64,000 nucleotides of DNA from an uncultured Alphaproteobacteria bacterium (GTDB lineage Bacteria > Pseudomonadota > Alphaproteobacteria > Rhizobiales > Xanthobacteraceae), in contig CAVVZW010000002.1 in NCBI GenBank assembly GCA_963752265.1, forward strand, positions 5,262-69,261, given 5' to 3'. A program made the translations under genes and the position numbers. Of the stretch, positions 1 through 64,000 are shown piece by piece. The notes beneath the pieces are model-generated. The model was not told the DNA's origin and ran no database searches. It saw only the letters and a list, made by a program, of their open reading frames with translations. Positions within the stretch are counted from its first letter, which is position 1, and each line of letters opens with the position of its first letter.

Positions 1-714
1 GATCAGCGTGGCAGGCCCGCCGGAGGTAGCCCCTTGCGAGGGATTCAGCGGGTGCGGGCAGTTTGAAGCGACCACGATCAGATTCATCTCCGCCCGCAGA
101 TCGGCGAAGTCGCCCGCCCGCTTGCAGCCCTCTTTCCAGAGAAAGCGCCCGGCATCGTCGAGCGCGACCGGCGCAAAAAAAGTGATGCAGGGCGAAATGT
201 CGCGGACGCCAAGCCCGATCTTGGAGACGGCAGCCAGAAAATTCTCCTGCGTGTTGCGCCTGCTCACGCCCGGCGAAGCGAGCACAGAGGCCGGCGTGGA
301 ACCGCCGACCAGAAGATCGTGCGCGCCGCTGGTATCCTCGATCAGCGAGAACACTACGTGCCCCATGTCGGACAGGATCACGCGGCCTTTCGAAATGGCG
401 GCGCTCCACTGTACTTTAATTGTATCGGCGCAGTTGATCCGCTCGGATGGATCTTCCTCGCGCCAGGCCAGCAGCGATACGCTGGCGTGGCCCGTATCGT
501 CGATGATCCGCAGCACCTCACCCCGGCGCAAAAGCAAGGTGGTGTACCAGCCGGCGGGCACCACCTCACGATGGATCACGGCATCAGGCGCAATCGGTGC
601 GGCATCCAACGCCGTCGGCTCCGGCAATCCCTTGGGCGTCAGTTCCTGTCCCGCGGCGCGAAGCTCTTCGTAGCGACGCCGGTTCTCGGCGATTTGCTGT
701 TGGGTCTGGGCCAT
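1..714 (-). CDS. Urea carboxylase-associated protein (DUF1989, UAAP1/CgdA-like), runs off the window edge
   Basis: Not in the ORF track (no stop in window). Manual translation from ATG 714: MAQTQQQIAENRRRYEELRAAGQ...ERINCADTIKVQW...GAHDLLVGGS...GDFADLRAEMNLIVVASNCPHPL. Confidence 0.8.
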   Translation of the reverse strand, partial: MAQTQQQIAENRRRYEELRAAGQELTPKGLPEPTALDAAPIAPDAVIHREVVPAGWYTTLLLRRGEVLRIIDDTGHASVSLLAWREEDPSERINCADTIKVQWSAAISKGRVILSDMGHVVFSLIEDTSGAHDLLVGGSTPASVLASPGVSRRNTQENFLAAVSKIGLGVRDISPCITFFAPVALDDAGRFLWKEGCKRAGDFADLRAEMNLIVVASNCPHPLNPSQGATSGGPATLI

Positions 715-731
715 CCTTCAACTCCAAACGA

Positions 732-1334
732 CTATTCAGTGATCGTGAAATGAGCCTCGACCGGCTTTCCTGCCTTGCCGTTGATCGGCAGAATGTCTTG
801 CGGACAGGCCGAAAAGGCGATGACGAGATCCATCTCCGCGCGCAGACGGACATAACCGCCCGGTATCGGCCGCGGCGGCGCGGCGAATTCCAGCGTCCCC
901 TCCCCGCTCCAGGGAATGTTCATGAACAGGTTAAGCGGACTTGGCACCTCGCCCGGCACCAGACCGAGTTCGGCCATGCCAGCAAAGAGATTGTCTGTAC
1001 AGTTGTCGTGATGGCCTTCAACGCCGAGGAACGCATAGCGATAGCGGTCGCACGCCGCGATCAGCGTATCGTGGACGCCGCCCGAGGTGTCTTCGATCAG
1101 GGTCAGGATCGGCCGCCGCTTGTTGGTCCGCAGCACGTCGCCGGGCCTTGGCACGAGATGCAGGCTGTGGGCGCGGGTGTGCTCGTTCGACATGAACTCG
1201 CCGAGATCCGCCCGGTTGAAGGCCCAGGTGTCGACGACCTGTTCGCCGTGGGTGTTGACGACGGTCACGCTCTGTCCGGCCGAGACGAATGCGGCCTTGC
1301 CGCGCCGCGCCGGAATTTCGATCAAGCTAGCCAT
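732..1334 (-). CDS. DUF1989 / urea carboxylase-associated family protein
   Basis: GEQVVDTWAFN, HDTLIAACD, HDNCTDN, PLNLFMN, LRAEMDLVIAFSACPQD motifs; start at MASLIEIP. Confidence 0.85.
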   Translation of the reverse strand: MASLIEIPARRGKAAFVSAGQSVTVVNTHGEQVVDTWAFNRADLGEFMSNEHTRAHSLHLVPRPGDVLRTNKRRPILTLIEDTSGGVHDTLIAACDRYRYAFLGVEGHHDNCTDNLFAGMAELGLVPGEVPSPLNLFMNIPWSGEGTLEFAAPPRPIPGGYVRLRAEMDLVIAFSACPQDILPINGKAGKPVEAHFTITE

Positions 1335-1359
1335 GGCAAATTCCCTCCCCGACTTTTGT

Positions 1360-2151
1360 TCAGCGCCTGCCGCCCGCGGTCTCTCCCGCGTATCGCTGGA
1401 TGAACTGCCGCGCGCGGTCGGTTTCGGGATTGGAGAAAAATTGCTCCGGCGATCCCGTTTCGACCACGCGGCCATGATCGAGAAACAGCACCCGCGTGGC
1501 GGCTTCACGCGCAAAACCCATTTCGTGCGTCACGACCACCATGGTCATGCCTTCGCGGGCGAGTTCGCGCATCACGACCAACACCTCACCGACCAATTCG
1601 GGATCAAGCGCGCTGGTGGGCTCGTCGAACAGCAAGAGGTCCGGCTTCATCGCCAGCGCGCGGGCGATGCCGACGCGCTGTTTCTGACCGCCCGACAGCT
1701 TGGCGGGGAAAACGTCGCGCTTGTCGCCAAGCCCGACTTTCGCCAGCAACGCCAGCGCTTCCTCTCTCACCTCGGCCTTGGGCCGCTTCTGCACTTGAAC
1801 CGGCGCTTCCATGAGGTTTTGCAGCACCGTCAGGTGCGGCCAGAGTGCGAAGTGCTGGAACACCATCCCGATATGGGTGCGGATCTGCGACAGCTCACGG
1901 TCGCCCATGACGACGCTGCCGCCGCTGATGCCGACTTCCTGGCCGTTCAGATAAATATGGCCGGCATCGGGGCGTTCGAGCCAATTGATACAGCGCAGCA
2001 GCGTCGACTTGCCCGAACCCGACGGCCCCAGCACGCAAACGGTCTCGCCCTTTTGAACGTGGAAGCTGATGTCGCGCAGCACTTCGAGATCGCCGAAGCG
2101 CTTGGATATGCCGACCACGTCGAGAACCTTGGTGACGTCTCTCACATCCAC
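1360..2151 (-). CDS. Polar amino acid ABC transporter ATP-binding protein
   Basis: Walker [34 protein letters not shown]. Confidence 0.95.
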
Positions 2152-2155
2152 TCCA

Positions 2156-2812
2156 CTACCGCCTCGCCGCCGCCATCCGATCGATCGTGTTCACGCCCGC
2201 CTCGATCACCAGACACAAGCCCCAATACAGGAACACCGCCGATATGAAAGCCGCGAACGGAACATAATGCCGCGACTGGATGGAAGCTGCCGCATGGGTC
2301 AATTCCGGCAGCGCGATGATGGTAAGAAAGGCGCTGTCCTTGACGATCTGGATCATCTGGTTACCGATCACGGGCCCTGCCGCCAGCAACAGCGGCGGCA
2401 GGATGATACGGCGAAACAGCGAAAGGTTGGAAAAGCCGAAGGCGGAGCCGGCTTCGATCGGCTCGCGCGGCTGTGCCGCCCAGGCCCCGCGAAGAATTTC
2501 CGCCATATAGGCCGCGTTGTAGATCGTCAGCGCCAAGAGCCCGGAGGTCCAGTTGTCGAGCCTGAGACCAAGCGAAGGAAGCCCGTAATAGACGATATAG
2601 GCAAACAGCAGGAACGGCACGCACCGCATCCCGTCGACGAAGCTGCGTGCGGCCCAGGAGAGCCACGGCTGCTTCGACATCAAAGCCGGCGTCAGGACAA
2701 ATCCGATCAGGAGGGCAGCTATGGCCGACAACAGCGACAGGATGGTGGTATTGGCGAGTCCGCTCAGGAGCAGGGAGCGCTCGCTCCAGACGATGCCGAA
2801 ATCATGGATCAT
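2156..2812 (-). CDS. Amino acid ABC transporter permease
   Basis: Hydrophobic; [10 protein letters not shown] and EAGSAFG loop. Confidence 0.93.
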
Positions 2813-3456
2813 GCCGCAGCCTCGGCCCGGAGCTGACGCCGTTCGATCCAGCGCTGCAACGAAACCAGCAGGAATACGATCGGCGCGTACAGCGCGAGCG
2901 CGACCATGAACGGCGGCAGCGGATCATAGGTCTGGGCACCGATCCGCACCGCTGCCCGCGTGATATCGACGACGCCGACCACAGCGAGCGCAGGCGTCAC
3001 CTTGATCAGCAGCGACATTTCATTGACGAGACCGGGAAGACTGACTCGCACGATCTGCGGCAGCACGATGCGGCGAAATCGAAGCATAGCGTTCATGCCG
3101 ACCGACTGCGCGGCCTCATACTGGTCCTTCGGAAAATTCATCAGCGCCGCGCGCCAGACCTCGCAGTTGAACGCGGCCGTATTCATGACCAAAGCGAGAA
3201 TCGCCGCCGAGATCGGGTCCATTGCGATGCCGATATTGGGAAGCGCAAAGAATAGCAGAAGCAACAGGGTTACGAGCGGGGTCGCACGCAGGATACTGAT
3301 ATAGACGGTCACCACACGCGCAGCGACCGGCACATCGGCCCAGCGCAGCACCGCTAGCGCGAGGCCGATCGGCGAGCCGATCAGGATGCCGGCGAGTGAC
3401 AGCAACACCGTCACGACGGCACCCTGAAGAATGGCCAGCAGATCGCCCCAGCTCAT
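2809..3456 (-). CDS. Amino acid ABC transporter permease
   Basis: RATPL and QYEAAQSVGM (EAA loop). Confidence 0.93.
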   Translation of the reverse strand: MSWGDLLAILQGAVVTVLLSLAGILIGSPIGLALAVLRWADVPVAARVVTVYISILRATPLVTLLLLLFFALPNIGIAMDPISAAILALVMNTAAFNCEVWRAALMNFPKDQYEAAQSVGMNAMLRFRRIVLPQIVRVSLPGLVNEMSLLIKVTPALAVVGVVDITRAAVRIGAQTYDPLPPFMVALALYAPIVFLLVSLQRWIERRQLRAEAAA

Positions 3457-3477
3457 GACCGATCAGCCGGTACTGAG

Positions 3478-4344
3478 TCAGAACTCGGGGTCCCACTTCG
3501 CCGGCAGGTCCGGGAACGAATTGCCGAACCACTTCTTCTGCAATTCGGCGAAGCGGCCGGTTTCCTTTTCCTTGGCAATGAAGCCGTTCAGGAAGTTGAG
3601 CAGCTCGGTATTGCCCTTGGCGACGGCCCAGGCCGGGAACGACTTGCCCGACACCGCCTGCCCCAATTCAAACACGGCGGGCTTTTCGGCTACCATCGTC
3701 TGGAGGTTGACAACGGTGTTGACGACATAATCGACGCGGCCGAGCGCCAGATCCTGGTAGGCTTCTGGATAGGAGGTGTACTCCACGACTTTGCCGAGCT
3801 TTCCGCCTTGCTTCTCCAGCATGGCGCCGAGTTCGGGCAACCGCGCCAGCAACGCGCTGCCGGCCTGTACGCCGACCGTCTTGCCGTTCAGATCCTTGAT
3901 CGACGAGATGCTCTTGTCGTCCTTGCGCTTCACATAGAAGTGGGTCGCGTCCGCAATTGGGCTGGTGAAGTCAAGCGACGCCAGCCTTTCCTTCGTGATG
4001 ATGACGGCCGTGATGGCGGCATCGTATTTGCCGGTGCTGACACCGGCGAGAATGCCGGTCCAGGGCAGGATCTGTTGCTTGACCTCGAACGGCGCGTATT
4101 TTTTCAGGTCTTCGATCATCTCGTTATCGAAGCCGGTCGGCTGGCCGTCCTTGACGAATTCGAAGGGACGGAAATCGTCCTCGGTCGCAACGATCAAGCC
4201 GCGTTTCTTGATTTCGTCGAGGCTTGCGGCCTGTGCGGCACCAAGCAACGCAGGAGCCGCGAACCACGCGGCGGTCACGCCCAAGGCGATGTGTAAAGCA
4301 AGACGTCTGGACAGTGAATGGCAGGTCTTCGAAACGGTCGTCAT
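3478..4344 (-). CDS. Amino acid ABC transporter substrate-binding protein (family 3)
   Basis: Signal peptide; TEDDFRPFEF, GFD, DLNGKTVGVQAGS; RBS GAGGAG before ATG 4344. Confidence 0.92.
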   Translation of the reverse strand: MTTVSKTCHSLSRRLALHIALGVTAAWFAAPALLGAAQAASLDEIKKRGLIVATEDDFRPFEFVKDGQPTGFDNEMIEDLKKYAPFEVKQQILPWTGILAGVSTGKYDAAITAVIITKERLASLDFTSPIADATHFYVKRKDDKSISSIKDLNGKTVGVQAGSALLARLPELGAMLEKQGGKLGKVVEYTSYPEAYQDLALGRVDYVVNTVVNLQTMVAEKPAVFELGQAVSGKSFPAWAVAKGNTELLNFLNGFIAKEKETGRFAELQKKWFGNSFPDLPAKWDPEF

Positions 4345-4367
4345 GATGGACTCCTCTTTTTGGCAGA

Positions 4368-5201
4368 TCAATCGAACTTAAATCCGTGTCGTCGCAGATA
4401 GGGTGGGAACGCCGCGCCTTCGGCCTTCGCCGCCTGACGGGCCTTGTCTTCGGACCAGCCGTAAAAGCTCACCTCACCGAACTCGGCGTTGGATCGCTGC
4501 TGGTCCTTCGGAATGGCGTGGCGCGCGTGCCTGCGGCGGTCGTAGTCGTCGAGCGATGCCGCTAGTGTGCTGTCGTCGTAACCGTCAGTGTGCGTCGTCA
4601 CGCCGCGCGGCAAACGCAGGCTGACATGACCTTCGGCAGCCGGATAACCGAGACAAAGCCCGGCGACGGGAAAGACGAGGTCCGGCAGCGCCAGAATGGC
4701 CGCGACCTTGTCGATCTCGTTGCGGATCACGCTGATCGGGCAGACGCCAAGCCCGCTCGATTCCGCGCAGAGGATCATGGTCTGCATCGCCAGCGCCGCA
4801 TCGACACTCGCATTGAAGAATCCTTCCAGCGTGCCATTTGCGACCGGCTTGTCGCGCAGTCGGCCGATACGATGGAGCCGCCTGGCGTCGCCGAGAAACA
4901 CAAAAAACACCGGCGCAATGCCGATCCAAGGCATGCCTGGAAACAGCTCGCCGATCGCGGCGCGCTTCCCGGGATCGCGCAAGCGCAGGATGGAGGCCTG
5001 CTGGAAATCCGATTTCGCCGATGCGCTGAGGGCACAGGCGGTCAGAAGATCCAGCAATTCCTCACTCGGCATTGTCTCGCCGTAGCGCCGCACCGTCTTT
5101 CGCGACAGCACGCGAGATATCAACTCATTGTCCCCGGCGCTCCCGCCTGAAGGACCGCCATCGCCGAAGCGATGGTTCAACGTATCTGCAATCGATGGCA
5201 T
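4368..5201 (-). CDS. NfsA/Frp-like nitroreductase / flavin reductase
   Basis: RKTVRRY, SAKSDFQ, DAALAMQT, AESSGLGVCPIS, GLCLGYP, RLP. Confidence 0.88.
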   Translation of the reverse strand: MPSIADTLNHRFGDGGPSGGSAGDNELISRVLSRKTVRRYGETMPSEELLDLLTACALSASAKSDFQQASILRLRDPGKRAAIGELFPGMPWIGIAPVFFVFLGDARRLHRIGRLRDKPVANGTLEGFFNASVDAALAMQTMILCAESSGLGVCPISVIRNEIDKVAAILALPDLVFPVAGLCLGYPAAEGHVSLRLPRGVTTHTDGYDDSTLAASLDDYDRRRHARHAIPKDQQRSNAEFGEVSFYGWSEDKARQAAKAEGAAFPPYLRRHGFKFD

Positions 5202-5322
5202 CAGCGTCGCTCCTGCTTGTCGCGACAGCTCTTTTCGTTGGCGATGACCGTGTCAACCCAAAGCTTCGGAACCATCGACCGGGACCTGGGGCAACTCATC
5301 ACCAACTCCATGAAAAATATGG

Positions 5323-5338
5323 AGCAAAGGACATGCCA
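5323..5338 (-). promoter_or_regulatory. sigma54 (-24/-12) promoter of the leftward operon
   Basis: Minus strand TGGCATGTCCTTTGCT fits TGGCAY-N5-TTGCW. Confidence 0.75.
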
Positions 5339-5445
5339 GATCGCGAACAGCGCGGCTTGCGCCGTGATCAACTGCGCGCTTTTGACGCCAAGTCCCTCTG
5401 GCGTTGCGGGGAATCGTACCCGCGACCTTCCCGTCACGCGAGCGA

Positions 5446-5470
5446 AAATACGAAGTATGCTTCGCAATTG
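5446..5470. promoter_or_regulatory. Palindromic operator copy 1 (likely MarR site)
   Basis: AAATACGAAGTATGCTTCGCAATTG, 23/25 identical to 6125-6149. Confidence 0.7.
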
Positions 5471-5571
5471 CGCCCGCCAGGCGGCCGACATCATAAGTTC
5501 GGCAATTCAAGGCGGCGGCTTTTCAGGCAGGCTGCACAGATTATAGCCGACAACCTCTCTGTCCGGATTGA

Positions 5572-6057
5572 TCAGTCCGGGGAGGCGGCTGTTTCTGCCT
5601 GGCTGGCGCGCGCAGCCACGACTTTTTGCATCATGACGATAAATCGCTTTTGCTCGGCGGTGCTCAGGCCCGCCAGCGTCTCATGATGCGCCGCCCGCGC
5701 CGAAACCTCGATCTGCTGCAACAGGCGCGAGCCGGATTTGGTCAGCCGGCACATTTGCGCCCGGCGATCCCGGCTATGCACGGTGCGTTCGATAAATTTA
5801 CGGGATTGCAACCGCTTAAGCGCGCCGGTGGTGGTGGTGCGATCGAGCATTACCTCCGCCGCCAGCGTGGTTTGATCGGCGGTTCCGCACCGGGCCAGCG
5901 CGGTCAGAAGGCTGTATTGCAGCGGCGTGAGATCAAAGGCCGCGCATCTTTCCTGGAACAACGCCACGTGGATTTGATGCAGCCGCCGGATCAGAAATCC
6001 CGGCCGTTTCTCCAGCGGCCAGTTACCTCTGCGCTGTCGTACTGCCTTCCCGATCAT
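5572..6057 (-). CDS. MarR family transcriptional regulator
   Basis: RPGFLIRRLHQ, LTPLQYSLL, LDRTT, DRRA winged-helix motifs. Confidence 0.92.
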   Translation of the reverse strand: MIGKAVRQRRGNWPLEKRPGFLIRRLHQIHVALFQERCAAFDLTPLQYSLLTALARCGTADQTTLAAEVMLDRTTTTGALKRLQSRKFIERTVHSRDRRAQMCRLTKSGSRLLQQIEVSARAAHHETLAGLSTAEQKRFIVMMQKVVAARASQAETAASPD

Positions 6058-6080
6058 GCGCGTTATATCCCCGTCATCGC

Positions 6081-6097
6081 TGCACTCAATTGATGCA
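6081..6097. promoter_or_regulatory. NtrC-like box
   Basis: TGCACTCAATTGATGCA resembles TGCACCA-N3-TGGTGCA; unusually close to the -24 element. Confidence 0.4.
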
Positions 6098-6102
6098 ACC
6101 TA

Positions 6103-6118
6103 TGGCACGAATGTTGCT
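6103..6118 (+). promoter_or_regulatory. sigma54 (-24/-12) promoter of the rightward operon
   Basis: TGGCACGAATGTTGCT matches the consensus. Confidence 0.8.
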
Positions 6119-6123
6119 GTATT

Positions 6124-6149
6124 CAAATACGAAGTATACTTCGCATTTG
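6124..6149. promoter_or_regulatory. Palindromic operator copy 2 (likely MarR site)
   Basis: CAAATACGAAGTATACTTCGCATTTG; perfect 14-bp core CGAAGTATACTTCG over the predicted +1. Confidence 0.75.
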
Positions 6150-6199
6150 GCCGGCTCTATAATCCACAATAAATTAAGCTCTGGAAGAGGAGATCAGAC

Positions 6200-7477
6200 A
6201 TGTCCGTGAACACCAGCTTCGACCTGCTGCTGCGCGGGGGCCGCGTGATCGATCCGGCCGCGGGCGTTGATGGTTTGAGGGACGTGGCGATCCGCAACGG
6301 CAAGATTGCCGCCGTTCAATCCGACATCCTGCCTACCAGTGCCCGCGAAGTCATAGACGTCAGCGGCAAGATCGTCCTGCCGGGGCTGATCGATACCCAC
6401 GCCCATGTCTATCAATATGTCACCGGCCGCTTCGGTGTGAACGCCGACATGGTGGGCGTCCAATCCGGAGTGACGACGCTGGTCGATCAGGGCGGTCCGT
6501 CCTGCATGACGCTGCCGGGCTTCCGGCATTTCGTCGCGGAACAGGCCAAGTCACGCACGCTGGCCTTTCTGTCGGCCTATCTGGTCGGCGGCCTGGAGGG
6601 ACATTATTACCCCAACCTCTATAGCCCCGACTGTGTCGAGATCGACGCCACCGTGAAGGCAGCCACAGCTAATCGCGACCTTGTTCGTGGCATCAAGGCG
6701 CATGCCGAGATTGGCGGCTTTGCCCGCTGGGGCATTCGCGTCATCGAGATGGCCGCCGAGATCGGACGCCGCGCCGAATTGCCGGTCTATGTTCATTTCG
6801 GTCAGCTCTGGGGGCTACCGGCCAGCGGCACCAATGGCGAAGACGTCGACACCATTCTTGAACGTGTGATTCCGCTGCTGCGATCAGGTGATATTCTCGC
6901 GCACCCGTTCACGCGTCACCCCGGCGGCTTCGTCAATCGCGAGGGCGAGGTGCATCCCGTCATTCAGGCCGCGCTCGACAGGGGGCTGAAAGTGGACGTC
7001 GGGCACGGCAGCCACTTCTCTTATCGTCTCGCCCGCAAGGCGATCGCCGCCGGCATCATGCCGACAACGCTTGGCGCCGACATTCACGGCTATAACACCC
7101 ACATCCCGGCGCCTGCGGGGACACCTGACGAAGCCGCCGACGACGAGAACCATCCGTTCGCGGGACAGGCCAAGTTCAGCCTGGTGCAGGCCATGAGTTC
7201 GATGATGGCGCTGGGCCTGACACTTGAGCAGGTCGTGCCGATGGTGACTTCGCATCCGGCGGAAATGCTCGGGCTTTCCGGCGTGATCGGCACGTTGCGC
7301 TCGGGCGTCGATGCCGACGTCACCGTGCTCGACGAGATGCGCGGCCGGTACATCCTGCGCGACAATGAAAAGACGGAAGTGGTTGCCGACCGCCTGTTGC
7401 AGCCCGTGTTCTGCTTGCGGGCCGGCGTCCGTTATGATGCCATCGCTCCGATCCTGCCGCGCGCGGTGGCCGCTTAG
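6200..7477 (+). CDS. Dihydroorotase-like / deacetylase amidohydrolase-superfamily metallohydrolase
   Basis: PGLIDTHAH, IKAH, VHFG, AHPF, DVGHG, GADIH metal ligands. Confidence 0.88.
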   Translation: MSVNTSFDLLLRGGRVIDPAAGVDGLRDVAIRNGKIAAVQSDILPTSAREVIDVSGKIVLPGLIDTHAHVYQYVTGRFGVNADMVGVQSGVTTLVDQGGPSCMTLPGFRHFVAEQAKSRTLAFLSAYLVGGLEGHYYPNLYSPDCVEIDATVKAATANRDLVRGIKAHAEIGGFARWGIRVIEMAAEIGRRAELPVYVHFGQLWGLPASGTNGEDVDTILERVIPLLRSGDILAHPFTRHPGGFVNREGEVHPVIQAALDRGLKVDVGHGSHFSYRLARKAIAAGIMPTTLGADIHGYNTHIPAPAGTPDEAADDENHPFAGQAKFSLVQAMSSMMALGLTLEQVVPMVTSHPAEMLGLSGVIGTLRSGVDADVTVLDEMRGRYILRDNEKTEVVADRLLQPVFCLRAGVRYDAIAPILPRAVAA

Positions 7478-7507
7478 CCGTCGGCGGCTAGTGGAGCTGC
7501 AAAACGA

Positions 7508-9902
7508 ATGGCATCCGTCGAGCGCGGGCCCGAGCCTGCTTCAACCACGGCGGCGGAATCGGGTCAGGGCGTAGGCGCCCGGCTCCTCCGCAAGGAAGAT
7601 GACCGTTTCTTGCGCGGCCGCGGCCAGTATGTCGCCGATATCAGACTGCCAGGCCTTCAAGACGTTGCCTTCGTTCGCAGTCCGCTGGCGCATGCCCGCA
7701 TAAAAGCCATCCACGTTCCCGACCGCTATCGTGACGTTGTCTTCACCGCCGATGATCTGGCCAATGTGAAGCCGATCCGCGCGGTGACGGCGCTGCCCGG
7801 TTTCAAGGTCTCCGAACAGTCCGTGCTCGCAAGCGGCAAGGTCCGTCATGTCGGCGAGATGGTGGCGATGTGCGTGGCGGAGACGCGGGCCGAAGCCGAA
7901 GACATCGCCGCCGCGGTGACGTTGGACCTCGAACCGCTTCCCGCTGTCTATGACATGCAAAAAGCGCGTGAGCCCGGTAGCGCGCTGGTGCACGAACACT
8001 GGGGCGACAATGTCTTCCTCGAAAGTTTCTTCGAGGTCGACATCACGCAGGCGTTCGACGCGCCGATCAAGGTCAGCCATGAAATCTCGACTGCGCGCCA
8101 ATGCATGTCGCCGCTCGAAGGCCGCGGGGTCGTGGCCACTTTCGATCACAGGCTCGATCAGCTCACGCTTTATACCGGCGCGCAGATGCCACACATCGTG
8201 CGCAACGGACTATCCGACACGCTCGGCATCGAGCAGGGCCGCATTCGCGTCGTGTCGCCCGATATCGGCGGCGGCTTCGGACACAAGGGAATTCTGCTGC
8301 CGGAAGAAGTCTGCCTTTCCTGGCTCGCGCTGTACAAAAACCTCACCGTCCGCTGGATCGAGGATCGGCGCGAGCATCTGAGCGCCAGTTCCAATTGCCG
8401 CGAGCATCACTACAAGATCACCGTCTATGCCGACCGCGACGGCAAACTTCGCGGCATCGATTGCGAGGCAACCGTCGATTCCGGCGCCTACTCGTCCTAT
8501 CCCTTTTCGGCCTGCCTCGAAGCCGCGCAAGTCGTCAGCATTTTGCCGGGCCCCTATCGGATGCCGGCCTATCGCTGCCGCACCTATTCGGCGGCCACCA
8601 ACAAGTGCCCGATTTTGCCGTATCGCGGCGTGGCGCGAACCGGCGTTTGCTTTGCGCTCGAACTCATGCTCGATGCGGTCGCCGTGGAAGCAGGGCTTGA
8701 GCCGCACGAAGTCCGGTCGCGCAACCTGGTCGCGCCGGAGGAAATGCCGTTCGAGAACATCACGAAAAAGCATTTCGACAGCGGCGACTACCCGGAAGCC
8801 ATGCGGCGTATGTTAGAGGCGGTCGACGTCGCGGCGATCCGCAAGCGACAGAAGACCGGAGAGCCGGATGGGCGGCGGATCGGTTTCGGAATGTCCGTCT
8901 ATTGCGAACAGGCGGCCCACGGCACGTCGGTTTACTCCGGCTGGGGCATTCCCATGGTGCCCGGGCACGAGCAGGCAACCGCACGGATGACGCCCGACGG
9001 CGGGCTGGAGCTGCGGGTCGGCGTGCATTCGCACGGCCAAAGCATGGAGACGACATTGGCCCAGGTCGCCAACCAGATCCTCGGCATCGACACCGCGAAA
9101 ATTCGCGTCATCCACGGCGATACCGCGATGACGCCCTATTCGACCGGAACCTGGGGTTCGCGCTCGGCAGTGATGGCCGGCGGCGCGGTCGGCACGGCCT
9201 GCGAGATCATTGCCGAACGGGCCAAACGCATCGGCGCCAAACTCCTGCAACTCGATCCGGAATCTGTGATCTTGCGCGACGGACGGGTCTGTGGACCGAA
9301 CAGCAGCATCGGCCTTCCCGAGATCGCCCATACCTGGTACCGGCGGCCGCAAGACTTGCCGCCCGACGTCGATCCCGCCGGGCTGGAAGCGACCGGTGGC
9401 TACAAGCCGCAACGCGACAGCGGTACCTTCAGCTATGCGGTGCATGCGGTGACGGTGGCCGTCGATCCCGACCTCGGCGACGTCGAGATACTGGACTACG
9501 TGATCGTTGAAGATGGCGGCGTGCTGCTCAATCCCATGGTCGTCGACGGTCAGATTTTTGGTGGCCTCGCCCAGGGCATCGGAACGGCGCTCTATGAAGA
9601 GATGCCGTTTGACGCCGCAGGCCAGCCGCTTGCCACAACGTTGGCGGATTATTTGTTGCCGGGACCGACGGAGGTCCCCGAGCCGCGCCTCGATCATATG
9701 GAGACGCCGTCGCCTTACACCATGTTCGGCGTCAAGGGCATCGGCGAAGGCGGCGCCATTGCGCCTCCGGCAGCGATCACCAATGCCGTAAACGACGCGC
9801 TGCGGCCACTTGGGGTCAAACTTCTGCATTCGCCGATTTCGCCGCGCCGGATTGTCAAAGCCGTGCTGGCGGCCCGGCGGCCGCAAGGCGAGACGCGTAT
9901 GA
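7508..9902 (+). CDS. Xanthine dehydrogenase-family molybdopterin-binding large subunit (reads in frame into the next gene)
   Basis: RKEDDRFLRGRGQYVAD, GGGFG, PYRGVAR, HGQSMET, GQIFGGLAQG, KGIGEGG. Confidence 0.9.
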
Positions 9903-10735
9903 AAGCCGCACCCTTCGCCTATGAGCGGCCGTCAAACCTGGACGCGGCCATCGCCTTGATGGCTGAAGCCAAAGGCGCCGCCAAGATCATGGCCGGCGGA
10001 CAATCGCTCGGTCCGATGCTCAATCTTCGGCTGGTCCAGCCGGATTTGATTATCGATATTACTGGGCTGGACGAACTCAAAACCGCCGAGCAGAGCGGCG
10101 ATGAGCTCGTGATCGGCGCGTGCGTCACGCATGGCGATATTGAGGACGGACGGATTCCCGACGTCACGCACCAAGCGATGCAGCGAGTCGCAGGCGGCAT
10201 CGCCTACCGCGCCGTTCGCAACCGCGGCACGATCGGCGGCTCGCTATCACACGCCGATCCCGCGGCGGATTGGGTTTCGGCCTTGCCGGCGCTCGGCGCC
10301 AAAGTTCGGCTGCGAAGTTCTGCCGGGCATCGAGACCTTGCGATCGAGGATTTCACGACGGGCGCGCTGGAATCCGCCCTTCAAGAAAGCGAACTGGTCG
10401 AGGCCGTGCGTGTTCCCGTCATGCGAGCCTCCGCGCGCTGGGGTTATGTGAAAGCCTGCCGCAAACCCGGCGAGTTCGCCCACGCCATCGCCGCCGTGCT
10501 GATCGATCCGGAAGCCGGAACAGGACGCGTGGTGATCGGCGCGATTGAAGCGCCGCCGATCGTCCTGACCGACGCCTCACCGCTATTCGGTGGCAAGATC
10601 ACCGGCAACTTCAAGCGGGAGTTCATCACAAGCGCGGCTGACGCCCTCTTGATCAAAGCCGGCATCGCCGATGCCGCCGACCGGCATATCCACGTCACGA
10701 TATTGCGCCGGGCGATCGAGGAGGCCGCGGCGTGA
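9899..10735 (+). CDS. Molybdenum hydroxylase FAD-binding (CoxM-like) subunit
   Basis: Internal MKAAPFAYERP; AGGQSLGPMLNLR, RNRGTIGGSLSHADPAAD. Confidence 0.88.
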   Translation: MKAAPFAYERPSNLDAAIALMAEAKGAAKIMAGGQSLGPMLNLRLVQPDLIIDITGLDELKTAEQSGDELVIGACVTHGDIEDGRIPDVTHQAMQRVAGGIAYRAVRNRGTIGGSLSHADPAADWVSALPALGAKVRLRSSAGHRDLAIEDFTTGALESALQESELVEAVRVPVMRASARWGYVKACRKPGEFAHAIAAVLIDPEAGTGRVVIGAIEAPPIVLTDASPLFGGKITGNFKREFITSAADALLIKAGIADAADRHIHVTILRRAIEEAAA

Positions 10736-11916
10736 CGACGATTGGCCTCACCGTCAACGGGCGCGCGGTCAACAAGCCGGTCGATCCGCGCACACATCTG
10801 GCGGATTTCCTGCGCGACCAGCTCGACCTGACCGGGACCCATCTCGGTTGCGAACACGGCGTGTGCGGCGCCTGCACGCTGTTGCTCGACGATATGCCGG
10901 CGCGCTCGTGCATCACTTTTGCGGCGGCCTGCGACGGCGCGCACGTCACCACGATCGAAGGTCTGGATAACGACGAGATCGCAACCGAATTGCGCGCTGC
11001 GTTCAGCCGCGAACATGCTTTGCAATGCGGCTATTGCACGCCGGGCATGCTGATATCGGCGCGCGATCTCGTTTTGCGTCTCGAGATCTCGGATGAGCGC
11101 GCAATTCGCGTCGGCATGAGCGGAAATTTGTGCCGGTGCACCGGCTATGTCGGAATTGTGCGCGCGATACGCTCGGTGATCGATGCGCGACGAGGCCGCG
11201 GGATCGCGCCAATTCATGGCGCCGGGCGCCAGCAGCTCGGACCGGTCGGATCCGGCAATGGCATACTCACGAAATCAGCCGGCGTTGCCCGACCGGTGAC
11301 TTCGGAGATTCAGGAGCCACAGGCAAGCGGCACCTCGTTGCATGTTCCGGATTTCGCACCTGACAACAACTTCAACGAGCATTTCACCGTCGCCTTTCCA
11401 CCCGACGAGGTCTACGAGATGTTCGCAGACGTGAAGCGGGTCGCGGCCTGCCTGCCCGGCGCTGCACTGACGGCCATCCCGGCCCCGGACCGCGCCGAGG
11501 GACAAATCAGCGTCAAGCTCGGCCCGATCTCGGCGAACTTTCGTGGCGCGGTAAGAATCGAGCGCGATCCCACAACGCTCTCGGGCCGGATCATCGGGGT
11601 CGGAAACGATCGGCGCAGCCGCTCGTCCACGCAAGGCGACGTCCGCTATCGTTTGTTGCCGACCGAAGGCGGGACATCGACACGCGTCGAGCTTTCGATC
11701 GGCTACAGCCTGCGCGGCTTTCTGGCCCAGATCGCGCGCGAAGGCCTGGTGCGCGACCTTGCCAAACGGCTGACGGCGGAGTTCGCCCGCAACCTCAGCT
11801 CAACCCTGTCAGGCACCGCGCCGGAACAGGCGAAATCGCTCAACGGCCTTGTGCTCGCATTCGATCTTTTGAAGAAAACGCTATCGCAAATCCTTGGAAA
11901 AGATCGGAGCTCCTAG
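10732..11916 (+). CDS. 2Fe-2S subunit (CoxS-like) fused to a CoxG/SRPBCC domain
   Basis: GCEHGVCGAC, QCGYCTPG, NLCRCTGY; C-terminal VAACLPGA...VKLGPI. Confidence 0.9.
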   Translation: MTTIGLTVNGRAVNKPVDPRTHLADFLRDQLDLTGTHLGCEHGVCGACTLLLDDMPARSCITFAAACDGAHVTTIEGLDNDEIATELRAAFSREHALQCGYCTPGMLISARDLVLRLEISDERAIRVGMSGNLCRCTGYVGIVRAIRSVIDARRGRGIAPIHGAGRQQLGPVGSGNGILTKSAGVARPVTSEIQEPQASGTSLHVPDFAPDNNFNEHFTVAFPPDEVYEMFADVKRVAACLPGAALTAIPAPDRAEGQISVKLGPISANFRGAVRIERDPTTLSGRIIGVGNDRRSRSSTQGDVRYRLLPTEGGTSTRVELSIGYSLRGFLAQIAREGLVRDLAKRLTAEFARNLSSTLSGTAPEQAKSLNGLVLAFDLLKKTLSQILGKDRSS

Positions 11917-12018
11917 CGCTCGCTAGCCTCTGCATCGGCATGTCCCGTTGAAATCGACGTTACTCTGGGTTAGAGGCGGTGCTGCGGCCACCGAGAAAAA
12001 AGACCGGGAGAAACGGCG

Positions 12019-12900
12019 ATGATGGAAGGTTTCAAAAAGGAAACGCTGCATGTGAACGGCGTGGACATCGTGCTGCGCCATGGCGGAAAGGGACCGCCGC
12101 TGCTCCTGATGCATGGCAATCCGTTCACGCATTTGTCCTGGAATCGCGTCGCGCCCGACCTCGCCCAACGCTTCACGGTGGTGACGCCGGATCTACGTGG
12201 TTACGGCGACAGCTCCAAGCCCGACGGCGGCGACGGCCACTATGCCTACTCGTTCCGCGAGATGGGCAAGGATATGATTGAGGTGATGAAGACACTGGGA
12301 TTTAGCAGTTTCTCGGCGGCTGGCCATGATCGCGGCGCACGGGTGCTGCACCGGATGTGCCTCGATCATCCGCAAACGGTCAGCAAGGCCTGTTTTGTCG
12401 ACATGCTGCCCCAGCATCACCTCCTCAATAATGTGACATTCAATTGGGGCAAATTCTCCTGGCACTGGTTCTTCATGATTCAGCCAACACCCTATCCAGA
12501 GACGATGATCAACAACGATCCGGAATTCTTTCTTCGCAAGAAATTGTCAAAGACCGGTCAAGGCACGAGCTTCTTCGTTCCGGAAGCACTCGATGAATAT
12601 ATTCGCTGCATCAAGAATCCGCGAACGGTCTACGCCATGTGCGAAGACTATCGCGCAACCGTGTCTTGCGATCTCGAAATGGACACGGCCGATTTCGACG
12701 CCGGAAAACGGGTGATCTGCCCCACCTTCCTGCTATGGGGCGCCACCGGCGGCGTCGGCCGCAACCACAATGCGAAAGAGATCTGGTCGAAATACGCGAC
12801 CAATATTGCCGGCACGCTGGCCGCACCTGCCGGACATTATGTGCAGGAAGAAGCCCCGAAAGAGACGCTCCAGGCCATGTTGGGCTTCTTTGCAGATTGA
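12019..12900 (+). CDS. Fluoroacetate dehalogenase-family alpha/beta hydrolase
   Basis: HGNP, GHDRGAR, WHWFF, CEDYRA, GHY. Confidence 0.82.
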   Translation: MMEGFKKETLHVNGVDIVLRHGGKGPPLLLMHGNPFTHLSWNRVAPDLAQRFTVVTPDLRGYGDSSKPDGGDGHYAYSFREMGKDMIEVMKTLGFSSFSAAGHDRGARVLHRMCLDHPQTVSKACFVDMLPQHHLLNNVTFNWGKFSWHWFFMIQPTPYPETMINNDPEFFLRKKLSKTGQGTSFFVPEALDEYIRCIKNPRTVYAMCEDYRATVSCDLEMDTADFDAGKRVICPTFLLWGATGGVGRNHNAKEIWSKYATNIAGTLAAPAGHYVQEEAPKETLQAMLGFFAD

Positions 12901-12950
12901 AATGGGCAAGGACCGTCGTATAAAGACACGAACAACCGAGGAGATTCCCG

Positions 12951-13160
12951 ATGGCCATGACCCGTTCCCTTCCTGTGGCCGTTCCGCCCGCGATCCCGGT
13001 TCGCGAGATTTTGCCCTGGGCGATCTTCTCCGGCTTGCTGCTGGTCCTTGGCATCTATTTTGTCGGCGTCGAGGAAGGCGCTCTCTCCATCTTCAACGGC
13101 ATGTATGTGCACGAATTCGTGCATGACGGCCGCCATTTACTCGGCTTCCCCTGCCACTGA
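12951..13160 (+). CDS. cbtB: Cobalt transporter subunit CbtB
   Basis: One TM helix plus HEFVHDGRHLLGFPCH. Confidence 0.92.
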   Translation: MAMTRSLPVAVPPAIPVREILPWAIFSGLLLVLGIYFVGVEEGALSIFNGMYVHEFVHDGRHLLGFPCH

Positions 13161-13180
13161 CAGCGTTGCAGCACGCTCCG

Positions 13181-13948
13181 ATGACCCGGAAACTGCTGGT
13201 GCGCGGCATGCTGCTCGGTCTGATCGCCGGGCTTCTTTCCTTTGGCTTCCTCAAATTGGCTGGCGAGCCTTCGGTTGACCGCGCCATCGCTTTCGAAAGT
13301 GCGATGGAACAGACCAAGGCGGACGAAGCCAAAGCCAAGGGCCTGCCTGCGCCGGCCGAATATCCCGAACTCGTCAGCCGCTCCGTTCAATCGGGCGTTG
13401 GATTGCTGACCGCGGTAATCGTCTATAGCACCGCGTTTGGCGGCATTTTTGCGCTGGTCTTCGCCGTCGCTTTTCGCCGCATGGGCGACTTTAGCCCGCG
13501 CACTACCTCGGCCTTGCTGGCGACGGCCGGTTTCGTCAGCGTATACCTCGTGCCGATGCTGAAATATCCGGCCAATCCACCGTCGGTCGGTCTGGCCGAG
13601 ACGATCGACATGCGGACCAATCTTTATTTCGCGATGATCCTGATTTCGCTTGCCGCCGTGACTGCCGCTGGAATGCTGCGGCTTCGGCTCAATCCGCGCT
13701 TCGGCAGTTGGAACGCGGGGCTAATATCGGGTGGCGTCTACGTCCTGATCGTCAGCGGCGTCGCGTTCATGCTGCCCGACGTCAATGAAGTGCCGGAAGG
13801 CTTTCCGGCGACGGTGTTGTGGCAGTTCCGGATCGCTTCACTGGGTGGACAGGCCGTCATGTGGGGTGCGCTTGGCCTGCTATTTGGCATCGCCGCCGAG
13901 CGGGTCGTCGCGGTGCGCCAACCGGCGCTGCGACGTGCGGCGGTCTGA
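13181..13948 (+). CDS. cbtA: Cobalt transporter subunit CbtA
   Basis: EPSVDRAIAFE, KYPANPPSVG, FPATVLWQFRIAS. Confidence 0.92.
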   Translation: MTRKLLVRGMLLGLIAGLLSFGFLKLAGEPSVDRAIAFESAMEQTKADEAKAKGLPAPAEYPELVSRSVQSGVGLLTAVIVYSTAFGGIFALVFAVAFRRMGDFSPRTTSALLATAGFVSVYLVPMLKYPANPPSVGLAETIDMRTNLYFAMILISLAAVTAAGMLRLRLNPRFGSWNAGLISGGVYVLIVSGVAFMLPDVNEVPEGFPATVLWQFRIASLGGQAVMWGALGLLFGIAAERVVAVRQPALRRAAV

Positions 13949-13973
13949 GTCTCTCCGGAGCGGCAGGTGAAGC

Positions 13974-14549
13974 ATGACGATGCGTCTTCATTTGCTTTGC
14001 TCGGCTTCGACCGCCTCGACGAGCGCGGTCGCTTTCGCGGCTGACGAGCCGCTCGATCCTAAGGGACGTGAAAGCCTTTCCAACCTCGCAGGCCGCTTTC
14101 CCTCCTGCGATATCATCCTGCGCAGTCCGGCGCTTTGCGCTCGCCAGACCGCGGATGGCCTTGCGCTCACGTCATCCGTGGAGCCATTGCTGCGCGATTG
14201 CGATTTCGGCCGCTGGGCCGGACGTTCGCTTGAAAACGTGGAAGCCGCCGAGCCGGCAGCGGTTGCGGAGTGGCTGCGAAATCCGCGCGCGGCGCCGCAT
14301 GGCGGCGAGTCCTTTGTTGACGTGACGAGGCGCGTCAACGGATGGATGGACCAGATGCTCACCCAAACGGGCTCTGTTCTTGCCGTTACGCACGGCATGG
14401 TGATCCGTGCCGCCATCGCTCACGTGCTTGGCGCAGGCCCGGAGGCTTTCCGGCATATCGACGTCGCGCCGCTCACGCGAGCCAAACTGTCGGGCGGAGG
14501 CGGACGCTGGACGCTCGCCTCGCTGATCTCGCCGAGAGACCTGCGATGA
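13974..14549 (+). CDS. Histidine phosphatase-family protein with degenerate RHG motif
   Basis: SPALCARQTA, LRDCDFGRWAG, PHGGES, VTHG; N-terminus reads LLCSAS. Confidence 0.8.
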   Translation: MTMRLHLLCSASTASTSAVAFAADEPLDPKGRESLSNLAGRFPSCDIILRSPALCARQTADGLALTSSVEPLLRDCDFGRWAGRSLENVEAAEPAAVAEWLRNPRAAPHGGESFVDVTRRVNGWMDQMLTQTGSVLAVTHGMVIRAAIAHVLGAGPEAFRHIDVAPLTRAKLSGGGGRWTLASLISPRDLR

Positions 14550-15199
14550 CGGGCCGCGTCAACAGCAGGAAGGGACGCCGATCGATATCCCTGCTGATTG
14601 CTGTCGTGTCGATGCTCGCGGTCACCCCGGCTCGCGCCCATCATCAGGGATCCAGTGACGGACCGATACGGGGCGTCGCTATTCTGGCGATTTCCCACGG
14701 CGAGATGCCGATCGTCGCCAGATATCGCAGCCAGGTGCTTGACCTCGCGGCCCGCCAACCCGTGACGGACCCGACCTTGCGCCGGCTCACTGGCTTCGTG
14801 AGCCTGCAAACCTTTGCCTGCTTTTGGGGGCTCGTTCCCGGCAGCCTCGCCGACGAACAAAGCCCGTTCAATGAATGCTCCCACGCCTATCTGGCGGGGG
14901 TGCGAGAGCTGCTGGTGCACATGACGGCCATGCCCGGCGACCAGTCCGCGGCAAAGGCGCTTGAAGCGCGCATGGATGCGGAACTCGCAGCCAACCCCGA
15001 CCGCAACGCCGTGTGTTCGCACAGCGGCCAAATTTTCGACAGCGCCGATGTAATCGGGCCGGACTGGCAGCTCGCGCCACTGCATCTGCCGACCGTCCTG
15101 ACGTTTTCAGCGTTTGTGGCGCTGCTCGTCGCAGGATTTGCCGTCGCCGGCCGCCGGCGGCTTTTTCGCAAAACCGAAATCTCTAGCGCCGCGTCGTAA
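14546..15199 (+). CDS. Exported, C-terminally anchored Cys/His-containing hypothetical protein
   Basis: ATGA overlap with the upstream gene; signal peptide ending ARA-HH; C-terminal TM followed by RRR. Confidence 0.7.
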   Translation: MTGRVNSRKGRRSISLLIAVVSMLAVTPARAHHQGSSDGPIRGVAILAISHGEMPIVARYRSQVLDLAARQPVTDPTLRRLTGFVSLQTFACFWGLVPGSLADEQSPFNECSHAYLAGVRELLVHMTAMPGDQSAAKALEARMDAELAANPDRNAVCSHSGQIFDSADVIGPDWQLAPLHLPTVLTFSAFVALLVAGFAVAGRRRLFRKTEISSAAS

Positions 15200-15815
15200 A
15201 CTGGTCCGCCGCGCGACGGCATTCCCACTTCGCGCGCTCGAGATCAGGCCGGTCGTCCTCAACTTCCGGATAACCGAGGCAGAGATAGCCGATGAACTTC
15301 CACGACGCGGGTACGTCGAGGATTTCGTTGACGCGCGCTGGATTCAGGATCGAAACCCAGCCCAGACCTATTCCTTCCGCACGCGCCGCGAGCCACATCG
15401 AGCAGATAGCAGCGACGACGGAATATTCGATCATCTCCGGCATCGTCATTCGCCCGAGGCCGTGGCCTGTCTGGCTCTGCTTGTCCGCGAAGACGGCGAG
15501 ATGACCGGGCGCTTCCTCGAGCCCCGCGAGCTTGAGCGTCGCGTATTGCGACGCCCGGTCGCCGGAGTAAGAACGCAGCGCCTCCGCGTTGCAGACTTTG
15601 AAATCTTCGATGACCGCGCGGCGGCGTGAGGGGTCCTCAACGATGACGAGCCGCCAGGGCTGGCTCAGGCCCACGGAAGGCGACAGGCAGACGGTCTCGA
15701 TGAGGCGTTCGATCGCGCCTTGCGGCAGCGGGTCGCGGCGGAAACGCCGCACGTCGCGGCGCCACACGAACAATTCATGCAGTTGGCGGCGAAATGCTTC
15801 GTCGAATGCGACCAT
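15183..15815 (-). CDS. bluB: 5,6-dimethylbenzimidazole synthase
   Basis: WRRDVRRF, SPSVGLSQPW, LKLAGL, GLGWVSI. Confidence 0.93.
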   Translation of the reverse strand: MVAFDEAFRRQLHELFVWRRDVRRFRRDPLPQGAIERLIETVCLSPSVGLSQPWRLVIVEDPSRRRAVIEDFKVCNAEALRSYSGDRASQYATLKLAGLEEAPGHLAVFADKQSQTGHGLGRMTMPEMIEYSVVAAICSMWLAARAEGIGLGWVSILNPARVNEILDVPASWKFIGYLCLGYPEVEDDRPDLERAKWECRRAADQFTTRR

Positions 15816-15824
15816 CAGAATTCC

Positions 15825-16595
15825 CTAGATCAAGGCTGCCGCCATCAGCAAAACCACGATCTCGCCAGCCTGCTCCACCGCGCCCAGGATGTCACCCGTC
15901 TGTCCGCCGATTTGTCGCGTCGCGATGAAGCCCCATATCGACGCGACGATCGATAGCAAGATGAGCGCCATGACCGCCTTGCCCGGTCCAAAGCCGATCA
16001 CGAGACAAAGAATCCCGAGGCTGGCTGCAATGATCGCGCTTTGCGCGGGCGGTTGTCCGGCTCCCGCCGAGAGCCCCTCCGATCGCGCCGGCGGGACCAG
16101 CGACATAAACGCCGGCAACGCTGCCCGGGTAGCCGCGTGCGCGACCAGCAACGCCGCGGTAATTGCCATCGGCTCGGCGATGGCCGCCAACGCGCTCCAT
16201 CGCAATGTGATGGATAGGATGAGAGCACAGGCACCATAGGTGCCGATCCGGCTGTCGCGCATGATCTCGAGCTTTTGCTCGCGGCTCTTTCCGCCGCCGA
16301 GACCATCGAGCGTATCGGCAAGGCCATCCTCATGCAGGGCGCCGGTGACAAGAATCGTCGTCGCCAGCGCCAGCGTGGCCGCGGCACCGGCGGGCAGGCC
16401 AACACGATGCGCGATCGCGTAGGCGACCGCCCCGGCAAGGCCCACCACCAGCCCTGCAACCGGCAAGGCCCAACTCGCGCGCGCGACCTCGCCGCCATCG
16501 AACGAATTGGCCGGACCAACGGGCAGAATCGTCAAGAGCGACATCGCAATTCTGATGTCAGTCACGATGCCCGTAAGAAGCTTCAAATAGCGCAT
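15825..16595 (-). CDS. cobS: Adenosylcobinamide-GDP ribazoletransferase (CobS/CobV)
   Basis: TGALHEDGLADTLDG, IMRDSRIGTYG, GGQTGDILGA. Confidence 0.93.
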   Translation of the reverse strand: MRYLKLLTGIVTDIRIAMSLLTILPVGPANSFDGGEVARASWALPVAGLVVGLAGAVAYAIAHRVGLPAGAAATLALATTILVTGALHEDGLADTLDGLGGGKSREQKLEIMRDSRIGTYGACALILSITLRWSALAAIAEPMAITAALLVAHAATRAALPAFMSLVPPARSEGLSAGAGQPPAQSAIIAASLGILCLVIGFGPGKAVMALILLSIVASIWGFIATRQIGGQTGDILGAVEQAGEIVVLLMAAALI

Positions 16596-16606
16596 CCGCC
16601 TCAGCC

Positions 16607-17110
16607 TTATTTCAGCTTCATCGGCAAACCGGCGACGACAAACTCGACCTCATCGGCGACGCCTGCGATCGTCTGGTTCATGATACCCGCCGCATCGCGA
16701 TAGACACGTGCGAGCGCATTGTCGGGAACGATGCCAAGCCCGACTTCGTTGGTCACCATGACGACCGGACTAATCTGACGGCTCATGGCGTCTGCGAGTT
16801 CGGTGACGGCCTGCGACCAGTCGCGCTTCGAATGAAGCAGGTTCGACAACCAGAGCGTCAGGCAATCGACGAGCCTGGCCCCGCCGCCATCGGTCGCGAT
16901 CAGCATCGGCACCAGATCAAGCGGCACTTCGCGTTCGACCCATTCGCTGCCGCGCCGTGCGCGGTGTTGGGCGATACGCTGGGCCATCTCTTCATCGAGC
17001 GCCTCGGCGGTCGCAATATAAACCGGCCGCCCCGGAAAGGCGCGCACGCGCGCCTCGGCGTGCCGGCTTTTTCCCGACCGAGCCCCGCCCGTGATCAAGA
17101 TGATCGGCAT
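16607..17110 (-). CDS. cobU: Adenosylcobinamide kinase / guanylyltransferase (CobU/CobP)
   Basis: TGGARSGKS, VDCLTLWLSN, VTNEVGLGIVP. Confidence 0.94.
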   Translation of the reverse strand: MPIILITGGARSGKSRHAEARVRAFPGRPVYIATAEALDEEMAQRIAQHRARRGSEWVEREVPLDLVPMLIATDGGGARLVDCLTLWLSNLLHSKRDWSQAVTELADAMSRQISPVVMVTNEVGLGIVPDNALARVYRDAAGIMNQTIAGVADEVEFVVAGLPMKLK

Positions 17111-17238
17111 GCGACCTCCGTTTCGATTGAGGCAGTAATCATCATTTGCCTGCAAAGACAAAGCGAAATCCGTCCCGATTGGGCTTGCACGCCGGCGACA
17201 TCTTGCGCATCAGAGGACGGTCGAAGGAGGGCGTTAGC

Positions 17239-18180
17239 TTGGGATTTGCGGGAGCGATGGCGATGGCGTTGGCGATCGACGCCGTGCTGGGTTGGCCGGA
17301 ACAGCTGTTCCGCCTCATCGGCCACCCCGTCACCTGGCTCGGCCGGTTGATCAACGGAGTGGACGAGGTCTGCAATCATGGTTCTCACCCGCCTGCATTC
17401 CGTCGCGCCGTCGGCGTCGTGGCGACGTTACTGGTGATCGCGCTTCCGACTGCTCTCGCATGGATCGTCCAGGTGCAACTGACGACCGGATGGAGCCGCA
17501 TCCTCATCGCGGGAATCCTGGCATGGCCGTTTGTGGCGCTGCGCTCGCTCGGCGATCACGTGGCCGCGGTCGCACAACCGTTGCAGTCGGGCAATATCGA
17601 AGCGGCGCGTTTGGCGGTGGCGCGCATTGTCGGCCGCGATCCCGCCAGTCTCGATGAAGCAGGTATCGCGCGGGCGTCGATCGAAAGCCTCGCGGAAAAC
17701 ACCTCTGACGGCGTGATCGCCCCGATGTTCTGGGGAGCGATCTTCGGCCTGCCCGGCCTTGTCGGCTACAAGATAATCAATACGCTGGACTCCATGATCG
17801 GCCATCGCACGCCACGTCACGAAGCCTTCGGTTGGGCGGCGGCGCGTATCGACGACCTCGCCAATTTCATTCCGGCCCGTCTGACCGGCTTGCTGTTTGC
17901 GATCGTCTCCGCGCGGCCTTCGGGTACGCTATCGTGCATGATGAAAGATGCAGGCCATCACCGCTCGATCAATGCCGGCTGGCCAGAAGCGGCCATGGCC
18001 GGCGCGCTTCGTGTGCGGTTGAGCGGCCCGCGCGTCTACCACGGCACGCCAGCCGACGAGCCCTGGCTGAATGGAGGCGCGCGCGACCCGCTCGCTGCGG
18101 ATATCGCGCAAGCCCTCAAGCTTTACCATCGTGCCATGTGGCTCGCGGCAGCCATACTTATCTTTTTGGCGCTCGCGTGA
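17239..18180 (+). CDS. cbiB: Adenosylcobinamide-phosphate synthase CbiB (CobD)
   Basis: HPVTWLG, IVGRD, ESLAENTSDG, NTLDSMIG, NAGWPEAAMA; TTG start after AAGGAGG. Confidence 0.93.
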   Translation: MGFAGAMAMALAIDAVLGWPEQLFRLIGHPVTWLGRLINGVDEVCNHGSHPPAFRRAVGVVATLLVIALPTALAWIVQVQLTTGWSRILIAGILAWPFVALRSLGDHVAAVAQPLQSGNIEAARLAVARIVGRDPASLDEAGIARASIESLAENTSDGVIAPMFWGAIFGLPGLVGYKIINTLDSMIGHRTPRHEAFGWAAARIDDLANFIPARLTGLLFAIVSARPSGTLSCMMKDAGHHRSINAGWPEAAMAGALRVRLSGPRVYHGTPADEPWLNGGARDPLAADIAQALKLYHRAMWLAAAILIFLALA

Positions 18181-18192
18181 GGAGGTCACACA

Positions 18193-19158
18193 ATGCCTGA
18201 GCACGGCGGAAATCTCGATGTGGCCTTGCAGCGATTCGGTGGAAACGCACAGGACTGGATCGATCTTTCGACCGGCATCAACCGGCAGCCTTATCCAGTG
18301 GGTGAGTTGCCTCTTGCGTGCTGGAGCGCTTTGCCATCGCACTCAAACATCCAGTCCCTGCATCGCGCCGCGCAGCAGGCTTACGACACGGACGCGCCGA
18401 TTCTCGCAACGAACGGCGCGCAGGCGGTTATTCAATGGCTGCCGCAGCTTGCCTTGCGCGGTCGCGCGCGAATTCTCGCACCCACTTACAACGAATATGC
18501 GGCGGTCTTCTCCGCCGCCGGCTGGGAAGTAACCGAGACATCCGATTTTGAAGCGCTTGCGGGCGCCGATCTCGCCGTGCTCGCTAATCCCAACAATCCC
18601 GACGGCAAGCTGCATGAGCCGAGCCAACTGCTCGCGCTACTGCCCCGCGTCGGCCGGCTGGTGGTTGACGAGAGTTTTGCCGATGCTGTTCCCGGTCTTT
18701 CGCTCGCGCCCAACGCGGGCCAGCCCGGGCTTCTGATCCTGCGCTCTTTCGGAAAGTTTTTCGGGCTTGCCGGATTGCGGCTCGGCTTCGTCATAGGAGA
18801 CGAAGCCGATATCGCCAAGCTTGCTGGCCTGGCGGGACCATGGCCCATCTCCGGCGCCGCGATTGAAATCGGCAGCCGCGCTTTGTTCGATCGTGAATGG
18901 GCGAAGGCGACATCGGCGCGGCTGGAGCGCGAGTGTTTGCGGCTGGACGCGGAGGTGATGCGGCGCGGCTGGACGCTTGTCGGCGGAACGCCACTGTTTC
19001 GGCTTTACGAGACCGGCGATGCGGAACTCGCGCAGGAGAGATTGGCGCGCGCCTATATTTGGTCACGCGTCTTCCCGCATCCACAGGGATGGCTGCGGTT
19101 GGGACTACCGGGCAGCGAGCCCGAGTGGGCGCGGTTGTCGGCAGCTTTGGCGGGCTAG
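18193..19158 (+). CDS. Threonine-phosphate decarboxylase (PLP-dependent; CobC/CobD)
   Basis: HGGNL, DLSTGIN, NPNNPDG, DESFAD, RSFGKFFGLAGLRLG. Confidence 0.92.
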   Translation: MPEHGGNLDVALQRFGGNAQDWIDLSTGINRQPYPVGELPLACWSALPSHSNIQSLHRAAQQAYDTDAPILATNGAQAVIQWLPQLALRGRARILAPTYNEYAAVFSAAGWEVTETSDFEALAGADLAVLANPNNPDGKLHEPSQLLALLPRVGRLVVDESFADAVPGLSLAPNAGQPGLLILRSFGKFFGLAGLRLGFVIGDEADIAKLAGLAGPWPISGAAIEIGSRALFDREWAKATSARLERECLRLDAEVMRRGWTLVGGTPLFRLYETGDAELAQERLARAYIWSRVFPHPQGWLRLGLPGSEPEWARLSAALAG

Positions 19159-19167
19159 TTTCAAGCC

Positions 19168-20616
19168 TCAGCGCGCCAACGCGAATAATCCATCAACATC
19201 GAGATGGGTTTCGACGTGCTCCGCGAGCGCATCGAGCGTGCTTTCGATCCTTGCGCGATAAGGTTGCTCGGTAGCTGGAATGTCCAGTTGCGCAAGAAAG
19301 GCTTTTCGGAAAGCATCCGACGTAAACATCCCATGCAGATAGCTGCCATGGACGCGACCATCTGTGGAAACCGCTCCCTCAGGCCGGCCATCAAGCACGG
19401 CGAAAGGACGGGTGCAGTCCACGCCGTCCGTATGCCCGATGTGAATTTCGTAAGCGTCGATCGGCTGTCCGGTCGCAGCGTGCGAAGCGGCCGCGCGCGT
19501 CAGCGTTTTCTGTGGCGTCATCACCGTCGAAACATCCAGAAGTCCGAGGCCGGATGTCTCGCCCGACGGTCCTTCGATTCCCAGGGGATCAGCGACGCTT
19601 TTTCCAAGCATCTGATAACCGCCGCAAAGGCCGAGCACATGGCCGCCACGACGGTGATGGGCGAGAAGATCGACATCCCAACCTTGCGCGCGCAGGAAGG
19701 CGAGATCGCCACGGGTGGATTTCGAACCGGGAATGATCACGAGCCGGCAGTCGCCGGGAATCGCCTCTCCCGGCCGGACCATCACCAGATCTACCTCAGC
19801 TTCGAGCTTGAGCGGGTCGAGATCGTCAAAATTGGCAATGCGCGACAGAGCGAGAAAGGCGATCTTGCATTTGCTGGTCTTGCGCGATTCTGCGAGGTCC
19901 AGCCCGTCTTCGGCGGGGAGCTCATTGGCGCGCGTGAAGTAAGGCAGAACCCCAAAGCCCGGCCATCCGGTTTGCTTCTCGATCAGCCGGTAGCCGTCGT
20001 CGAACAACGTGGGATCGCCGCGAAATTTGTTGATGACGAAGCCACGGATCATCGCGGCATCGTCGGGATCGAGCACGGATTTCGTTCCGACGAGTTGGGC
20101 GATGACGCCGCCGCGGTCGATGTCTCCGACCAGCACGACCGGCACGTCGGCGCGGCGGGCAAAGCCCATATTGGCAATGTCGGCCTGACGAAGGTTCACT
20201 TCGGCAGGACTGCCGGCGCCTTCGACCAGCACGAGATCGGCACGCGCTTTCAGACGCGCAAAACTTTCGAGCACCGGCTGCATGAGTGAAGGTTTCACGG
20301 CCGCGTACTCACGCGCGCGCAGCGTCGCAACCCGGCGGCCGTGAACGATGACCTGCGCGCCGATGTCCGTTTCCGGCTTGAGCAATACCGGATTCATATC
20401 GGTATGAGGCTCGACCCCGGCCGCTTGCGCCTGCAAGGCCTGCGCGCGCCCGATCTCGCCGCCATCCACGGTCACGGCGGCATTGTTCGACATGTTTTGC
20501 GGTTTGAATGGAACTACGCGAAGACCGCGGCGTAACGCAGCCCGCGCCAATCCAGCCACGATGAGCGACTTGCCTACGTTCGAGCCGGCTCCCTGGATCA
20601 TCAATGCGCGGGCCAT
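19168..20616 (-). CDS. cobQ: Cobyric acid synthase
   Basis: [43 protein letters not shown]. Confidence 0.96.
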
Positions 20617-20633
20617 CGACACGATCCGATCTG

Positions 20634-21290
20634 TCAGAATTCCACGCCGGGCTGCGCCTTGATGCCGGAGCGGAACGGATGCTTGATCAGCGTCATCTCG
20701 GTGACGAGGTCGGCGGCGTCGATCAATTCCTCTTTCGCGTTGCGCCCGGTGAGCACGACATGCATCATGTCAGGCTTCTGGCTTTTCAAAAAGCCGACGA
20801 CTTCGTTGATATCGAGATAATCGTAGCGAAGCGCGATGTTGATCTCGTCGAGCACGACCATGCGCAAGGTAACATCGGCGATCAGCTCTTTGGCCTTTGC
20901 CCAGCCGGCTTGCGCGGCCGCGACATCGCGCGCGCGGTCCTGGGTTTCCCAGGTGAAGCCTTCGCCCATGGCATGGAACTGGCAGAGATCGCCGAAATGA
21001 CCGGTCAATAGACGCCGCTCGCCGGTATCCCATGCGCCCTTGATGAACTGGACGACGGCACAGGGAAAGCCATGCGCGACGCATCGGACGATCATGCCAA
21101 AGGCCGAAGATGATTTGCCCTTGCCGGCGCCGGTGTGGACGATGATCAGACCTTTATCGCCGCTCTTCGTCGCCATGATCCGATCGCGGGCGGCTTTTTT
21201 CTTGGCCATTTTTTCCGCATGACGTTCATCGCCCGAAGCCTCGGACAACACCGATTTTTCGTCAGCGGCAGCATCTTCTTCTGAGGTCAC
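20634..21290 (-). CDS. cobO: Cob(I)yrinic acid a,c-diamide adenosyltransferase
   Basis: [30 protein letters not shown]; GTG start after AAGGAG. Confidence 0.95.
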
Positions 21291-21343
21291 CGGATGCGCT
21301 CCTTTGGCTTGACAAGTAGCGGCCGCGGGCAAATGGTGGACCC

Positions 21344-21528
21344 GCGTTGGTTCCTGTCCTACGACAGGCGAAGAGGGAATGCGATAGGGTCAAATCCTTT
21401 GACCTGAACAGCAGCCGCCCCCGCGACCGTGACCGGAGAGATGCTTGAAGCCACTGACCCGAGAGGGTTGGGAAGGCGGGCATCAAGGGGATAAAACCCT
21501 GCTCCGCAAGCCGGGAGACCTGCCAGCG
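21344..21528 (+). ncRNA. Cobalamin riboswitch
   Basis: GGTTCC...AAGAGGGAA, GCCCCCGCGACCGTGA, GCCACTG...GGGAAGG, AGCCGGGAGACCTGCC; TTGACA at 21309; lies upstream of the cobW operon. Confidence 0.92.
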
Positions 21529-21646
21529 CATCTGATTTAGACCGGCGGACGGGGTGTTCCGCGACGGGGAGCGAACCGTTGCCATCTTGGTTCGCGCACC
21601 TCATCGCCTTCCGCCAAAACTTCGAGCTAAGCCTTCGAGGAGAGCG

Positions 21647-22021
21647 ATGACCGTCACGCTTCACGTCTGCATCACATGCCGCGCCGGCCAAACGCTGCAA
21701 CAGGGCGAGACCACGCCCGGCGCGCGTCTACATGCGGCCATCCTCGACGCCGGCGTGCCCGATGGCGTCAATTTGGTACCCGTCGAATGTCTATCGGCCT
21801 GCAACCAGGGCTGCTCGATCGCACTCAGCGCACCCGGCCGATGGTCTTATGTCTATGGGCGGCTATCGGATGCCCACGCATCGGATGTGATCGCGGGCGC
21901 TGCGGCCTACGCGAACGCGCCTGATGGCATCGTGCCCTGGCGCAGCCGTCCGGAAATTTTTCGCAAGCAATCGCTTGCCCGCATCCCGCCCATTACCGCC
22001 CTGCCGGAGGCCGCCGAATGA
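21647..22021 (+). CDS. DUF1636 thioredoxin-like metal-binding protein
   Basis: VCITC, VECLSACNQGC, WSYVYG, RIPP. Confidence 0.88.
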   Translation: MTVTLHVCITCRAGQTLQQGETTPGARLHAAILDAGVPDGVNLVPVECLSACNQGCSIALSAPGRWSYVYGRLSDAHASDVIAGAAAYANAPDGIVPWRSRPEIFRKQSLARIPPITALPEAAE

Positions 22022-23052
22022 ATACGCTTGCCAAAGTCCCCGTCACCGTCGTGACCGGCTTTCTCGGCTCGGGGAAGACGACGCTGATTCAGCACCTGAT
22101 CGCCAATGCCAACGGCAAAAAGCTTGCCGTGCTCGTCAACGAATTCGGCAGCGAAGGCGTGGACGGGGATATCCTGAAATCCTGCGCCGATGCCGGTTGC
22201 CCAGTCGATAACATCATCGAACTCGCCAACGGCTGCATTTGCTGCACGGTCGCTGACGACTTCATTCCGGCGATGGAACTGTTGCTGTCGCGGCCTGTGA
22301 GGCCCGACCATATCCTGATCGAAACGTCTGGCCTCGCGCTGCCAAAGCCGCTGCTGAAAGCCTTTGACTGGCCGGAGATCCGTTCGCGCATCACCGTCGA
22401 TGGCGTGATCGCGCTGGCGGATGCGGAAGCCGTGGCCGCCGGGCGTTTTGCGCCGGACCCGGCTGCGGTCGATGCGCAACGCTTGGCCGATGAAAATATC
22501 GATCACGAGACGCCGCTGTCGGAAGTGTTTGAAGACCAGATCGCCTGCGCCGACATCATCCTGCTGACCAAGGCAGACCTTGCCGGCGCCGCGGGGCTTG
22601 AAGCGGCGAAAGCCGCGATCTCAGCCGAGATGCCGCGCCGCGTGCCGATGTTGTCGATTGTCGATGGCGCGGTCGATGCGCGCGTCATCCTCGGCCTCGG
22701 AGCCGCGGCGGAAAACGATCTCGCCGCGCGTCCGTCGCATCACGATGGCGAAGACGACCACGAACATGACGACTTCGCCTCTGTCGTCATCGACCTTCCG
22801 GAGGTGAGCGACATCGACGCGCTGGTTGCATCGGTGCAGCGGCTGGCGCGCGAGCAGAACGTGCTGCGCGCCAAGGGTTATATCGCGGTCGCCGGCAAGC
22901 CGATGCGGCTGTTGCTGCAAGCGGTGGGCGAACGGGTCCGGCATCAATACGACACGCCCTGGGGAATGCGGCCTCGGCAGTCGAAACTGGTGCTGATCGG
23001 CGAGCAGGGTGATATCAACGAACGTGCCCTCAGGGCGGCACTTGGTGTGTGA
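22018..23052 (+). CDS. cobW: Cobalt chaperone GTPase CobW
   Basis: GFLGSGKTT, NGCICC, ETSGLALP, His/Asp-rich HHDGEDDHEHDD. Confidence 0.96.
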   Translation: MNTLAKVPVTVVTGFLGSGKTTLIQHLIANANGKKLAVLVNEFGSEGVDGDILKSCADAGCPVDNIIELANGCICCTVADDFIPAMELLLSRPVRPDHILIETSGLALPKPLLKAFDWPEIRSRITVDGVIALADAEAVAAGRFAPDPAAVDAQRLADENIDHETPLSEVFEDQIACADIILLTKADLAGAAGLEAAKAAISAEMPRRVPMLSIVDGAVDARVILGLGAAAENDLAARPSHHDGEDDHEHDDFASVVIDLPEVSDIDALVASVQRLAREQNVLRAKGYIAVAGKPMRLLLQAVGERVRHQYDTPWGMRPRQSKLVLIGEQGDINERALRAALGV

Positions 23053-26000
23053 TGCACGTTGTCTTTCGCGAGAGTCGCGGGCTTGAGGAGACCGCGGTCC
23101 CGAAGGACCTCGGTCAGGACCCGGCTGATCTCGCGATACTCTCGTTCTCCGATAGCGATCTTGCAACCTTCGCGGCCGGCTGGCGGCGCGGCCGCACCAA
23201 CCTGCCGAGGCTGCGGCTTGCCAACCTGTCAGAGCTTCGCCACCCGCTTTCGGTCGACACCTATATCGAACGGACACTGACGCAAGCACGCGGCGTACTG
23301 GTACGGCTTATCGGCGGCGAATCCTACTGGTCGTATGGACTCTCCGCCCTGTACCGTCTGGCGAAAGACCGCGGAATCGCGCTTGCCGTGCTCCCAGCGG
23401 ATGGCCGTGACGATCCCGGACTGGATGCGCTCTCGACCGTGCCTATTTCAGCGCTACGGCGGCTCAAAGCATTCTGCGACCAGGGCGGCGCGATCGCGGC
23501 ACAGGCTGCGATTGCCGAGCTCGCGCTAGCGGCGGGCCTTGATGCTGGACCGGTGGTCGGCGAGATCGATATCCCGGAAATGGGTTTTTACGATCCGGCC
23601 CATGGCGCCATCGCCCCGCCGCCGAATCCCGATCAGCGGCCGCGCGCGCTGGTGACGTTTTATCGCTCTTATCTCACCGCAGCCGACACCGCACCGGTCG
23701 ATACGCTGATCGAATCGCTCCGGCAAAAGGGCTTTGACGCCTATGGCGCATTCGTCACGTCGCTGAAGGCGGCTGGCGTCGCGGATTGGCTGAGAGCGCA
23801 ATTCGAGGCCAACCCACCTGCTGTCATCGTCAATGCAACCGCGTTCTCCGCACTCAATGACGACGGCACGACGCCGTTTGACACCGCGTCGTGTCCGGTG
23901 TTTCAAGTCGCGCTGTCCACCGCCCGACGCGAAGAGTGGGCGGAATCGCTTCGCGGCCTGTCGCCGGGTGACCTCGCGATGCATGTGGTGCTGCCGGAGG
24001 TCGATGGCCGCCTGTTTGCGGGCGTCGTCAGTTTCAAGTCGCCGGGGATGCGAGATGCCGATCTGCAATTTGCGCATCTCGCGCATCGCCCTGATGAAGA
24101 ACGAGTGGACGCCATCGTGGCGCGGGTGTGCGCCTGGCACAGGCTTGCGACGAGGCCCGCGAACGAGAAGCGCGTCGCCATCGTGCTTTCGAACTATCCC
24201 GGCCGCCCACATCAGATCGCGCATGCGGTCGGACTGGACGCGCTGGCGTCAGTCGAAGTGCTGTTGTCGGACATCAAAGCTGCCGGCTTCGATGTTGGTT
24301 CCGTGGAAGCGCTTGGTGACGTTCTGTTGCGACAAACCTTGACGTGGGACGTCGCCGAATATTGTGCTGAGTTAGCCAGGTTACCGCGACCACTCCAGGA
24401 CGATCTCGCCAAGGCGTGGGGCGCGCCGGAATACGACCCGGCCTGCCGCGGCGGCAAATTTCATTTCGCTGGCGTTGAATGTGGCAACGCTATCACCGCC
24501 ATTCAGCCGGAGCGCGGCGATGTTAGTGGCCGCGACACCGACTATCACGACCTGTCGCGCACGCCGCGCCATGCTTATGTCGCGTTCTATCTCTGGCTTC
24601 GACGCCAGGGATATGATGCGCTGATCCATATGGGCGCGCATGGAACGCTGGAATGGCTGCCCGGCAAGGCCGTGGCGCTGTCGTCGTCTTGCTGGCCGGA
24701 AGCATTGATCGGCGAGGTGCCCGTCATCTATCCCTTCATCGTCAATGATCCCGGCGAGGCCGCGCAGGCCAAGCGGCGCATTGGCGCCGTGACAATCGGC
24801 CATTTGCCGCCGCCGCAGAGACAGTCCGCGGTGCCGGAACGGCTGCGCCGGCTCGAACAGCTACTCGACGAATATTCAACCGCCGATGGACTCGATCCCG
24901 CGCGCCGCCAACGGCTGATCGCCTCGATCCGCATTGAGGCGCGCGCCGCGGGCCTCGAAGATGACCTTGGCCTTGGGCCCTCGGCTGCGCCTGCCGAAGC
25001 CATTCCCCGAATTGATCGCTTCGTCTGCGATCTCAAGGAAAGCCAGTTCGGCGACGGGTTGCACGTCTTTGGCCGCGGCGAATGCGGCGAGGCCGAACGG
25101 GACGCCGTGCTCGCGGCGCTCAGTGGCGAGCGCATCGCGCCGGGACCGGCCGGCTCGCCTTGGCGCGGACGCCGCGACGTGCTGCCGACCGGACGCAATC
25201 TGTTTGCGGTCGATCCCCGCGCGGTGCCGACGCCATCGGCGCATGCGCAGGGGATCAAACTCGCTGAAGAGCTTCTGCGCCGTCACTTGCAGGATCACGG
25301 CGATTGGCCGAAAGGGCTGATGGTCGATCTCTGGGGATCGTCGACCATGCGCACCTCAGGCGAAGATTTCGCGATGGCGCTGCATCTGGCGGGCCTCGCG
25401 CCACGCTGGGACCACGCTTCCGGCCGTGTATCGGGTTACGATATCCTCGCGCCGGCCGAACTCGGCCGGCCGCGCATCGACGTCACGCTTCGGGTGTCAG
25501 GTCTGTTTCGCGACGTCTTTCCTGGCCTTGCGCAACTGTTCGAGACCGCGACCACAGCGCTCAGTGAACGCGACGGCGAAGGGGATGAAAATCCCTATTG
25601 CCTGCGGACATCACGGGTGTTCGGACCGCGTCCCGGGCAATATGGTGTTGGAATGGCGGCGGCACTGGATGCATTCACACCGGAATCGCGCGCGGCGGCT
25701 GGCGAGGCCTGGTTGTCAGCCTCCTCCTGGGCCTTTGCGTCCGATGGCGAGATGCGGTCCGATCGGGGCGGGATCGAAGCAAGGCTCGCCGCGTCTGATG
25801 CGTTCGTGCATACACAAGACCTGCCGGAAACAGACCTGTTGCTGGCTGCCGACTATGCTGCCCATGAAGCGGGCGTTGCGGCCGCCGCGGCCCGGATCGG
25901 TTTAGCCTCGCCATCGCTCTATCATCTCGATGCCACGCGCCCCGACCAGCCGCACGCACGCACGCTGACCGAGGAAATATCGCGCGTGGTGCGCGCCCGC

Positions 26001-26300
26001 GCCACCAACCCGGTCTGGATCGAAGGCATGATGCGCCATGGCTTTCGCGGCGCCGCTGAAATCGCCGCAACGCTGGAACACATGGCCGCATTCGCCCATC
26101 TTGCCGATGCCGTGCCGCCGCATCTCTTCGACCTCTATTACGACGCCACACTCGGCAATGATCGCGTGCGCGCATTTATCGCGCGCGAGAATGCACAGGC
26201 GCTTGCGGCCATCGAGACCTGCTTTGCCCGCCTGCGTGAAGCTTCCCTCTGGAAGACACGGCGCAATTCGATTGCGGCGGCGCTTGGCGAGGCTTCATGA
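23052..26300 (+). CDS. cobN: Cobaltochelatase subunit CobN
   Basis: LPEVDGR, HMGAHGTLEWLPGK, LPTGRN, RPRIDV, RATNP. Confidence 0.95.
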   Translation: MHVVFRESRGLEETAVPKDLGQDPADLAILSFSDSDLATFAAGWRRGRTNLPRLRLANLSELRHPLSVDTYIERTLTQARGVLVRLIGGESYWSYGLSALYRLAKDRGIALAVLPADGRDDPGLDALSTVPISALRRLKAFCDQGGAIAAQAAIAELALAAGLDAGPVVGEIDIPEMGFYDPAHGAIAPPPNPDQRPRALVTFYRSYLTAADTAPVDTLIESLRQKGFDAYGAFVTSLKAAGVADWLRAQFEANPPAVIVNATAFSALNDDGTTPFDTASCPVFQVALSTARREEWAESLRGLSPGDLAMHVVLPEVDGRLFAGVVSFKSPGMRDADLQFAHLAHRPDEERVDAIVARVCAWHRLATRPANEKRVAIVLSNYPGRPHQIAHAVGLDALASVEVLLSDIKAAGFDVGSVEALGDVLLRQTLTWDVAEYCAELARLPRPLQDDLAKAWGAPEYDPACRGGKFHFAGVECGNAITAIQPERGDVSGRDTDYHDLSRTPRHAYVAFYLWLRRQGYDALIHMGAHGTLEWLPGKAVALSSSCWPEALIGEVPVIYPFIVNDPGEAAQAKRRIGAVTIGHLPPPQRQSAVPERLRRLEQLLDEYSTADGLDPARRQRLIASIRIEARAAGLEDDLGLGPSAAPAEAIPRIDRFVCDLKESQFGDGLHVFGRGECGEAERDAVLAALSGERIAPGPAGSPWRGRRDVLPTGRNLFAVDPRAVPTPSAHAQGIKLAEELLRRHLQDHGDWPKGLMVDLWGSSTMRTSGEDFAMALHLAGLAPRWDHASGRVSGYDILAPAELGRPRIDVTLRVSGLFRDVFPGLAQLFETATTALSERDGEGDENPYCLRTSRVFGPRPGQYGVGMAAALDAFTPESRAAAGEAWLSASSWAFASDGEMRSDRGGIEARLAASDAFVHTQDLPETDLLLAADYAAHEAGVAAAAARIGLASPSLYHLDATRPDQPHARTLTEEISRVVRARATNPVWIEGMMRHGFRGAAEIAATLEHMAAFAHLADAVPPHLFDLYYDATLGNDRVRAFIARENAQALAAIETCFARLREASLWKTRRNSIAAALGEAS

Positions 26301-27461
26301 GCGCGGTTGCGGTCAAGGGCTGGTGCCCCGGCGTCTGGCAGCCGATGCAATCGGGCGACGGGCTCGTGGTTCGTGTCCGGCCGCACGGAGGCCGGATCGA
26401 CGCGAAGCAGGCGGCAGGAATTGCCGAACTCACCCAGCGCCATGGCAACGGGCTGATCGATCTCACCAACCGGGCCAATCTCCAGATCAGAGGCGTGAGC
26501 GAAGACAGCCATCCGCCGCTGATCGACGGGCTCGCCGAGCTTGGCCTGCTTGATCCTGATCCCGACACCGAAGCGCGGCGTAATATTCTCGTCACGCCAT
26601 TCTGGACGGCCGGAGACGAGACCATCTCCATCGCCGACGAACTGGAACGCGCGCTTGCGGGCGGTCCGGCCGGCCTTCCCGCCAAGTTCGGCTTCGCGGT
26701 CGATTGCGGGAAAGAGCGCGTGCTGTCGGAGGCCTCTGCCGATGTACGGATCGAGCGCGCCATCGATGGACAGCTCATGGTGCGCGCCGACGGAACGGAA
26801 TTTGGGTGTGCGGTCGCGCGCAACGACGTGGTAGCGACCGCCGTCAGTCTTGCCGAATGGTTTGTGTTCTCGGGCGGGACGAAGGCAGGCCGGGGACGGA
26901 TGGCAGCTCACGTCGCTGAAGGCGCGAAGCTGCCCGAAAACCTTTGCGGTCTTGCGAGACCCGCGCCTAAGCAAAGTGCGTCCGATCCCGGACTAACCCC
27001 GCACGGCGCACTCCTCGGTGTGGCCTTCGGGCAAGTGACTTCGACCACGCTGAACTGGCTGGCCAAGAATGCCAAAGCCTTGCGGATGACCCCATGGCGC
27101 ATGATGCTGGCGGAAGGCATGAACGAGATGCCCGCTTACGAGGGCGTGATCACGCGCGCGGAAGATCCATTACTGCGCGCCGTCGCTTGCAGCGGCGCTC
27201 CGCGTTGTCGCGAAGCCCACGCTGACACGCGCGCGCTCGCTGCCGCGCTCGCGCCGCATCTCGCCGCAGGCGCCCGGCTTCACGTTTCCGGTTGCGTCAA
27301 AGGCTGCGCCCAATCGGGCTCTGCGTCGGTTACGCTGGTTGGCACCGACAACGGATTCGATTTCATCCGCAATGGTTCGACGCGGGATGCGCCTGTCCTG
27401 CGCGGACTGAGCGCGAGCGGCATTCTGGCAAACCCTTCCGTTCTGTATGGGAGGGCGCTGA
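26297..27461 (+). CDS. cobG: Precorrin-3B synthase (reads in frame into cobH)
   Basis: KGWCPG, SGDGLVVRVRP, LPAKFGF, ACSGAPRC, HVSGCVKGCA. Confidence 0.88.
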
Positions 27462-28090
27462 TGCTGCACAACTATGAGACCGATGGCGCGGCGATCTACC
27501 GGAAATCCTTCGCCATCATCCGCACTGAAGCAAACCTCGCGCGCTTTTCCGCTGACGAGGAGCCGGTGGTGGTGCGCATGATCCATGCCGCGGGCATGAT
27601 CGGACTGGAATCCCATATCCGCTTTACATCAGGCATGGCTGGCGTTGCGCGAACGGCCTTGCAGAATGGCGCGCCGATTCTTTGCGACGCACGCATGGTG
27701 TCCGAAGGCATCACCCGCGCACGCCTGCCGTCTGGCAATGCCGTCATTTGCACGCTCGACGACCCCACCGTCCCTGCCCTCGCGCAAACCATCCGCAATA
27801 CCCGCTCGGCGGCGGCGCTGGAATTGTGGCGGCCGCATCTTGATGGCGCCATCGTTGCCATCGGCAATGCGCCGACCGCTCTGTTTCACTTGCTCAACAT
27901 GCTTAAGGAGGAGAGCTGCCCGAGGCCCGCAGCGATCATCGGCTGTCCGGTCGGCTTTGTCGGCGCGGCGGAGGCCAAGGCGGCGCTGCTCGCCGATCCG
28001 CCCGCGCCTTCTCTCACGGTCGAAGGACGCCTCGGCGGCTCGGCGATCACGGTCGCTGCCATCAACGCGCTCGCGTCGAGGGGCGAATAG
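27461..28090 (+). CDS. cobH: Precorrin-8X methylmutase
   Basis: AIYRKSFAII, RMIHA, TRSAAA, IGNAPTALF, PVGFVGAAE; GGAGG RBS and TGATG at the start. Confidence 0.93.
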   Translation: MLHNYETDGAAIYRKSFAIIRTEANLARFSADEEPVVVRMIHAAGMIGLESHIRFTSGMAGVARTALQNGAPILCDARMVSEGITRARLPSGNAVICTLDDPTVPALAQTIRNTRSAAALELWRPHLDGAIVAIGNAPTALFHLLNMLKEESCPRPAAIIGCPVGFVGAAEAKAALLADPPAPSLTVEGRLGGSAITVAAINALASRGE

Positions 28091-28092
28091 CG

Positions 28093-28824
28093 ATGGGGAA
28101 AATCATCTGTTGCGGCCTCGGCCCCGGCGATCCCGACTTGATGAGCGTGCGGGCCGCGCGCGAGGTGCGTAACGCCAAACACGTCGCTTTTTTCCGTAAA
28201 AAAGGACATCCCGGCCAGGCCCGGCGCATCGTCGAGGGGATGCTCGCCGAAGGTACCGCCGAATATCCGATGGAATATCCGGTCACGACCGAGATCGCCT
28301 TCGATAGTCCCGAATACGTCCGCCTGCTCGATGGTTTCTACGACGAATGGGCCGGGCGGCTGGCGCGGCTTGCTAGTCGTGACGACGTCGTCGTGCTGTG
28401 CGAGGGCGACCCCTATTTCTATGGCTCCTTCATGCATCTGCATGTCCGCCTCCGGGGGCGCGCCGAGATCGAAGTTATCGCCGGCATTCCCGGCATGGCC
28501 GGTTGCTGGAATTCGGTTGGCCGGCCGATCGCGCTCGGCGATGATGTGGTGACTGTGCTGACGGGCACGCTTGGCGAAGATGAGCTTGAGCGCCGCATGC
28601 GCAATTCCGACGCGCTTGTCATCATGAAGACGGGCCGCAACCTGGACAAGATTCGCCGTGCGCTGGCATCTGCCGGCCGTCTGGCTAACGCGTGGCTGAT
28701 CGAACGCGGCACGATGCCGGGTGAACGCGTCATGCGGCTCGCAGACGTCGACGAGACCGACTGTCCTTACTTTGCGATCGTGCTGGTCTACGGCGAGCCG
28801 CAACGCGTCAAGGCCGCCGAATGA
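28093..28824 (+). CDS. cobI: Precorrin-2 C20-methyltransferase
   Basis: GLGPGDPDL, CEGDPYFYGSF. Confidence 0.93.
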   Translation: MGKIICCGLGPGDPDLMSVRAAREVRNAKHVAFFRKKGHPGQARRIVEGMLAEGTAEYPMEYPVTTEIAFDSPEYVRLLDGFYDEWAGRLARLASRDDVVVLCEGDPYFYGSFMHLHVRLRGRAEIEVIAGIPGMAGCWNSVGRPIALGDDVVTVLTGTLGEDELERRMRNSDALVIMKTGRNLDKIRRALASAGRLANAWLIERGTMPGERVMRLADVDETDCPYFAIVLVYGEPQRVKAAE

Positions 28825-29555
28825 CGGGCACACTAACTATTGCGGGGCTAGGCCCAGGCAGTGAGGCGCTGATCACGCCGGAGGTCTCGGCGGCGTTGGC
28901 GTCCGCGACCGACATACTCGGCTATGCGCCTTATGTCGCGCGTGTGGCCCCTCGCTCCGGCCTCACCCTGCATCCATCCGACAATCGCGAAGAGCTCCAG
29001 CGCGCAACGGAAGCCTTGCGGCTGGCGTCAGCGGGCCGCCACGTGGTCGTGGTGTCCTCCGGCGATCCCGGCGTGTTCGCGATGGCTTCTGCGGTGTTCG
29101 AAGCGCTGGAGGCCTCACCGCAATGGCGCGATCTTTCCATCCGCGTCCTGCCCGGCGTCACCGCGATGCTCGCCGCCGCGGCACGCATCGGTGCCCCGCT
29201 CGGCCATGATTTTTGCGCCATCAATCTTTCCGATAATCTAAAATCCTGGGCCACGATCGAAAAGCGCTTGAGGCTCGCGGCTGAAGCCGACTTTTCAATT
29301 GCGATCTACAATCCTCGCTCGGCGAGCCGCCCCGATAGTTTTTCGCGCGCGCTTGAGATTTTGCAGGGAGCCGGTTGCGGCGAACGCCTCGTGATCTTCG
29401 CGCGCGCGATCAGCACGCCCGACGAGAAGATCGAGACAATGAGCTTGCGGGACGCGCGGCCGGAGATGGCCGACATGAGGACGCTGGTCATCGTTGGCAA
29501 TTCGACAACGCGCCGCGTTGGCCGCTGGGTTTACGCGCCGAGGCACGCCCGATGA
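28821..29555 (+). CDS. cobJ: Precorrin-3B C17-methyltransferase
   Basis: SSGDPGVFAMA, GAPLGHDF, LSDNLK, YNPRS. Confidence 0.94.
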   Translation: MTGTLTIAGLGPGSEALITPEVSAALASATDILGYAPYVARVAPRSGLTLHPSDNREELQRATEALRLASAGRHVVVVSSGDPGVFAMASAVFEALEASPQWRDLSIRVLPGVTAMLAAAARIGAPLGHDFCAINLSDNLKSWATIEKRLRLAAEADFSIAIYNPRSASRPDSFSRALEILQGAGCGERLVIFARAISTPDEKIETMSLRDARPEMADMRTLVIVGNSTTRRVGRWVYAPRHAR

Positions 29556-30277
29556 CCAAGCCAGTGCATGACCTCGTCCACGCTTTCCACCCGCATCCGG
29601 TCGGGCACTTCCGGCCGCGTAATCATGATCACGGGCAAACCCAATTCACGGGCGGCGTCGATCTTGGCGCGCGCACCCACTCCGCCGGAATTGCGGGCGA
29701 CGACCCACTCGATACGCCGCGCACGCATCATGTCCAGTTCGCCGGCAAGGGTGAACGGTCCGCGCGAAACGATGAGATCAGCATCTGGCAGCGGGAGCGC
29801 CCCTTCGGCGGCGTCGATGAAGCGGAGCGTGTAAGCGTGCTGCGGCCGCGCCGAAAACGACGCGATGTGCTGCCGCCCGATGGCAAGAAACACGCGCGCG
29901 GGCTCTTCCGGCAGGACCGTGACGGCGGATGCGATATCATCGACCTCGATCCAGATATCGCCGGGCGATTTCGCCCATGGTTGACGCTCCAGTGCGATCA
30001 ACGGCGTTGCCGTTGCCGCGCAAGCCGTCACTGCATTGCGGCTGATCTCGGTTGCAAAGGGATGGGTCGCGTCAACCACATGCGTGAAACCTTGTTGCCT
30101 GATAGCATCGGCAAGACCGTCGGCGCCGCCGAAGCCGCCAGTTCGCGTCGGCAGCGGCTGATTAACCGGCACCTGCGTTCTTCCGGCGTAGGAATAGATC
30201 GCGTCGACACCCGCAGCCGCAACAGCGGCCGCCAGCAGATTCGCTTCGCTCGTTCCGCCCAGGATGAGGACGCGCAT
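29531..30277 (-). CDS. cobK: Precorrin-6A reductase
   Basis: [35 protein letters not shown]. Confidence 0.93.
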   Translation of the reverse strand: MRVLILGGTSEANLLAAAVAAAGVDAIYSYAGRTQVPVNQPLPTRTGGFGGADGLADAIRQQGFTHVVDATHPFATEISRNAVTACAATATPLIALERQPWAKSPGDIWIEVDDIASAVTVLPEEPARVFLAIGRQHIASFSARPQHAYTLRFIDAAEGALPLPDADLIVSRGPFTLAGELDMMRARRIEWVVARNSGGVGARAKIDAARELGLPVIMITRPEVPDRMRVESVDEVMHWLGHRACLGA

Positions 30278-31457
30278 GGATAGTCCCTGGCTCACCATTA
30301 TCGGCATCGGCGAAGATGGCCTTTCCGGCCTATCGGAAGCAAGCCGAAAGGCATTGGCCGAAGCCGAAGTCGTTTTTGGCGGAGAGCGGCATCTGGCGCT
30401 CGCCGATGTCGGAGATCGCGGAAGGCGCTGGCCGGTGCCATTCGACGTGAGCGAAGTGCTCGCCTGCCGTGGCCGCGCGACTGCCGTGCTCGCCTCAAGC
30501 GATCCGTTCTGGCATGGCGTCGGCAGCATTCTTGCCGAGCGTCTTAGCGGCACCGAATGGATCGCCCATCCCGCGCCTTCGACTTTTTCGCTCGCCGCAT
30601 CGCGTTTGGGATGGCCGCTCGAATCCGTAACTTGCCTTGGTCTACACGCCGCGCCGTTCGAATGCCTCGTGCCGCATCTGGCGCAAGGCGAAAAGATCAT
30701 CTGCTTGTTGCGCAACGGCCATGCCGCGATTGATCTCGCAACATGGCTGACCGCGCGTAACTGGGGCGCTTCGCAGCTATGGACGCTGACCGCGCTCGGG
30801 GGACCGCGTGAATCCATCACGCAACATCGGGTTGACAGTTACACGACAGATCCGGCGGCAACGCTTGTTGCCGTGGCGCTGGAGGCGAAAGGTTCAAACG
30901 GACTGCCGCGCAGCTCTGGCCTTTCGGATGTGCTGTTCGTGCACGATGGTCAGATCACGAAGCGGCCGATGCGCGCGCTGGCATTATCCGCGCTTGCGCC
31001 ACGGCCGGGCGAACACTTATGGGACATCGGCGCGGGCTCCGGCTCGATCTCGATCGAATGGGCTCTGCACGGCGGAACCGCTGTTGCGATTGAGGCCCGC
31101 GGCGATCGCGCCGAAAATATCATCAAAAACGCCGAAGCCTTCGGCCTCGGCCATCGGATCACCGTCGTCGAGGGAACGGCACCCGGTAATTTGATAGACA
31201 TGCCTGCGCCGCAAGCAGTCTTCATCGGGGGCGGTCTCAATGCTTCGTTGTTCGATTGTCTTTGGCCGTTGATCCCGGAGGGAACGCGGCTGGTTGCGCA
31301 TGCGGTGACGCTTGAGACCGAAGCACTGCTGTCAGAACTGCACCAGCGTCACGGCGGCGAATTGATGCGGATCGAGATTGCCCATGCCGGCCCGCTCGGT
31401 AGCTATCGTGCCTATGAGCCGGCGCGACCGGTCGTGCAATGGAGTGTGGAGAAATGA
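30276..31457 (+). CDS. cobL: Precorrin-6Y C5,15-methyltransferase (CbiE/CbiT)
   Basis: [29 protein letters not shown]. Confidence 0.93.
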
Positions 31458-32236
31458 CCGTGCACTTCATCGGCGCGGGGCCTGGTGCTGCCGACCTCAT
31501 CACCTTGCGCGGCCGCGACCTCATCGCCGCCTGTCCGGTATGCCTCTATGCCGGCTCGCTGGTGCCGGAAGGAATTCTGGCGCATTGCCCGCAAGGCGCG
31601 CGGATCGTCAACACCGCGCCGCTGTCGCTCGACGACATCATCGCGGAGATTGCGGCCGCGCATGCGGAAGGAAAGGATGTCGCACGGCTGCATTCCGGTG
31701 ACCTCTCGATCTGGTCGGCAATGGGCGAACAACTGCGCCGGCTGCGCGCGCTTGGGATTCCCTATACGGTCACGCCCGGCGTACCGGCGTTTGCCGCGGC
31801 CGCCGCCGCGCTTCAAGCGGAACTGACGCTGCCCGGGCTGGCGCAATCGGTGGTGCTGACGCGCATGCCGGGCCGGGCAAGCGCGATGCCCGAGGGCGAA
31901 CGCCTGGCAGCTTTTGCCGCGACCGGCGCGGTGCTGGCAGTTCATCTGTCGATCCATATGCTCGATCAATTGATCGCCGAGCTCGCGCCTCACTATGGGC
32001 GTGACTGCCCGGTCGCGATCGTCTGGCGCGCGAGCTGGCCGGACCAGCGCATTATCAGCGCGACACTCGGCACGCTTGATGCGGCTATCAGTAACGAACT
32101 GGAACGCACCGCGCTCGTTTTCGTCGGCCGAACGCTGGATACAGAGGCATTTGCCGAGAGCCGGCTTTATGCTGTCGACTATGACCGCCGCTATCGTCCG
32201 GCCGGTCCCGCGCCGCGCTTTCCGGAGAAACCCTGA
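31454..32236 (+). CDS. cobM: Precorrin-4 C11-methyltransferase
   Basis: [29 protein letters not shown]. Confidence 0.95.
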
Positions 32237-33546
32237 TGGCGCGCGGCCTCATCATTTCGGCGACGGCATCAGGTGTTGGCAAAACCACACTGACGCTGGC
32301 TTTGGCGCGCGCCTGTCGCGATCGCGGGCTGAGCGTGCAGTGCTTCAAGAGCGGACCCGACTATATCGATCCCGCATTTCATTCAGCCGCAACGGGACGC
32401 GTTTCCGTCAACATCGACAGTTGGGCGATGACCCGCGAGAACATCGAAGCGCTCGTCGCACGCGGCGCTGACGCCGATCTCGTTCTTGCCGAAGGCTCGA
32501 TGGGCCTTTTCGACGGCGTCGCCATGCCCGGCGTCTCCGGCACTGGCGCGACCGCCGATATCGCGGCGATGATGGGTTGGCCGGTCTTGCTCGTGATCGA
32601 TCCCTCAGGTCAGGCGCAAACCGCCGCCGCCGTCGCCGCTGGCCTGCGGGATTTTCGCGCCGGTGTGCGGTTTGCCGGCGTCGTTCTCAATCGTGTTGCC
32701 AGCCCGCGGCATGAAGACCTCGTGCGTCGTGCGCTAACAGACGCCGGCATTGAGGTATTCGGCGCCTTGCCGCGGCATGCTGCGATCGAGCTGCCCAAGC
32801 GACACCTGGGGCTCGTGCAAGCCGAGGAGCAGAAAAGTATCAGCCATCTGATCGGCGAAGCGGCGCGCTTCATCACTCAACACGTCGATCTGGACGCGAT
32901 CCTGCAATCGGCCGGCAACTGGTCCGCGAAGCCGCCTTCAGGAAGCGCAAACCTCACACCGCCCGGGCAGCGCATTGCGCTGGCGCGTGACGCCGCGTTC
33001 TCTTTTATCTACCCACACATGTTGGAGGCCTGGCGCGCGGCGGGTGCCGAGATTTCAACTTTCTCACCACTTGCTGACGAAGGCCCTGACACGAACGCGG
33101 ACGTATGCTGGCTGCCGGGCGGCTACCCCGAACTCCACGCCGGGCGGCTCTCAGGCAACAAGAGATTTCAGCGTCAGCTTTCTTCCTTTGCCGAGACGCG
33201 GCCGGTCCATGGCGAGTGCGGAGGCTATATGGTGCTGGGGACGGCTTTGACCGATGCCGACGGCGTGAGCCACCCGATGACTGGATTGCTTGGCCTTCAG
33301 ACCAGCTTTGCCCAACGGCGCATGCATCTCGGCTACCGGCTTGCGGAACTCGCCTTACCCATCCCAGGCTATCAAACAGGTAGCCGTCTGCGCGGCCACG
33401 AATTCCATTATTCCACGATCCTGGCTCAGCCCGACATGCCGCTGGCTTTGGTGCGCGATGCGACCGGCGCCATGATTGCTGAAACCGGATCGCGGCGCGG
33501 CTCCGTCACCGGCACGTTCTTTCACCTCATTGCGGAAGACCGATGA
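32236..33546 (+). CDS. cobB: Hydrogenobyrinate a,c-diamide synthase
   Basis: SGVGKT, KSGPDYIDP, EGSMGLFDG, GGYPE, GECGG, HEFHY. Confidence 0.95.
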   Translation: MARGLIISATASGVGKTTLTLALARACRDRGLSVQCFKSGPDYIDPAFHSAATGRVSVNIDSWAMTRENIEALVARGADADLVLAEGSMGLFDGVAMPGVSGTGATADIAAMMGWPVLLVIDPSGQAQTAAAVAAGLRDFRAGVRFAGVVLNRVASPRHEDLVRRALTDAGIEVFGALPRHAAIELPKRHLGLVQAEEQKSISHLIGEAARFITQHVDLDAILQSAGNWSAKPPSGSANLTPPGQRIALARDAAFSFIYPHMLEAWRAAGAEISTFSPLADEGPDTNADVCWLPGGYPELHAGRLSGNKRFQRQLSSFAETRPVHGECGGYMVLGTALTDADGVSHPMTGLLGLQTSFAQRRMHLGYRLAELALPIPGYQTGSRLRGHEFHYSTILAQPDMPLALVRDATGAMIAETGSRRGSVTGTFFHLIAEDR

Positions 33547-34319
33547 CTTCACCCGCCGTGCATCAAGCTGATATCGCGCTGTCATTGATCGGCATCGGCT
33601 GCGGCGATCCCAAACAGCTCACGCTGGCGGCGATCCGCGCCATCAACGCCGCCGACCTCATCCTCGTTCCGCGCAAGGGCGACGAGAAGTCCGAACTCGC
33701 TGACTTGCGGCGGACCATTTGCGCTGACGTTCTCACGGACGCTGCGACCCGCGTCGTCGAATTCGACCTTCCAAAGCGCAACGCGAGCGAAGAAGACTAT
33801 CGCAAAGGCGTGGACGAATGGCACGACGCCGTTGCCGCGACATGGTCGAGAGAAATTGAAAATCACCTTGGAAAAAACGGCCGGGTTGCGCTGCTGATCT
33901 GGGGCGATCCCTCGCTCTATGATTCGAGCCTGCGGATTGCGCGAAGGCTCGATCCTCTGCCTGATATCGAGGTGATCCCCGGCGTCACTTCGATCCAGGC
34001 ACTTTGCGCCGCGCATGCGCTGCCCGTGAATGAAATCGGCGAGCCATTTTTGGTCACGACAGGCCGCCGCTTGCGTGAAGATGGCTGGCCGGCTGGCGTC
34101 AATACCGTGGTGGTGATGCTGGACGGCGGCGCAGCGTTCCAGTCGCTCGATCCCAAGGGATTGAACATCTGGTGGGGCGCGTATCTCGGCATGCCCAACG
34201 AGATTCTTCTATCAGGCGCCCTCGCCGACGCCGGCCCGCGCATTGCCGCTGCGCGGAGCGAAGCCCGCGAAAACCATGGCTGGATCATGGACAGCTACAT
34301 TCTCAAGCGTATCTCATAA
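33543..34319 (+). CDS. cobF: Precorrin-6A synthase (deacetylating)
   Basis: IGIGCGDP, WGDPSLYDS, TTGRRL, WGAYLG, GWIMD. Confidence 0.93.
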   Translation: MTSPAVHQADIALSLIGIGCGDPKQLTLAAIRAINAADLILVPRKGDEKSELADLRRTICADVLTDAATRVVEFDLPKRNASEEDYRKGVDEWHDAVAATWSREIENHLGKNGRVALLIWGDPSLYDSSLRIARRLDPLPDIEVIPGVTSIQALCAAHALPVNEIGEPFLVTTGRRLREDGWPAGVNTVVVMLDGGAAFQSLDPKGLNIWWGAYLGMPNEILLSGALADAGPRIAAARSEARENHGWIMDSYILKRIS

Positions 34320-34357
34320 AGATCTTCAGATCAGCGAAAGCAAACAAGGCGAAACAC

Positions 34358-35408
34358 ATGCTTCCCGAATGGGTCACTCAAGAATGTCCGGACATCTCGA
34401 CCGCGCACCGTGACGCTGCGCTCGCGCGCCAGGCTCAGCTCACAAAGCCGGCCGGCTCGCTCGGCCGGATCGAGGACCTCGCATGCGAACTCGCAGCTCT
34501 CCAGCAGACGGAGCGGCCCCGCGCGGCGCGCGTGCCGATCATTATCTTTGCCGGTGATCATGGCGTCGTCGCCCAGGGCGTATCGGCCTATCCGCAGGAA
34601 GTCACGATTGCCATGATGGCCAATTTCGCAAGCGGAGGAGCAGCGATCTCGGTTTTGGCGCGTGAGCTGGGTTCAACTCTGGAGGTGGTGGACGCCGGGA
34701 CCCTCGCCCAATCGCCTATTCCAGGCATCGTCACCGACAAGCCGCGCCATGGCAGCCGCGACTTCAGCCATGAGGCCGCGCTGACGCCTGACGAGATAGC
34801 CTTCGCCCTGGAGTGCGGCAAGCGAGCGGTTTTGCGCGCGAACGATCCGGATATCCTGATCTTTGGCGAGATGGGCATTGGCAACACGACGGCCTCGGCG
34901 GCCATCGCGGCGGCTCTCCTCGGGCTCAGTGCCGGGCAAACGGCCGGCAGCGGGACCGGCGTCGATGCGAAGGGGCGCGCGCTCAAAACGCGTGTGATCG
35001 ACCAGGCTCTCGCGCTTCATGGGCTGACGCAGGCCGGCACGTCTAGTTGAAAAGGTGCTGTGTGCCGTTGGCGGCCTGGAAATGTCAGCCATCTGCGGCG
35101 CCATCATCGCGGCGGCCCAGCGCCGGATTCCGATCCTGGTCGATGGCTTCATCGTGTCGGTTGCGGCGCTGGCCGCGGTGCGGATCAACCCTTCTTGCCG
35201 GCCGTTTCTACTCGCATCCCATCGATCCGCTGAGCAAGGGCACCGGCTGGTGCTCGAGGCGCTGAAGTTGCAGCCGCTGATCGATCTGGGCTTGCGGCTC
35301 GGTGAGGGGTCGGGCGCGGCGATCGCGCTGCCGCTGTTGCGGCTCGCCTGCGCGCTCCATAACGATATGGCGACGTTCGCGCAGGCCAACGTGCCCGATC
35401 GAGCGTAG
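34358..35408 (+). CDS. cobT: Nicotinate-nucleotide-dimethylbenzimidazole phosphoribosyltransferase; +1 frameshift near 35045
   Basis: [22 protein letters not shown] in one frame; [16 protein letters not shown] in another. Confidence 0.88.
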
Positions 35409-35419
35409 GGTATATCGGT

Positions 35420-36001
35420 CTAACGAAAATTCTGGTTCACCGACATCACGCGCCACGCTCCGTCCAGACGATCGATCCGTGTCATCGAGAGCGGATCAAC
35501 CGCAAACCGCAGCGCGGCCTGCGGCGCGAGTTCGAGCGCAATGCAGAGCATCGCGCGAATTGTTCCGGAATGGACCACCAGAATGGCCGAACCCGCCTCG
35601 ATCCGGCCGATGCCTTGCCGAACCCGGGCGACTTGATCTTCGAAGCTCTCCCCGCCCGGCGGGGTCGAGCGGGCTGGATCGCTCCAGAATTGTGCATAGG
35701 CTTGCCCGCCGCTGGCGGCCAGATCGTCGTGACGCCGGCCGGTCCAGTCACCGAAATCCTGCTCGGCAAACTCACCCATCAGCACGGGATCAAGCTGCAA
35801 GGCCTTTGCCGTATCGATCGTTCGCTGCGCCGGGCTTGCATAAGCCTTCGCGTCTTGCGGCAGACGCGCGCGCAAGAGATCGAACGAACCGCGATCCCTG
35901 AGATCGGCCGGAGCGCGCGGGCCCCAGATCGTTCCCTCTGTTCCCTTGGGACCGTCGACCGCTGCATGTCGTATGAGCCAAAAGGAGGTGGTTTCGCTCA
36001 T
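35420..36001 (-). CDS. Histidine phosphatase (CobC-like alpha-ribazole phosphatase candidate)
   Basis: LIRHA, SPAQR, EQDFGDW, PGGES, HSGTIR. Confidence 0.85.
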   Translation of the reverse strand: MSETTSFWLIRHAAVDGPKGTEGTIWGPRAPADLRDRGSFDLLRARLPQDAKAYASPAQRTIDTAKALQLDPVLMGEFAEQDFGDWTGRRHDDLAASGGQAYAQFWSDPARSTPPGGESFEDQVARVRQGIGRIEAGSAILVVHSGTIRAMLCIALELAPQAALRFAVDPLSMTRIDRLDGAWRVMSVNQNFR

Positions 36002-36020
36002 CTCGCGTACCTTTAGACTA

Positions 36021-36723
36021 TCAAACCGCTGACGCCACGTATCTACGCCAACCGTCGCTCCGCAAGCGGCAGGCATCGCAACTTCCGCAGCCAAACCCCC
36101 AATCGTGACGATGGCTCCGGTCGCCCTGATAGCAACTGTGCGTCTTGTCAATGATGAGATCGACGAGCGCGCGACCGCCGAGCTTGTTTGCAAGCTCCCA
36201 GGTCGCGGCCTTGTCGATCCACATCAGAGGCGTCTCGATCACAAGCCGCGCCTCCATGCCGAGATTGATCGCAACCTGAAGCGCCTTCACCGTGTCGTCG
36301 CGGCAATCGGGGTAGCCGGAGTAGTCTGTCTCGCAGACACCCGTGACGAGGTGCTTGATCTTGCGCTGATGGGCGACGATGGCCGCGAAGGTGAGGAACA
36401 ACAGATTTCTGCCGGGAACGAATGTCGCCGGCAATCCGTCGGCGCGCGTATCAAATGGCAAGTCCGCGGTGAGAGCACTAACGCTGACCTCGGCGAGAAC
36501 ACCGAGATCGATGAGATGATCCCGCCCGAGCTTCGCCTTCCATGCTGGCATGATCGCCTCCAGGCCCGCCCGCACAGGCATACGGCATTCCATCTCCACC
36601 AGATGACGTTGACCGTAGGTGAAGCCGATCGTTTCAACGTGGTCGTAGCGCGACAGCGCCCATGCGAGGCACGTCGTCGAAATCCTGGCCGCCGGAGAAA
36701 AGAACGAGCGCGCTTTCGGACAT
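36021..36723 (-). CDS. queC: 7-cyano-7-deazaguanine synthase; +1 frameshift near 36681
   Basis: LFSGGQD(STTC), [28 protein letters not shown]. Confidence 0.9.
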
Positions 36724-36731
36724 AAGGTTTC

Positions 36732-37091
36732 CTAATCACGCCCGTCATATTCCGCCCAGCAGTCAGGCGTCTCATAGACCTTCACCGCGGAAAGCTGCGG
36801 CAATCTGGTTTTGGTCCGGCTCCAGATCCAGATTGCGATATTCTCCGCCGTCGGATTTTCCAGCCCCTGGACCTCGTTCAGATAGTGATGATCCAGCGTT
36901 TTCAGCAAAGGCGCGAATGTCTCCTCGACATCGAAAAAATCCGCCACGAAGCCGGTGTTGATATCGACGGGACCGCTCAAGATGAGCTCGACCCGATAAG
37001 AATGCCCATGCATCCGGTGACATCGGTGCGTTTGGGGAACATTCGGCAGACGATGCGCCGCTTCGAAACGAAAGGCCTGGGATATTTTCAT
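36732..37091 (-). CDS. queD: 6-carboxy-5,6,7,8-tetrahydropterin synthase
   Basis: FEAAHRLP, CHRMHGHSY, LDHHYLN, PTAENIA, ETP. Confidence 0.95.
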   Translation of the reverse strand: MKISQAFRFEAAHRLPNVPQTHRCHRMHGHSYRVELILSGPVDINTGFVADFFDVEETFAPLLKTLDHHYLNEVQGLENPTAENIAIWIWSRTKTRLPQLSAVKVYETPDCWAEYDGRD

Positions 37092-37723
37092 CGGATGCCG
37101 AGATGCTTGTGGGTCTGGACGCTCAGGCGCCATTTCGGATGGGTCAGGCAGTATCCGATCGCATCGCGCGTGTGGGCGATAACGTCGGGACCGTCCATGG
37201 GCTGAAGAAGGAAGTTTTCAAACGCGAGATCCGCGAAGCGTTCGGGCAGCGCGTCGGCTTGCGGATAAACCAGCTTCAGTTCCTGGCCGTTCACGATCTC
37301 CAGCCGCGTGTTCGACTTGGGACTGACGCAAATCCAGTCGATGCCGTCAGGCGCAGGCAAGGTGCCATTGGTTTCGATGGCGATGCGAAAACCGCGACTG
37401 TGAAGCGCGCGCACAAGACCTTCGTCAACCTGCAGCAGGGGCTCTCCTCCTGTGAGCACGCAGAGGCGATTGGTTTGGCCGCCGGTCCATTCCCTCTCGA
37501 TCGCATCCGCAAGTTCATCGGCGTCGCGATATCGGCCACCTTTGGTGCCATTCGTTCCGACAAAGTCGGTGTCACAGAACGTGCAGACCGCGGCGCTTCG
37601 ATCGGTTTCCCGTCCGCTCCAGAGATTGCAGCCGGCAAATCGGCAGAACACCGCAGGGCAGCCCGCCTGCATGCCTTCGCCCTGCAGCGTCAGAAATATC
37701 TCCTTGACCGTGAAAGAGCCCAT
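37088..37723 (-). CDS. queE: 7-carboxy-7-deazaguanine synthase (radical SAM, Cx14CxxC type)
   Basis: TLQGEG, FCRFAGCNLW...CTFCDTDF, TGGEP, ETNG, LSVQTHK. Confidence 0.95.
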   Translation of the reverse strand: MGSFTVKEIFLTLQGEGMQAGCPAVFCRFAGCNLWSGRETDRSAAVCTFCDTDFVGTNGTKGGRYRDADELADAIEREWTGGQTNRLCVLTGGEPLLQVDEGLVRALHSRGFRIAIETNGTLPAPDGIDWICVSPKSNTRLEIVNGQELKLVYPQADALPERFADLAFENFLLQPMDGPDVIAHTRDAIGYCLTHPKWRLSVQTHKHLGIR

Positions 37724-37742
37724 CGGAACCTGATCGCATTTC

Positions 37743-37778
37743 ATTGGTGGGGTGATCGAAATTGGTGGGGTGATCGAA
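37743..37778. repeat. Perfect 18-bp tandem duplication
   Basis: ATTGGTGGGGTGATCGAA x2, just upstream of queE. Confidence 0.95.
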
Positions 37779-37978
37779 CGACGAGCCGTGCGACATGGTC
37801 TGTCGCCTGATCTCCCGTTCTCTGGCGCGGGACACCCTGCTAGCTATTTGCCAGCTGGGGAGCAACGGGAAAATGAACAGAAGACGCCGCGCCGGCATGG
37901 CCGAAACCCGCGTCCGCGATGATCGGCCATCAGGCGATTTCAGAACTCAGGACCTGACAGCTGTCAACGCGCCCAGCC

Positions 37979-39277
37979 TCACTTCGAGGTGAAGGCGTCA
38001 TAGACGAGTTTCCGGAACGCGACCCTGATGGGGCCACGCTCGTTATCGGTCTGTTCCATCAGCAGGTAAAACATGTCGAGCTTGCGGTCGATGCCAACAT
38101 AGGTGCCGCTTAAACTGTCCCACTTCAGCTCACCCATGGAGCCCGGCTGTCTGGTTTCTCCCGCGCTGGTGCGCACAGCAAAGCCATAGCCGTAACCGAA
38201 GCCATCGCCCGGGAAATAGAAATAATCGTGGCCGATGCCCGTGCCCGGACCGACATGGTCGGTCGTCATATCCTTGAACGCGGCCGGGCTGAGGTAACGC
38301 TTGCCTTCGAACGTACCGCCGTTCAGCAGCATTTGCGTGAAGCGTCCATAATCGACGATCGTCGAGACCAGCCCGCCACCACCGGATTCCCACTCGGGAT
38401 GGGACCTGCGCCTGCGCTCCTGATCGACGAGATTCACATCGCCTGGCAGTGGCTCCGCCATCAATGCACGCTCTTCGGGCGTATCCAGCACGAACTTCGT
38501 GTGTGTCATTCCAAGCGGATCGAAGATCGACCGCTTCATGAAGTGATAGAGTGTCTCGCCCGAGGCGACTTCGATGACGCGCCCAAGCACGTCTGCCGAA
38601 TGACCATAACGCCAGAACGTACCGGGTTGCCGCGTCAGCGGCAGTTTGCCAATCCGCTCGGCAAGATCCGCGTTGCTGAACTGCCCGTCGAAAAGATGAC
38701 CTCCATCATAAAGCTTTTCGACCCAGCCGCCGACGTAACCCCCGGCGATACCCGAGGTTTGCAGAAGCAGATCCCTGACCGTCGGTGGCCGCGCGGCAGG
38801 AACAAGCTCGAACGGCGGTTTGCCCTGCGCATCGGCTTGCTCCAGCGCCACCTTCGCATCCGCAAAGGACGGCACGTATTTCGCCACGGGATCATCGAGC
38901 GACAGTTTTCCGGCATCGACCAGCATCATCGCAGCTAAGCTCGTGATCGGCTTGGTCATCGAGCGAAGAGCAAAAATCGTATCCGCCGTCATCGGACGGC
39001 TGGTCCTGACGTCGCGCATCCCGAATGTCTTCTGGTAGACGGGCCGGCCATGCTGCTGGATCAGGACGATGGCGCCGGAGATCTTGCCCGTAGCAACCTC
39101 GTTTTCGAAGAAATCGCCAAGCAGCCGAAGCTTCTCGGCCGATGGCGCATTCGCTTCAGCCCCGCGGGCCTTTGTGCTGACATGCGCGCAACACAGCATC
39201 AAGCCAGCGATCAAAGCCCAGCGGCCGGCCGAGACTGTGCGCTGAGGGGGCAAGGCGAATCCTGCTGGCTGGGTCAT
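37979..39277 (-). CDS. Exported serine hydrolase (beta-lactamase/esterase family)
   Basis: SMTK (SxxK), WRYG, IFDPLGM, GGGGLVST; N-terminal signal-like segment. Confidence 0.9.
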   Translation of the reverse strand: MTQPAGFALPPQRTVSAGRWALIAGLMLCCAHVSTKARGAEANAPSAEKLRLLGDFFENEVATGKISGAIVLIQQHGRPVYQKTFGMRDVRTSRPMTADTIFALRSMTKPITSLAAMMLVDAGKLSLDDPVAKYVPSFADAKVALEQADAQGKPPFELVPAARPPTVRDLLLQTSGIAGGYVGGWVEKLYDGGHLFDGQFSNADLAERIGKLPLTRQPGTFWRYGHSADVLGRVIEVASGETLYHFMKRSIFDPLGMTHTKFVLDTPEERALMAEPLPGDVNLVDQERRRRSHPEWESGGGGLVSTIVDYGRFTQMLLNGGTFEGKRYLSPAAFKDMTTDHVGPGTGIGHDYFYFPGDGFGYGYGFAVRTSAGETRQPGSMGELKWDSLSGTYVGIDRKLDMFYLLMEQTDNERGPIRVAFRKLVYDAFTSK

Positions 39278-39438
39278 GGTGTGATGCCCTGTGTTCTGGC
39301 ATTTAATTGCGCTCAATAAAATTGGCCGTCGTCCCGAGATGACACATTGCGGCGAGCGCTTTTAGGAGTGCCAGTTGTGAAGGTCCTGATCGACCCGACA
39401 ATCGGCAAATTCGCGGGTGTAAAAGTGGTTCCTAATTA

Positions 39439-39450
39439 TGCAGTGCAGCA
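39439..39450 (+). promoter_or_regulatory. PhaR-like box
   Basis: TGCAGTGCAGCA, identical to 53652-53663; fits TGCRNYGCASMA. Confidence 0.5.
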
Positions 39451-39575
39451 AAACGGCCCCCCGCAACGGCTTGATATTAGATCACGGTAGCCTAGCGTAG
39501 CGAGCGTAGCTAAAAGCATGCGTCAGCGTCACGCCAATAAAAACCCAAGCTAAATAGGATTTCCGGAGGACGACC

Positions 39576-41468
39576 ATGAAGGAGCTTGTCAGGCAATACC
39601 TCAACAACGGCATTTCACGGCGCGACCTCATGCGCGGCCTCGGTGCCGCTGGACTGACCGCTTCCGCGGCCAAAACAATCGTCGAGTCGCTGGCCCCAAG
39701 CCCGGCGATGGCCGAACCAGCCAGCGGCGGGGCCGTCCGCCAGGTGACCGGCACCGGCGGAAAGCTCTATATCGAGCAGCTTAAGGCCGCCGGCACCGAA
39801 TTCATCTTTTTCAATCCATCGACGGGTGACGCTCCGATCTACGATGCGCTGGTCGACACACCGGAAATCCAGCTCATCAAAGGTGTTCAGGAAGGCGCCG
39901 TTGTTGCCATGGCCGACGGCTACGCGCGCCTCTCCGGCAAGATCGGTGTTGCCCAGATCGCCAATGTCGGCCTGCCCAGCGGCATGACACAGCTGGTCAA
40001 CAGCTGGAAAGATCGCATCCCTGTGCTGCTCACCGTCGCGGCATTCGGCACTGAGACCACCGGGCGCGACTGGCCGCAGGACTACGACCATCAGGAGCCG
40101 ATGGTCGCGCCCATCACCAAATCATTCTGGGTGGCCGAGAACACGGCCGGCATCGCCGACGTGACCCGGCGAACCCTGAAATTCGGCACCACCCCGCCGG
40201 TCGGCCCGGTCTTTCTCTCGATTCCCGACGACTTGCTGCGGGCGACCGCCACTGCCGATATTTACGATGGCCGGTTGTTCAACGTGGCGATGAAAATCCG
40301 CCCCGACCGCGACGATGTCGAAACCATCGCCAAGCGGCTGATCGAGGCGCGCAACCCGCTGATCACCGCAGGCGACGAAGTCACGCTGTGCCAGGCCGAA
40401 GCGGAAGTGGTCGAACTCGCCAACCTGCTCGGCATTCCCGTCACCACCATCGGCGGCTCGCTCGGCAACTGGTCCAAACCCTATCCGACCCGAGACCCGC
40501 AATTCGTGGGCAGCTTCGTCCCCGGCGGGCCCTTCTCCAGCCCTGTCGACGTCCACTTCAACGTCGGCAGTCAACTCGGCGAACAGCGCATGCCAAACGC
40601 CTTTGCCATTTCGATGCGAAACGACCCGGCGGGACTTGCGCGTTCGTGGCCGATCGACATGTCCGTCGTCGCGCACATCAAACTCGGACTTGCCGACATC
40701 ATCGCTGCCGTCAAAAGCATGGCGACCGCCGACCGCCTGAAGCAGATCGCCGACGCACGCTCCGTCCGGACCCGCGCCTACATCGCAGGCACCGCCAGGA
40801 TGCGCGCCGAGACCGTCAAAGATCTCGACAATGGCTCGTCGATCACCATGGAGCGTCTGGGCATCGAACTCGAGACTGCGCTCGACAGAGAAACCATCTT
40901 CGTGACGGATTGCGAGTCGGGCCGCATCATGGATTCCATGATGAATTTTGGTGGCACCGATAAAACCTTCGTCTCCACCAGCGCCAATATTCTCGGCTGG
41001 GCGCAAGCGGCGGCCATGGGCGCGCAACTCGCCCGCCCCAACCGCCCGGTTGTCTCCGCCATGGGAGACGGCAGCGCCATGTTCGGCGGCCCGCAACCGC
41101 TATGGAGCCAGGCGCGTTACAAGGCGCCGATCACCAACCTTGTCGTCAACAACCGCAGCTACAACAACGAGCGCAATCGCATCTGGAGTTTTACCGGCCC
41201 GCAGCAGTTCAATTCCGGCAAGGATATGACGTGCTACAATGGCAGTCCCGATGTGGATTTTGCCAAATCAGCCGCCGCCTATGGCGTCGAGGGCGAGACG
41301 GTCAGCGACCCCTCAAAGATTCAGGAGCACCTCGCCCGGGCCAAGCGCGCCAATATCGAGGGCCGCCCCTATCTGCTCGATATTCTCGTCGACCGCGCAG
41401 GCGTCGGCGCAGCCTCGGAATGGTATCCGCCATATTCGATCGCCGCCAAGCGTGTGAAGAAGGCTTGA
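39576..41468 (+). CDS. ThDP-dependent enzyme (benzoylformate decarboxylase/acetolactate synthase fold) with a Tat-type signal
   Basis: SRRDLM...AMA-EP; QEGAVVAMADGYAR; GDGSAMF...NNRSY. Confidence 0.9.
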   Translation: MKELVRQYLNNGISRRDLMRGLGAAGLTASAAKTIVESLAPSPAMAEPASGGAVRQVTGTGGKLYIEQLKAAGTEFIFFNPSTGDAPIYDALVDTPEIQLIKGVQEGAVVAMADGYARLSGKIGVAQIANVGLPSGMTQLVNSWKDRIPVLLTVAAFGTETTGRDWPQDYDHQEPMVAPITKSFWVAENTAGIADVTRRTLKFGTTPPVGPVFLSIPDDLLRATATADIYDGRLFNVAMKIRPDRDDVETIAKRLIEARNPLITAGDEVTLCQAEAEVVELANLLGIPVTTIGGSLGNWSKPYPTRDPQFVGSFVPGGPFSSPVDVHFNVGSQLGEQRMPNAFAISMRNDPAGLARSWPIDMSVVAHIKLGLADIIAAVKSMATADRLKQIADARSVRTRAYIAGTARMRAETVKDLDNGSSITMERLGIELETALDRETIFVTDCESGRIMDSMMNFGGTDKTFVSTSANILGWAQAAAMGAQLARPNRPVVSAMGDGSAMFGGPQPLWSQARYKAPITNLVVNNRSYNNERNRIWSFTGPQQFNSGKDMTCYNGSPDVDFAKSAAAYGVEGETVSDPSKIQEHLARAKRANIEGRPYLLDILVDRAGVGAASEWYPPYSIAAKRVKKA

Positions 41469-41470
41469 TC

Positions 41471-42013
41471 ATGCGAAGGTTCGTTCTGGCGGCCGCAAGT
41501 GTTCTGCTCGTTCTCCCGGTCCTTCTTTTGGGCTCTCTTGCAGAGGCCCAACAGACCAATCCATTCCCCCCTGGAGCGGGCCGTGACCTCATCGCCGTCG
41601 CCTGCACCCAGTGCCACAGGGCAGGGCCGATCATTCAATTGCGCATGGGCGAAGCAGGCTGGCGCCGGCAGGTCTACAACATGGTCTTGCGAGGCGCGCA
41701 GATCGGGCCGGACGAAATCGACGACGTCGTCAAATATCTCGCGACCAACTTCGGACCCGGTGTGCCGGTCCCCGGCGTAACACCGGCTCCCGTGAAATTG
41801 CCCGATGGTGCCGGGGCGGACCTCGTCACTGGGGCCTGCGGGGTCTGCCACGGCGTGGACCGAGTAATCGCCGTCGCGCGTCCGGGCCGGCAGTGGGAAG
41901 CGATCGTGCATCGCATGGTGGCCATCGGCGCGCCGGTCGATGCCGACCAGGCCAGGCAGATCATCTCCTATCTGGAAACGAATTACGGCGCGGCTCCGTC
42001 CAAAGCGCCGTAG
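41471..42013 (+). CDS. Exported dihaem cytochrome c
   Basis: Signal peptide ending AEA; two repeated domains with CTQCH and CGVCH and distal Met (NMV, RMV). Confidence 0.88.
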   Translation: MRRFVLAAASVLLVLPVLLLGSLAEAQQTNPFPPGAGRDLIAVACTQCHRAGPIIQLRMGEAGWRRQVYNMVLRGAQIGPDEIDDVVKYLATNFGPGVPVPGVTPAPVKLPDGAGADLVTGACGVCHGVDRVIAVARPGRQWEAIVHRMVAIGAPVDADQARQIISYLETNYGAAPSKAP

Positions 42014-42054
42014 CGCCAGACCATTCGCAATCTTGCAATCGTTCGGTTATTTGC

Positions 42055-42131
42055 TGGCGCACCCGACACGATTCGAACGTGTGACCTTTGCCTTCGGAGG
42101 GCAACGCTCTATCCAGCTGAGCTACGGGTGC
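42055..42131 (-). tRNA. tRNA-Arg(CCG)
   Basis: GCACCCGTAGCTCAGCTGGATAGAGCG TTGCC-CTCCGAA-GGCAA AGGTCACACGTTCGAATCGTGTCGGGTGCGCCA. Confidence 0.97.
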
Positions 42132-42336
42132 GTGGCGGTTGATTTAGCCGATTGGCCCGCCATCGGCAATGGCCGGCACAGCGCCAACCAACCTTGATTT
42201 TACCGGGTGGAAATCGTCCAGTAGAGCCTCCAACAACAAGACAGGCCACGCCGGGGCGCGAAATCCTGTCGCTTCCGGCGAGCCACCACGTTCTCGTCTC
42301 GGGGAGTGGCCAAATGGAACGGAGGGACGGCGTACC

Positions 42337-44043
42337 ATGGCGGATCGATCCAGCTCTTCGCAGCCTTCCACCGCTGACAAAGCGTGGCCGGTTTTTCGTT
42401 CGCTGGCCAACTACCGCTTCGCGTTCCTCAGCCGCGATTTGTTCGCCGGCCTGACGCTTGCGGCGATTGTCATTCCGGAGCAGATGGCAACCGCAAGCCT
42501 TGGCCACTTCGCCCCGCAGATCGGCTTTTTCGCTTTTGTGGCGGGCTCGCTCGCCTTTGCTGCGTTTGGCAGCAACCGCTTCCTGTCATCGGGCGCGGAT
42601 TCGACCATCACGCCGATCTTCGCCGGCGGGCTTGCCGCGCTCGCCGCCACGGGCTCACCAGATTACGCCACGCTCGCCGCGGCGCTGGCGCTGATGGTCG
42701 GGCTGATGCTGACGGCCGCCGGCATTTTTCGCCTGGGGTGGATCGCCGACCTGTTGTCAGTCCCCGTCACGATCGGCTTTCTCGCCGGCATTTCGGTGCA
42801 CATCCTGATCTCCCAGTTGCCGGGAATCCTCGGGCTTCCGGCGAGCGAAGGGCACATGCTCCAGCGCTTCGCGACGCTGGCCGAACATCTTGGCGAAGCC
42901 AACGGCTTTACGATCGTCATTGGTCTGGGCGTACTCGCCATCATCATGCTATCCGAGCAGATCGACGCGCGGATCCCCGGTGCCTTGATCGGCCTTGCGT
43001 TAGCGGCGGCAGCTGTTGTGCTTCTTCATCTTGAAGATCGTGGCGTCAGCGTGCTCGGCAGCATTTCGGTTGAGATGCCGAAGCTCGCCATTCCCGTCGT
43101 GTCCGCCAGACAGCTCACCAGCCTGCTGTCGCTCGGCCTCATCATTTCGGTCGTCGTCATGGTGCAGACGGCCGCGACCACCCGATCCTTTCCAACCGAT
43201 CCCAATGAGCCGCCGGACGTCAACCGCGATTTCATAGGCATCGGCACTGGCAGCATCTTTGCCGGGGTGATCGGAGCTTTTCCCGTCAATGCGAGTCCGC
43301 CGCGAACCGCGGTGGTTTCCGAAACCGGTGGCCGCTCCCAGATCGCTAGCGTGGCCGCAGTTGCGATCGTCGTCCTGCTGCTTGCCTTCGGAACATCGCT
43401 GCTGCACCGGATTCCGAATGCCGCCCTTGGCGGGGTTCTGTTGTTCGTTGCGCTTCGCATCATTCGCCTTCGCCAGATCGTTGCCGTTGCGCGTCAATCG
43501 CTCGGCGAATTCCTCCTGATCCTGGTGACGGCGGCCGGCATCATCGTGCTGCCGATCGAGCAGGGCGTGGGACTGGGCATCGCATTGTCGCTGCTGCACG
43601 GCATCTGGACCACGACGCGCGCCCGCGTGCGGCCGCTCGAACGCGTTCCCGGCACCTCCATCTGGTGGCCCGTGAGTCCCAATCTGCCAGGCGAGCAGGA
43701 AGCCGGCGTGATCGTCGCGGGATTTCCCGCGCCACTGTCGTTCCTCAATGCCTATGACTTCCGGCGCGATATCCTGGCCGCAATGAACGCTTCATCGCAG
43801 AAAGTGCGGCTGGTGGTGCTGGAGGCGACCGGCATAGTCGAGATTGACTTTACGGCGGCGCAGGTCCTGGCCGACGTCATCCGTCAATGCCACGCGGACG
43901 GCATCGACTTTGCGCTCGCCCGGCTCGAATCGGACCGCGCGCAGAACGCGATCGTGCGCTTCGGCATCGCTACAATACTCGGTCCCGACCGCCAGTTTCA
44001 CAGCGTTGAGGAAGCAATTCGCGCCCGCGCCGGAAAGAAATAA
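42337..44043 (+). CDS. SulP family anion transporter with STAS domain
   Basis: RDLFAGLTLAAIVIPE, GADST, ASPPRT, EIDFTA. Confidence 0.92.
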   Translation: MADRSSSSQPSTADKAWPVFRSLANYRFAFLSRDLFAGLTLAAIVIPEQMATASLGHFAPQIGFFAFVAGSLAFAAFGSNRFLSSGADSTITPIFAGGLAALAATGSPDYATLAAALALMVGLMLTAAGIFRLGWIADLLSVPVTIGFLAGISVHILISQLPGILGLPASEGHMLQRFATLAEHLGEANGFTIVIGLGVLAIIMLSEQIDARIPGALIGLALAAAAVVLLHLEDRGVSVLGSISVEMPKLAIPVVSARQLTSLLSLGLIISVVVMVQTAATTRSFPTDPNEPPDVNRDFIGIGTGSIFAGVIGAFPVNASPPRTAVVSETGGRSQIASVAAVAIVVLLLAFGTSLLHRIPNAALGGVLLFVALRIIRLRQIVAVARQSLGEFLLILVTAAGIIVLPIEQGVGLGIALSLLHGIWTTTRARVRPLERVPGTSIWWPVSPNLPGEQEAGVIVAGFPAPLSFLNAYDFRRDILAAMNASSQKVRLVVLEATGIVEIDFTAAQVLADVIRQCHADGIDFALARLESDRAQNAIVRFGIATILGPDRQFHSVEEAIRARAGKK

Positions 44044-44053
44044 CAGGACCTAT

Positions 44054-44458
44054 TTACGCCGGAACGATCGCCCTTCCGATCGGCCACAACGCAATGCCGG
44101 CGAGTTTCAGATGCGCCCAAGCGAAGGGGATGCCGATGATGGTCACGGCAAGAATCACCGCCGTGACGAGATGGCCGAGCGCCAGCCACCAACCCGCAAG
44201 CACGAGCCAGATCAGGTTGCCGATCAGACCCAGCAACCCCGTGCCGAAGTCGGATTGGCCGGTCAGAGCATCGCGTCGCACCGCCTTCTGGCCGAACGGC
44301 AGCAGCGTATAGATGGCGATGTTGAACGCGGCCCGTGCCCAGGGAATACCGATGATGGTGATCGCCATGATGACCGCGGCAACAACCCAACCGGCGGCCA
44401 TCCAGACGCCGCCAAACAGCAGCCACAGGATATTCAGCAATATCGAGACGGGTTGCAT
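44054..44458 (-). CDS. yccF: YccF-domain inner membrane protein
   Basis: NILWLLFGG, ITIIGIPW, PFG; duplicated domain. Confidence 0.9.
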   Translation of the reverse strand: MQPVSILLNILWLLFGGVWMAAGWVVAAVIMAITIIGIPWARAAFNIAIYTLLPFGQKAVRRDALTGQSDFGTGLLGLIGNLIWLVLAGWWLALGHLVTAVILAVTIIGIPFAWAHLKLAGIALWPIGRAIVPA

Positions 44459-44589
44459 GGAGCCTCTTTTCGCGACCGACCGCTGGCGGGAAGATAGCAG
44501 GGAAGCGGCCGTGCCGAAATGCCCAACAAACCATCGCTGCGCGAATTGACTGTTGCAACCGTCAAATGCAATGCGCGAGAGGCGCCCGC

Positions 44590-46374
44590 TCAGCGGCGAA
44601 AACGGGTGGGACGCTCATAAGCTTGCCGGCTTTCCTGCATCGGCCGGCTTGCCTCGCTGATGCGCGCTTCGCTGATAACCGTCGGGGCGAGCTTGAGCTC
44701 TTCCAGAAAGATCGGATAGGCGAAGTAAAAGCCCTGGGCGTAACGGATGCGGGTAGCCGCCTGGAGATAGGCCAGTTCCTCGAAGGTTTCGACGCCTTCG
44801 GCGATCACCGTCATGCCCAGCGCCTCGCTGAGCGATTCGATCGCGCGCAAAATTCCCTGGCTACGCGGCCGCAGATGGATGTCCTTGATGAAGGAACGAT
44901 CGATCTTGATCTCGTCGGCGGTGATATCGGCCAGCGCGGACAATGACGAATAGCCGATGCCGAAGTCGTCGATCGATATGCCTATCCCGAGCTTGCGGAA
45001 GATCGGCACGATTTCGTCCTGAAACCGCGTCTTGGTAACGAAGGCGTCTTCCGTCACTTCGATCATGAAGCGCCGCGGGAATCCCGTCGCCTCCAGCGCC
45101 TCGGCGAAAGAACGCATGAACATCGGACTGTCGGCCTGCTTCGCCGCGACATTGATGCTGATCGTGGCCGCCGCTCCGAAGGTCTCGTTGATAAGATCGA
45201 TTGATCTGACGATTTCCGCCAGCACCAGATGGGTAAGTTCGTCGATCAAGCCCAATTCGGCCGCGAGATTGATGAAGGTACCGGGCGCCTGGATGACCCC
45301 GTCGTCATCGCGCAAACGGACCAGCGCCTCGACACCCTTGACTTCCTTGGTTCGGATATCGACCTTGGGCTGGAAAGCGCAGCAGAAACGCTTCTCCAGG
45401 ATGGCGTGCCGCAGCGACTGCTCGACCTTCATGCGTGCGAGCGCCTCGCGCTCCATGCTCGTATCGAAGAAGACGGCCGCACCCTTTCCGTCATTCTTGA
45501 CCCGATACATCGCAATATCGGCGTTCTGGAGCAACACGTCGTAGCTGCGGCCGTGGTCAGGAAACAGGCTAACGCCGATCGACGTCGAGGCAAACAATTC
45601 CGATCCATCGATGAAGAACGGCGCCTTCAGCCGCTGCAACGTCGCCGCAATGTATTCGGATACTTCTTCCTCGCTCTCGATCGGATTGAGCAGCAGCAGG
45701 AATTCGTCGCCGCTGATCCGGGACAACATGTCGGTTTCGCGCAAGTCGAGGCCGGCCCTCTTGGCAACCTCGGTCAGCAGCGCATCGCCGACCGAGTGGC
45801 CGTAATAGTCATTGATGTGCTTGAAATTATCGATATCGAGAAACGCGAGCGCAAACGCATAGCCGGGCTCATAGCGCTGTATCAGGCTTTGCACACGATG
45901 TTCGATCACCCGCCGCATCGGCAGGCTGGTCAACTCGTCGAAATAAGCCGAACGAAACAGATGATCCTCGACGGCTTTCTGTTCGCTGATGTCGGCCGAA
46001 CTCGATAGCAGCAGGTTGCGGCCCGCGATGCGAACCGGCCGATGGGCCGCGAGAATAACCTGCTCGCCGTTGTTGCCGGTGATGGCCGTCTCTGCAACGG
46101 TTGTGCGTCCCGCGCGAAGCAGCTCAAGCCCGTTTTCTCGCCGCTCGTTCAGATGTTTCGAGCCGAACTCTCCGCCCTGAGCCGTGGCCATCCCCAACTG
46201 CGACGCCGCGGCGTCGTTGATCAGGATGAAACGGCCATCTTCGTCTTGAACCGTCACACCGGCGGGGAGCAGCCGGAGAACCTCTCTCAACAGGCCGAGT
46301 TCGCCCTCGACGGCGAATTCGCCGGCATCGGGTGTGGCCTGGGGCGGAATTTGACGTGGCGGAGGGTTTTGCAT
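44590..46374 (-). CDS. PAS-GGDEF-EAL c-di-GMP protein
   Basis: DIDNFKHIND, SGDEF, FQPK, EAL, IDDFGIGYSS, AEGVET. Confidence 0.93.
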   Translation of the reverse strand: MQNPPPRQIPPQATPDAGEFAVEGELGLLREVLRLLPAGVTVQDEDGRFILINDAAASQLGMATAQGGEFGSKHLNERRENGLELLRAGRTTVAETAITGNNGEQVILAAHRPVRIAGRNLLLSSSADISEQKAVEDHLFRSAYFDELTSLPMRRVIEHRVQSLIQRYEPGYAFALAFLDIDNFKHINDYYGHSVGDALLTEVAKRAGLDLRETDMLSRISGDEFLLLLNPIESEEEVSEYIAATLQRLKAPFFIDGSELFASTSIGVSLFPDHGRSYDVLLQNADIAMYRVKNDGKGAAVFFDTSMEREALARMKVEQSLRHAILEKRFCCAFQPKVDIRTKEVKGVEALVRLRDDDGVIQAPGTFINLAAELGLIDELTHLVLAEIVRSIDLINETFGAAATISINVAAKQADSPMFMRSFAEALEATGFPRRFMIEVTEDAFVTKTRFQDEIVPIFRKLGIGISIDDFGIGYSSLSALADITADEIKIDRSFIKDIHLRPRSQGILRAIESLSEALGMTVIAEGVETFEELAYLQAATRIRYAQGFYFAYPIFLEELKLAPTVISEARISEASRPMQESRQAYERPTRFRR

Positions 46375-46520
46375 GGCCGCCGGAGGTTGGCAAAGTCTCT
46401 TGTAATTTTGGTTAAGTGAGCCATCACGATTTCGAACAAGCCTGCTTTCAAAACCAGCCGACGCGATCGTCATTAACAGAACGTCAACGACCCCCCGCCC
46501 GAGGGCCTGCCGGCCGCCGA

Positions 46521-47495
46521 TCAGCTCTTGGGAACGCGGCATTGCATGGTGCAATGGACCCCGCTCTTCAAAAAACTGATTTCGGTCTTGCCATCGAAAG
46601 GCCTGAGTGCCAATTCCAGTAATTTGGTACCGAAGCCGGGCTCGCCGACCTTGCCCATGGACGGTCCTTCGGTCTCATCCCAGGCGATATTCAGCCGGTC
46701 GTCGGTCATGGACCATGACACCTGAAGCAAGCCGCGCTCGGCGGAAAATGCGCCATACTTTCCGGCATTGGTCGCGAGTTCGTGAAAAATCAGCGCGAGA
46801 CTGACGGCGAGCTTGGCGGGCAGAAACAGCCGGTCCCCGTTCAAGATGAAGCGGACATGGCCATAAGGTCCGAGTTCGGACAGCAGCAGATCCTTGATAT
46901 CGCAGCCGCCGCCGTCCACCTTCGTGATGAGTTCGTCGGTCGCCGACAGCGCCCGCATACGGCGGTCGATGCTGGCCCACACGTCCGGCTGATTTTGCAG
47001 CACCTGATGGAGCACCGCGTGAACGGTCGATAGTTTGTTCTTCAGCCGGTGTTGCAGTTCGTCCACAACCAGTTTGCGGTACTCCTCCTCGCGGATCAGC
47101 CGCCTGGAAATTTCCCGTTGATCGGCAGCCACCGACCGGTAGTGCTCGACGCCCCAAATCGTGAGCCCGGATACGATCGCATAGATGACCAGCAGCACCA
47201 GCCGTGGGAAAAAATTGCTCGGCGCATCGCCGAAATCCATGGCGACGCCGAGCCCACCGCCTACAACGGCGGTGGCGAGACCAGTGCGATAACCGCCGAG
47301 CGCGGTGGCAAAAAACACGGCTGGAAAATACGGCGTGAAATAGACGTCCGGCCGTATCATGGCGAGAATCCACCGCGCCGCCGTCGAGAGCGCGAGGCAG
47401 GTCGCCGAAAAGCCGACGCTGAACGCGAGCGAAGGCCGGGAAATTCCTTGCCAACCTTGTCGAAACTCGGCGATCAGACCTGTCACAAACCGCAT
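46521..47495 (-). CDS. Membrane HWE-family histidine kinase
   Basis: ELQHRLKN, HELATNAGKYGA, WDETEGP, GFG. Confidence 0.9.
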   Translation of the reverse strand: MRFVTGLIAEFRQGWQGISRPSLAFSVGFSATCLALSTAARWILAMIRPDVYFTPYFPAVFFATALGGYRTGLATAVVGGGLGVAMDFGDAPSNFFPRLVLLVIYAIVSGLTIWGVEHYRSVAADQREISRRLIREEEYRKLVVDELQHRLKNKLSTVHAVLHQVLQNQPDVWASIDRRMRALSATDELITKVDGGGCDIKDLLLSELGPYGHVRFILNGDRLFLPAKLAVSLALIFHELATNAGKYGAFSAERGLLQVSWSMTDDRLNIAWDETEGPSMGKVGEPGFGTKLLELALRPFDGKTEISFLKSGVHCTMQCRVPKS

Positions 47496-47714
47496 CAATG
47501 GGTATTCCAGAGCCGAACGTGGGGTCAACATAGCCGAAATCGGCCGCACGCGACCCGTGAATGAAGAACTATTCAATACCGGGACAATGAGAGACATTCC
47601 GCGGCACGGGAACCGATTTTGGCGGGAACCAGCAATGGGCAACGCGCGGCTTGCGCTGCCCGGAGAGGCCGAAGATAGTCTCGCGGGACCGTGTCAAAAA
47701 GGAGGACGAGCGAT

Positions 47715-48557
47715 ATGGGCAGGCTGGATGGCAAGGTTGCGGTGATCACCGGCGCGACGAGCGGAATCGGACTGCGCACCGCCGAAATATTCGTGGCCGA
47801 GGGCGCAAAGCTCGTGATCGCCGGCCGCCGCGCGCCCGAAGGCGAGGCGCTGGCCAAGAAGCTCGGCGCCGCGTGCCTGTTCCGCCGCACCGATGTCACC
47901 CTCGAAGACGATATCCGCAAGCTGATCAATGAGGCCGTCGACAAGTTCGGCCGGATCGACTGTTTGTTCAACAATGCCGGCGGACCGGCGCAGACCGGTG
48001 GAATCGAAGGCCTTGAAGCCGACCGTTTTGACGCCGCGATGGCGACCCTGGTCCGCAGCGTGATGCTCGGCATGAAACATGCCGCGCCGCATATGCGGCG
48101 TCAGGGTTCTGGCAGCATCATCAATAACGGCAGCATCGCCGGCCGGCTCGCCGGCTTTTCGTCCTCGGTCGTCTATGGAGCCGCCAAAGCCGCCGTCATC
48201 CACCTGACCAAATGCGTGGCCATGGAGCTCGGCGAGGCCGGCATTCGCGTCAACAGTATTTCACCGGGCGCGATCGCCACCGGCATTTTCGGCAAGGCGC
48301 TCGGACTGTCGGTCGAGGCAGCCGAGAAAACCTCTGCCCTCATGCGCGAGATCACCAAGAGCGCGCAGCCGATTCCACGTGCCGGTTTGCCGGAGGATAT
48401 CGCGCACGCGGCGGTATTTCTGGCCAGCGACGAATCCAGCTTCATCAACGGACACGACCTGGTCGTCGACGGAGCCATCACCAGTGGCCGTAACTGGACC
48501 GCGCAGCAGCAAGGTTACGCTGCCATGCGTAAGGCTTTCGATCAGACCGGCGGGTAA
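47715..48557 (+). CDS. SDR family oxidoreductase
   Basis: TGATSGIG, NNAG, YGAAK, VDG. Confidence 0.94.
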   Translation: MGRLDGKVAVITGATSGIGLRTAEIFVAEGAKLVIAGRRAPEGEALAKKLGAACLFRRTDVTLEDDIRKLINEAVDKFGRIDCLFNNAGGPAQTGGIEGLEADRFDAAMATLVRSVMLGMKHAAPHMRRQGSGSIINNGSIAGRLAGFSSSVVYGAAKAAVIHLTKCVAMELGEAGIRVNSISPGAIATGIFGKALGLSVEAAEKTSALMREITKSAQPIPRAGLPEDIAHAAVFLASDESSFINGHDLVVDGAITSGRNWTAQQQGYAAMRKAFDQTGG

Positions 48558-48595
48558 ACGCCGGAGAGCGGCCGCAAAGAAGGAGCGAGCTCGGC

Positions 48596-49636
48596 ATGAA
48601 CGCACGGCTCGAAAGAAAGCTGCGGTTGCTTGCGATCGTCATTGTCCTCGGGGCACTCTCGGGGATCGTCTTCAATCTCGCGCAGGGCCGCACGCTCACC
48701 TCCGCCATGGCCGTGGGGATGACGTATGGGGTCGTGATGAGCCTCGCGCTCGGCGTCATCGAGCTGTTTATCCTGGATGGCTTGTGGCGGACCTGGCTGC
48801 ACAGTCTCTCATTTACTGTGAATCTTTTCGTGCGCAGTGCGATCTACGCGGTGGTTATCGCGCTCATCCAGTGGTTCCGGATCGGCGAAGTCATCGCTGG
48901 CGTGCCGCTCGCAGGTGGACCACAGCAGATTTCAGACAAGATATTCTGGGCCGGTTTCGCCTATTCCGCCGTGCTTTCCATTGTCATGAATCTAGGTCTC
49001 GGAATTTCCAATATCGTCGGACATCGCACCTTCCTCAACTTCATCACCGGGCGCTATCACAAGCCGGTCGAGGAAAACCGCTTCGTGCTTTTCGTGGATA
49101 TTGCGGGCTCGACCGGATTGGCCGAGCGGCTCGGTGGAATCCGCATTCACCGCCTGCTCGATCGTACATTCCGCCTGCTTACGCTTGCGGTCTCGGACTA
49201 TCACGGCGAGGTACTCAATTATGTCGGCGACGAAGTGATCGTGACGTGGCGCGAGAGCAGCGGCACCATCGATTGCCGCCCGCTGCGATGCTTCGCGGCG
49301 ATGCGCGACGAATTGGTGCAGGCCGCCGATCAGCTCGAACTCGAATTCGGCGTCGTGCCGCGAATTCGCGGCAGCCTGCATTTCGGGCCGGTGATTATCG
49401 GCGAAATCGGCGACGTCAGGCGCGCCATCGTCTTCAACGGCGACGTCATGAACACCGCGGCCCGGCTCGAGGAGTTGAGCAGAGGCGTCGAGGGTGGCTT
49501 TCTCGCATCCCGCACGGCCATGGAACGGTTGGGTTCCGCGCCGCCTTTCGCGGTTCGCGACCTCGGGAGGCTGCCCATTCGCGGACGCGCCGACGGCATC
49601 GACGTATACGGCATCGAGGCTCCGGCTCTTGCCTGA
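48596..49636 (+). CDS. Membrane class III adenylate/guanylate cyclase
   Basis: FVDIAGST, VGDE, GDVMNTAARLE. Confidence 0.9.
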   Translation: MNARLERKLRLLAIVIVLGALSGIVFNLAQGRTLTSAMAVGMTYGVVMSLALGVIELFILDGLWRTWLHSLSFTVNLFVRSAIYAVVIALIQWFRIGEVIAGVPLAGGPQQISDKIFWAGFAYSAVLSIVMNLGLGISNIVGHRTFLNFITGRYHKPVEENRFVLFVDIAGSTGLAERLGGIRIHRLLDRTFRLLTLAVSDYHGEVLNYVGDEVIVTWRESSGTIDCRPLRCFAAMRDELVQAADQLELEFGVVPRIRGSLHFGPVIIGEIGDVRRAIVFNGDVMNTAARLEELSRGVEGGFLASRTAMERLGSAPPFAVRDLGRLPIRGRADGIDVYGIEAPALA

Positions 49637-49641
49637 TGGCC

Positions 49642-51024
49642 TTAGCTGACCGCAGACACGGTCACCCGCAAGCCGTCCTTTGGCTTCGGGATCGGCCACA
49701 TCTGCCAGTCCGGCGTCGTTCCGGCCGGTATCGAGACGCTGAGATTTTGCAGGAAATGCCGCGCAAAGCATTTGGCCTGCATATAGGCGAAATGCAGCCC
49801 GAGGCACATATGCGCGCCGCCACCGAACGGCACAAAGGCGAAGCGATGCCGGCCGCGTTGCGCCTCATCCGTAAAGCGCAAGGGATCGAAGGCGTCGGGA
49901 TCGGGCCAGATTTCCGGCATGCGGTGGGTAAACAGTGGATTCACGCCGACCAGCGTGCCGGCGGGAATATCGTAGCCGCCAAAGCTGAAATCGCGCGTCG
50001 CCCGCCGCGGAATGGATGGCACCGGCGGCCGTAGCCGCATTGCTTCCTTGAACGCCATCTCGGCAAGCGGCATCGCTTCGAGATGATCGAAAGAGGTCGG
50101 CGCGTCAGCCGCAACATCAAGCGCCAGCACCTCCGCGCGCAGCTTCTCTTGCCATTGCGGGTTCTCGGCCAATCCCGCCACAAAAGACGTCAGCGACGAG
50201 GTCAGGGTGTCGTGCGCGGCCATCACCAGAAAACTCATGTGATCGACGATATCCTGAGGCGATAGCAGCGCACCGTCTTCATGGGTGGCGCGGCAGAGCT
50301 GGGAGAACAGGTCTTCGCCGCCTTGGGCACGCCGGATCGGGATCTGCTCGGAGAAGTAGGCAACGATACGGGCGCGGCCTTTGACCCCCCGTGCCATCTG
50401 CGTGCCGGGCAGCGGTTTTCGGATCGGCGCGATGGAGGCGGCGACCATGTCGACAAACGCTTTGGTGATCTCGGCGACTTCGGGGCCGATGCCGGTGCCC
50501 AGGAACGACGTGGCCGCCAGATCGAGCGTCAGTTGTTTCATGGCGGGATAAAACAGCATCTCTCCCGGCCGCTGCCGCCATTGCGTAACGCGCTGTGAAA
50601 TGCCGGCGTCGAGCGCCGCGAGATAAGATTTCATCGGCCCGGACTTGAACGCGACCGACAGCGCGCGCCGGTGCAGGCGATGCTCGTCGAAATCGAGCAG
50701 CATCAGGCCGCGCGGAAACAGGCGGCCCAGAATCGTTCCCCAGCCGTAGGTGGAGGAGAAAAGCCTGCTCTGGTCGAACAGAATGAGCTCATTGGCCTCG
50801 GGCCCCAGCATGGTGATGCTGGTCTCGCCGAGTATGCGGGTGCGGTAGACGGGGCCATACTTCGCCGCCATCCGCTCAACCTCGCCCTTGGGATCGGCGA
50901 GAACCGAAATCGTCCGGCCGATCACGGGCCAGCCTTCGTCACCTGGAATATGCCCCAGCGCCTGGCGGCGGGGCGCTGTGGTCGGGAAAGACGCACTTTG
51001 CATAGACGCACTTTGCAGTGACAT
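49642..51024 (-). CDS. Cytochrome P450
   Basis: AAHDT, EAMR, FDPLRF, FGGGAHMCLG. Confidence 0.95.
   Translation of the reverse strand: MSLQSASMQSASFPTTAPRRQALGHIPGDEGWPVIGRTISVLADPKGEVERMAAKYGPVYRTRILGETSITMLGPEANELILFDQSRLFSSTYGWGTILGRLFPRGLMLLDFDEHRLHRRALSVAFKSGPMKSYLAALDAGISQRVTQWRQRPGEMLFYPAMKQLTLDLAATSFLGTGIGPEVAEITKAFVDMVAASIAPIRKPLPGTQMARGVKGRARIVAYFSEQIPIRRAQGGEDLFSQLCRATHEDGALLSPQDIVDHMSFLVMAAHDTLTSSLTSFVAGLAENPQWQEKLRAEVLALDVAADAPTSFDHLEAMPLAEMAFKEAMRLRPPVPSIPRRATRDFSFGGYDIPAGTLVGVNPLFTHRMPEIWPDPDAFDPLRFTDEAQRGRHRFAFVPFGGGAHMCLGLHFAYMQAKCFARHFLQNLSVSIPAGTTPDWQMWPIPKPKDGLRVTVSAVS
50989..51017. repeat. 15-bp-period duplication in the P450 N-terminus
   Basis: AGACGCACTTTGCA x2; encodes LQSAS-MQSAS. 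Confidence 0.85.
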
Positions 51025-51078
51025 GGCCGTGCTCCATCAAACGTGAACGTACCAAAATACATATATCAAATGCGCTAA

Positions 51079-51863
51079 TTATGCCTTTTGCCGTTTGGCC
51101 GCCTCTTTCAGCAAGTCCGGCGCATTCACCGCCGGAATCGCCACGCGTCCGGGGCCGGTCAGTGGCAGCGCCGCAGCCGCCTTGTCATTCTCCATGATCT
51201 TCGCCCCTTCGCGGCGTCTTCGGCAAAACCCCACTGCGTCGGCAGCGCCATCAGCCCTTGCGTCGACATCGAGCCGAGCGAGATGATTCCGATACCGTAT
51301 TTTCCGGCCAGCGTCATTCCCGATGGCGAGATTTGCGATGCAACCACGAAGGGCATCTCCTCCTGGAGCGGAAGGATCTGCAACGCGGCGTCGTTCATCG
51401 TGAACCAGTCGCTTTTCGCAGTCACCCGTTCGCCGCGAAACAGGCGGCGGATCAGCGCAAGCGCCTCGTCCTGACGGTCGCGCTGCGTCATCGGATCGAT
51501 GCCAAGCGTATGCGCGTCGGACGCCAACGCGCCCGGACCCGAGCCGAAGATGGCGCGGCCACCGGTCATGTGATCAAGCTGCACCATGCGCTGAGCGACG
51601 TTGAAAGGATGATGGTAGGGCAGCGAAATCACGCCGGTGCCGAGCCTGATGCGCTTGGTGCGCTCGCCGGCCGCCGCCAGAAACATTTCCGGCGATGCGA
51701 TCATTTCCCAACCCGACGAGTGATGCTCGCCACACCAGAACTCGTCATAGCCGAGCGCATCAAGCTGCTCGACCAGATCGAGGTCGCGGCGAAATTGCAG
51801 CATCGGGTGCTCGCCGATCGGGTGGTGTGGGGCGAGAAAAGCACCGAATTTAAGGCGAGCCAT
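51079..51863 (-). pseudogene. LLM-class flavin-dependent monooxygenase with an apparent internal deletion and frameshift
   Basis: GEHHS, RLGTGV, GSGPG intact up to WGFAEDAAK; tail AKIMENDKAAAAL...KRQKA* follows directly in another frame. Confidence 0.7.
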
Positions 51864-52059
51864 CGTCGTTCCTCCTTACCGTTCTTCTTGGTTGTTGGAC
51901 ATCAAGTTATGGGCTGGAGGAGCTCAAGGCAACCGGACATCATGCGTACGGCCAGCATCCGTAAAATCGGCCAATTTGATCGAATTTACAGCTCTTTACC
52001 GTTCGGCTAAGAGGACCCTTGGCGTGGCGGCTGACTGGCTTATCGCGATCGAGGTTGGA

Positions 52060-53529
52060 ATGTATTTGAGGCCATCGGATTCTGCTGGGTCCTTGCAGCT
52101 GGCGACGCAGCGCAAGCGCGACCTCGTCGAGCATTTCGAGGCCAATGGCGATGAACTCGAGCGCTGGCGCGAATTCAACGCCGCCTATCACGAAGACGAT
52201 TTCAAGTTCATGCGCTTCCTGATTCCGCCGGGCAAACGCGTGCTGGAACTGGGATGCGGCCGCGGCGATCTCCTGGCGGCGCTGCAACCTTCCTATGGCG
52301 TGGGCGTCGACTTCGGCGCCAAGACCGTCGCCAACGCGAACAAGTTGCATCCCGATCTCTACTTCGTACTCGGCGACGTCGAAGACCCGGCAACCCTGAC
52401 ATCGATCGAGGGACCGTTCGACTACATCGTGATTGCCGACACCATCGGCATGTTCGAGGATATCGATGCGACCTTGCGGCTGGTGCATCACCTGTGCGCA
52501 CCATCCACACGGATCATCATGTCCTACTATTCTCATCTGTGGGAGCCGGTGCTCAAGCTGGCAGAGGCCCTGCATCTGCGGGCCAAGCAGCCAAAGATCA
52601 ACTTCATCGCGACTGCCGACTTCCTCAACCTGATGGATCTGGCGGATTTCGAGGTCATCAGCCAGGAGCAGCGGCAGCTGTTGCCGCGCCGCTGGCTTGG
52701 TCTTGGGCCCTTCATCAACCGCTTCATCGCGCCGTTGCCGGGGATCAGGAAGCTGTGCCTGCGAACCTATCTGGTCGGCCGTCCGGTTCGCAGTTTTCCG
52801 GATCGGAAATTCTCGGCCAGCATCTTGATCCCGTGCCGGAACGAGAGCGGCAATATCGAGGACGCCGTTCGGCGCATGCCGCGATTTGGCGCCTCACAGG
52901 AAATCCTGTTCGTCGAAGGCAATTCCAGCGACAACACCTTTGCCGAATGCGAGCGGGTGCGCGACGCCTACAAGGATAGCTGGGACATCAAGGTCCTCAA
53001 GCAGGAGGGCAAGGGCAAGGGCGACGCGGTGCGCAAGGGTTTTGCCGCAGCCAGCGGCGACGTGCTGATGATACTCGACGCCGATTTGACGATGCCGCCG
53101 GAAGCGTTGCCGAAATTTCACGCGGTCATCGAGACCGGCAAGGCCGAATTCGTCAACGGCACCCGTCTGGTCTATCCGATGGAGCAGGAGGCGATGCGTC
53201 CGCTCAACCTGATCGCCAACCGCTTCTTCGCTTATCTTTTCAGCTATCTCGTCAACACGCGCCTCACCGACACGCTCTGCGGCACGAAGGTACTTCTGCG
53301 CAAGGATTATGAGGCCTTGGCGCGGGAACGCAGCTATTTCGGTAATTTCGATCCGTTCGGCGATTTCGACCTGATCTTCGGCGCAGCGAAACAGAATCTG
53401 AAAATTGTCGAGACGCCGATCCACTATAAAGCCCGCACGTTTGGCGAGACCCAGATCTCACGCTTCCGCGACGGCTGGCTGTTGTTGAAAATGGTCTGGT
53501 TTGCCTATCGCAAATTGAAAGCGATCTGA
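52060..53529 (+). CDS. Bifunctional class I SAM methyltransferase / GT2 glycosyltransferase
   Basis: VLELGCGRG; IPCRNE, GKGDAVRKG, DAD, DTLCGTK. Confidence 0.9.
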   Translation: MYLRPSDSAGSLQLATQRKRDLVEHFEANGDELERWREFNAAYHEDDFKFMRFLIPPGKRVLELGCGRGDLLAALQPSYGVGVDFGAKTVANANKLHPDLYFVLGDVEDPATLTSIEGPFDYIVIADTIGMFEDIDATLRLVHHLCAPSTRIIMSYYSHLWEPVLKLAEALHLRAKQPKINFIATADFLNLMDLADFEVISQEQRQLLPRRWLGLGPFINRFIAPLPGIRKLCLRTYLVGRPVRSFPDRKFSASILIPCRNESGNIEDAVRRMPRFGASQEILFVEGNSSDNTFAECERVRDAYKDSWDIKVLKQEGKGKGDAVRKGFAAASGDVLMILDADLTMPPEALPKFHAVIETGKAEFVNGTRLVYPMEQEAMRPLNLIANRFFAYLFSYLVNTRLTDTLCGTKVLLRKDYEALARERSYFGNFDPFGDFDLIFGAAKQNLKIVETPIHYKARTFGETQISRFRDGWLLLKMVWFAYRKLKAI

Positions 53530-53651
53530 CCTTCCGGTGCCACGCTGTGCCGCGCACCTGCCGCATTTCAGTTCCCGCTGCGTTACGTGCTTTGTTCCGT
53601 CGAAACTTGATAAATATTTCTGAGGACTGACAGCACACGGTCTTTTTATTT

Positions 53652-53663
53652 TGCAGTGCAGCA
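53652..53663 (+). promoter_or_regulatory. PhaR-like box upstream of the PHB depolymerase gene
   Basis: TGCAGTGCAGCA fits TGCRNYGCASMA. Confidence 0.6.
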
Positions 53664-53711
53664 ATTATGTGGTTTGCGGTACGTTCCGCTTTTCCGGGCC
53701 AAGGAGCAGCC

Positions 53712-54947
53712 GTGTCGCTTTCCAAGAATATTGAGTTCCTGCGCCAACTGCCCCGTTTGCCTGGAATGAACGCGTGGGATGGCCTTAACCATCTTTCGCC
53801 AGCGGCAACCCGCGGCCCTTTGGTGGAAACGAAGCAATTCGGCACCAATCCGGGCGACTTGCGGATGTTTTCCTATGTGCCGCCAGGCTTGCCGCCTTCG
53901 GCGGCGCTGGTTGTCGTCCTGCATGGCTGCGGACAGACCGCCGCCGGTTACGATGCCGGCACCGGGTGGTCGACGCTTGCGAAACATTACGGCTTTGCGT
54001 TGCTGATGCCCGAGCAACAGGCAACCAACAACGCGCACACCTGTTTCAACTGGTTCAATCCGGAAGACACCGCACGCGGCCAAGGCGAAGCTTGCTCTAT
54101 CAGGCAGATGATCGCACGGATGGTGAGCCAGCACAGGATCGACAAACATCGCATTTTCGTCACCGGGCTCTCCGCGGGCGGCGCGATGACCTCGGTTATG
54201 CTTGCCACCTATCCTGAAGTTTTTGCGGCCGGCGCTGTTATCGCCGGATTGCCGTACGGGATCGCGACCAATGTACGGGAAGCCCTAAGCGGCATGTTGC
54301 GTTCGCCTGCGCGTTCACCCCATGAGTTGGGCAACCTGGTGCGTACCGCTTCAAAACATCGCGGTCCCTGGCCGAAGGTTTCGATATGGCACGGCAGCGC
54401 CGACCGTACGGTCAACCCCGCCAATGCCGACGAGATCGTCAAGCAATGGCTGGACGTCCATCAACTGTCTTCCAATCCGATGTCGGAAGGCATGGTCGAT
54501 GGCTATCCGCACCAGGTCTGGTGGAATACCGATGGCGAAACGGTCGTCGAGTCCTATTCCATCACCGATATGGCTCACGGCACGCCGCTTGGAAAAGCAG
54601 AGAACGACGAGCGATATGGCAAGGAAGGCCCGTTTCTGATCGAGGCCGGAATCTCATCCTCCCATCACATCGCGAACTTCTTCGGATTGACCTCCGGAAT
54701 TCATCAACCTGAAAAGGTGGCCAAACCGGTGTCGCGCGCGGCCGCGGAATCGCCGAGTGCGAAGTTGATCCCGCTTGCTTCCCCGATCTCACCGCCCGTC
54801 CCCAACCTCAACAATTTGTTGCGGCCGCTGGCGGCGGCGAAACCGTCCCCCACGCCTCCGGCGAAGCCACAAGCCAAGCCAGGCGGCGGATTCGATGTCG
54901 GCGCCGTCATCACCCGTGCTTTGACTGCCGCGGGTCTGATGAAATAG
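53712..54947 (+). CDS. PHB depolymerase-family esterase
   Basis: LHGCGQ, CFNWF, GLSAG, WHGSADRTV, MAHG; GTG start after AAGGAG. Confidence 0.88.
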   Translation: MSLSKNIEFLRQLPRLPGMNAWDGLNHLSPAATRGPLVETKQFGTNPGDLRMFSYVPPGLPPSAALVVVLHGCGQTAAGYDAGTGWSTLAKHYGFALLMPEQQATNNAHTCFNWFNPEDTARGQGEACSIRQMIARMVSQHRIDKHRIFVTGLSAGGAMTSVMLATYPEVFAAGAVIAGLPYGIATNVREALSGMLRSPARSPHELGNLVRTASKHRGPWPKVSIWHGSADRTVNPANADEIVKQWLDVHQLSSNPMSEGMVDGYPHQVWWNTDGETVVESYSITDMAHGTPLGKAENDERYGKEGPFLIEAGISSSHHIANFFGLTSGIHQPEKVAKPVSRAAAESPSAKLIPLASPISPPVPNLNNLLRPLAAAKPSPTPPAKPQAKPGGGFDVGAVITRALTAAGLMK

Positions 54948-54965
54948 AAGGCGCCGCTTTCTCGC

Positions 54966-55634
54966 TTACATCTCGCCCGTGAGGAATGGATTGGTCATCC
55001 GCTCGTGGCCGATCCGGGAGCCAGGTCCGTGCCCACAGATGAAACCAACGTCGTCACCAAGCGGCAATAGCTTCGTCTTGATCGAGTTGATCAGCGTGGC
55101 GTGATCGCCGCCGGGCAAATCGGTGCGTCCGACCGAGCCGTTGAACAGGACATCGCCGACATGGGCGAAGCGCATTTCCTGATTGAAAAACACTACACTG
55201 CCGGGCGAATGACCGGGGCAAAACAAGATGTCGAACGTCAATTCGCCGACTGAAACCTGATTGCCTTCTTCGAGCCAGCGATCCGGCGCAAAGTTACGTA
55301 CGCCGGTCATGCCGAACCGCGCGCCGCTCGTCACCACATTGTCGAGCAGATATTTGTCGGCGATGTGCGGACCTTCGATTTCAACCTTGAGCGCGTCGCG
55401 CAAATCGGCCGCGCCGCCGACGTGGTCGATATGACCATGGGTGAGCCAGATCTTCTCGACCGTGACATCGGCTTGTTTGATCGCGGACTGAATTTTCGGA
55501 ACGTCCCCGCCAGGATCGATGACCGCGGCCTTTCGCGTCGCCGTACACCAAATCAAGGTGCAATTCTGCTCAAACGCCGTCACGGGGATGATCATCGCCC
55601 CCGCCTTCGCTTTGGTCTCGGATTGCTCTGCCAT
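54966..55634 (-). CDS. MBL-fold metallohydrolase (glyoxalase II-like)
   Basis: THGHIDH, PGHSPG, GDVLF, GHG. Confidence 0.92.
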   Translation of the reverse strand: MAEQSETKAKAGAMIIPVTAFEQNCTLIWCTATRKAAVIDPGGDVPKIQSAIKQADVTVEKIWLTHGHIDHVGGAADLRDALKVEIEGPHIADKYLLDNVVTSGARFGMTGVRNFAPDRWLEEGNQVSVGELTFDILFCPGHSPGSVVFFNQEMRFAHVGDVLFNGSVGRTDLPGGDHATLINSIKTKLLPLGDDVGFICGHGPGSRIGHERMTNPFLTGEM

Positions 55635-55815
55635 GGAAAACACAAAGCCGATTTTTCGTATTCCGCCAAGGAAAAATTCAAGGATGCGCGAAAAGTTCGG
55701 GGAGTTGGCGCAGGAACCCGGCCGAACCGACCGCTCCCCTGAAAGAAAGATTTCCTGCACGATCCGTCATCAGACGCATTGCTCCTGTTTTGAGCCGCGT
55801 TCTATGCTTCGGGTC

Positions 55816-56301
55816 ATGGAATCGCCCGCCCCGAAAATCGCCCTCGTGCCCGCGCCGGACCGCCGCCAATCCGAGACGGCGCTGGCCGTTGCGCGCGGCA
55901 CCGCGCGGCTGTTGCATTCGCTGGGCTTTGCCTGCATCAGCGAGTTGCCGCTGCCTTCGGGCCGGCGCGCCGATCTCGTGGCCATCAATGCACGTGGTGA
56001 GATCTGGATCGTCGAGATCAAGTCATCGATCGAGGACTTGCGCGCCGACCAGAAATGGCCGGAATACCGCGCTCATTGCGACCGGCTGTTCTTTGCTTTC
56101 ACGCAAGCTTTGCCTTGCGAAATTTTTCCCGATGAGACCGGGCTGATCATTGCCGACGCTTATGGTGCACACCTTGAACGGCCGGCGCCGGAGCATCGGC
56201 TACCGGCAGCAACCCGAAAATCGATGACGGTGCGGTTTGCGTTGGCCGCGGCGCAGCGGATTAGCCGTCTGGTTGATCCGCAAGGCCACGCGGAGCCGTA
56301 G
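55816..56301 (+). CDS. mmcB: MmcB family DNA repair nuclease
   Basis: GRRADL, VEIKSS, DQKWPEY, CDRLFFA, ADAYGA. Confidence 0.85.
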   Translation: MESPAPKIALVPAPDRRQSETALAVARGTARLLHSLGFACISELPLPSGRRADLVAINARGEIWIVEIKSSIEDLRADQKWPEYRAHCDRLFFAFTQALPCEIFPDETGLIIADAYGAHLERPAPEHRLPAATRKSMTVRFALAAAQRISRLVDPQGHAEP

Positions 56302-56794
56302 AGGCAACACCCGCGGTCGGACGCGAGAGTTCGCGCCCAAGATATTTCTCGACCTGCCGCCGCTCCCACTCACCGTTCAGGAAGGGAACACGGTCGAAAA
56401 CGCGCAGACCGTGGATCAGAAGGCCGATGCCCCAGCCCGACGCGGACCACAGGAACCAAAGATAGTGATGGGACGTCATCAGGTTCACGATGGCGAGGAA
56501 ACTGATCACGATGCAATACAGCGCCAGGTTAAGATAAAACCCCTTGAGTTTGCGCACATGCGCCAGTGCCAGCGCTTCATCGGCGGAAAGGCTTTGACTT
56601 ATCGCTGAATTCATTTCCGGCTCCTTCAGATCAGAAAAATCGATCTCAAAGGCGGCCCCCAATGCTTTCAAGGATTCGACGCTCGCGGTTTGCCCGCGTT
56701 CGAGACGTTGAATTGTGCGGACGCTCAACCCGCTCACCTCGGCCAATTGTTCCTGAGACCAGCCGCGTTGCAGCCTGAGCTTCTGAATCAGCAT
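56261..56794 (-). CDS. XRE helix-turn-helix + 2TM domain protein
   Basis: RLQRGWSQEQLAEVSGLSVRTIQRLE; KGFY...WGIGLLIHG...WERRQVEK; 3' end uncertain. Confidence 0.88.
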   Translation of the reverse strand: MLIQKLRLQRGWSQEQLAEVSGLSVRTIQRLERGQTASVESLKALGAAFEIDFSDLKEPEMNSAISQSLSADEALALAHVRKLKGFYLNLALYCIVISFLAIVNLMTSHHYLWFLWSASGWGIGLLIHGLRVFDRVPFLNGEWERRQVEKYLGRELSRPTAGVASTAPRGLADQPDG

Positions 56795-56845
56795 TTGAGA
56801 CCCCTCGATCGACCGCCACAAAATGCGCCGGAATAGGCCGCCTAA

Positions 56846-56900
56846 CCACGCCAGCGACCCGTCACTGGCCCGCCAAGCACCCGACTTCGGCACGCCAGCA
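56846..56900. repeat. Five degenerate direct repeats with 11-bp period
   Basis: CCACGCCAGCG/ACCCGTCACTG/GCCCGCCAAGC/ACCCGACTTCG/GCACGCCAGCA. Confidence 0.6.
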
Positions 56901-56964
56901 TGGCGACGCGCCGATGGCGGGCCCAAAACGAGTAGCCAAAGCCTTACAAACTTGAGCGGCAGAC

Positions 56965-56986
56965 CGGGGGTTTGTCCATACCCCCG
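56965..56986 (-). terminator. Hairpin just after the regA stop
   Basis: CGGGGGT-N8-ACCCCCG; no U-tract. Confidence 0.35.
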
Positions 56987-56994
56987 AAAACGGA

Positions 56995-57549
56995 TCAGCG
57001 CGGCGCGCGCTTGGCGAGGATACGCTGCAGGGTGCGGCGGTGCATGTTCAGCCGCCGCGCGGTCTCCGAGACGTTGCGGTTGCACATCTCGTAAATGCGC
57101 TGGATGTGCTCCCAGCGCACGCGGTCCGCCGACATCGGGTTACTCGGCAGTTCGGACTTCTGGTTGCCGCTGGCGAGCAGCGCCGACACCACATCGTCGG
57201 CGTCGGCCGGTTTTGACAAATAATCCACCGCGCCGAGTTTCACCGCGGTGACGGCGGTCGCGATATTGCCGTAGCCGGTAAGAACAATCGCGCGCGCATC
57301 GGGGCGCTTGCGTTTCAGGGCGGACACGACGTCCAGTCCATTGCCGTCGCCGAGCCGCAAATCCACCACTGCAAAGGCAGGCGCTGCCTTGGCGATCTGG
57401 GTCAGGCCTTCAGCCACACTGTCGCAAGATGTCACCGCAAAGCCCCGCGTTTCCATGGCTCGCGCAAGGCGCTCCAGAAAAGGCTTGTCGTCCTCCACGA
57501 TCAGGAGCGAACGATCGGTGTGCCCGGCCAGTTCAGCAATAGCGTTCAA
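56995..57549 (-). CDS. regA: RegA/PrrA/ActR/RegR redox response regulator
   Basis: WEHIQRIYEMCNRNVSETARRLNMHRRTLQRILAKRAPR. Confidence 0.97.
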   Translation of the reverse strand: MNAIAELAGHTDRSLLIVEDDKPFLERLARAMETRGFAVTSCDSVAEGLTQIAKAAPAFAVVDLRLGDGNGLDVVSALKRKRPDARAIVLTGYGNIATAVTAVKLGAVDYLSKPADADDVVSALLASGNQKSELPSNPMSADRVRWEHIQRIYEMCNRNVSETARRLNMHRRTLQRILAKRAPR

Positions 57550-57644
57550 GATAACGCGTCCTTTCCATGCAACCCATCAACATATGGCGTCGGCCCCGGC
57601 GCTGCCAAGGCCGCTTTTGGTCGATTTTACCACCTTCCGCGGGC

Positions 57645-58805
57645 TCAGGCGGGTTCCGTGGCCGGTTCCTTAACCTCGAAACGGCTTCGCGGCCAAACGA
57701 TCCGCACGACAGCGCCGTGATCCGGAAATACGCGGTTGGTGAAGGAGACCTTGGCCCCGGTACGTTCCAGCAATGTGCGGGCGATGAACACGCCGAGACC
57801 GAGGCCGCTGCGCGCGCCCTGCGCTTCTTCGGTTTCGCGCCGCCGCGACAGATAGGGCTCACCGATGCGCTTGAGCAGATCGGGCGCAATTCCCGGCCCG
57901 TCGTCGGAAATGACGATTTCAACGGTCTCGGCATCCCACCAGGCATTCACTTCCACGCTGTTGCGGGCAAAATCGACGGCGTTCTCCAGGATGTTGCCGA
58001 CACCGTAAATAATCGCCGGATTTCGTGCCCCGGTTGGCTCGGACGTGCCGGAAACCGCGATACGCACCTTGATCGCGACGCCGAAATCGCGATGCGGCGC
58101 CACGGTCTCCTCGATCAGCGCGGACAGGGGCATCCGGTCGAACGGCGCGCCGGTTGAAGAGAGCTGCGTGATCTTGGCGAGAATGTCGCGGCAGCGCTGG
58201 GCTTGTTCCCGCAACATCTTGATGTCGGCCGAAAACTGCGGCTTGTCGTTAACGCCCTGCTCGAGTTCGCGCGAAATCAGGAAGATCGTCGACAGCGGCG
58301 TGCCCAGTTCGTGCGCGGCCGCAGCCGCCAGGCCATCGAGCTGGGTCAAATGTTGTTCCCGCGCCAGCACAAGCTCGGTCGCCGCAAGCGCATCGGACAA
58401 TTTACGCGCCTCTTCCGCGACCTGAAACGCATAGAGACTGGTGACCCCGATCGCGACCACAATCGAAAGCCAGACGCCGAACAGATAGATGAGCGGCAGC
58501 ACCAGGGGATCGTCACTATCCCAGGGCAGCGGGAAGAAAAAGAACACGAGAACGGAGGCAGAGGCCACCGCGAGCATCCCGAGCCCGATGGTGAAGCGGA
58601 TCGGCAGCGCGGTGGCCGAGATCAGAACCGGGGCCAGAAACAGGAATGAGAACGGATTTTGCAAACCTCCGGTGAAGAACAACAGCCCGGCGAGTTCGAT
58701 GATGTTCAGCGCCAGTAGCCCCGCCGCGAACGGCGGCTCGAGCCGCTCCATCGGGTTGAACCAGAGCTGAAGCGTGAGATTCAAAAGAGCGGAAAAGCCG
58801 ACAAT
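57645..58805 (-). CDS. regB: RegB/PrrB/RegS sensor kinase, 5' end missing
   Basis: GGLQNPF, AHELGTPL, QRCR, NAVDFA, DDGPG; frame extends to IVGFSALL at 58805 and then homology ends. Confidence 0.9.
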   Translation of the reverse strand: MVGFSALLNLTLQLWFNPMERLEPPFAAGLLALNIIELAGLLFFTGGLQNPFSFLFLAPVLISATALPIRFTIGLGMLAVASASVLVFFFFPLPWDSDDPLVLPLIYLFGVWLSIVVAIGVTSLYAFQVAEEARKLSDALAATELVLAREQHLTQLDGLAAAAAHELGTPLSTIFLISRELEQGVNDKPQFSADIKMLREQAQRCRDILAKITQLSSTGAPFDRMPLSALIEETVAPHRDFGVAIKVRIAVSGTSEPTGARNPAIIYGVGNILENAVDFARNSVEVNAWWDAETVEIVISDDGPGIAPDLLKRIGEPYLSRRRETEEAQGARSGLGLGVFIARTLLERTGAKVSFTNRVFPDHGAVVRIVWPRSRFEVKEPATEPA

Positions 58806-58807
58806 GG

Positions 58808-60498
58808 GTCGGGATTCCGGCGCTCCTCCCGGTGATCTTCGGCCCCCAGAACCTCGACGCCACGACCACGATCTTCCCGTTCTTCAATCCCAACGTCGTG
58901 TACTTCACCATCGCCGGGACCCCGATCAACGGCATTTATCTGGCCACCATCTCCGTGACGGTCGTGGTCCTCATACTGCTGACGATTCTGCTGCGCTTCA
59001 CGAGCCTGGGCCTGCAGATGCGCGGCGCCGTGGAGAGCCGCCGACTGGTCCAACTCGATGGCGTCAATGCCAATGGTGTGGTCGCCGTGGCCTGGATCAT
59101 CTCGAGCTTCATGGCGAGCCTGGCCGGTGTGCTGCTGGCGCCGGTGTTCGGAGCCTTCAACTCGGATGAGTTCGTCACCCTCACGGTAACGGCCATCGCC
59201 GCTGCGGCGTGGGCCCTGTTGCGCTCACTGCCCATCGCGGCAGGCGTGGCGGTCCTCATCGGCGTCGCCACGACGGTGTTGCAGGGTTACATACCGCCTG
59301 ACAGCTTCTGGAACGCAGCGGTGGTGCCTTCCCTGCCGTTCTTCGCCATTGCGGCCGCCCTGCTCATCCTGCCGGGGATGCGCAACCTCGATGCGAGCCG
59401 GGATCCCCTCGCCACCATCGACCCTCCTCCCGAGCCGATCGCCGCCACCACGCGTGCGCCGAGCATGGATCGCATCATCAGGACGGCGTGGTGGGTTCTG
59501 TTGGCCGCCTTCTGTCGTCTCCATGCTGACCTGGATCCCGGTCACCTGGGAGACCGTGTTCAACAACGGCCTCACCCTCTCGATCATCCTCCTCTCGGTC
59601 ACCCTGATCACAGGCATGGCGGGCCAGTTGTCGCTCTGCCAGGCCACCTTCGCCGGCATCGGCGCCTTCACGGCTGCCGTGTTCGCCGTCCACCTCGGGC
59701 TCAACTTCTTGGTGGGAGGCCTCATCGGCTGCGCCATCGCGGCCATCGTGGCGGTGGCGCTGGCGCTGCTGTCCCTGCGGTTACGCGGGCTGGGGCTGGC
59801 GCTCATGACCTTGGCGGCCGCATTGCTCTTCGACAACACGGCCTTCAACGACATCTGGGTGACCGGTGGCGCGCAGGGAACCAGCCTGCAGTCGAAGTGG
59901 CTGGGCACCAGCGCGTTCTTCAATTTCAACGGCCATGCCATGTTCATCCTTGCGATGGTCGTGCTCATCGTCGCCGTGGTCATCGTGCTGCAGGTGCGCA
60001 AGGGGACCGTCGGACGCAACCTGGCGGCCATGCGGGGGAGCGAGACGGCGACGGCGGGACTGGGCGTGAACCCGACCTGGCAACGCATCGTCGTCTTTGC
60101 GCTCTCCGGGGCGATCGCCGGCATCGGTGGCGTGCTCTACAGCATCCAGCAGCAGCACGTCTCCCCGGTGGACTGGAACACGAGCTTCTCGCTGGTCCTC
60201 GTCGTGCTGGTCGTGACCACGAGCGTGAATACCGTGGAAGGCGCCATACAGGCCGGCATCGGCCTCTTCGTGATCGAGCAGCTTCTCACCTACCTCCCGG
60301 CCGCGCTTCGGTGGCCCGAGCCTGACCATCGTGCTCTTCGCTTTCGGTGCCCTGCACGTACGCGCAGCATCCGGAGGGCGTGCTCGAGTACCAGAAGCGT
60401 CGCTCGACCATGCGCTTCGAGCGGCTGTTCTTCCCGCCGAAGCCAAAGCTGAGGACCGCAAGACGCGTGCCGTTTCGGCATCTGGTGCCAATGGCTGA
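58808..60498 (+). CDS. Fused LivH-LivM branched-chain amino acid ABC permease; 5' truncated, frameshifted
   Basis: LGLQMRGAVES, GMAGQLSLCQ, GRNLAAMRGSE; frame changes near 59513 and 60300-60350; ends approximate. Confidence 0.75.
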
Positions 60499-61267
60499 CG
60501 TCGGACCGCTCCTGCGCCTTCGGGGTGTCTGCAAGTCCTTCGGGGGGATCCAGGCCGTGCACAGCATCACGTTCGACGTCGCGCCGGGCGAGAGCGTCGG
60601 TCTGGTCGGCCCGAACGGCGCGGGCAAGACGACATTGTTCAACTGTGTCTGCGGCCAGTTGCGCCCCGAGGAGGGCGACATCGTCTTCGACGGGCAAGTC
60701 CTTGTCGGGCATGCCGACCTACAAGCGTGCCCGGATGGGCATCGGGCGCACCTACCAGAGGGTGGAGGTCTTCACCGACATGTCGGTGCGTGACCATCTG
60801 ATGGTGGCGGAGCGCTCCCGGCAGGGAGAGGGTCGCCTGTGGCGGGACCTCCTCAATTTGAGCAAGCCGAAGCCCGAGGAGCTCGAACGGGTCGACGCCA
60901 CGCTCGAGCTCGTGGGCATCTCCGATCTGGCGGACACGTCGGTCAACGCGCTCGGGTTGGGTCACTGCCGATTGGTCGAGCTGGCCCGGGCCCTGGCGAC
61001 CGAGCCCAAGATCCTGCTGGCCGACGAGCCGTCGTCGGGGCTCGACCTGCACGAGACGGCTGAGGTGGCGGCCGTGCTCCGCACGGTGCAGCGCGAGCGG
61101 GGCACGGCCGTCCTCCTGGTCGAGCACGACCTCGCCATGGTCGCCGAAGTCGTCGATCGGGCGGTGGTCATGGATCTCGGCGCCATGCTGTTTGCGGGCA
61201 CCTTCGACGAGTGCATGGCCGATCCGGCGGTGCGCGACGCCTACCTGGGTCAGATGGGCGCGCATGA
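60491..61267 (+). CDS. LivG-type ABC ATPase, frameshifted
   Basis: GPNGAGKT, RTYQ, ADEPSSG, VEHD, VRDAYLG; shift near 60692. Confidence 0.8.
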
Positions 61268-62058
61268 CGATCGACCACTGGCGCCACGGCGCCCCCGGAG
61301 CCCACGGACGTGCTGTCTGTCCACAACGTCAGTGCCGCGCTACGGCCCCTACCGGGCCCTCTTCGACGTGTCGTTCCGCGTGCCTGCCGGAGGCATCGTC
61401 GCACTGGTCGGGTCCAACGGAGCCGGCAAGTCGACGGTGGCCCGGACGGTCACCGGACTGGTCACGGCCTCGACGGGTCAGGTCATGTTCTCGGGCCAGG
61501 ACGTCACCGCGTTTCCGGCCTACAGGATCGCCCGGCTGGGCATGGCCCACGTGGTCGAGGGTCGCGGTGTGTTCTCGAGCCTGACGGTCGAGGAGAACCT
61601 GACGTTGGCCTTTCGCCAGCGGGCCGGCCGGGGCAAACTGAAGGAAAACCTCGAACGCGCCTACACGGCCTTCCCCATCCTCGGTGAACGCCGGCGCCAA
61701 TCTGGCGGCACCCTCTCGGGAGGCCAACAACGCCTGCTCTCGCTGGCCAAGGTGTTGGTGGTGCCCTCCAAGGTGCTGGTGGCCGACGAGCTCTCGCTCG
61801 GGTCTCGCTCCCGTCGTCGTCGACACGGTGTACGAGGGGCTCAAGGAGATCAATCGCAACGGCACGGCGCTGGTCGTCGTCGAACAGCAGGTCAACCGGG
61901 TGCTGGACCTGGCCACCTGGGCCGTCGTGTTGGATCACGGCAGCGTCGTCTACCAGGGCGAACCGGCGGGTGCCAGTGCCGAGGTGGAGAACCTGATGGC
62001 CCGACGCGAGGAAGCAGTGGCGTCAGGCGCAGCCGAGGCGGAAGAGCCCGACAACTAG
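61264..62058 (+). CDS. LivF-type ABC ATPase, frameshifted
   Basis: GSNGAGKS, LSGGQQ, ADELSLGLAP, VEQ; shifts near 61275-61340 and 61800. Confidence 0.8.
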
Positions 62059-62094
62059 GTCTTCGGACCGCAGGAAGCTCGAGGAGACAACAAC

Positions 62095-63278
62095 ATGAGA
62101 GAACCGGTCATCGTCGACGTCGTGCGCACGACGTTCGGCAAGCGCGGCGGCGCGCTCGCCAACTGGCACCCGGCGGACCTCCTGGGTTTCGCATTGACGA
62201 CACTGATCGAGCGGACCGGGTGTGGATCCCGCGCGCATCGACGACGTCATCGGCGGGTGCGTGAGCCAGGTGGGGGAGCAGAGCACGAACCTCGCCCGCA
62301 ACGGGTGGGTCTCTGCTGGACTGCCCCAGTCGGTGCCGGCCACGACCGTCGACCGCCAGTGCGGTTCGTCCCAGCAGGCCGTGCACTTCGCCGCCGCTGG
62401 TGTGGCAGCGGGCCACTACGACCTGGTGATCGCCTGCGGTGCCGAGGTCATGAGCCGGGTGCCACTGGCGTCCAACGCGCGGGGAGGGACGGGCCCTTCC
62501 CGCCTTCGTTCATGGAGCAGGTCGATGGACGACTGTGGACCCAGTTCCGGGTGAGCCAGGTCCTGGCCGAGCGTTACGGGATCACGCGGCAGGAAATGGA
62601 CGGATACGCCCTCGAGTCACATCGGCGGTCCGCCGAGAGCTGGGACAACGGGCATTTCGAGCGACGAAGCGATGGCGGTGCCGATCAAGGCGGAGGACGG
62701 CACGCCTCACCGGGGAGTTCCTCCGCAGCGACGAAGGCATCCGCCGTTCCTCGACGATCGAGGCGCTCGCTGCGCTGCCGCCGGCCCAGAGCTGGGAGCC
62801 GGAGACGGCGCCCGACATCACCGCGGGGAACTCGTCCCAGACGACCGATGGCGCGGCCGCCATGCTCATCGCCGATCGTTCGGTCGCCGAGGCGATGGGT
62901 CTCCCCATCCGGGCCCGCTTCGCGCACTTCGCCGTCGCGGCCGAGGATGCCGCCATCGTGCTCTCCGCACCCGTGCCGGTGACCCACAAGCTCCTCAACC
63001 GCTCGGGCATGAAGGTCGACGAGTTCGATGCCGTGGAGTGCAACGAGGCTTTCGCAGCCATCGCCCTCATGTGGCAGAAGGAGTTCTCCTACGACATGGC
63101 GCGCTTCAATCCGCGGGGTGGTGCCATCGCCATCGGTCACCCGCTGGGTGCCAGCGGCGTCCGGCTCATGGGGACGCTCTTGAACCACCTCGAGGCCACA
63201 GGTGGCCGTTACGGCTATCAGACCATGTGTGAGGGCGGCGGCCAGGCCAACGGCACGGTCATCGAGCGGCTGGACTGA
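62095..63278 (+). CDS. Acetyl-CoA C-acyltransferase (thiolase), frameshifted
   Basis: RQCGSS, TAGNSSQ, NEAFA, GHPLGASG, MCEGGG spread over several frames. Confidence 0.85.
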
Positions 63279-63644
63279 CGCCGGGCGGCTCGCTTGCCGA
63301 ACGCGGCATCCTGCGCGGCAATGAGCGGCTGGATCTTCCGGGTCACGATGATCCACTCGACGAGGAAGGTCAGGCCAGGGACGAGCCCGGCGGCGAACAT
63401 CAGGATGATCCAGGGGATGTGGAGTCGCGCCTTGAGCGCCAAGAACCCGGCGGCGATCAGATAGACGATGTAGAGGTAGCCGTGACCGACACCGAAGACG
63501 GCGAGTTCGACCTTGAATCCCCCGAACCCGATGTGCAGGCCCGTGAAGAGGAACAGCGGGATGATCAACACGCCGACGATGTTCGCCATCAATTGGTACC
63601 GGAAGAGCGCTGCCTCGCAGGCCGCGCTCGGTCAGCCGTCTCAC
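63218..63644 (-). CDS. DUF3817 membrane protein (actinobacterial type), frameshifted near the start
   Basis: ALFRYQLMANIVG, GHGYLYIVYL, AGLVPGLTFLVE. Confidence 0.7.
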
Positions 63645-64000
63645 TGGTCGCGTCGGACGACGACGGATTCCCGGGCGCGCCAGGTCTTCGGCCCTTGGGC
63701 GGCGAGGTCCGCCAGGCGCGCGTTGTAGGCCGCCAATTCGGGATCCTCAGTGATGCGTCGGACGTCAGCGGCTGGACTCGGTCACAGCCGCCGTCGGCCG
63801 GCCTCCGTCGGGACGCCTCGTCGGAGGCCGCCGCTGCCGCTTGCTGGCGCAGCATGCCCTTGAGCCCCACGCTGTCGTAGTCGGTGTGGATCAGCATCCA
63901 CCAGAAGAAGAGGCCCAAGAGCCCGAAAGCGGGCCACATGACCGAGTAGAGGTAGCTGAGCTGGTTCCCGTCCGCGGCCCGGTTGATCTGCCACCAGGCG
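63641..64000 (-). CDS. Actinobacterial-type membrane protein; partial, frameshifted
   Basis: WWQINRAADGNQLSYLYSVMWP...EDPELAAYNARLADL; GTGA overlap with the DUF3817 gene. Confidence 0.65.

Follow-up and report, generated by a model that had tools for sequence, protein, structure and literature searches.

The locus analysed here, from a soil Bradyrhizobium, is best explained as a dual-controlled nitrogen-scavenging system for the catabolism of a small nitrogen-rich compound. The most likely candidates are heterocycles that resemble a nucleobase, a hydantoin or a cyclic guanidine, either as such or conjugated to an amino acid. We put the probability of this reading slightly above even, at about 0.55. 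The conserved core of the locus consists of a MarR-family regulator gene and an operon encoding an amidohydrolase, the CoxL and CoxM subunits of a molybdenum (Mo) hydroxylase and a CoxS-CoxG fusion. An accessory left arm encodes an NfsA-like flavoprotein, an amino-acid-type ABC importer and three DUF1989 proteins. The preliminary description had proposed a sigma54-dependent, locally repressed nitrogen-catabolic locus, which is supported by regulatory footprints in about 80 relatives and by RpoN-responsive orthologues in Bradyrhizobium sp. DOA9. Binding of MarR to its operator, the involvement of NtrC, the order of the reactions and the class of substrate are what we infer from these data.

A nitrogen-regulated core of this kind is carried by about one third of the sampled species of Bradyrhizobium, a dominant genus in soil and on roots. 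A handle for discovering the substrate is provided by the two promoters and their single specific operator, together with cultured strains of each variant (B. oligotrophicum S58 for the full set, DOA9 for a form with an NCS1 permease). The orphan UAAP1/UAAP2 pair shows that DUF1989 deiminases need not be tied to a guanidine carboxylase. If the compound were identified, the turnover of organic nitrogen in soil would gain a further route, and thousands of genes now labelled as 'dihydroorotase', 'CO dehydrogenase' or 'urea carboxylase-associated' could be better annotated.

Organization of the locus

The window is the whole stretch of DNA that was analysed, 64,000 nucleotides (64 kb) in length. 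The following genes were assigned, the first of them outside the window.

L002:4519-5226: UAAP2, directly beyond UAAP1 and outside the window to the left
1-714 (-): UAAP1-type DUF1989 protein, truncated by the window edge (full gene L002:5163-5975, 270 aa)
732-1334 (-): DUF1989-X, the third DUF1989 paralogue, distinct from both UAAP1 and UAAP2 (about 200 aa; PF09347, E 3e-47)
1360-2151 (-): ATPase of a polar-amino-acid-type ABC importer (Pfam/NCBIfam)
2156-2812 and 2809-3456 (-): the two permeases of this importer (Pfam/NCBIfam)
3478-4371 (-): SBP_bac_3 binding protein (Pfam/NCBIfam); the whole importer spans 1360-4371
4368-5201 (-): NfsA/NfrA/Frp-like NADPH flavin/nitro reductase (PF00881), first gene of the left operon
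5572-6057 (-): MarR-family regulator (PF01047 and PF12802)
6200-7477 (+): cog3964/PRK09237 binuclear-metal amidohydrolase (NF006689, 432 bits against a cut-off of 371)
7508-9901 (+): Mo hydroxylase large subunit, CoxL/QorL type (PF01315, PF02738, PF20256)
9896-10735 (+): FAD subunit, CoxM type (FAD_binding_5, PF00941)
10732-11916 (+): [2Fe-2S] small subunit fused to CoxG/SRPBCC (Fer2, Fer2_2, COXG; PF00111, PF01799)
12019-12900 (+): alpha/beta hydrolase, a lineage-specific neighbour

Searches with Pfam and NCBIfam reproduced the gene content of the preliminary description. Its picture of two operons pointing away from marR is correct for the right operon, which diverges, but marR itself is co-directional with the left operon. 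Both DUF1989 genes that it counted lie in the window, and the check to the left that it suggested revealed the third, UAAP2, immediately outside the edge.

Two gene models required correction. The open reading frame of DUF1989-X (732-1514, minus strand) is over-long, and its real start lies near 1334, as judged from alignments of orthologues that begin at about residue 60 of the long frame. The 1075-aa Mo subunit frame in the window is CoxL and CoxM joined in frame by one spurious base near 9891-9895. The evidence is a comparison of the junction, contigs from three runs that lack the base, and a CoxL of about 797 aa in every relative; the fusion is a one-base assembly error.

Promoters, operator and proposed nitrogen control

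The intergenic regions on both sides of marR contain the following elements.

5338-5324 (-): sigma54 -24/-12 element of the left operon, TGGCATGTCCTTTGC, a zero-mismatch match
5446-5469: first copy of the palindromic operator, some 110 bp upstream of the -24 element of the left operon
5517-5553 (-): conserved non-coding block, CTATAATCTGTGCAgCCTGCCTGAAAAGC, directly past the marR stop (alignment of 12 loci)
6103-6117 (+): sigma54 -24/-12 element of the right operon, TGGCACGAATGTTGC, a zero-mismatch match
6125-6148: second copy of the palindromic operator, lying over the point where transcription of the right operon is predicted to start

Sigma54 promoters were defined as TGGCAY-N5-TTGC elements of the right spacing and orientation that are kept in relatives. 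The proposal of one such promoter on each arm is borne out by two perfect boxes, which face the appropriate genes and are the only zero-mismatch matches in the 64-kb window. In relatives with the left arm, the left element is conserved as TGGCAYGTCCYTTGC. The shared operator fared less simply: the same 20-bp palindrome, AAATACGAAGTAT[G/A]CTTCGCA, is present at both arms, but the left copy is remote from the start site. Positions 5446-5466 and 6125-6145 are its only occurrences in the window, with zero expected by chance, and its 15-bp core has no further exact copy in the 5.38-Mb assembly; some relatives contain two to three tandem copies. Promoter and operator footprints persist at about 80 loci of Bradyrhizobium and Tardiphaga, and also in further families of the Rhizobiales, amid flanking DNA that diverges.

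MarR, encoded between the two sigma54 promoters, is predicted to bind this locus-specific palindrome and to be released by the substrate or an intermediate. The regulator contains a winged-helix domain, and marR adjoins the amidohydrolase gene in other taxa down to 40% identity. At the right promoter, which the palindrome overlaps, a MarR site over the start would block the amidohydrolase-coxLM-coxS::G operon. The left palindrome is located upstream of its promoter, between the conserved block and the -24 element, where bound MarR could hinder activation or read-through from marR. The block itself may serve as the site of an enhancer-binding protein or as the -10 element of a sigma70 promoter. 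Placed in this way, the left operator is atypical for a repressor, which counts against the best explanation. Sigma54 and a distant enhancer-binding protein, probably NtrC, would impose control by nitrogen limitation; the genome contains about seven bEBP genes, none of them on the contig of the cluster.

RNA-seq of rpoN mutants of DOA9 during free-living N2-fixing growth identified the amidohydrolase orthologue BRADOA9_v1_42168, with a box at -102, and the NCS1 permease gene BRADOA9_v1_42166, with a box at -39, as RpoN-responsive (PMC13207237). Both published boxes were located at exactly the stated distances in the DOA9 locus (L045). This RpoN dependence was shown in the DOA9 orthologues and covers the amidohydrolase and NCS1 genes, not the DUF1989 arm. 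The genes were expressed without added inducer, which counts against the best explanation and points to control by MarR that is leaky or more complex.

The closest regulatory precedents are found in two groups of known clusters. The Rut operon for pyrimidine utilisation in E. coli is activated by sigma54/NtrC and repressed by RutR, and a nitroreductase-family protein and an alpha/beta hydrolase are among its products. The present locus resembles it in placing a nitrogen-limitation sigma54 promoter and a local repressor over what would be the breakdown of a ring for nitrogen. It differs in having neither the RutA monooxygenase nor RutB, the predicted attack on the ring being made by a Mo hydroxylase and a metal amidohydrolase, and in using a MarR regulator, whereas that of Rut is of the TetR type. 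In the nic/NicR and pic/PicR clusters for pyridine carboxylates, the degradation of the N-heterocycle begins with a Mo hydroxylase that is under a MarR-type repressor and its palindromic operators, an arrangement that the present locus would share. Those clusters, however, provide both carbon and nitrogen and contain dioxygenase, deformylase and maleamate genes, none of which is present here, and we know of no sigma54 dependence in them.

The Mo hydroxylase and the amidohydrolase

The Mo hydroxylase and the amidohydrolase form the invariant enzymatic core of the proposed pathway, in which the Qor-like hydroxylase would oxidise a carbon adjoining a ring nitrogen and the binuclear-metal amidohydrolase would then cleave the amide or ureide bond so formed. 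The hydroxylase has the architecture of the xanthine dehydrogenase family, with a hammerhead and two MoCo-binding domains, a FAD subunit and a double [2Fe-2S] subunit. The closest structure to its large subunit is quinoline 2-oxidoreductase (E 1e-148), and the catalytic Glu is retained, GIGEGG being aligned with GMGESA of QorL. QorLMS of Pseudomonas putida 86 (PDB 1t3q) shows the same three-part L/M/S architecture, and its large subunit shares about 40% identity over the full length as well as the catalytic Glu and a YRGV-type loop. The enzyme described here is nonetheless not orthologous to Qor: it is always paired with a cog3964 amidohydrolase, its small subunit is fused to CoxG, a fusion kept in relatives, and its operon is assigned to sigma54 and MarR.

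The top NCBIfam model for the large subunit is the group 5 CO dehydrogenase large subunit, and a CoxG domain is present, as might be expected if the cluster encoded a form II aerobic CO dehydrogenase. We give this assignment practically no credence: the score of 552 bits falls far short of the 950-bit cut-off, the active-site loop reads YRGVAR and not AYxCSFR with its Cu-binding Cys, and the gene is always accompanied by an amidohydrolase and transporters. Form I CoxL was rejected as well, as the query has PYRGVAR where 8uem has AYACSFR and reaches 552 and 460 bits against NCBIfam cut-offs of 950 and 991. The N-heterocycle substrate proposed earlier is plausible, since the Mo subunit is nearest to quinoline 2-oxidoreductase and is not a CO dehydrogenase, and since 21 of 65 loci have an NCS1 nucleobase/hydantoin-type permease next to the core, at one of two different positions.

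The amidohydrolase had been described as cyclic-amidohydrolase-like, an assignment that has to be replaced. Dihydroorotase, hydantoinase and allantoinase models match only its N-terminal 60-90 residues, with 45-72 bits against cut-offs of 280-730. Its score for PRK09237 and its HxH, K, H, H and D ligands place it in cog3964; the metal ligands H67, H69, K166, H199, H235 and D294 are conserved in comparison with 8wzy and 2ogj. It shares this NCBIfam family and the binuclear metal ligands with PDB 2ogj from Agrobacterium and with BmulJ_04915, but the characterised members are only 30-40% identical to it, and Mo hydroxylase and MarR neighbours set its subfamily apart. Characterised cog3964 enzymes such as BmulJ_04915 are said, in work attributed to Ornelas and colleagues from 2013, to hydrolyse acetylated hydroxy acids in vitro, and to our knowledge these are the only ones characterised. 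Because the characterised members are deacylases and esterases, we only infer that the amidohydrolase here would open a ring.

The substrate might instead be no heterocycle at all. The amidohydrolase would then deacylate an N- or O-acyl compound, as D-aminoacylase and the cog3964 esterases do, and the Mo enzyme would act on the product as an aldehyde or hydroxy-acid oxidoreductase. Such a pathway would agree with cog3964 membership, with the hydroxy-acid oxidase genes, not N-ring genes, that neighbour amidohydrolase relatives of 43-45% identity, with glyceraldehyde dehydrogenase as the second-best NCBIfam model of the large subunit, and with the amino-acid-type importer. The activity of the characterised cog3964 enzymes and the neighbours of the 43-45% relatives also count against the preferred reading. 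We nevertheless regard it as improbable in view of the quinoline 2-oxidoreductase structure, the NCS1 permeases linked to the core, the sigma54/nitrogen-limitation control and the DUF1989 partners.

The accessory arm

In the preferred nitrogen-scavenging reading, the left arm would contribute amino-acid-type ABC uptake, an NADPH flavoprotein and three Zn-type DUF1989 enzymes that free ammonia from a guanidino or ureido fragment without the ATP-dependent carboxylase of the known guanidine pathway. UAAP1 scores 234 bits with TIGR03425 (cut-off 206) and UAAP2 305 bits with TIGR03424 (cut-off 285). The Zn-binding Cys triad, as defined in PMC12560246, is complete in DUF1989-X and UAAP2, and UAAP1 keeps one Cys of the three. 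The closest structure to DUF1989-X is 3oru. The DUF1989 fold and the three-Cys Zn site are also found in the TMAO demethylase Tdm (PDB 9q59), but Tdm is a large GcvT-domain fusion, and the proteins here stand alone at about 200-270 aa.

The adjacent UAAP1/UAAP2 genes, both above the NCBIfam equivalog cut-offs, and the allophanate hydrolase encoded elsewhere in related genomes recall the CgdAB guanidine pathway, in which role the preliminary description had cast the DUF1989 pair. The locus departs from that pathway in its lack of a carboxylase and of a detected guanidine riboswitch, and in its additional third DUF1989 protein, NfsA-like reductase and amino-acid-type importer. No urea/guanidine carboxylase above cut-off was found beside the cluster or elsewhere in its own genome (84% complete), or in two related genomes, G013 and the closed G040, and a literal CgdAB role is therefore unlikely. 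Where other Bradyrhizobium have a carboxylase (G016, G024, G032), it abuts a separate UAAP2 lineage with about 70% identity to that of the left arm. No Rfam family, guanidine riboswitches included, reached its gathering score in positions 1-16000. Allophanate hydrolase is encoded far from the cluster in G040, G013 and G068, and the genome studied here gave only a partial match at a contig end.

A more specific scheme, which must be considered speculative and rather doubtful, would have the Mo hydroxylase and the amidohydrolase open a cyclic guanidine or ureide ring, possibly that of an imported heterocyclic amino acid, to an N-acyl- or N-carboxy-guanidine. The carboxylase-independent DUF1989 trio would deiminate this product, and the NfsA-like flavoprotein would deal with an N-O or imine intermediate. 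If true, it would constitute an ATP-free route from ring compounds to allophanate or urea and ammonia, and would provide the first physiological role for this cog3964 subfamily and for a third DUF1989 clade.

The binding protein of the importer is nearest to those of the Gln/Arg type and looks like an ordinary polar-amino-acid receptor, which counts against the preferred reading. The closest PDB entries to the flavoprotein are NfrA2, NfrA1 and NfsA. A MarR regulator with an NfsA-type reductase is a common detoxification pairing, and its presence here could mean that MarR senses a nitro-aromatic or quinone xenobiotic that the reductase and the oxidoreductase neutralise. This appears very unlikely, because the locus encodes an importer and not an exporter, has sigma54 promoters with RpoN-dependent expression of the DOA9 orthologues under nitrogen limitation, and the reductase is missing from most core-bearing genomes.

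Distribution and modularity

Of 150 Bradyrhizobium species sampled, 56 have the core, which also occurs in other Rhizobiales and outside that order. In metagenomes and in other orders, amidohydrolase and Mo hydroxylase remain paired at identities as low as about 55%. The expected co-occurrence of the two arms holds in one direction: the left arm was always found with the core (14 of 14) and never without it among the sampled Bradyrhizobium, but 42 of the 56 core-bearing species lack the left arm. The left arm is an accessory module, and the DUF1989 step is therefore not obligatory for the core, which weighs against the preferred reading. In loci without the left arm, transport falls to an NCS1 permease or to a Liv-type ABC system. 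The amidohydrolase is found in each of the 14 sampled genomes that have a DUF1989-X orthologue, and in all but one, a fragmented assembly, the two genes lie about 6 kb apart on one contig.

This modularity raises the question whether the arms are functionally independent and only share their regulators, the left serving the uptake and deimination of a guanidino- or ureido-amino acid, the right an unrelated heterocycle, and both juxtaposed as nitrogen-scavenging genes. The cores found without the left arm and with other transporters would fit such an arrangement. In other classes, DUF1989-X homologues are located next to the same ABC type, where M20 and arginase-family enzymes are encoded but no Mo enzyme is, and in two other genera the homologue and the core are on separate contigs or 1.9 Mb apart. 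Against it, the Bradyrhizobium left arm never occurs away from the core, it bears the same locus-specific palindrome, and its UAAP lineage is separate from the carboxylase-linked one; we consider independence unlikely, although it deserves some weight.

The hydrolase at 12019-12900, which had been included in the pathway as dehalogenase-like, is probably outside the system, as it reaches 63 bits with the haloalkane dehalogenase model, far under the cut-off of 241, and is present in 3 of 80 related loci.

Gene content and boundaries of the cluster

The divergent locus around marR is an uncharacterised nitrogen-scavenging system, probably gated by MarR, and its orthologues in Bradyrhizobium sp. 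DOA9 depend on RpoN. The finding of the preliminary description is real, and its pathway sketch of import, ring hydroxylation, ring opening and ammonia release from an N-heterocycle remains the best single reading, but only as amended here: the core is redefined, the left arm becomes accessory, and both the hydrolase at the right end and the carboxyguanidine route probably drop out. The databases and literature searched yielded no characterised pathway that explains all genes, and no account of this cluster was found in the literature on DUF1989, cog3964, carboxyguanidine deiminase and related structures and pathways.

The source genome is a Bradyrhizobium metagenome-assembled genome (MAG; 84% complete, 5.38-Mb assembly), and the window corresponds to C2:5262-69261 in it. 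DNA near-identical to the region is present in moss, peat and soil metagenomes, and the public runs listed for this organism's DNA include no RNA run. Every gene family named previously was confirmed by Pfam and NCBIfam.

Features of the cluster within the window (Pfam/NCBIfam assignments)
1-714, minus strand: UAAP1-type DUF1989 protein, truncated at the window edge
true start near 1334, minus strand: second DUF1989 protein (DUF1989-X)
1360-4371, minus strand: polar-amino-acid-type ABC importer
4368-5201, minus strand: NfsA/NfrA-like flavin reductase
5572-6057, minus strand: marR
6200-7477, plus strand: PRK09237/cog3964 amidohydrolase
7508-10735, plus strand: Mo hydroxylase
10732-11916, plus strand: [2Fe-2S]::CoxG protein
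12019-12900, plus strand: alpha/beta hydrolase

The last gene of the left operon lies outside the window, in the 5.2 kb of left flank that was fetched. It encodes a third DUF1989 protein that exceeds the UAAP2 equivalog cut-off, and the completed UAAP1 exceeds the UAAP1 cut-off. On the left the cluster ends at a small Flp/Fap-type pilin gene, which comes directly after UAAP2 (L002:4210-4365 in the flank, ~0.9-1.05 kb outside the window); the genes beyond it are unrelated. The right boundary is formed by cobalamin-related genes at 13166-16595 (CbtA, a CobC-like histidine phosphatase, a nitroreductase-family gene and CobS), which have no relation to the cluster; the nitroreductase-family gene adjoining cobS, the second of its kind, may be BluB. 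A 97-aa ORF at 5201-5494 (minus strand), which overlaps the reductase start and runs across promoter and operator, was dismissed. A plasmid megablast of the whole region returned only scattered ABC and Mo-subunit matches without synteny.

The Mo subunit appears as a single 1075-aa protein because an additional base near 9891-9895 (region 9885-9900) joins coxL and coxM in frame. In about 70 relatives the two genes are split: CoxL stops at ~797 aa, where its gene overlaps coxM by ATGA. The extra base is absent from near-identical contigs of three independent public runs; it probably arose as an indel in the long-read consensus of the MAG. In a metagenomic relative (L147:3776-5998), a 740-aa single gene call combines the FAD, 2Fe-2S and CoxG parts; this fusion may be an artefact too, since it lies on a long-read assembly contig with split genes nearby.

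Predicted enzymes and binding protein

The Mo large subunit is closest to quinoline 2-oxidoreductase (Qor; 1t3q, E 1e-148, ~40% identity), with CO dehydrogenases behind. The catalytic Glu is kept, and YRGVAR stands at the place where CO dehydrogenases carry the AYxCSFR copper loop. The amidohydrolase keeps all binuclear-metal ligands and matches the dihydroorotase, hydantoinase and allantoinase models in the N-terminal sandwich only; its homologues bear generic names ('dihydroorotase', 'amidohydrolase/deacetylase'). The only characterised members of the cog3964 family are reportedly in-vitro esterases/deacylases, in work ascribed to Ornelas et al. in 2013. Given the partial model match and these activities, ring opening by the amidohydrolase is a step that we infer. 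The binding protein of the importer resembles Gln/Arg-type receptors, and the reductase of the left operon resembles NfrA/NfsA/Frp.

An invariant core and an accessory left arm

Of 150 Bradyrhizobium species sampled evenly, 56 have the amidohydrolase orthologue and 14 the DUF1989-X orthologue. All 14 DUF1989-X carriers also have the amidohydrolase, ~6 kb away and on the same contig except in one fragmented assembly, and the left arm is thus nested within core-bearing genomes. In 42 of the 56 core-bearing species the core occurs without the left arm.

The layout was surveyed in 65 full-length loci, in which the nearest relatives are over-represented. The ABC + DUF1989 arm is present in 30, and in seven of these the right operon ends with an NCS1 permease; NCS1 lies left of marR in 14, with a Liv-type ABC system after coxS::G, and 16 have the Liv-type system only. 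B. oligotrophicum S58 carries the complete cluster, around S58_43480, and DOA9 the NCS1 form (BRADOA9_v1_42166-42168). The NCS1 linkage together with the similarity to Qor hints at a substrate whose ring resembles a nucleobase, a hydantoin or a cyclic guanidine. The alpha/beta hydrolase, previously counted as a pathway member, is found in only 3 of 80 related loci and probably does not belong. In L134 (20620-20952) and in 30 of 65 related loci, the Liv-type ABC genes that extend the right operon end with a small Rieske protein (~110 aa), which might serve the Mo enzyme as redox partner.

The order marR-amidohydrolase-coxL-coxM-coxS::G extends beyond the genus to other Rhizobiales families (~75% identity) and another alphaproteobacterial order (55%), and Mo hydroxylase genes also adjoin metagenomic relatives of 57-61% identity. 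At 43-45% identity, the neighbours are FAD/FMN hydroxy-acid oxidases or unrelated genes, which argues that the functional unit is this amidohydrolase subfamily plus the Mo hydroxylase. Judged by gene neighbourhood, the invariant core is the predicted amidohydrolase with the Qor-like hydroxylase, and the putative importer/DUF1989/reductase arm is an addition in one Bradyrhizobium lineage. In a non-alpha proteobacterium (L110:3809-10655), the genes for MarR and an amidohydrolase orthologue (64%) stand first in an operon that continues, instead of with the Mo hydroxylase, with genes for an AllG-like protein, an SDR, a 2OG-Fe(II) oxygenase and an NMT1-type ABC importer; a different oxidase may have taken the place of the Mo hydroxylase.

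The DUF1989 proteins and the carboxyguanidine route

The three-Cys Zn site as defined for DUF1989 is present in DUF1989-X and UAAP2, and UAAP1 has lost two of the three Cys, a pattern that fits a catalytic plus non-catalytic UAAP1/UAAP2 pair. The preliminary description, which drew the analogy to carboxyguanidine deiminase (CgdAB), named urea carboxylase and allophanate hydrolase as genes to look for left of the window; neither this hydrolase nor a urea/guanidine carboxylase adjoins the cluster in the window or the 5.2 kb of left flank. No urea/guanidine carboxylase exceeded the cut-off in the genome itself (84% complete), and it is also missing from two left-arm carriers, G013 (97% complete) and G040 (closed genome). 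Allophanate hydrolase is encoded elsewhere in left-arm-carrying or related genomes. A separate UAAP2 lineage (~70% identical) directly adjoins a full-length carboxylase in three compared genomes (G016, G024, G032). Together with the missing carboxylase, this suggests that the left-arm UAAP pair is a carboxylase-independent paralogue whose substrate would not be made by the known route, and the DUF1989 chemistry is unlikely to follow the textbook carboxyguanidine route.

In two other proteobacterial families, DUF1989-X homologues likewise come after an ABC system of this type, and their neighbours include an M20 amidohydrolase and an enzyme of the arginase family, which would keep the guanidino/ureido theme. 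A DUF1989-X paralogue (~60%) in other Bradyrhizobium, with LysR, NCS1 and MFS genes, gave no clear lead.

Predicted promoters and operator, and RpoN dependence in a relative

The claim of a sigma54 promoter for each operon holds: only two sites in the 64 kb agree with TGGCAY-N5-TTGC at every position, 5338..5324 (minus strand) and 6103-6117 (plus strand), and each is upstream of and facing one operon. The shared operator was likewise recovered as the palindrome AAATACGAAGTAT[G/A]CTTCGCA, whose only window copies lie at the two promoter regions (5446 and 6125). Its 15-bp core has no further exact copy in the 5.38-Mb assembly, which argues for a local rather than a global regulator. At the right promoter the palindrome begins 8 bp past the -12 element and would thus cover the predicted start site; the left copy is farther off, ~110 bp upstream of the -24 element of its promoter.

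Among ~80 related loci, the sigma54 box, the palindrome and the ribosome-binding site are the only conserved elements of the right intergenic region. On the left, relatives conserve the sigma54 box and a palindrome 130-157 bp upstream of it. An 'NtrC-like box' at 6079-6095, conserved in the nearest subclade only, was not relied on. An Rfam search of the cluster region (1-16000) yielded no riboswitch, and sigma70 and terminator scans of the region were uninformative.

For Bradyrhizobium sp. DOA9, RNA-seq of rpoN mutants under free-living N2-fixing growth has been published (2026; PMC13207237), with a table of RpoNc sites before differentially expressed genes. Two entries are relevant: BRADOA9_v1_42168 ('D-aminoacylase'), with the box TGGCACGAAGCTTGC at -102, and the NCS1 permease BRADOA9_v1_42166, with TGGCACGATTTATGC at -39; in the mutants the permease is consistently down and the 'D-aminoacylase' is affected (PMC13207237). 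In the DOA9 locus, both boxes are at exactly the tabulated distances, TGGCACGAAGCTTGC 102 bp upstream of the amidohydrolase orthologue and TGGCACGATTTATGC 39 bp upstream of the NCS1 gene, one on each side of marR, and the left palindrome sits directly between sigma54 box and start codon. The same layout around marR suggests that the design of two sigma54 promoters with an operator is ancestral, and the RNA-seq data with the matching boxes indicate that it depends on RpoN in at least one strain.

In some Bradyrhizobium species the operator occurs in 2-3 tandem copies, spaced 24-27 bp, 3' of the right sigma54 promoter (L060:9888-9956; likewise L066 and the DOA9 locus L045). A third conserved block of the left region, CTATAATCTGTGCAgCCTGCCTGAAAAGC (5517-5553, minus strand), lies directly after the stop codon of marR and is 180-215 bp upstream of the sigma54 box on that side. 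With a perfect TATAAT and a GCAG-N-CTGC dyad in its sequence, it may act as an enhancer site, as a sigma70 promoter or as an RNA element.

Follow-up and report, generated by a model that had tools for sequence, protein, structure and literature searches.

The window analysed here, a stretch of 64,000 nt covering positions 5,262-69,261 of the forward strand of contig CAVVZW010000002.1 (assembly GCA_963752265.1) from an uncultured member of the Xanthobacteraceae (Rhizobiales), contains two adjacent genes on the plus strand. The first (39576..41468) encodes the 630-aa precursor of a ThDP-dependent enzyme and is defined by its open reading frame, its translation and three Pfam ThDP domains. The second (41471..42013) encodes a 180-aa dihaem cytochrome c and is defined by its translation and a match to the Pfam family Dehyd-heme_bind. 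The TGA stop codon of the enzyme gene (41466-41468) and the ATG of the cytochrome gene at 41471 are separated by 2 bp. An earlier note on this DNA had described a 630-aa ThDP protein followed 2 bp on by an exported protein with two CxxCH motifs, and both descriptions were borne out by the open reading frames, the Pfam matches and the translations. A look-up of the exact sequence of the 630-aa enzyme returned no identical record. Downstream of the pair, a tRNA-Arg(CCG) gene on the minus strand (42055-42131) lies between the cytochrome gene and a gene encoding a SulP permease, the start of which was corrected to ~42337. The SulP gene was considered as a further member of the operon and was rejected because the tRNA gene intervenes, the SulP gene has its own start and it was not found near the pair at the other loci searched.

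The enzyme contains the domains TPP_enzyme_N (PF02776, residues 60-173), TPP_enzyme_M (PF00205, residues 248-373) and TPP_enzyme_C (PF02775, residues 455-603), all of which score above the Pfam cut-offs. The cofactor-activating glutamate, E106 (codon 39891-39893), lies within QEGAVVAMADGYAR in the PYR (N-terminal ThDP) domain (39753..40094, plus strand). The PP (C-terminal ThDP) domain (40938..41384, plus strand), which was delimited by Pfam, invariant columns and alignments, carries GDG at residues 497-499 (41064-41072) and NN at residues 525-526 (41148-41153). E106, D498, G499 and N526 are invariant in an alignment of 50 sequences reaching 25% identity. The AlphaFold2 model of the enzyme has a mean pLDDT of 90.6, and among the best Foldseek matches listed all are ThDP enzymes with a fold-match probability of 1.00. 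These results demonstrate that the enzyme is a ThDP-dependent member of the decarboxylase-like (POX/ALS/BFD) superfamily in which the three domains, the glutamate and the GDG...NN motif are present.

Outside the cofactor site the enzyme departs from its relatives at several positions. The HMMER alignment to benzoylformate decarboxylase places FNPSTGD (39810-39830) against GNPGSNE and QIAN (39954-39965) at the position of NLH; in benzoylformate decarboxylase these loops bear S26 and H70. The two loop replacements previously claimed are therefore seen in the alignment. The PP domain contains an invariant stretch specific to the clade, YNNERNRIW (41160-41186), within which 7 residues are inserted compared with acetolactate synthase. 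A conserved C-terminal tail, VDRAGVGAASEWYPPYSIAAKRVKKA (41388..41465, plus strand), was defined by the alignment ends and by the invariant residues G609, P618, S621 and A623; signal-bearing representatives align as far as query residues 622-629, and most signal-less ones stop at 603-612. This tail may act as a lid over the active site or as a docking element for the cytochrome. The enzyme reaches no whole-protein NCBIfam cut-off, the best match being NF006203 (204.9 bits against a cut-off of 456), and four divergent signal-bearing representatives likewise fall below every NCBIfam cut-off.

The N-terminal extension (residues 1-46; 39576..39713, plus strand) is read as a Tat signal peptide from its motif and its conservation among homologues. 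It consists of a conserved n-region, MKELVRQYLNNGI, with SRRDLM at residues 14-19 (39615-39632), and its layout runs from SRRDLMR (residues 14-20) through GLGAAGLTASAA to ASA/A or AMA/E, with a lysine at position 33 and an uncharged h-region of only 12 residues. The RR motif that had been claimed is thus present as SRRDLM, and the claimed AMA-E cleavage site is ambiguous, as cleavage could fall at ASA/A (30-32) or at AMA/E (44-46). Conservation of the RR motif had been set beforehand as a test of the proposal. The strict pattern S-R-R-x-[FLVIM]-[LIVMFK] was found in 104 of 114 full-length homologues (all at least 59% identical), and the extension is kept in representatives of 50%-identity clusters down to ~28% identity and is missing from relatives of ~555 aa. 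In a FastTree phylogeny of 100 representatives, 32 of the 33 signal-bearing proteins fall in one clade (SH-like support 100) apart from the 63 signal-less proteins, so the motif is both conserved and specific to one clade. In one subclade SRG replaces SRR, and the cytochrome is still kept there.

Judged by its sequence, the extension has the features of a Tat substrate, namely the S-R-R-x motif, a hydrophobic stretch and AxA. TatC is encoded in the same genome, and we infer that the enzyme is exported through the Tat pathway to the periplasm. The AlphaFold2 model places helices at residues 2-9, 15-24 and 29-39 of the extension with pLDDT values of 82-87. As the n-region is unusually conserved and is modelled as confident helices, the extension could have another role.

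The middle domain (40317..40694, plus strand; Pfam PF00205 and alignment) does not have the FAD motifs of acetolactate-synthase-type enzymes. In such FAD-dependent members of the superfamily, which include acetolactate synthase, pyruvate oxidase, glyoxylate carboligase and cyclohexane-1,2-dione hydrolase, FAD is lined by the GGG loop after the first strand (GxG), by RFDDR and by the ribose-binding Asp of (H)IDID. For comparison, an acetolactate synthase confirmed by TIGR00118 (806.9 bits) was taken from a genome of the same genus and aligned to the enzyme. In this alignment GGG has given way to GDE (40371-40379), RFDDR is lost through a deletion and MRND occupies the place of DID. Within the family G266 and D267 are invariant and E268 is at least 90% conserved, which puts an acidic residue where the dinucleotide phosphates would lie. 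The enzyme itself scores 159.5 bits against TIGR00118, where the cut-off is 538, and so falls outside this FAD-dependent family. By sequence, the nearest solved middle domains are those of BbmA and benzoylformate decarboxylase. Together these features, judged by the motifs that contact FAD in solved structures, point to a flavin-free enzyme. The FAD-site check that the earlier note had proposed has been run, and the missing motifs would fit the passage of enamine electrons to cytochrome c.

The cytochrome has a Sec-type signal (41471-41548) ending in AEA/QQ. Its two haem motifs are CTQCH (41603-41617), paired with M71, and CGVCH (41837-41851), paired with M149; both CxxCH motifs and both methionines are invariant in 15 cytochrome orthologues. 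The profile matches of the protein are to the haem domains of quinohaemoprotein amine dehydrogenase and to SorB. Pfam PF09098 (Dehyd-heme_bind) scores 39.7 bits against a cut-off of 25.2, the NCBIfam SorB model is the best NCBIfam match and covers two stretches at 63.9 bits, below its cut-off of 93, and the QH_alpha model gives 45.5 bits, below its cut-off of 274. By these profile matches the cytochrome appears to belong to the SorB / quinohaemoprotein amine dehydrogenase class. Cytochromes of this class are dedicated acceptor subunits of periplasmic dehydrogenases.

A conserved region upstream of the enzyme gene (39469..39575, plus strand) travels with the gene pair. In an alignment of seven Bradyrhizobium loci the conservation begins at GCTTGATATTAGATC, and the sequence further upstream cannot be aligned. 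A ribosome-binding site, GGAGGA, is located at 39565-39570. CTTGAT followed ~17 nt on by CTAGCG is a possible alphaproteobacterial promoter, which would then be followed by a leader; a generic sigma-70 scan found no promoter. A search for a riboswitch or structured leader gave no Rfam match at E values up to 1 and no covariation. Additionally, TTGATATTAGATCA was considered as an FNR/FixK or CRP box and rejected by eye, as the spacing of the half-sites is one base too long.

The two genes are inherited together. The first set comprised 21 loci, and 19 of them have an open reading frame for a CxxCH cytochrome that starts between -4 and +19 bp from the stop codon of the ThDP gene; of the other two loci, one is seemingly frameshifted and one could not be resolved. 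The cytochrome gene likewise follows the enzyme gene directly in 7 of 8 genomes from the same family, and it lies downstream at the locus of a homologue with 32% identity. The contigs of loci L026 and L027 end too soon past the enzyme gene to show what lies downstream, and one signal-bearing paralogue with 35% identity has no adjacent cytochrome. Pairwise identities of the enzymes and of the cytochromes correlate with r = 0.92 over 24 loci, and none of 2000 Mantel permutations gave a value as high. Co-conservation of the cytochrome was, like that of the RR motif, a test fixed in advance, and the gene was found adjacent at nearly every intact locus read. The recurrence of the RR motif and the adjacent cytochrome over many independent loci confirms that their association is beyond chance.

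The surroundings of the pair are far less constant. A leader of 110 bp and the genes for the enzyme and the cytochrome are all that six close Bradyrhizobium loci have in common, and the flanks of these loci vary, so that leader, enzyme and cytochrome form, as far as the alignments tell, a separate unit. A divergent exported serine hydrolase encoded in the window (37979-39316) had been put forward as a supplier of the substrate. This idea did not hold, since the hydrolase occurs near the pair in one of the six close Bradyrhizobium loci (L003, ~3 kb away by tblastn) and at none of the distant loci searched. The neighbours that recur at other loci hint at aromatic or phenolic catabolism. A cultured organism, Bradyrhizobium sp. 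dw_411 (locus L004), carries an enzyme that is 91% identical.

The structure of an enzyme-cytochrome complex was also predicted. The complex scored 0.40 (0.60, 0.40 and 0.35 in the individual runs), and the best of three controls scored 0.00. The runs share at least 61% of their contacts, and the pLDDT of the partner is at least 81. The mark used for the complex score was passed by 58 of 80 solved complexes and by 2 of 110 mismatched pairs; at scores of 0.60 or less it was passed by just 7 of the 80 solved complexes and by both of the passing mismatches. These calibration counts are approximate for the present pair, as custom alignments and haem ligands were fed into the prediction. The complex came out above the controls, and at this score the prediction weakly suggests that the enzyme may bind its cytochrome partner.

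On balance it is somewhat more likely than not that the pair makes up a ThDP-dependent dehydrogenase of the periplasm, in which a flavin-free catalytic subunit reduces the cytochrome c encoded next to it. The data suggest that this as yet uncharacterised enzyme acts on a small organic acid or an aldehyde, which it would oxidise outside the cytoplasm, with the electrons passing to respiration. In the mechanism that we propose, the enzyme would fold in the cytoplasm and load its ThDP and Mg2+ there. It would probably do so as a dimer, given that ThDP is bound at dimer interfaces, and would then be exported by the Tat pathway through its SRRxLM signal. The cytochrome would be exported unfolded by Sec and would receive its two haems in the periplasm. 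There the enzyme would form a ThDP-bound enamine, either by decarboxylating a 2-oxo acid or by adding ThDP to an aldehyde and deprotonating the adduct, and the His/Met haems of the partner would oxidise this enamine in two one-electron steps. The resulting acyl-ThDP would be hydrolysed to a carboxylic acid, and the reduced cytochrome would deliver the electrons to the respiratory chain. A periplasmic dehydrogenase had already been proposed in the earlier note. The RR signal and the cytochrome on which that proposal drew are conserved; what we infer is that the enzyme is exported, binds the cytochrome, works oxidatively on a 2-oxo acid or an aldehyde and passes electrons straight from ThDP to haem. 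That the pair represents a new class of respiratory dehydrogenase, in which a Tat-exported ThDP enzyme has its enamine oxidised directly by the haems of a dedicated cytochrome with neither flavin nor iron-sulfur cluster, is a tentative proposal about which we have somewhat more doubt than confidence. We know of no enzyme in which a buried ThDP passes electrons directly to a haem carried by a second subunit.

Several other explanations can account for parts of these observations. The exported enzyme could be a non-oxidative ThDP lyase, decarboxylase or carboligase, with the cytochrome serving another process or one that is regulatory or structural. Among solved structures, those nearest to it in sequence and fold are indeed of non-redox enzymes (the HKA synthase BbmA, benzoylformate and 4-hydroxybenzoylformate decarboxylases, benzaldehyde lyase and glyoxylate carboligase), the FAD motifs are missing and the complex prediction gives weak backing to a redox partnership. 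However, the -4 to +19 bp spacing with strict co-occurrence across 32%-96% identity, and the co-divergence of the two proteins while all other neighbours vary, are hard to explain without a shared function, and to our knowledge cytochrome c has no role besides electron transfer. We regard this explanation as unlikely. A little less likely still is a flavoenzyme resembling pyruvate oxidase that is exported with both ThDP and FAD and passes electrons from ThDP through FAD to haem c, as in flavocytochromes c. PoxB and the flavocytochrome c dehydrogenases are known to relay electrons through a flavin, the mature length of ~584 aa is near that of FAD-binding members, and the query-normalised Foldseek TM-score is 0.75-0.76 to glyoxylate carboligase compared with 0.70-0.73 to benzoylformate decarboxylase. 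Against this stand the altered or deleted GGG, RFDDR and DID motifs, the invariant G266 and D267, and a middle domain that is nearest by sequence to BbmA and the flavin-free benzoylformate decarboxylase.

The export of the enzyme can be questioned as well. If the extension were a docking or regulatory helix rather than a working Tat signal, the enzyme would be cytoplasmic or at the inner membrane face, and the short uncharged h-region, the conservation of the n-region beyond that of usual signal peptides, the predicted helices and the SRG subclade would all agree with such a role. We nevertheless consider it improbable, as S-R-R-x-L/F-M/L-K/R, the hydrophobic stretch and AxA match the Tat consensus at every position and are specific to the clade, and the co-inherited partner is an exported c-type cytochrome that matures only outside the cytoplasm. 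Finally, SorB is the best NCBIfam match of the cytochrome and the enzyme matches Xsc models weakly, which would allow a periplasmic Xsc-like desulfonating enzyme acting on a sulfonated carbonyl, with the SorB-like cytochrome tied to sulfite oxidation; SsuA-like binding proteins recur downstream in 6 loci, TauD is directly upstream in one locus and the SulP permease is nearby in the window. Xsc chemistry is an internal redox reaction that needs no electron acceptor, however, and the enzyme reaches 136 bits against TIGR03457 (Xsc), for which membership begins at 676.4. None of the loci read has a SorA-type molybdoenzyme next to the pair, the SulP gene is not co-conserved and lies beyond a tRNA gene, and the SsuA matches are below the cut-off. 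Such an enzyme is highly improbable.

ThDP enzymes are textbook cytoplasmic or organellar proteins, and their oxidative members pass electrons to FAD, lipoamide or iron-sulfur clusters. If the periplasmic dehydrogenase reading is true, ThDP enzymes would gain a further electron acceptor, haem c, and a further location, the periplasm, and a Tat-exported member wired to a cytochrome would broaden the cell biology of ThDP as well as its redox chemistry. It would also mean that ThDP can cross a membrane inside a folded protein and that soil bacteria could use oxo acids or aldehydes as respiratory electron donors without taking them into the cytoplasm. Full-text literature searches of open-access papers found no exported or characterised ThDP enzyme of this kind, in agreement with the statement in the earlier note that no characterised example was known. 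As the clade has neither a curated family model nor a known characterised member, a single biochemical study would annotate many genes, and the existence of a cultured carrier, Bradyrhizobium sp. dw_411, makes the question directly testable.

Among known systems, benzoylformate decarboxylase (MdlC, 1bfd), the 4-hydroxybenzoylformate decarboxylases (6qsi, 7orx) and BbmA (8x3x) have the same three-domain ThDP fold as the enzyme, and the best sequence matches among solved structures are to BbmA (E ~1e-41) and benzoylformate decarboxylase (~1e-32). The middle domain of benzoylformate decarboxylase, like that of the enzyme, does not have the FAD motifs. In contrast to the enzyme, these decarboxylases and BbmA are cytoplasmic and non-redox and have no signal peptide and no cytochrome partner. 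Residues S26, H70 and H281 of benzoylformate decarboxylase align with T83, N130 and D307 of the enzyme, and L109/L110 align with the polar PQDYDH; the pocket of the enzyme is more polar. The enzyme scores 181.8 bits against the benzoylformate decarboxylase model NF005485 (cut-off 493), which places it outside EC 4.1.1.7.

The pyruvate oxidases (E. coli PoxB, a pyruvate:quinone oxidoreductase, and Lactobacillus plantarum POX) belong to the same ThDP superfamily, and 2ez4 is among the Foldseek matches. Their chemistry, in which the ThDP enamine is oxidised and two electrons go to an external acceptor, is the one proposed here. Pyruvate oxidases are cytoplasmic or peripheral on the inner membrane face, use FAD as the mediator and reduce quinone or O2. 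The enzyme differs from them in the absence of the FAD motifs, in its predicted Tat signal and in the proposed haem c acceptor. For electron transfer straight to a metal centre, the closest parallel in mechanism comes from the pyruvate:ferredoxin and 2-oxoacid:ferredoxin oxidoreductases, in which the ThDP enamine is oxidised in one-electron steps without a flavin. These are cytoplasmic enzymes of a different fold family that use [4Fe-4S] clusters and CoA; the family of the enzyme has no invariant cysteine and hence no sign of an iron-sulfur site.

Two further comparisons concern the cellular location and the gene arrangement. E. coli PaoABC is exported by Tat and oxidises aldehydes in the periplasm, and aldehydes are one of the two substrate classes proposed for the enzyme, although PaoABC, which uses molybdenum, FAD and iron-sulfur clusters, is unrelated to it in sequence. 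SorAB sulfite dehydrogenase, flavocytochrome c sulfide dehydrogenase, p-cresol methylhydroxylase and quinohaemoprotein amine dehydrogenase are periplasmic two-subunit enzymes that follow the same gene logic of a cofactor-loaded catalytic subunit with a small, dedicated c-type cytochrome. The catalytic cofactor in these four systems is molybdenum, FAD or a quinone and never ThDP, and the cytochrome at the locus described here carries two haems compared with the one in SorB.

The ThDP enzyme gene (39576-41468, + strand) is best read as encoding a periplasmic dehydrogenase, probably flavin-free, that depends on ThDP and reduces the dihaem cytochrome c encoded by the gene that follows it (41471-42013, + strand). 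The sequence features on which an earlier note had based the idea of an exported dehydrogenase passing electrons to the adjoining cytochrome were all recovered, at the positions it reported, by ORF translation, Pfam searches and alignments. The 630-aa enzyme contains the TPP_enzyme_N, TPP_enzyme_M and TPP_enzyme_C domains (Pfam), and a 50-sequence alignment reaching 25% identity shows no variation in the cofactor-activating glutamate (E106) or the GDG...NN motif. Neither this enzyme nor four divergent members of its signal-bearing clade matched a curated NCBIfam model at cut-off. The C-terminal tail (residues 605-630) is conserved and is absent from most signal-less relatives. The genome is Bradyrhizobium-like, and the nearest loci are found in Bradyrhizobium MAGs and strain dw_411 (90-96% protein identity).

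Residues 14-20 of the enzyme read SRRDLMR; after them come twelve uncharged residues, a lysine and two candidate signal-peptidase sites. The short h-region is a caveat on the Tat reading. The genome contains tatC. The twin-arginine motif proved to be conserved, with the strict SRRx pattern present in 104 of 114 full-length homologues of at least 59% identity. When 1.84 billion 50%-identity cluster representatives were searched for distant relatives, those of ~630 aa were found to retain the whole N-terminal extension, in the form M(K/R)(E/D)L...YL...SRRxF, down to 28% identity, and those of ~555 aa begin at the expected first residue of the mature enzyme. In a FastTree phylogeny of 100 representatives, 32 of the 33 motif-bearing proteins fall into one clade (SH-like support 100), and therefore the extension had a single origin and was then retained. 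Inside this clade, four proteins lack the motif, apparently through truncated gene calls or loss. The sole motif match outside it was rejected as a false positive, an internal SRRPAV.

The n-region preceding the twin arginines, M(K/R)(E/D)L..(Q/K)YL(D/N)..(I/L)SRR (39576-39632; homologues P0125-P0190), is also kept down to 28% identity, which is more conservation than is usual for signal peptides, and is confidently modelled as helices (pLDDT 82-87). This, a second caveat on the Tat reading, may reflect a dedicated Tat chaperone or another function of the region. As a third caveat, a small subclade (P0079, P0096, P0103, P0114, P0120 and P0123; locus L046, 5001-7443) has SRG instead of SRR (ISRGxLLQGL) and retains the dihaem cytochrome 10 bp downstream of the ThDP gene.

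The cytochrome (180 aa) starts two bases past the TGA of the enzyme gene. It has a Sec-type signal (AEA|QQ) and two haem motifs, CTQCH and CGVCH, each with a methionine ~22 residues on, all invariant in 15 orthologues. Pfam identifies it as the haem-binding domain of the quinohaemoprotein amine dehydrogenase alpha subunit; its top NCBIfam model is SorB (two matches, under cut-off), and a profile search of solved structures again returned SorB and quinohaemoprotein amine dehydrogenase as the relatives. Co-conservation with the enzyme, which the earlier note had proposed as a check, was borne out: a CxxCH cytochrome ORF starts -4 to +19 bp from the ThDP stop in 19 of 21 loci of a first set (the other two being an apparent frameshift and a locus without a settled call), and a dihaem cytochrome lies directly downstream in 7 of the 8 additional same-family genomes that were sampled. 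Even a 32%-identical homologue that adjoins a TonB-dependent receptor gene has the cytochrome downstream. Among 24 intact pairs, pairwise identity of the enzymes correlates with that of the cytochromes at r = 0.92, a value equalled in none of 2000 permutations, which shows that the pair is inherited as a unit and says nothing of binding.

Binding was addressed by complex prediction, in which one mature enzyme chain was modelled with the mature cytochrome and two haems. This scored 0.40 (runs 0.60, 0.40 and 0.35), against 0.00 for the best of three controls; the runs shared at least 61% of their contacts, and partner pLDDT was at least 81. Among 80 solved complexes, 58 attain the mark for this score, as do 2 of 110 mismatched pairs; these counts are rough here, where own alignments and ligands were used. 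At scores of 0.60 or less it is reached by only 7 of the 80 solved complexes and by both passing mismatches. The prediction hints, weakly, that enzyme and cytochrome may form a complex.

Searches recovered the enzyme from 11 of 200 same-family genomes sampled, from no same-genus genome out of five and from no genome in a sample of 400 drawn from across the phylum (E <= 1e-60). It is therefore part of an accessory module; the window's genome (84% complete) has one copy. Similarity among seven close Bradyrhizobium loci begins ~107 bp upstream of the ThDP ATG, at GCTTGATATTAGATC, and the sequence upstream of this point does not align among them; such differing flanks fit a recent gain of the cassette. 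GC is ~0.595 at 36000-40000 and ~0.63-0.65 in the stretch before it (24-36 kb), the dip spanning the serine hydrolase gene and the cassette start. On the other side, a tRNA-Arg(CCG) gene (42055-42131, - strand) separates the cytochrome gene from the SulP permease gene, whose 624-aa ORF called from 42169 overruns the tRNA gene; the true start is probably ATG 42337 (MADRSS...), served by a ribosome-binding site of its own. SulP is near the pair in none of the other loci searched. In a Bradyrhizobium MAG (L016, 6168-8651) both genes are fragmented by several frame breaks, through either decay or assembly error, and single frame breaks occur in L015 and L035. A same-family genome carries a 35%-identical signal-bearing paralogue (SRRNFV; L036, 355-7920, - strand) with no adjoining cytochrome; the genes after it encode an IclR regulator, a 1015-aa molybdopterin subunit resembling that of pyrogallol hydroxytransferase, a 4Fe-4S subunit and a DoxX protein.

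Whether the window's ThDP enzyme uses a flavin is not decided by the fold alone, since flavin-free and flavin-containing ThDP enzymes match about equally in Foldseek. For the FAD site, the clade was aligned with a bona fide acetolactate synthase (TIGR00118, 806.9 bits) encoded by a genome of the same genus; we take the GGG loop, RFDDR and DID of its middle domain to be FAD contacts. All three are missing, with GGG replaced by GDE (G266 and D267 invariant across the family), RFDDR deleted and DID replaced by MRND. The middle domain by itself is closest to BbmA and benzoylformate decarboxylase. We are fairly confident that the enzyme is flavin-free, and an iron-sulfur site is unlikely because the family has no invariant cysteine.

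Substrate hints come from loci outside the window. Of 28 loci, 12 encode an Amidohydro_2 protein close to the pair and 10 a cytoplasmic, extradiol-dioxygenase-like VOC protein (415 aa); MFS transporters and SsuA-like binding proteins are further recurrent neighbours. The window's genome has a 95%-identical Amidohydro_2 gene on a different contig, and no VOC homologue was found in this 84%-complete genome. Our guess is that this pattern fits periplasmic oxidation of an oxo acid or aldehyde of aromatic origin, the resulting acid then being taken up, decarboxylated and ring-cleaved; a sulfonate-related substrate is the weaker reading. The exported, beta-lactamase-fold serine hydrolase (37979-39316, - strand; best NCBIfam match methyl acetate hydrolase AcmB, 169.7 bits against a cut-off of 550), once suggested as substrate supplier, is not co-conserved, recurring near the pair in L003 only among the other loci searched. 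Stellaceae loci L009, L010, L012 and L015 also encode, next to the upstream Amidohydro_2 gene, a conserved small protein (132-152 aa; MPFDGRDYS...RWCKGALYTVDGRRCILGA; e.g. L012 4115-4513, - strand) that matches no Pfam or NCBIfam model.

In the mechanism we propose, the enzyme would be exported and form a complex with the cytochrome c, and oxidative turnover would proceed by direct electron transfer from the ThDP enamine to the cytochrome haem. A search of open-access full-text literature returned no exported ThDP enzyme, in agreement with the earlier note, which knew of no characterised example. In alignment with benzoylformate decarboxylase, S26, H70 and H281 are replaced by T83, N130 and D307, the hydrophobic L109/L110 by the invariant polar PQDYDHQE, and A460/L461 by N531/E532 within the invariant YNNERNRIW; the pocket, judged from these replacements, is therefore distinct and more polar. 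The distance of E532 from the NN motif presumably matches that of the catalytic glutamate in pyruvate decarboxylases, which is a lead. We class the module as a ThDP oxidoreductase that, with the acceptor and export we infer, would differ from known members in both electron acceptor and compartment.
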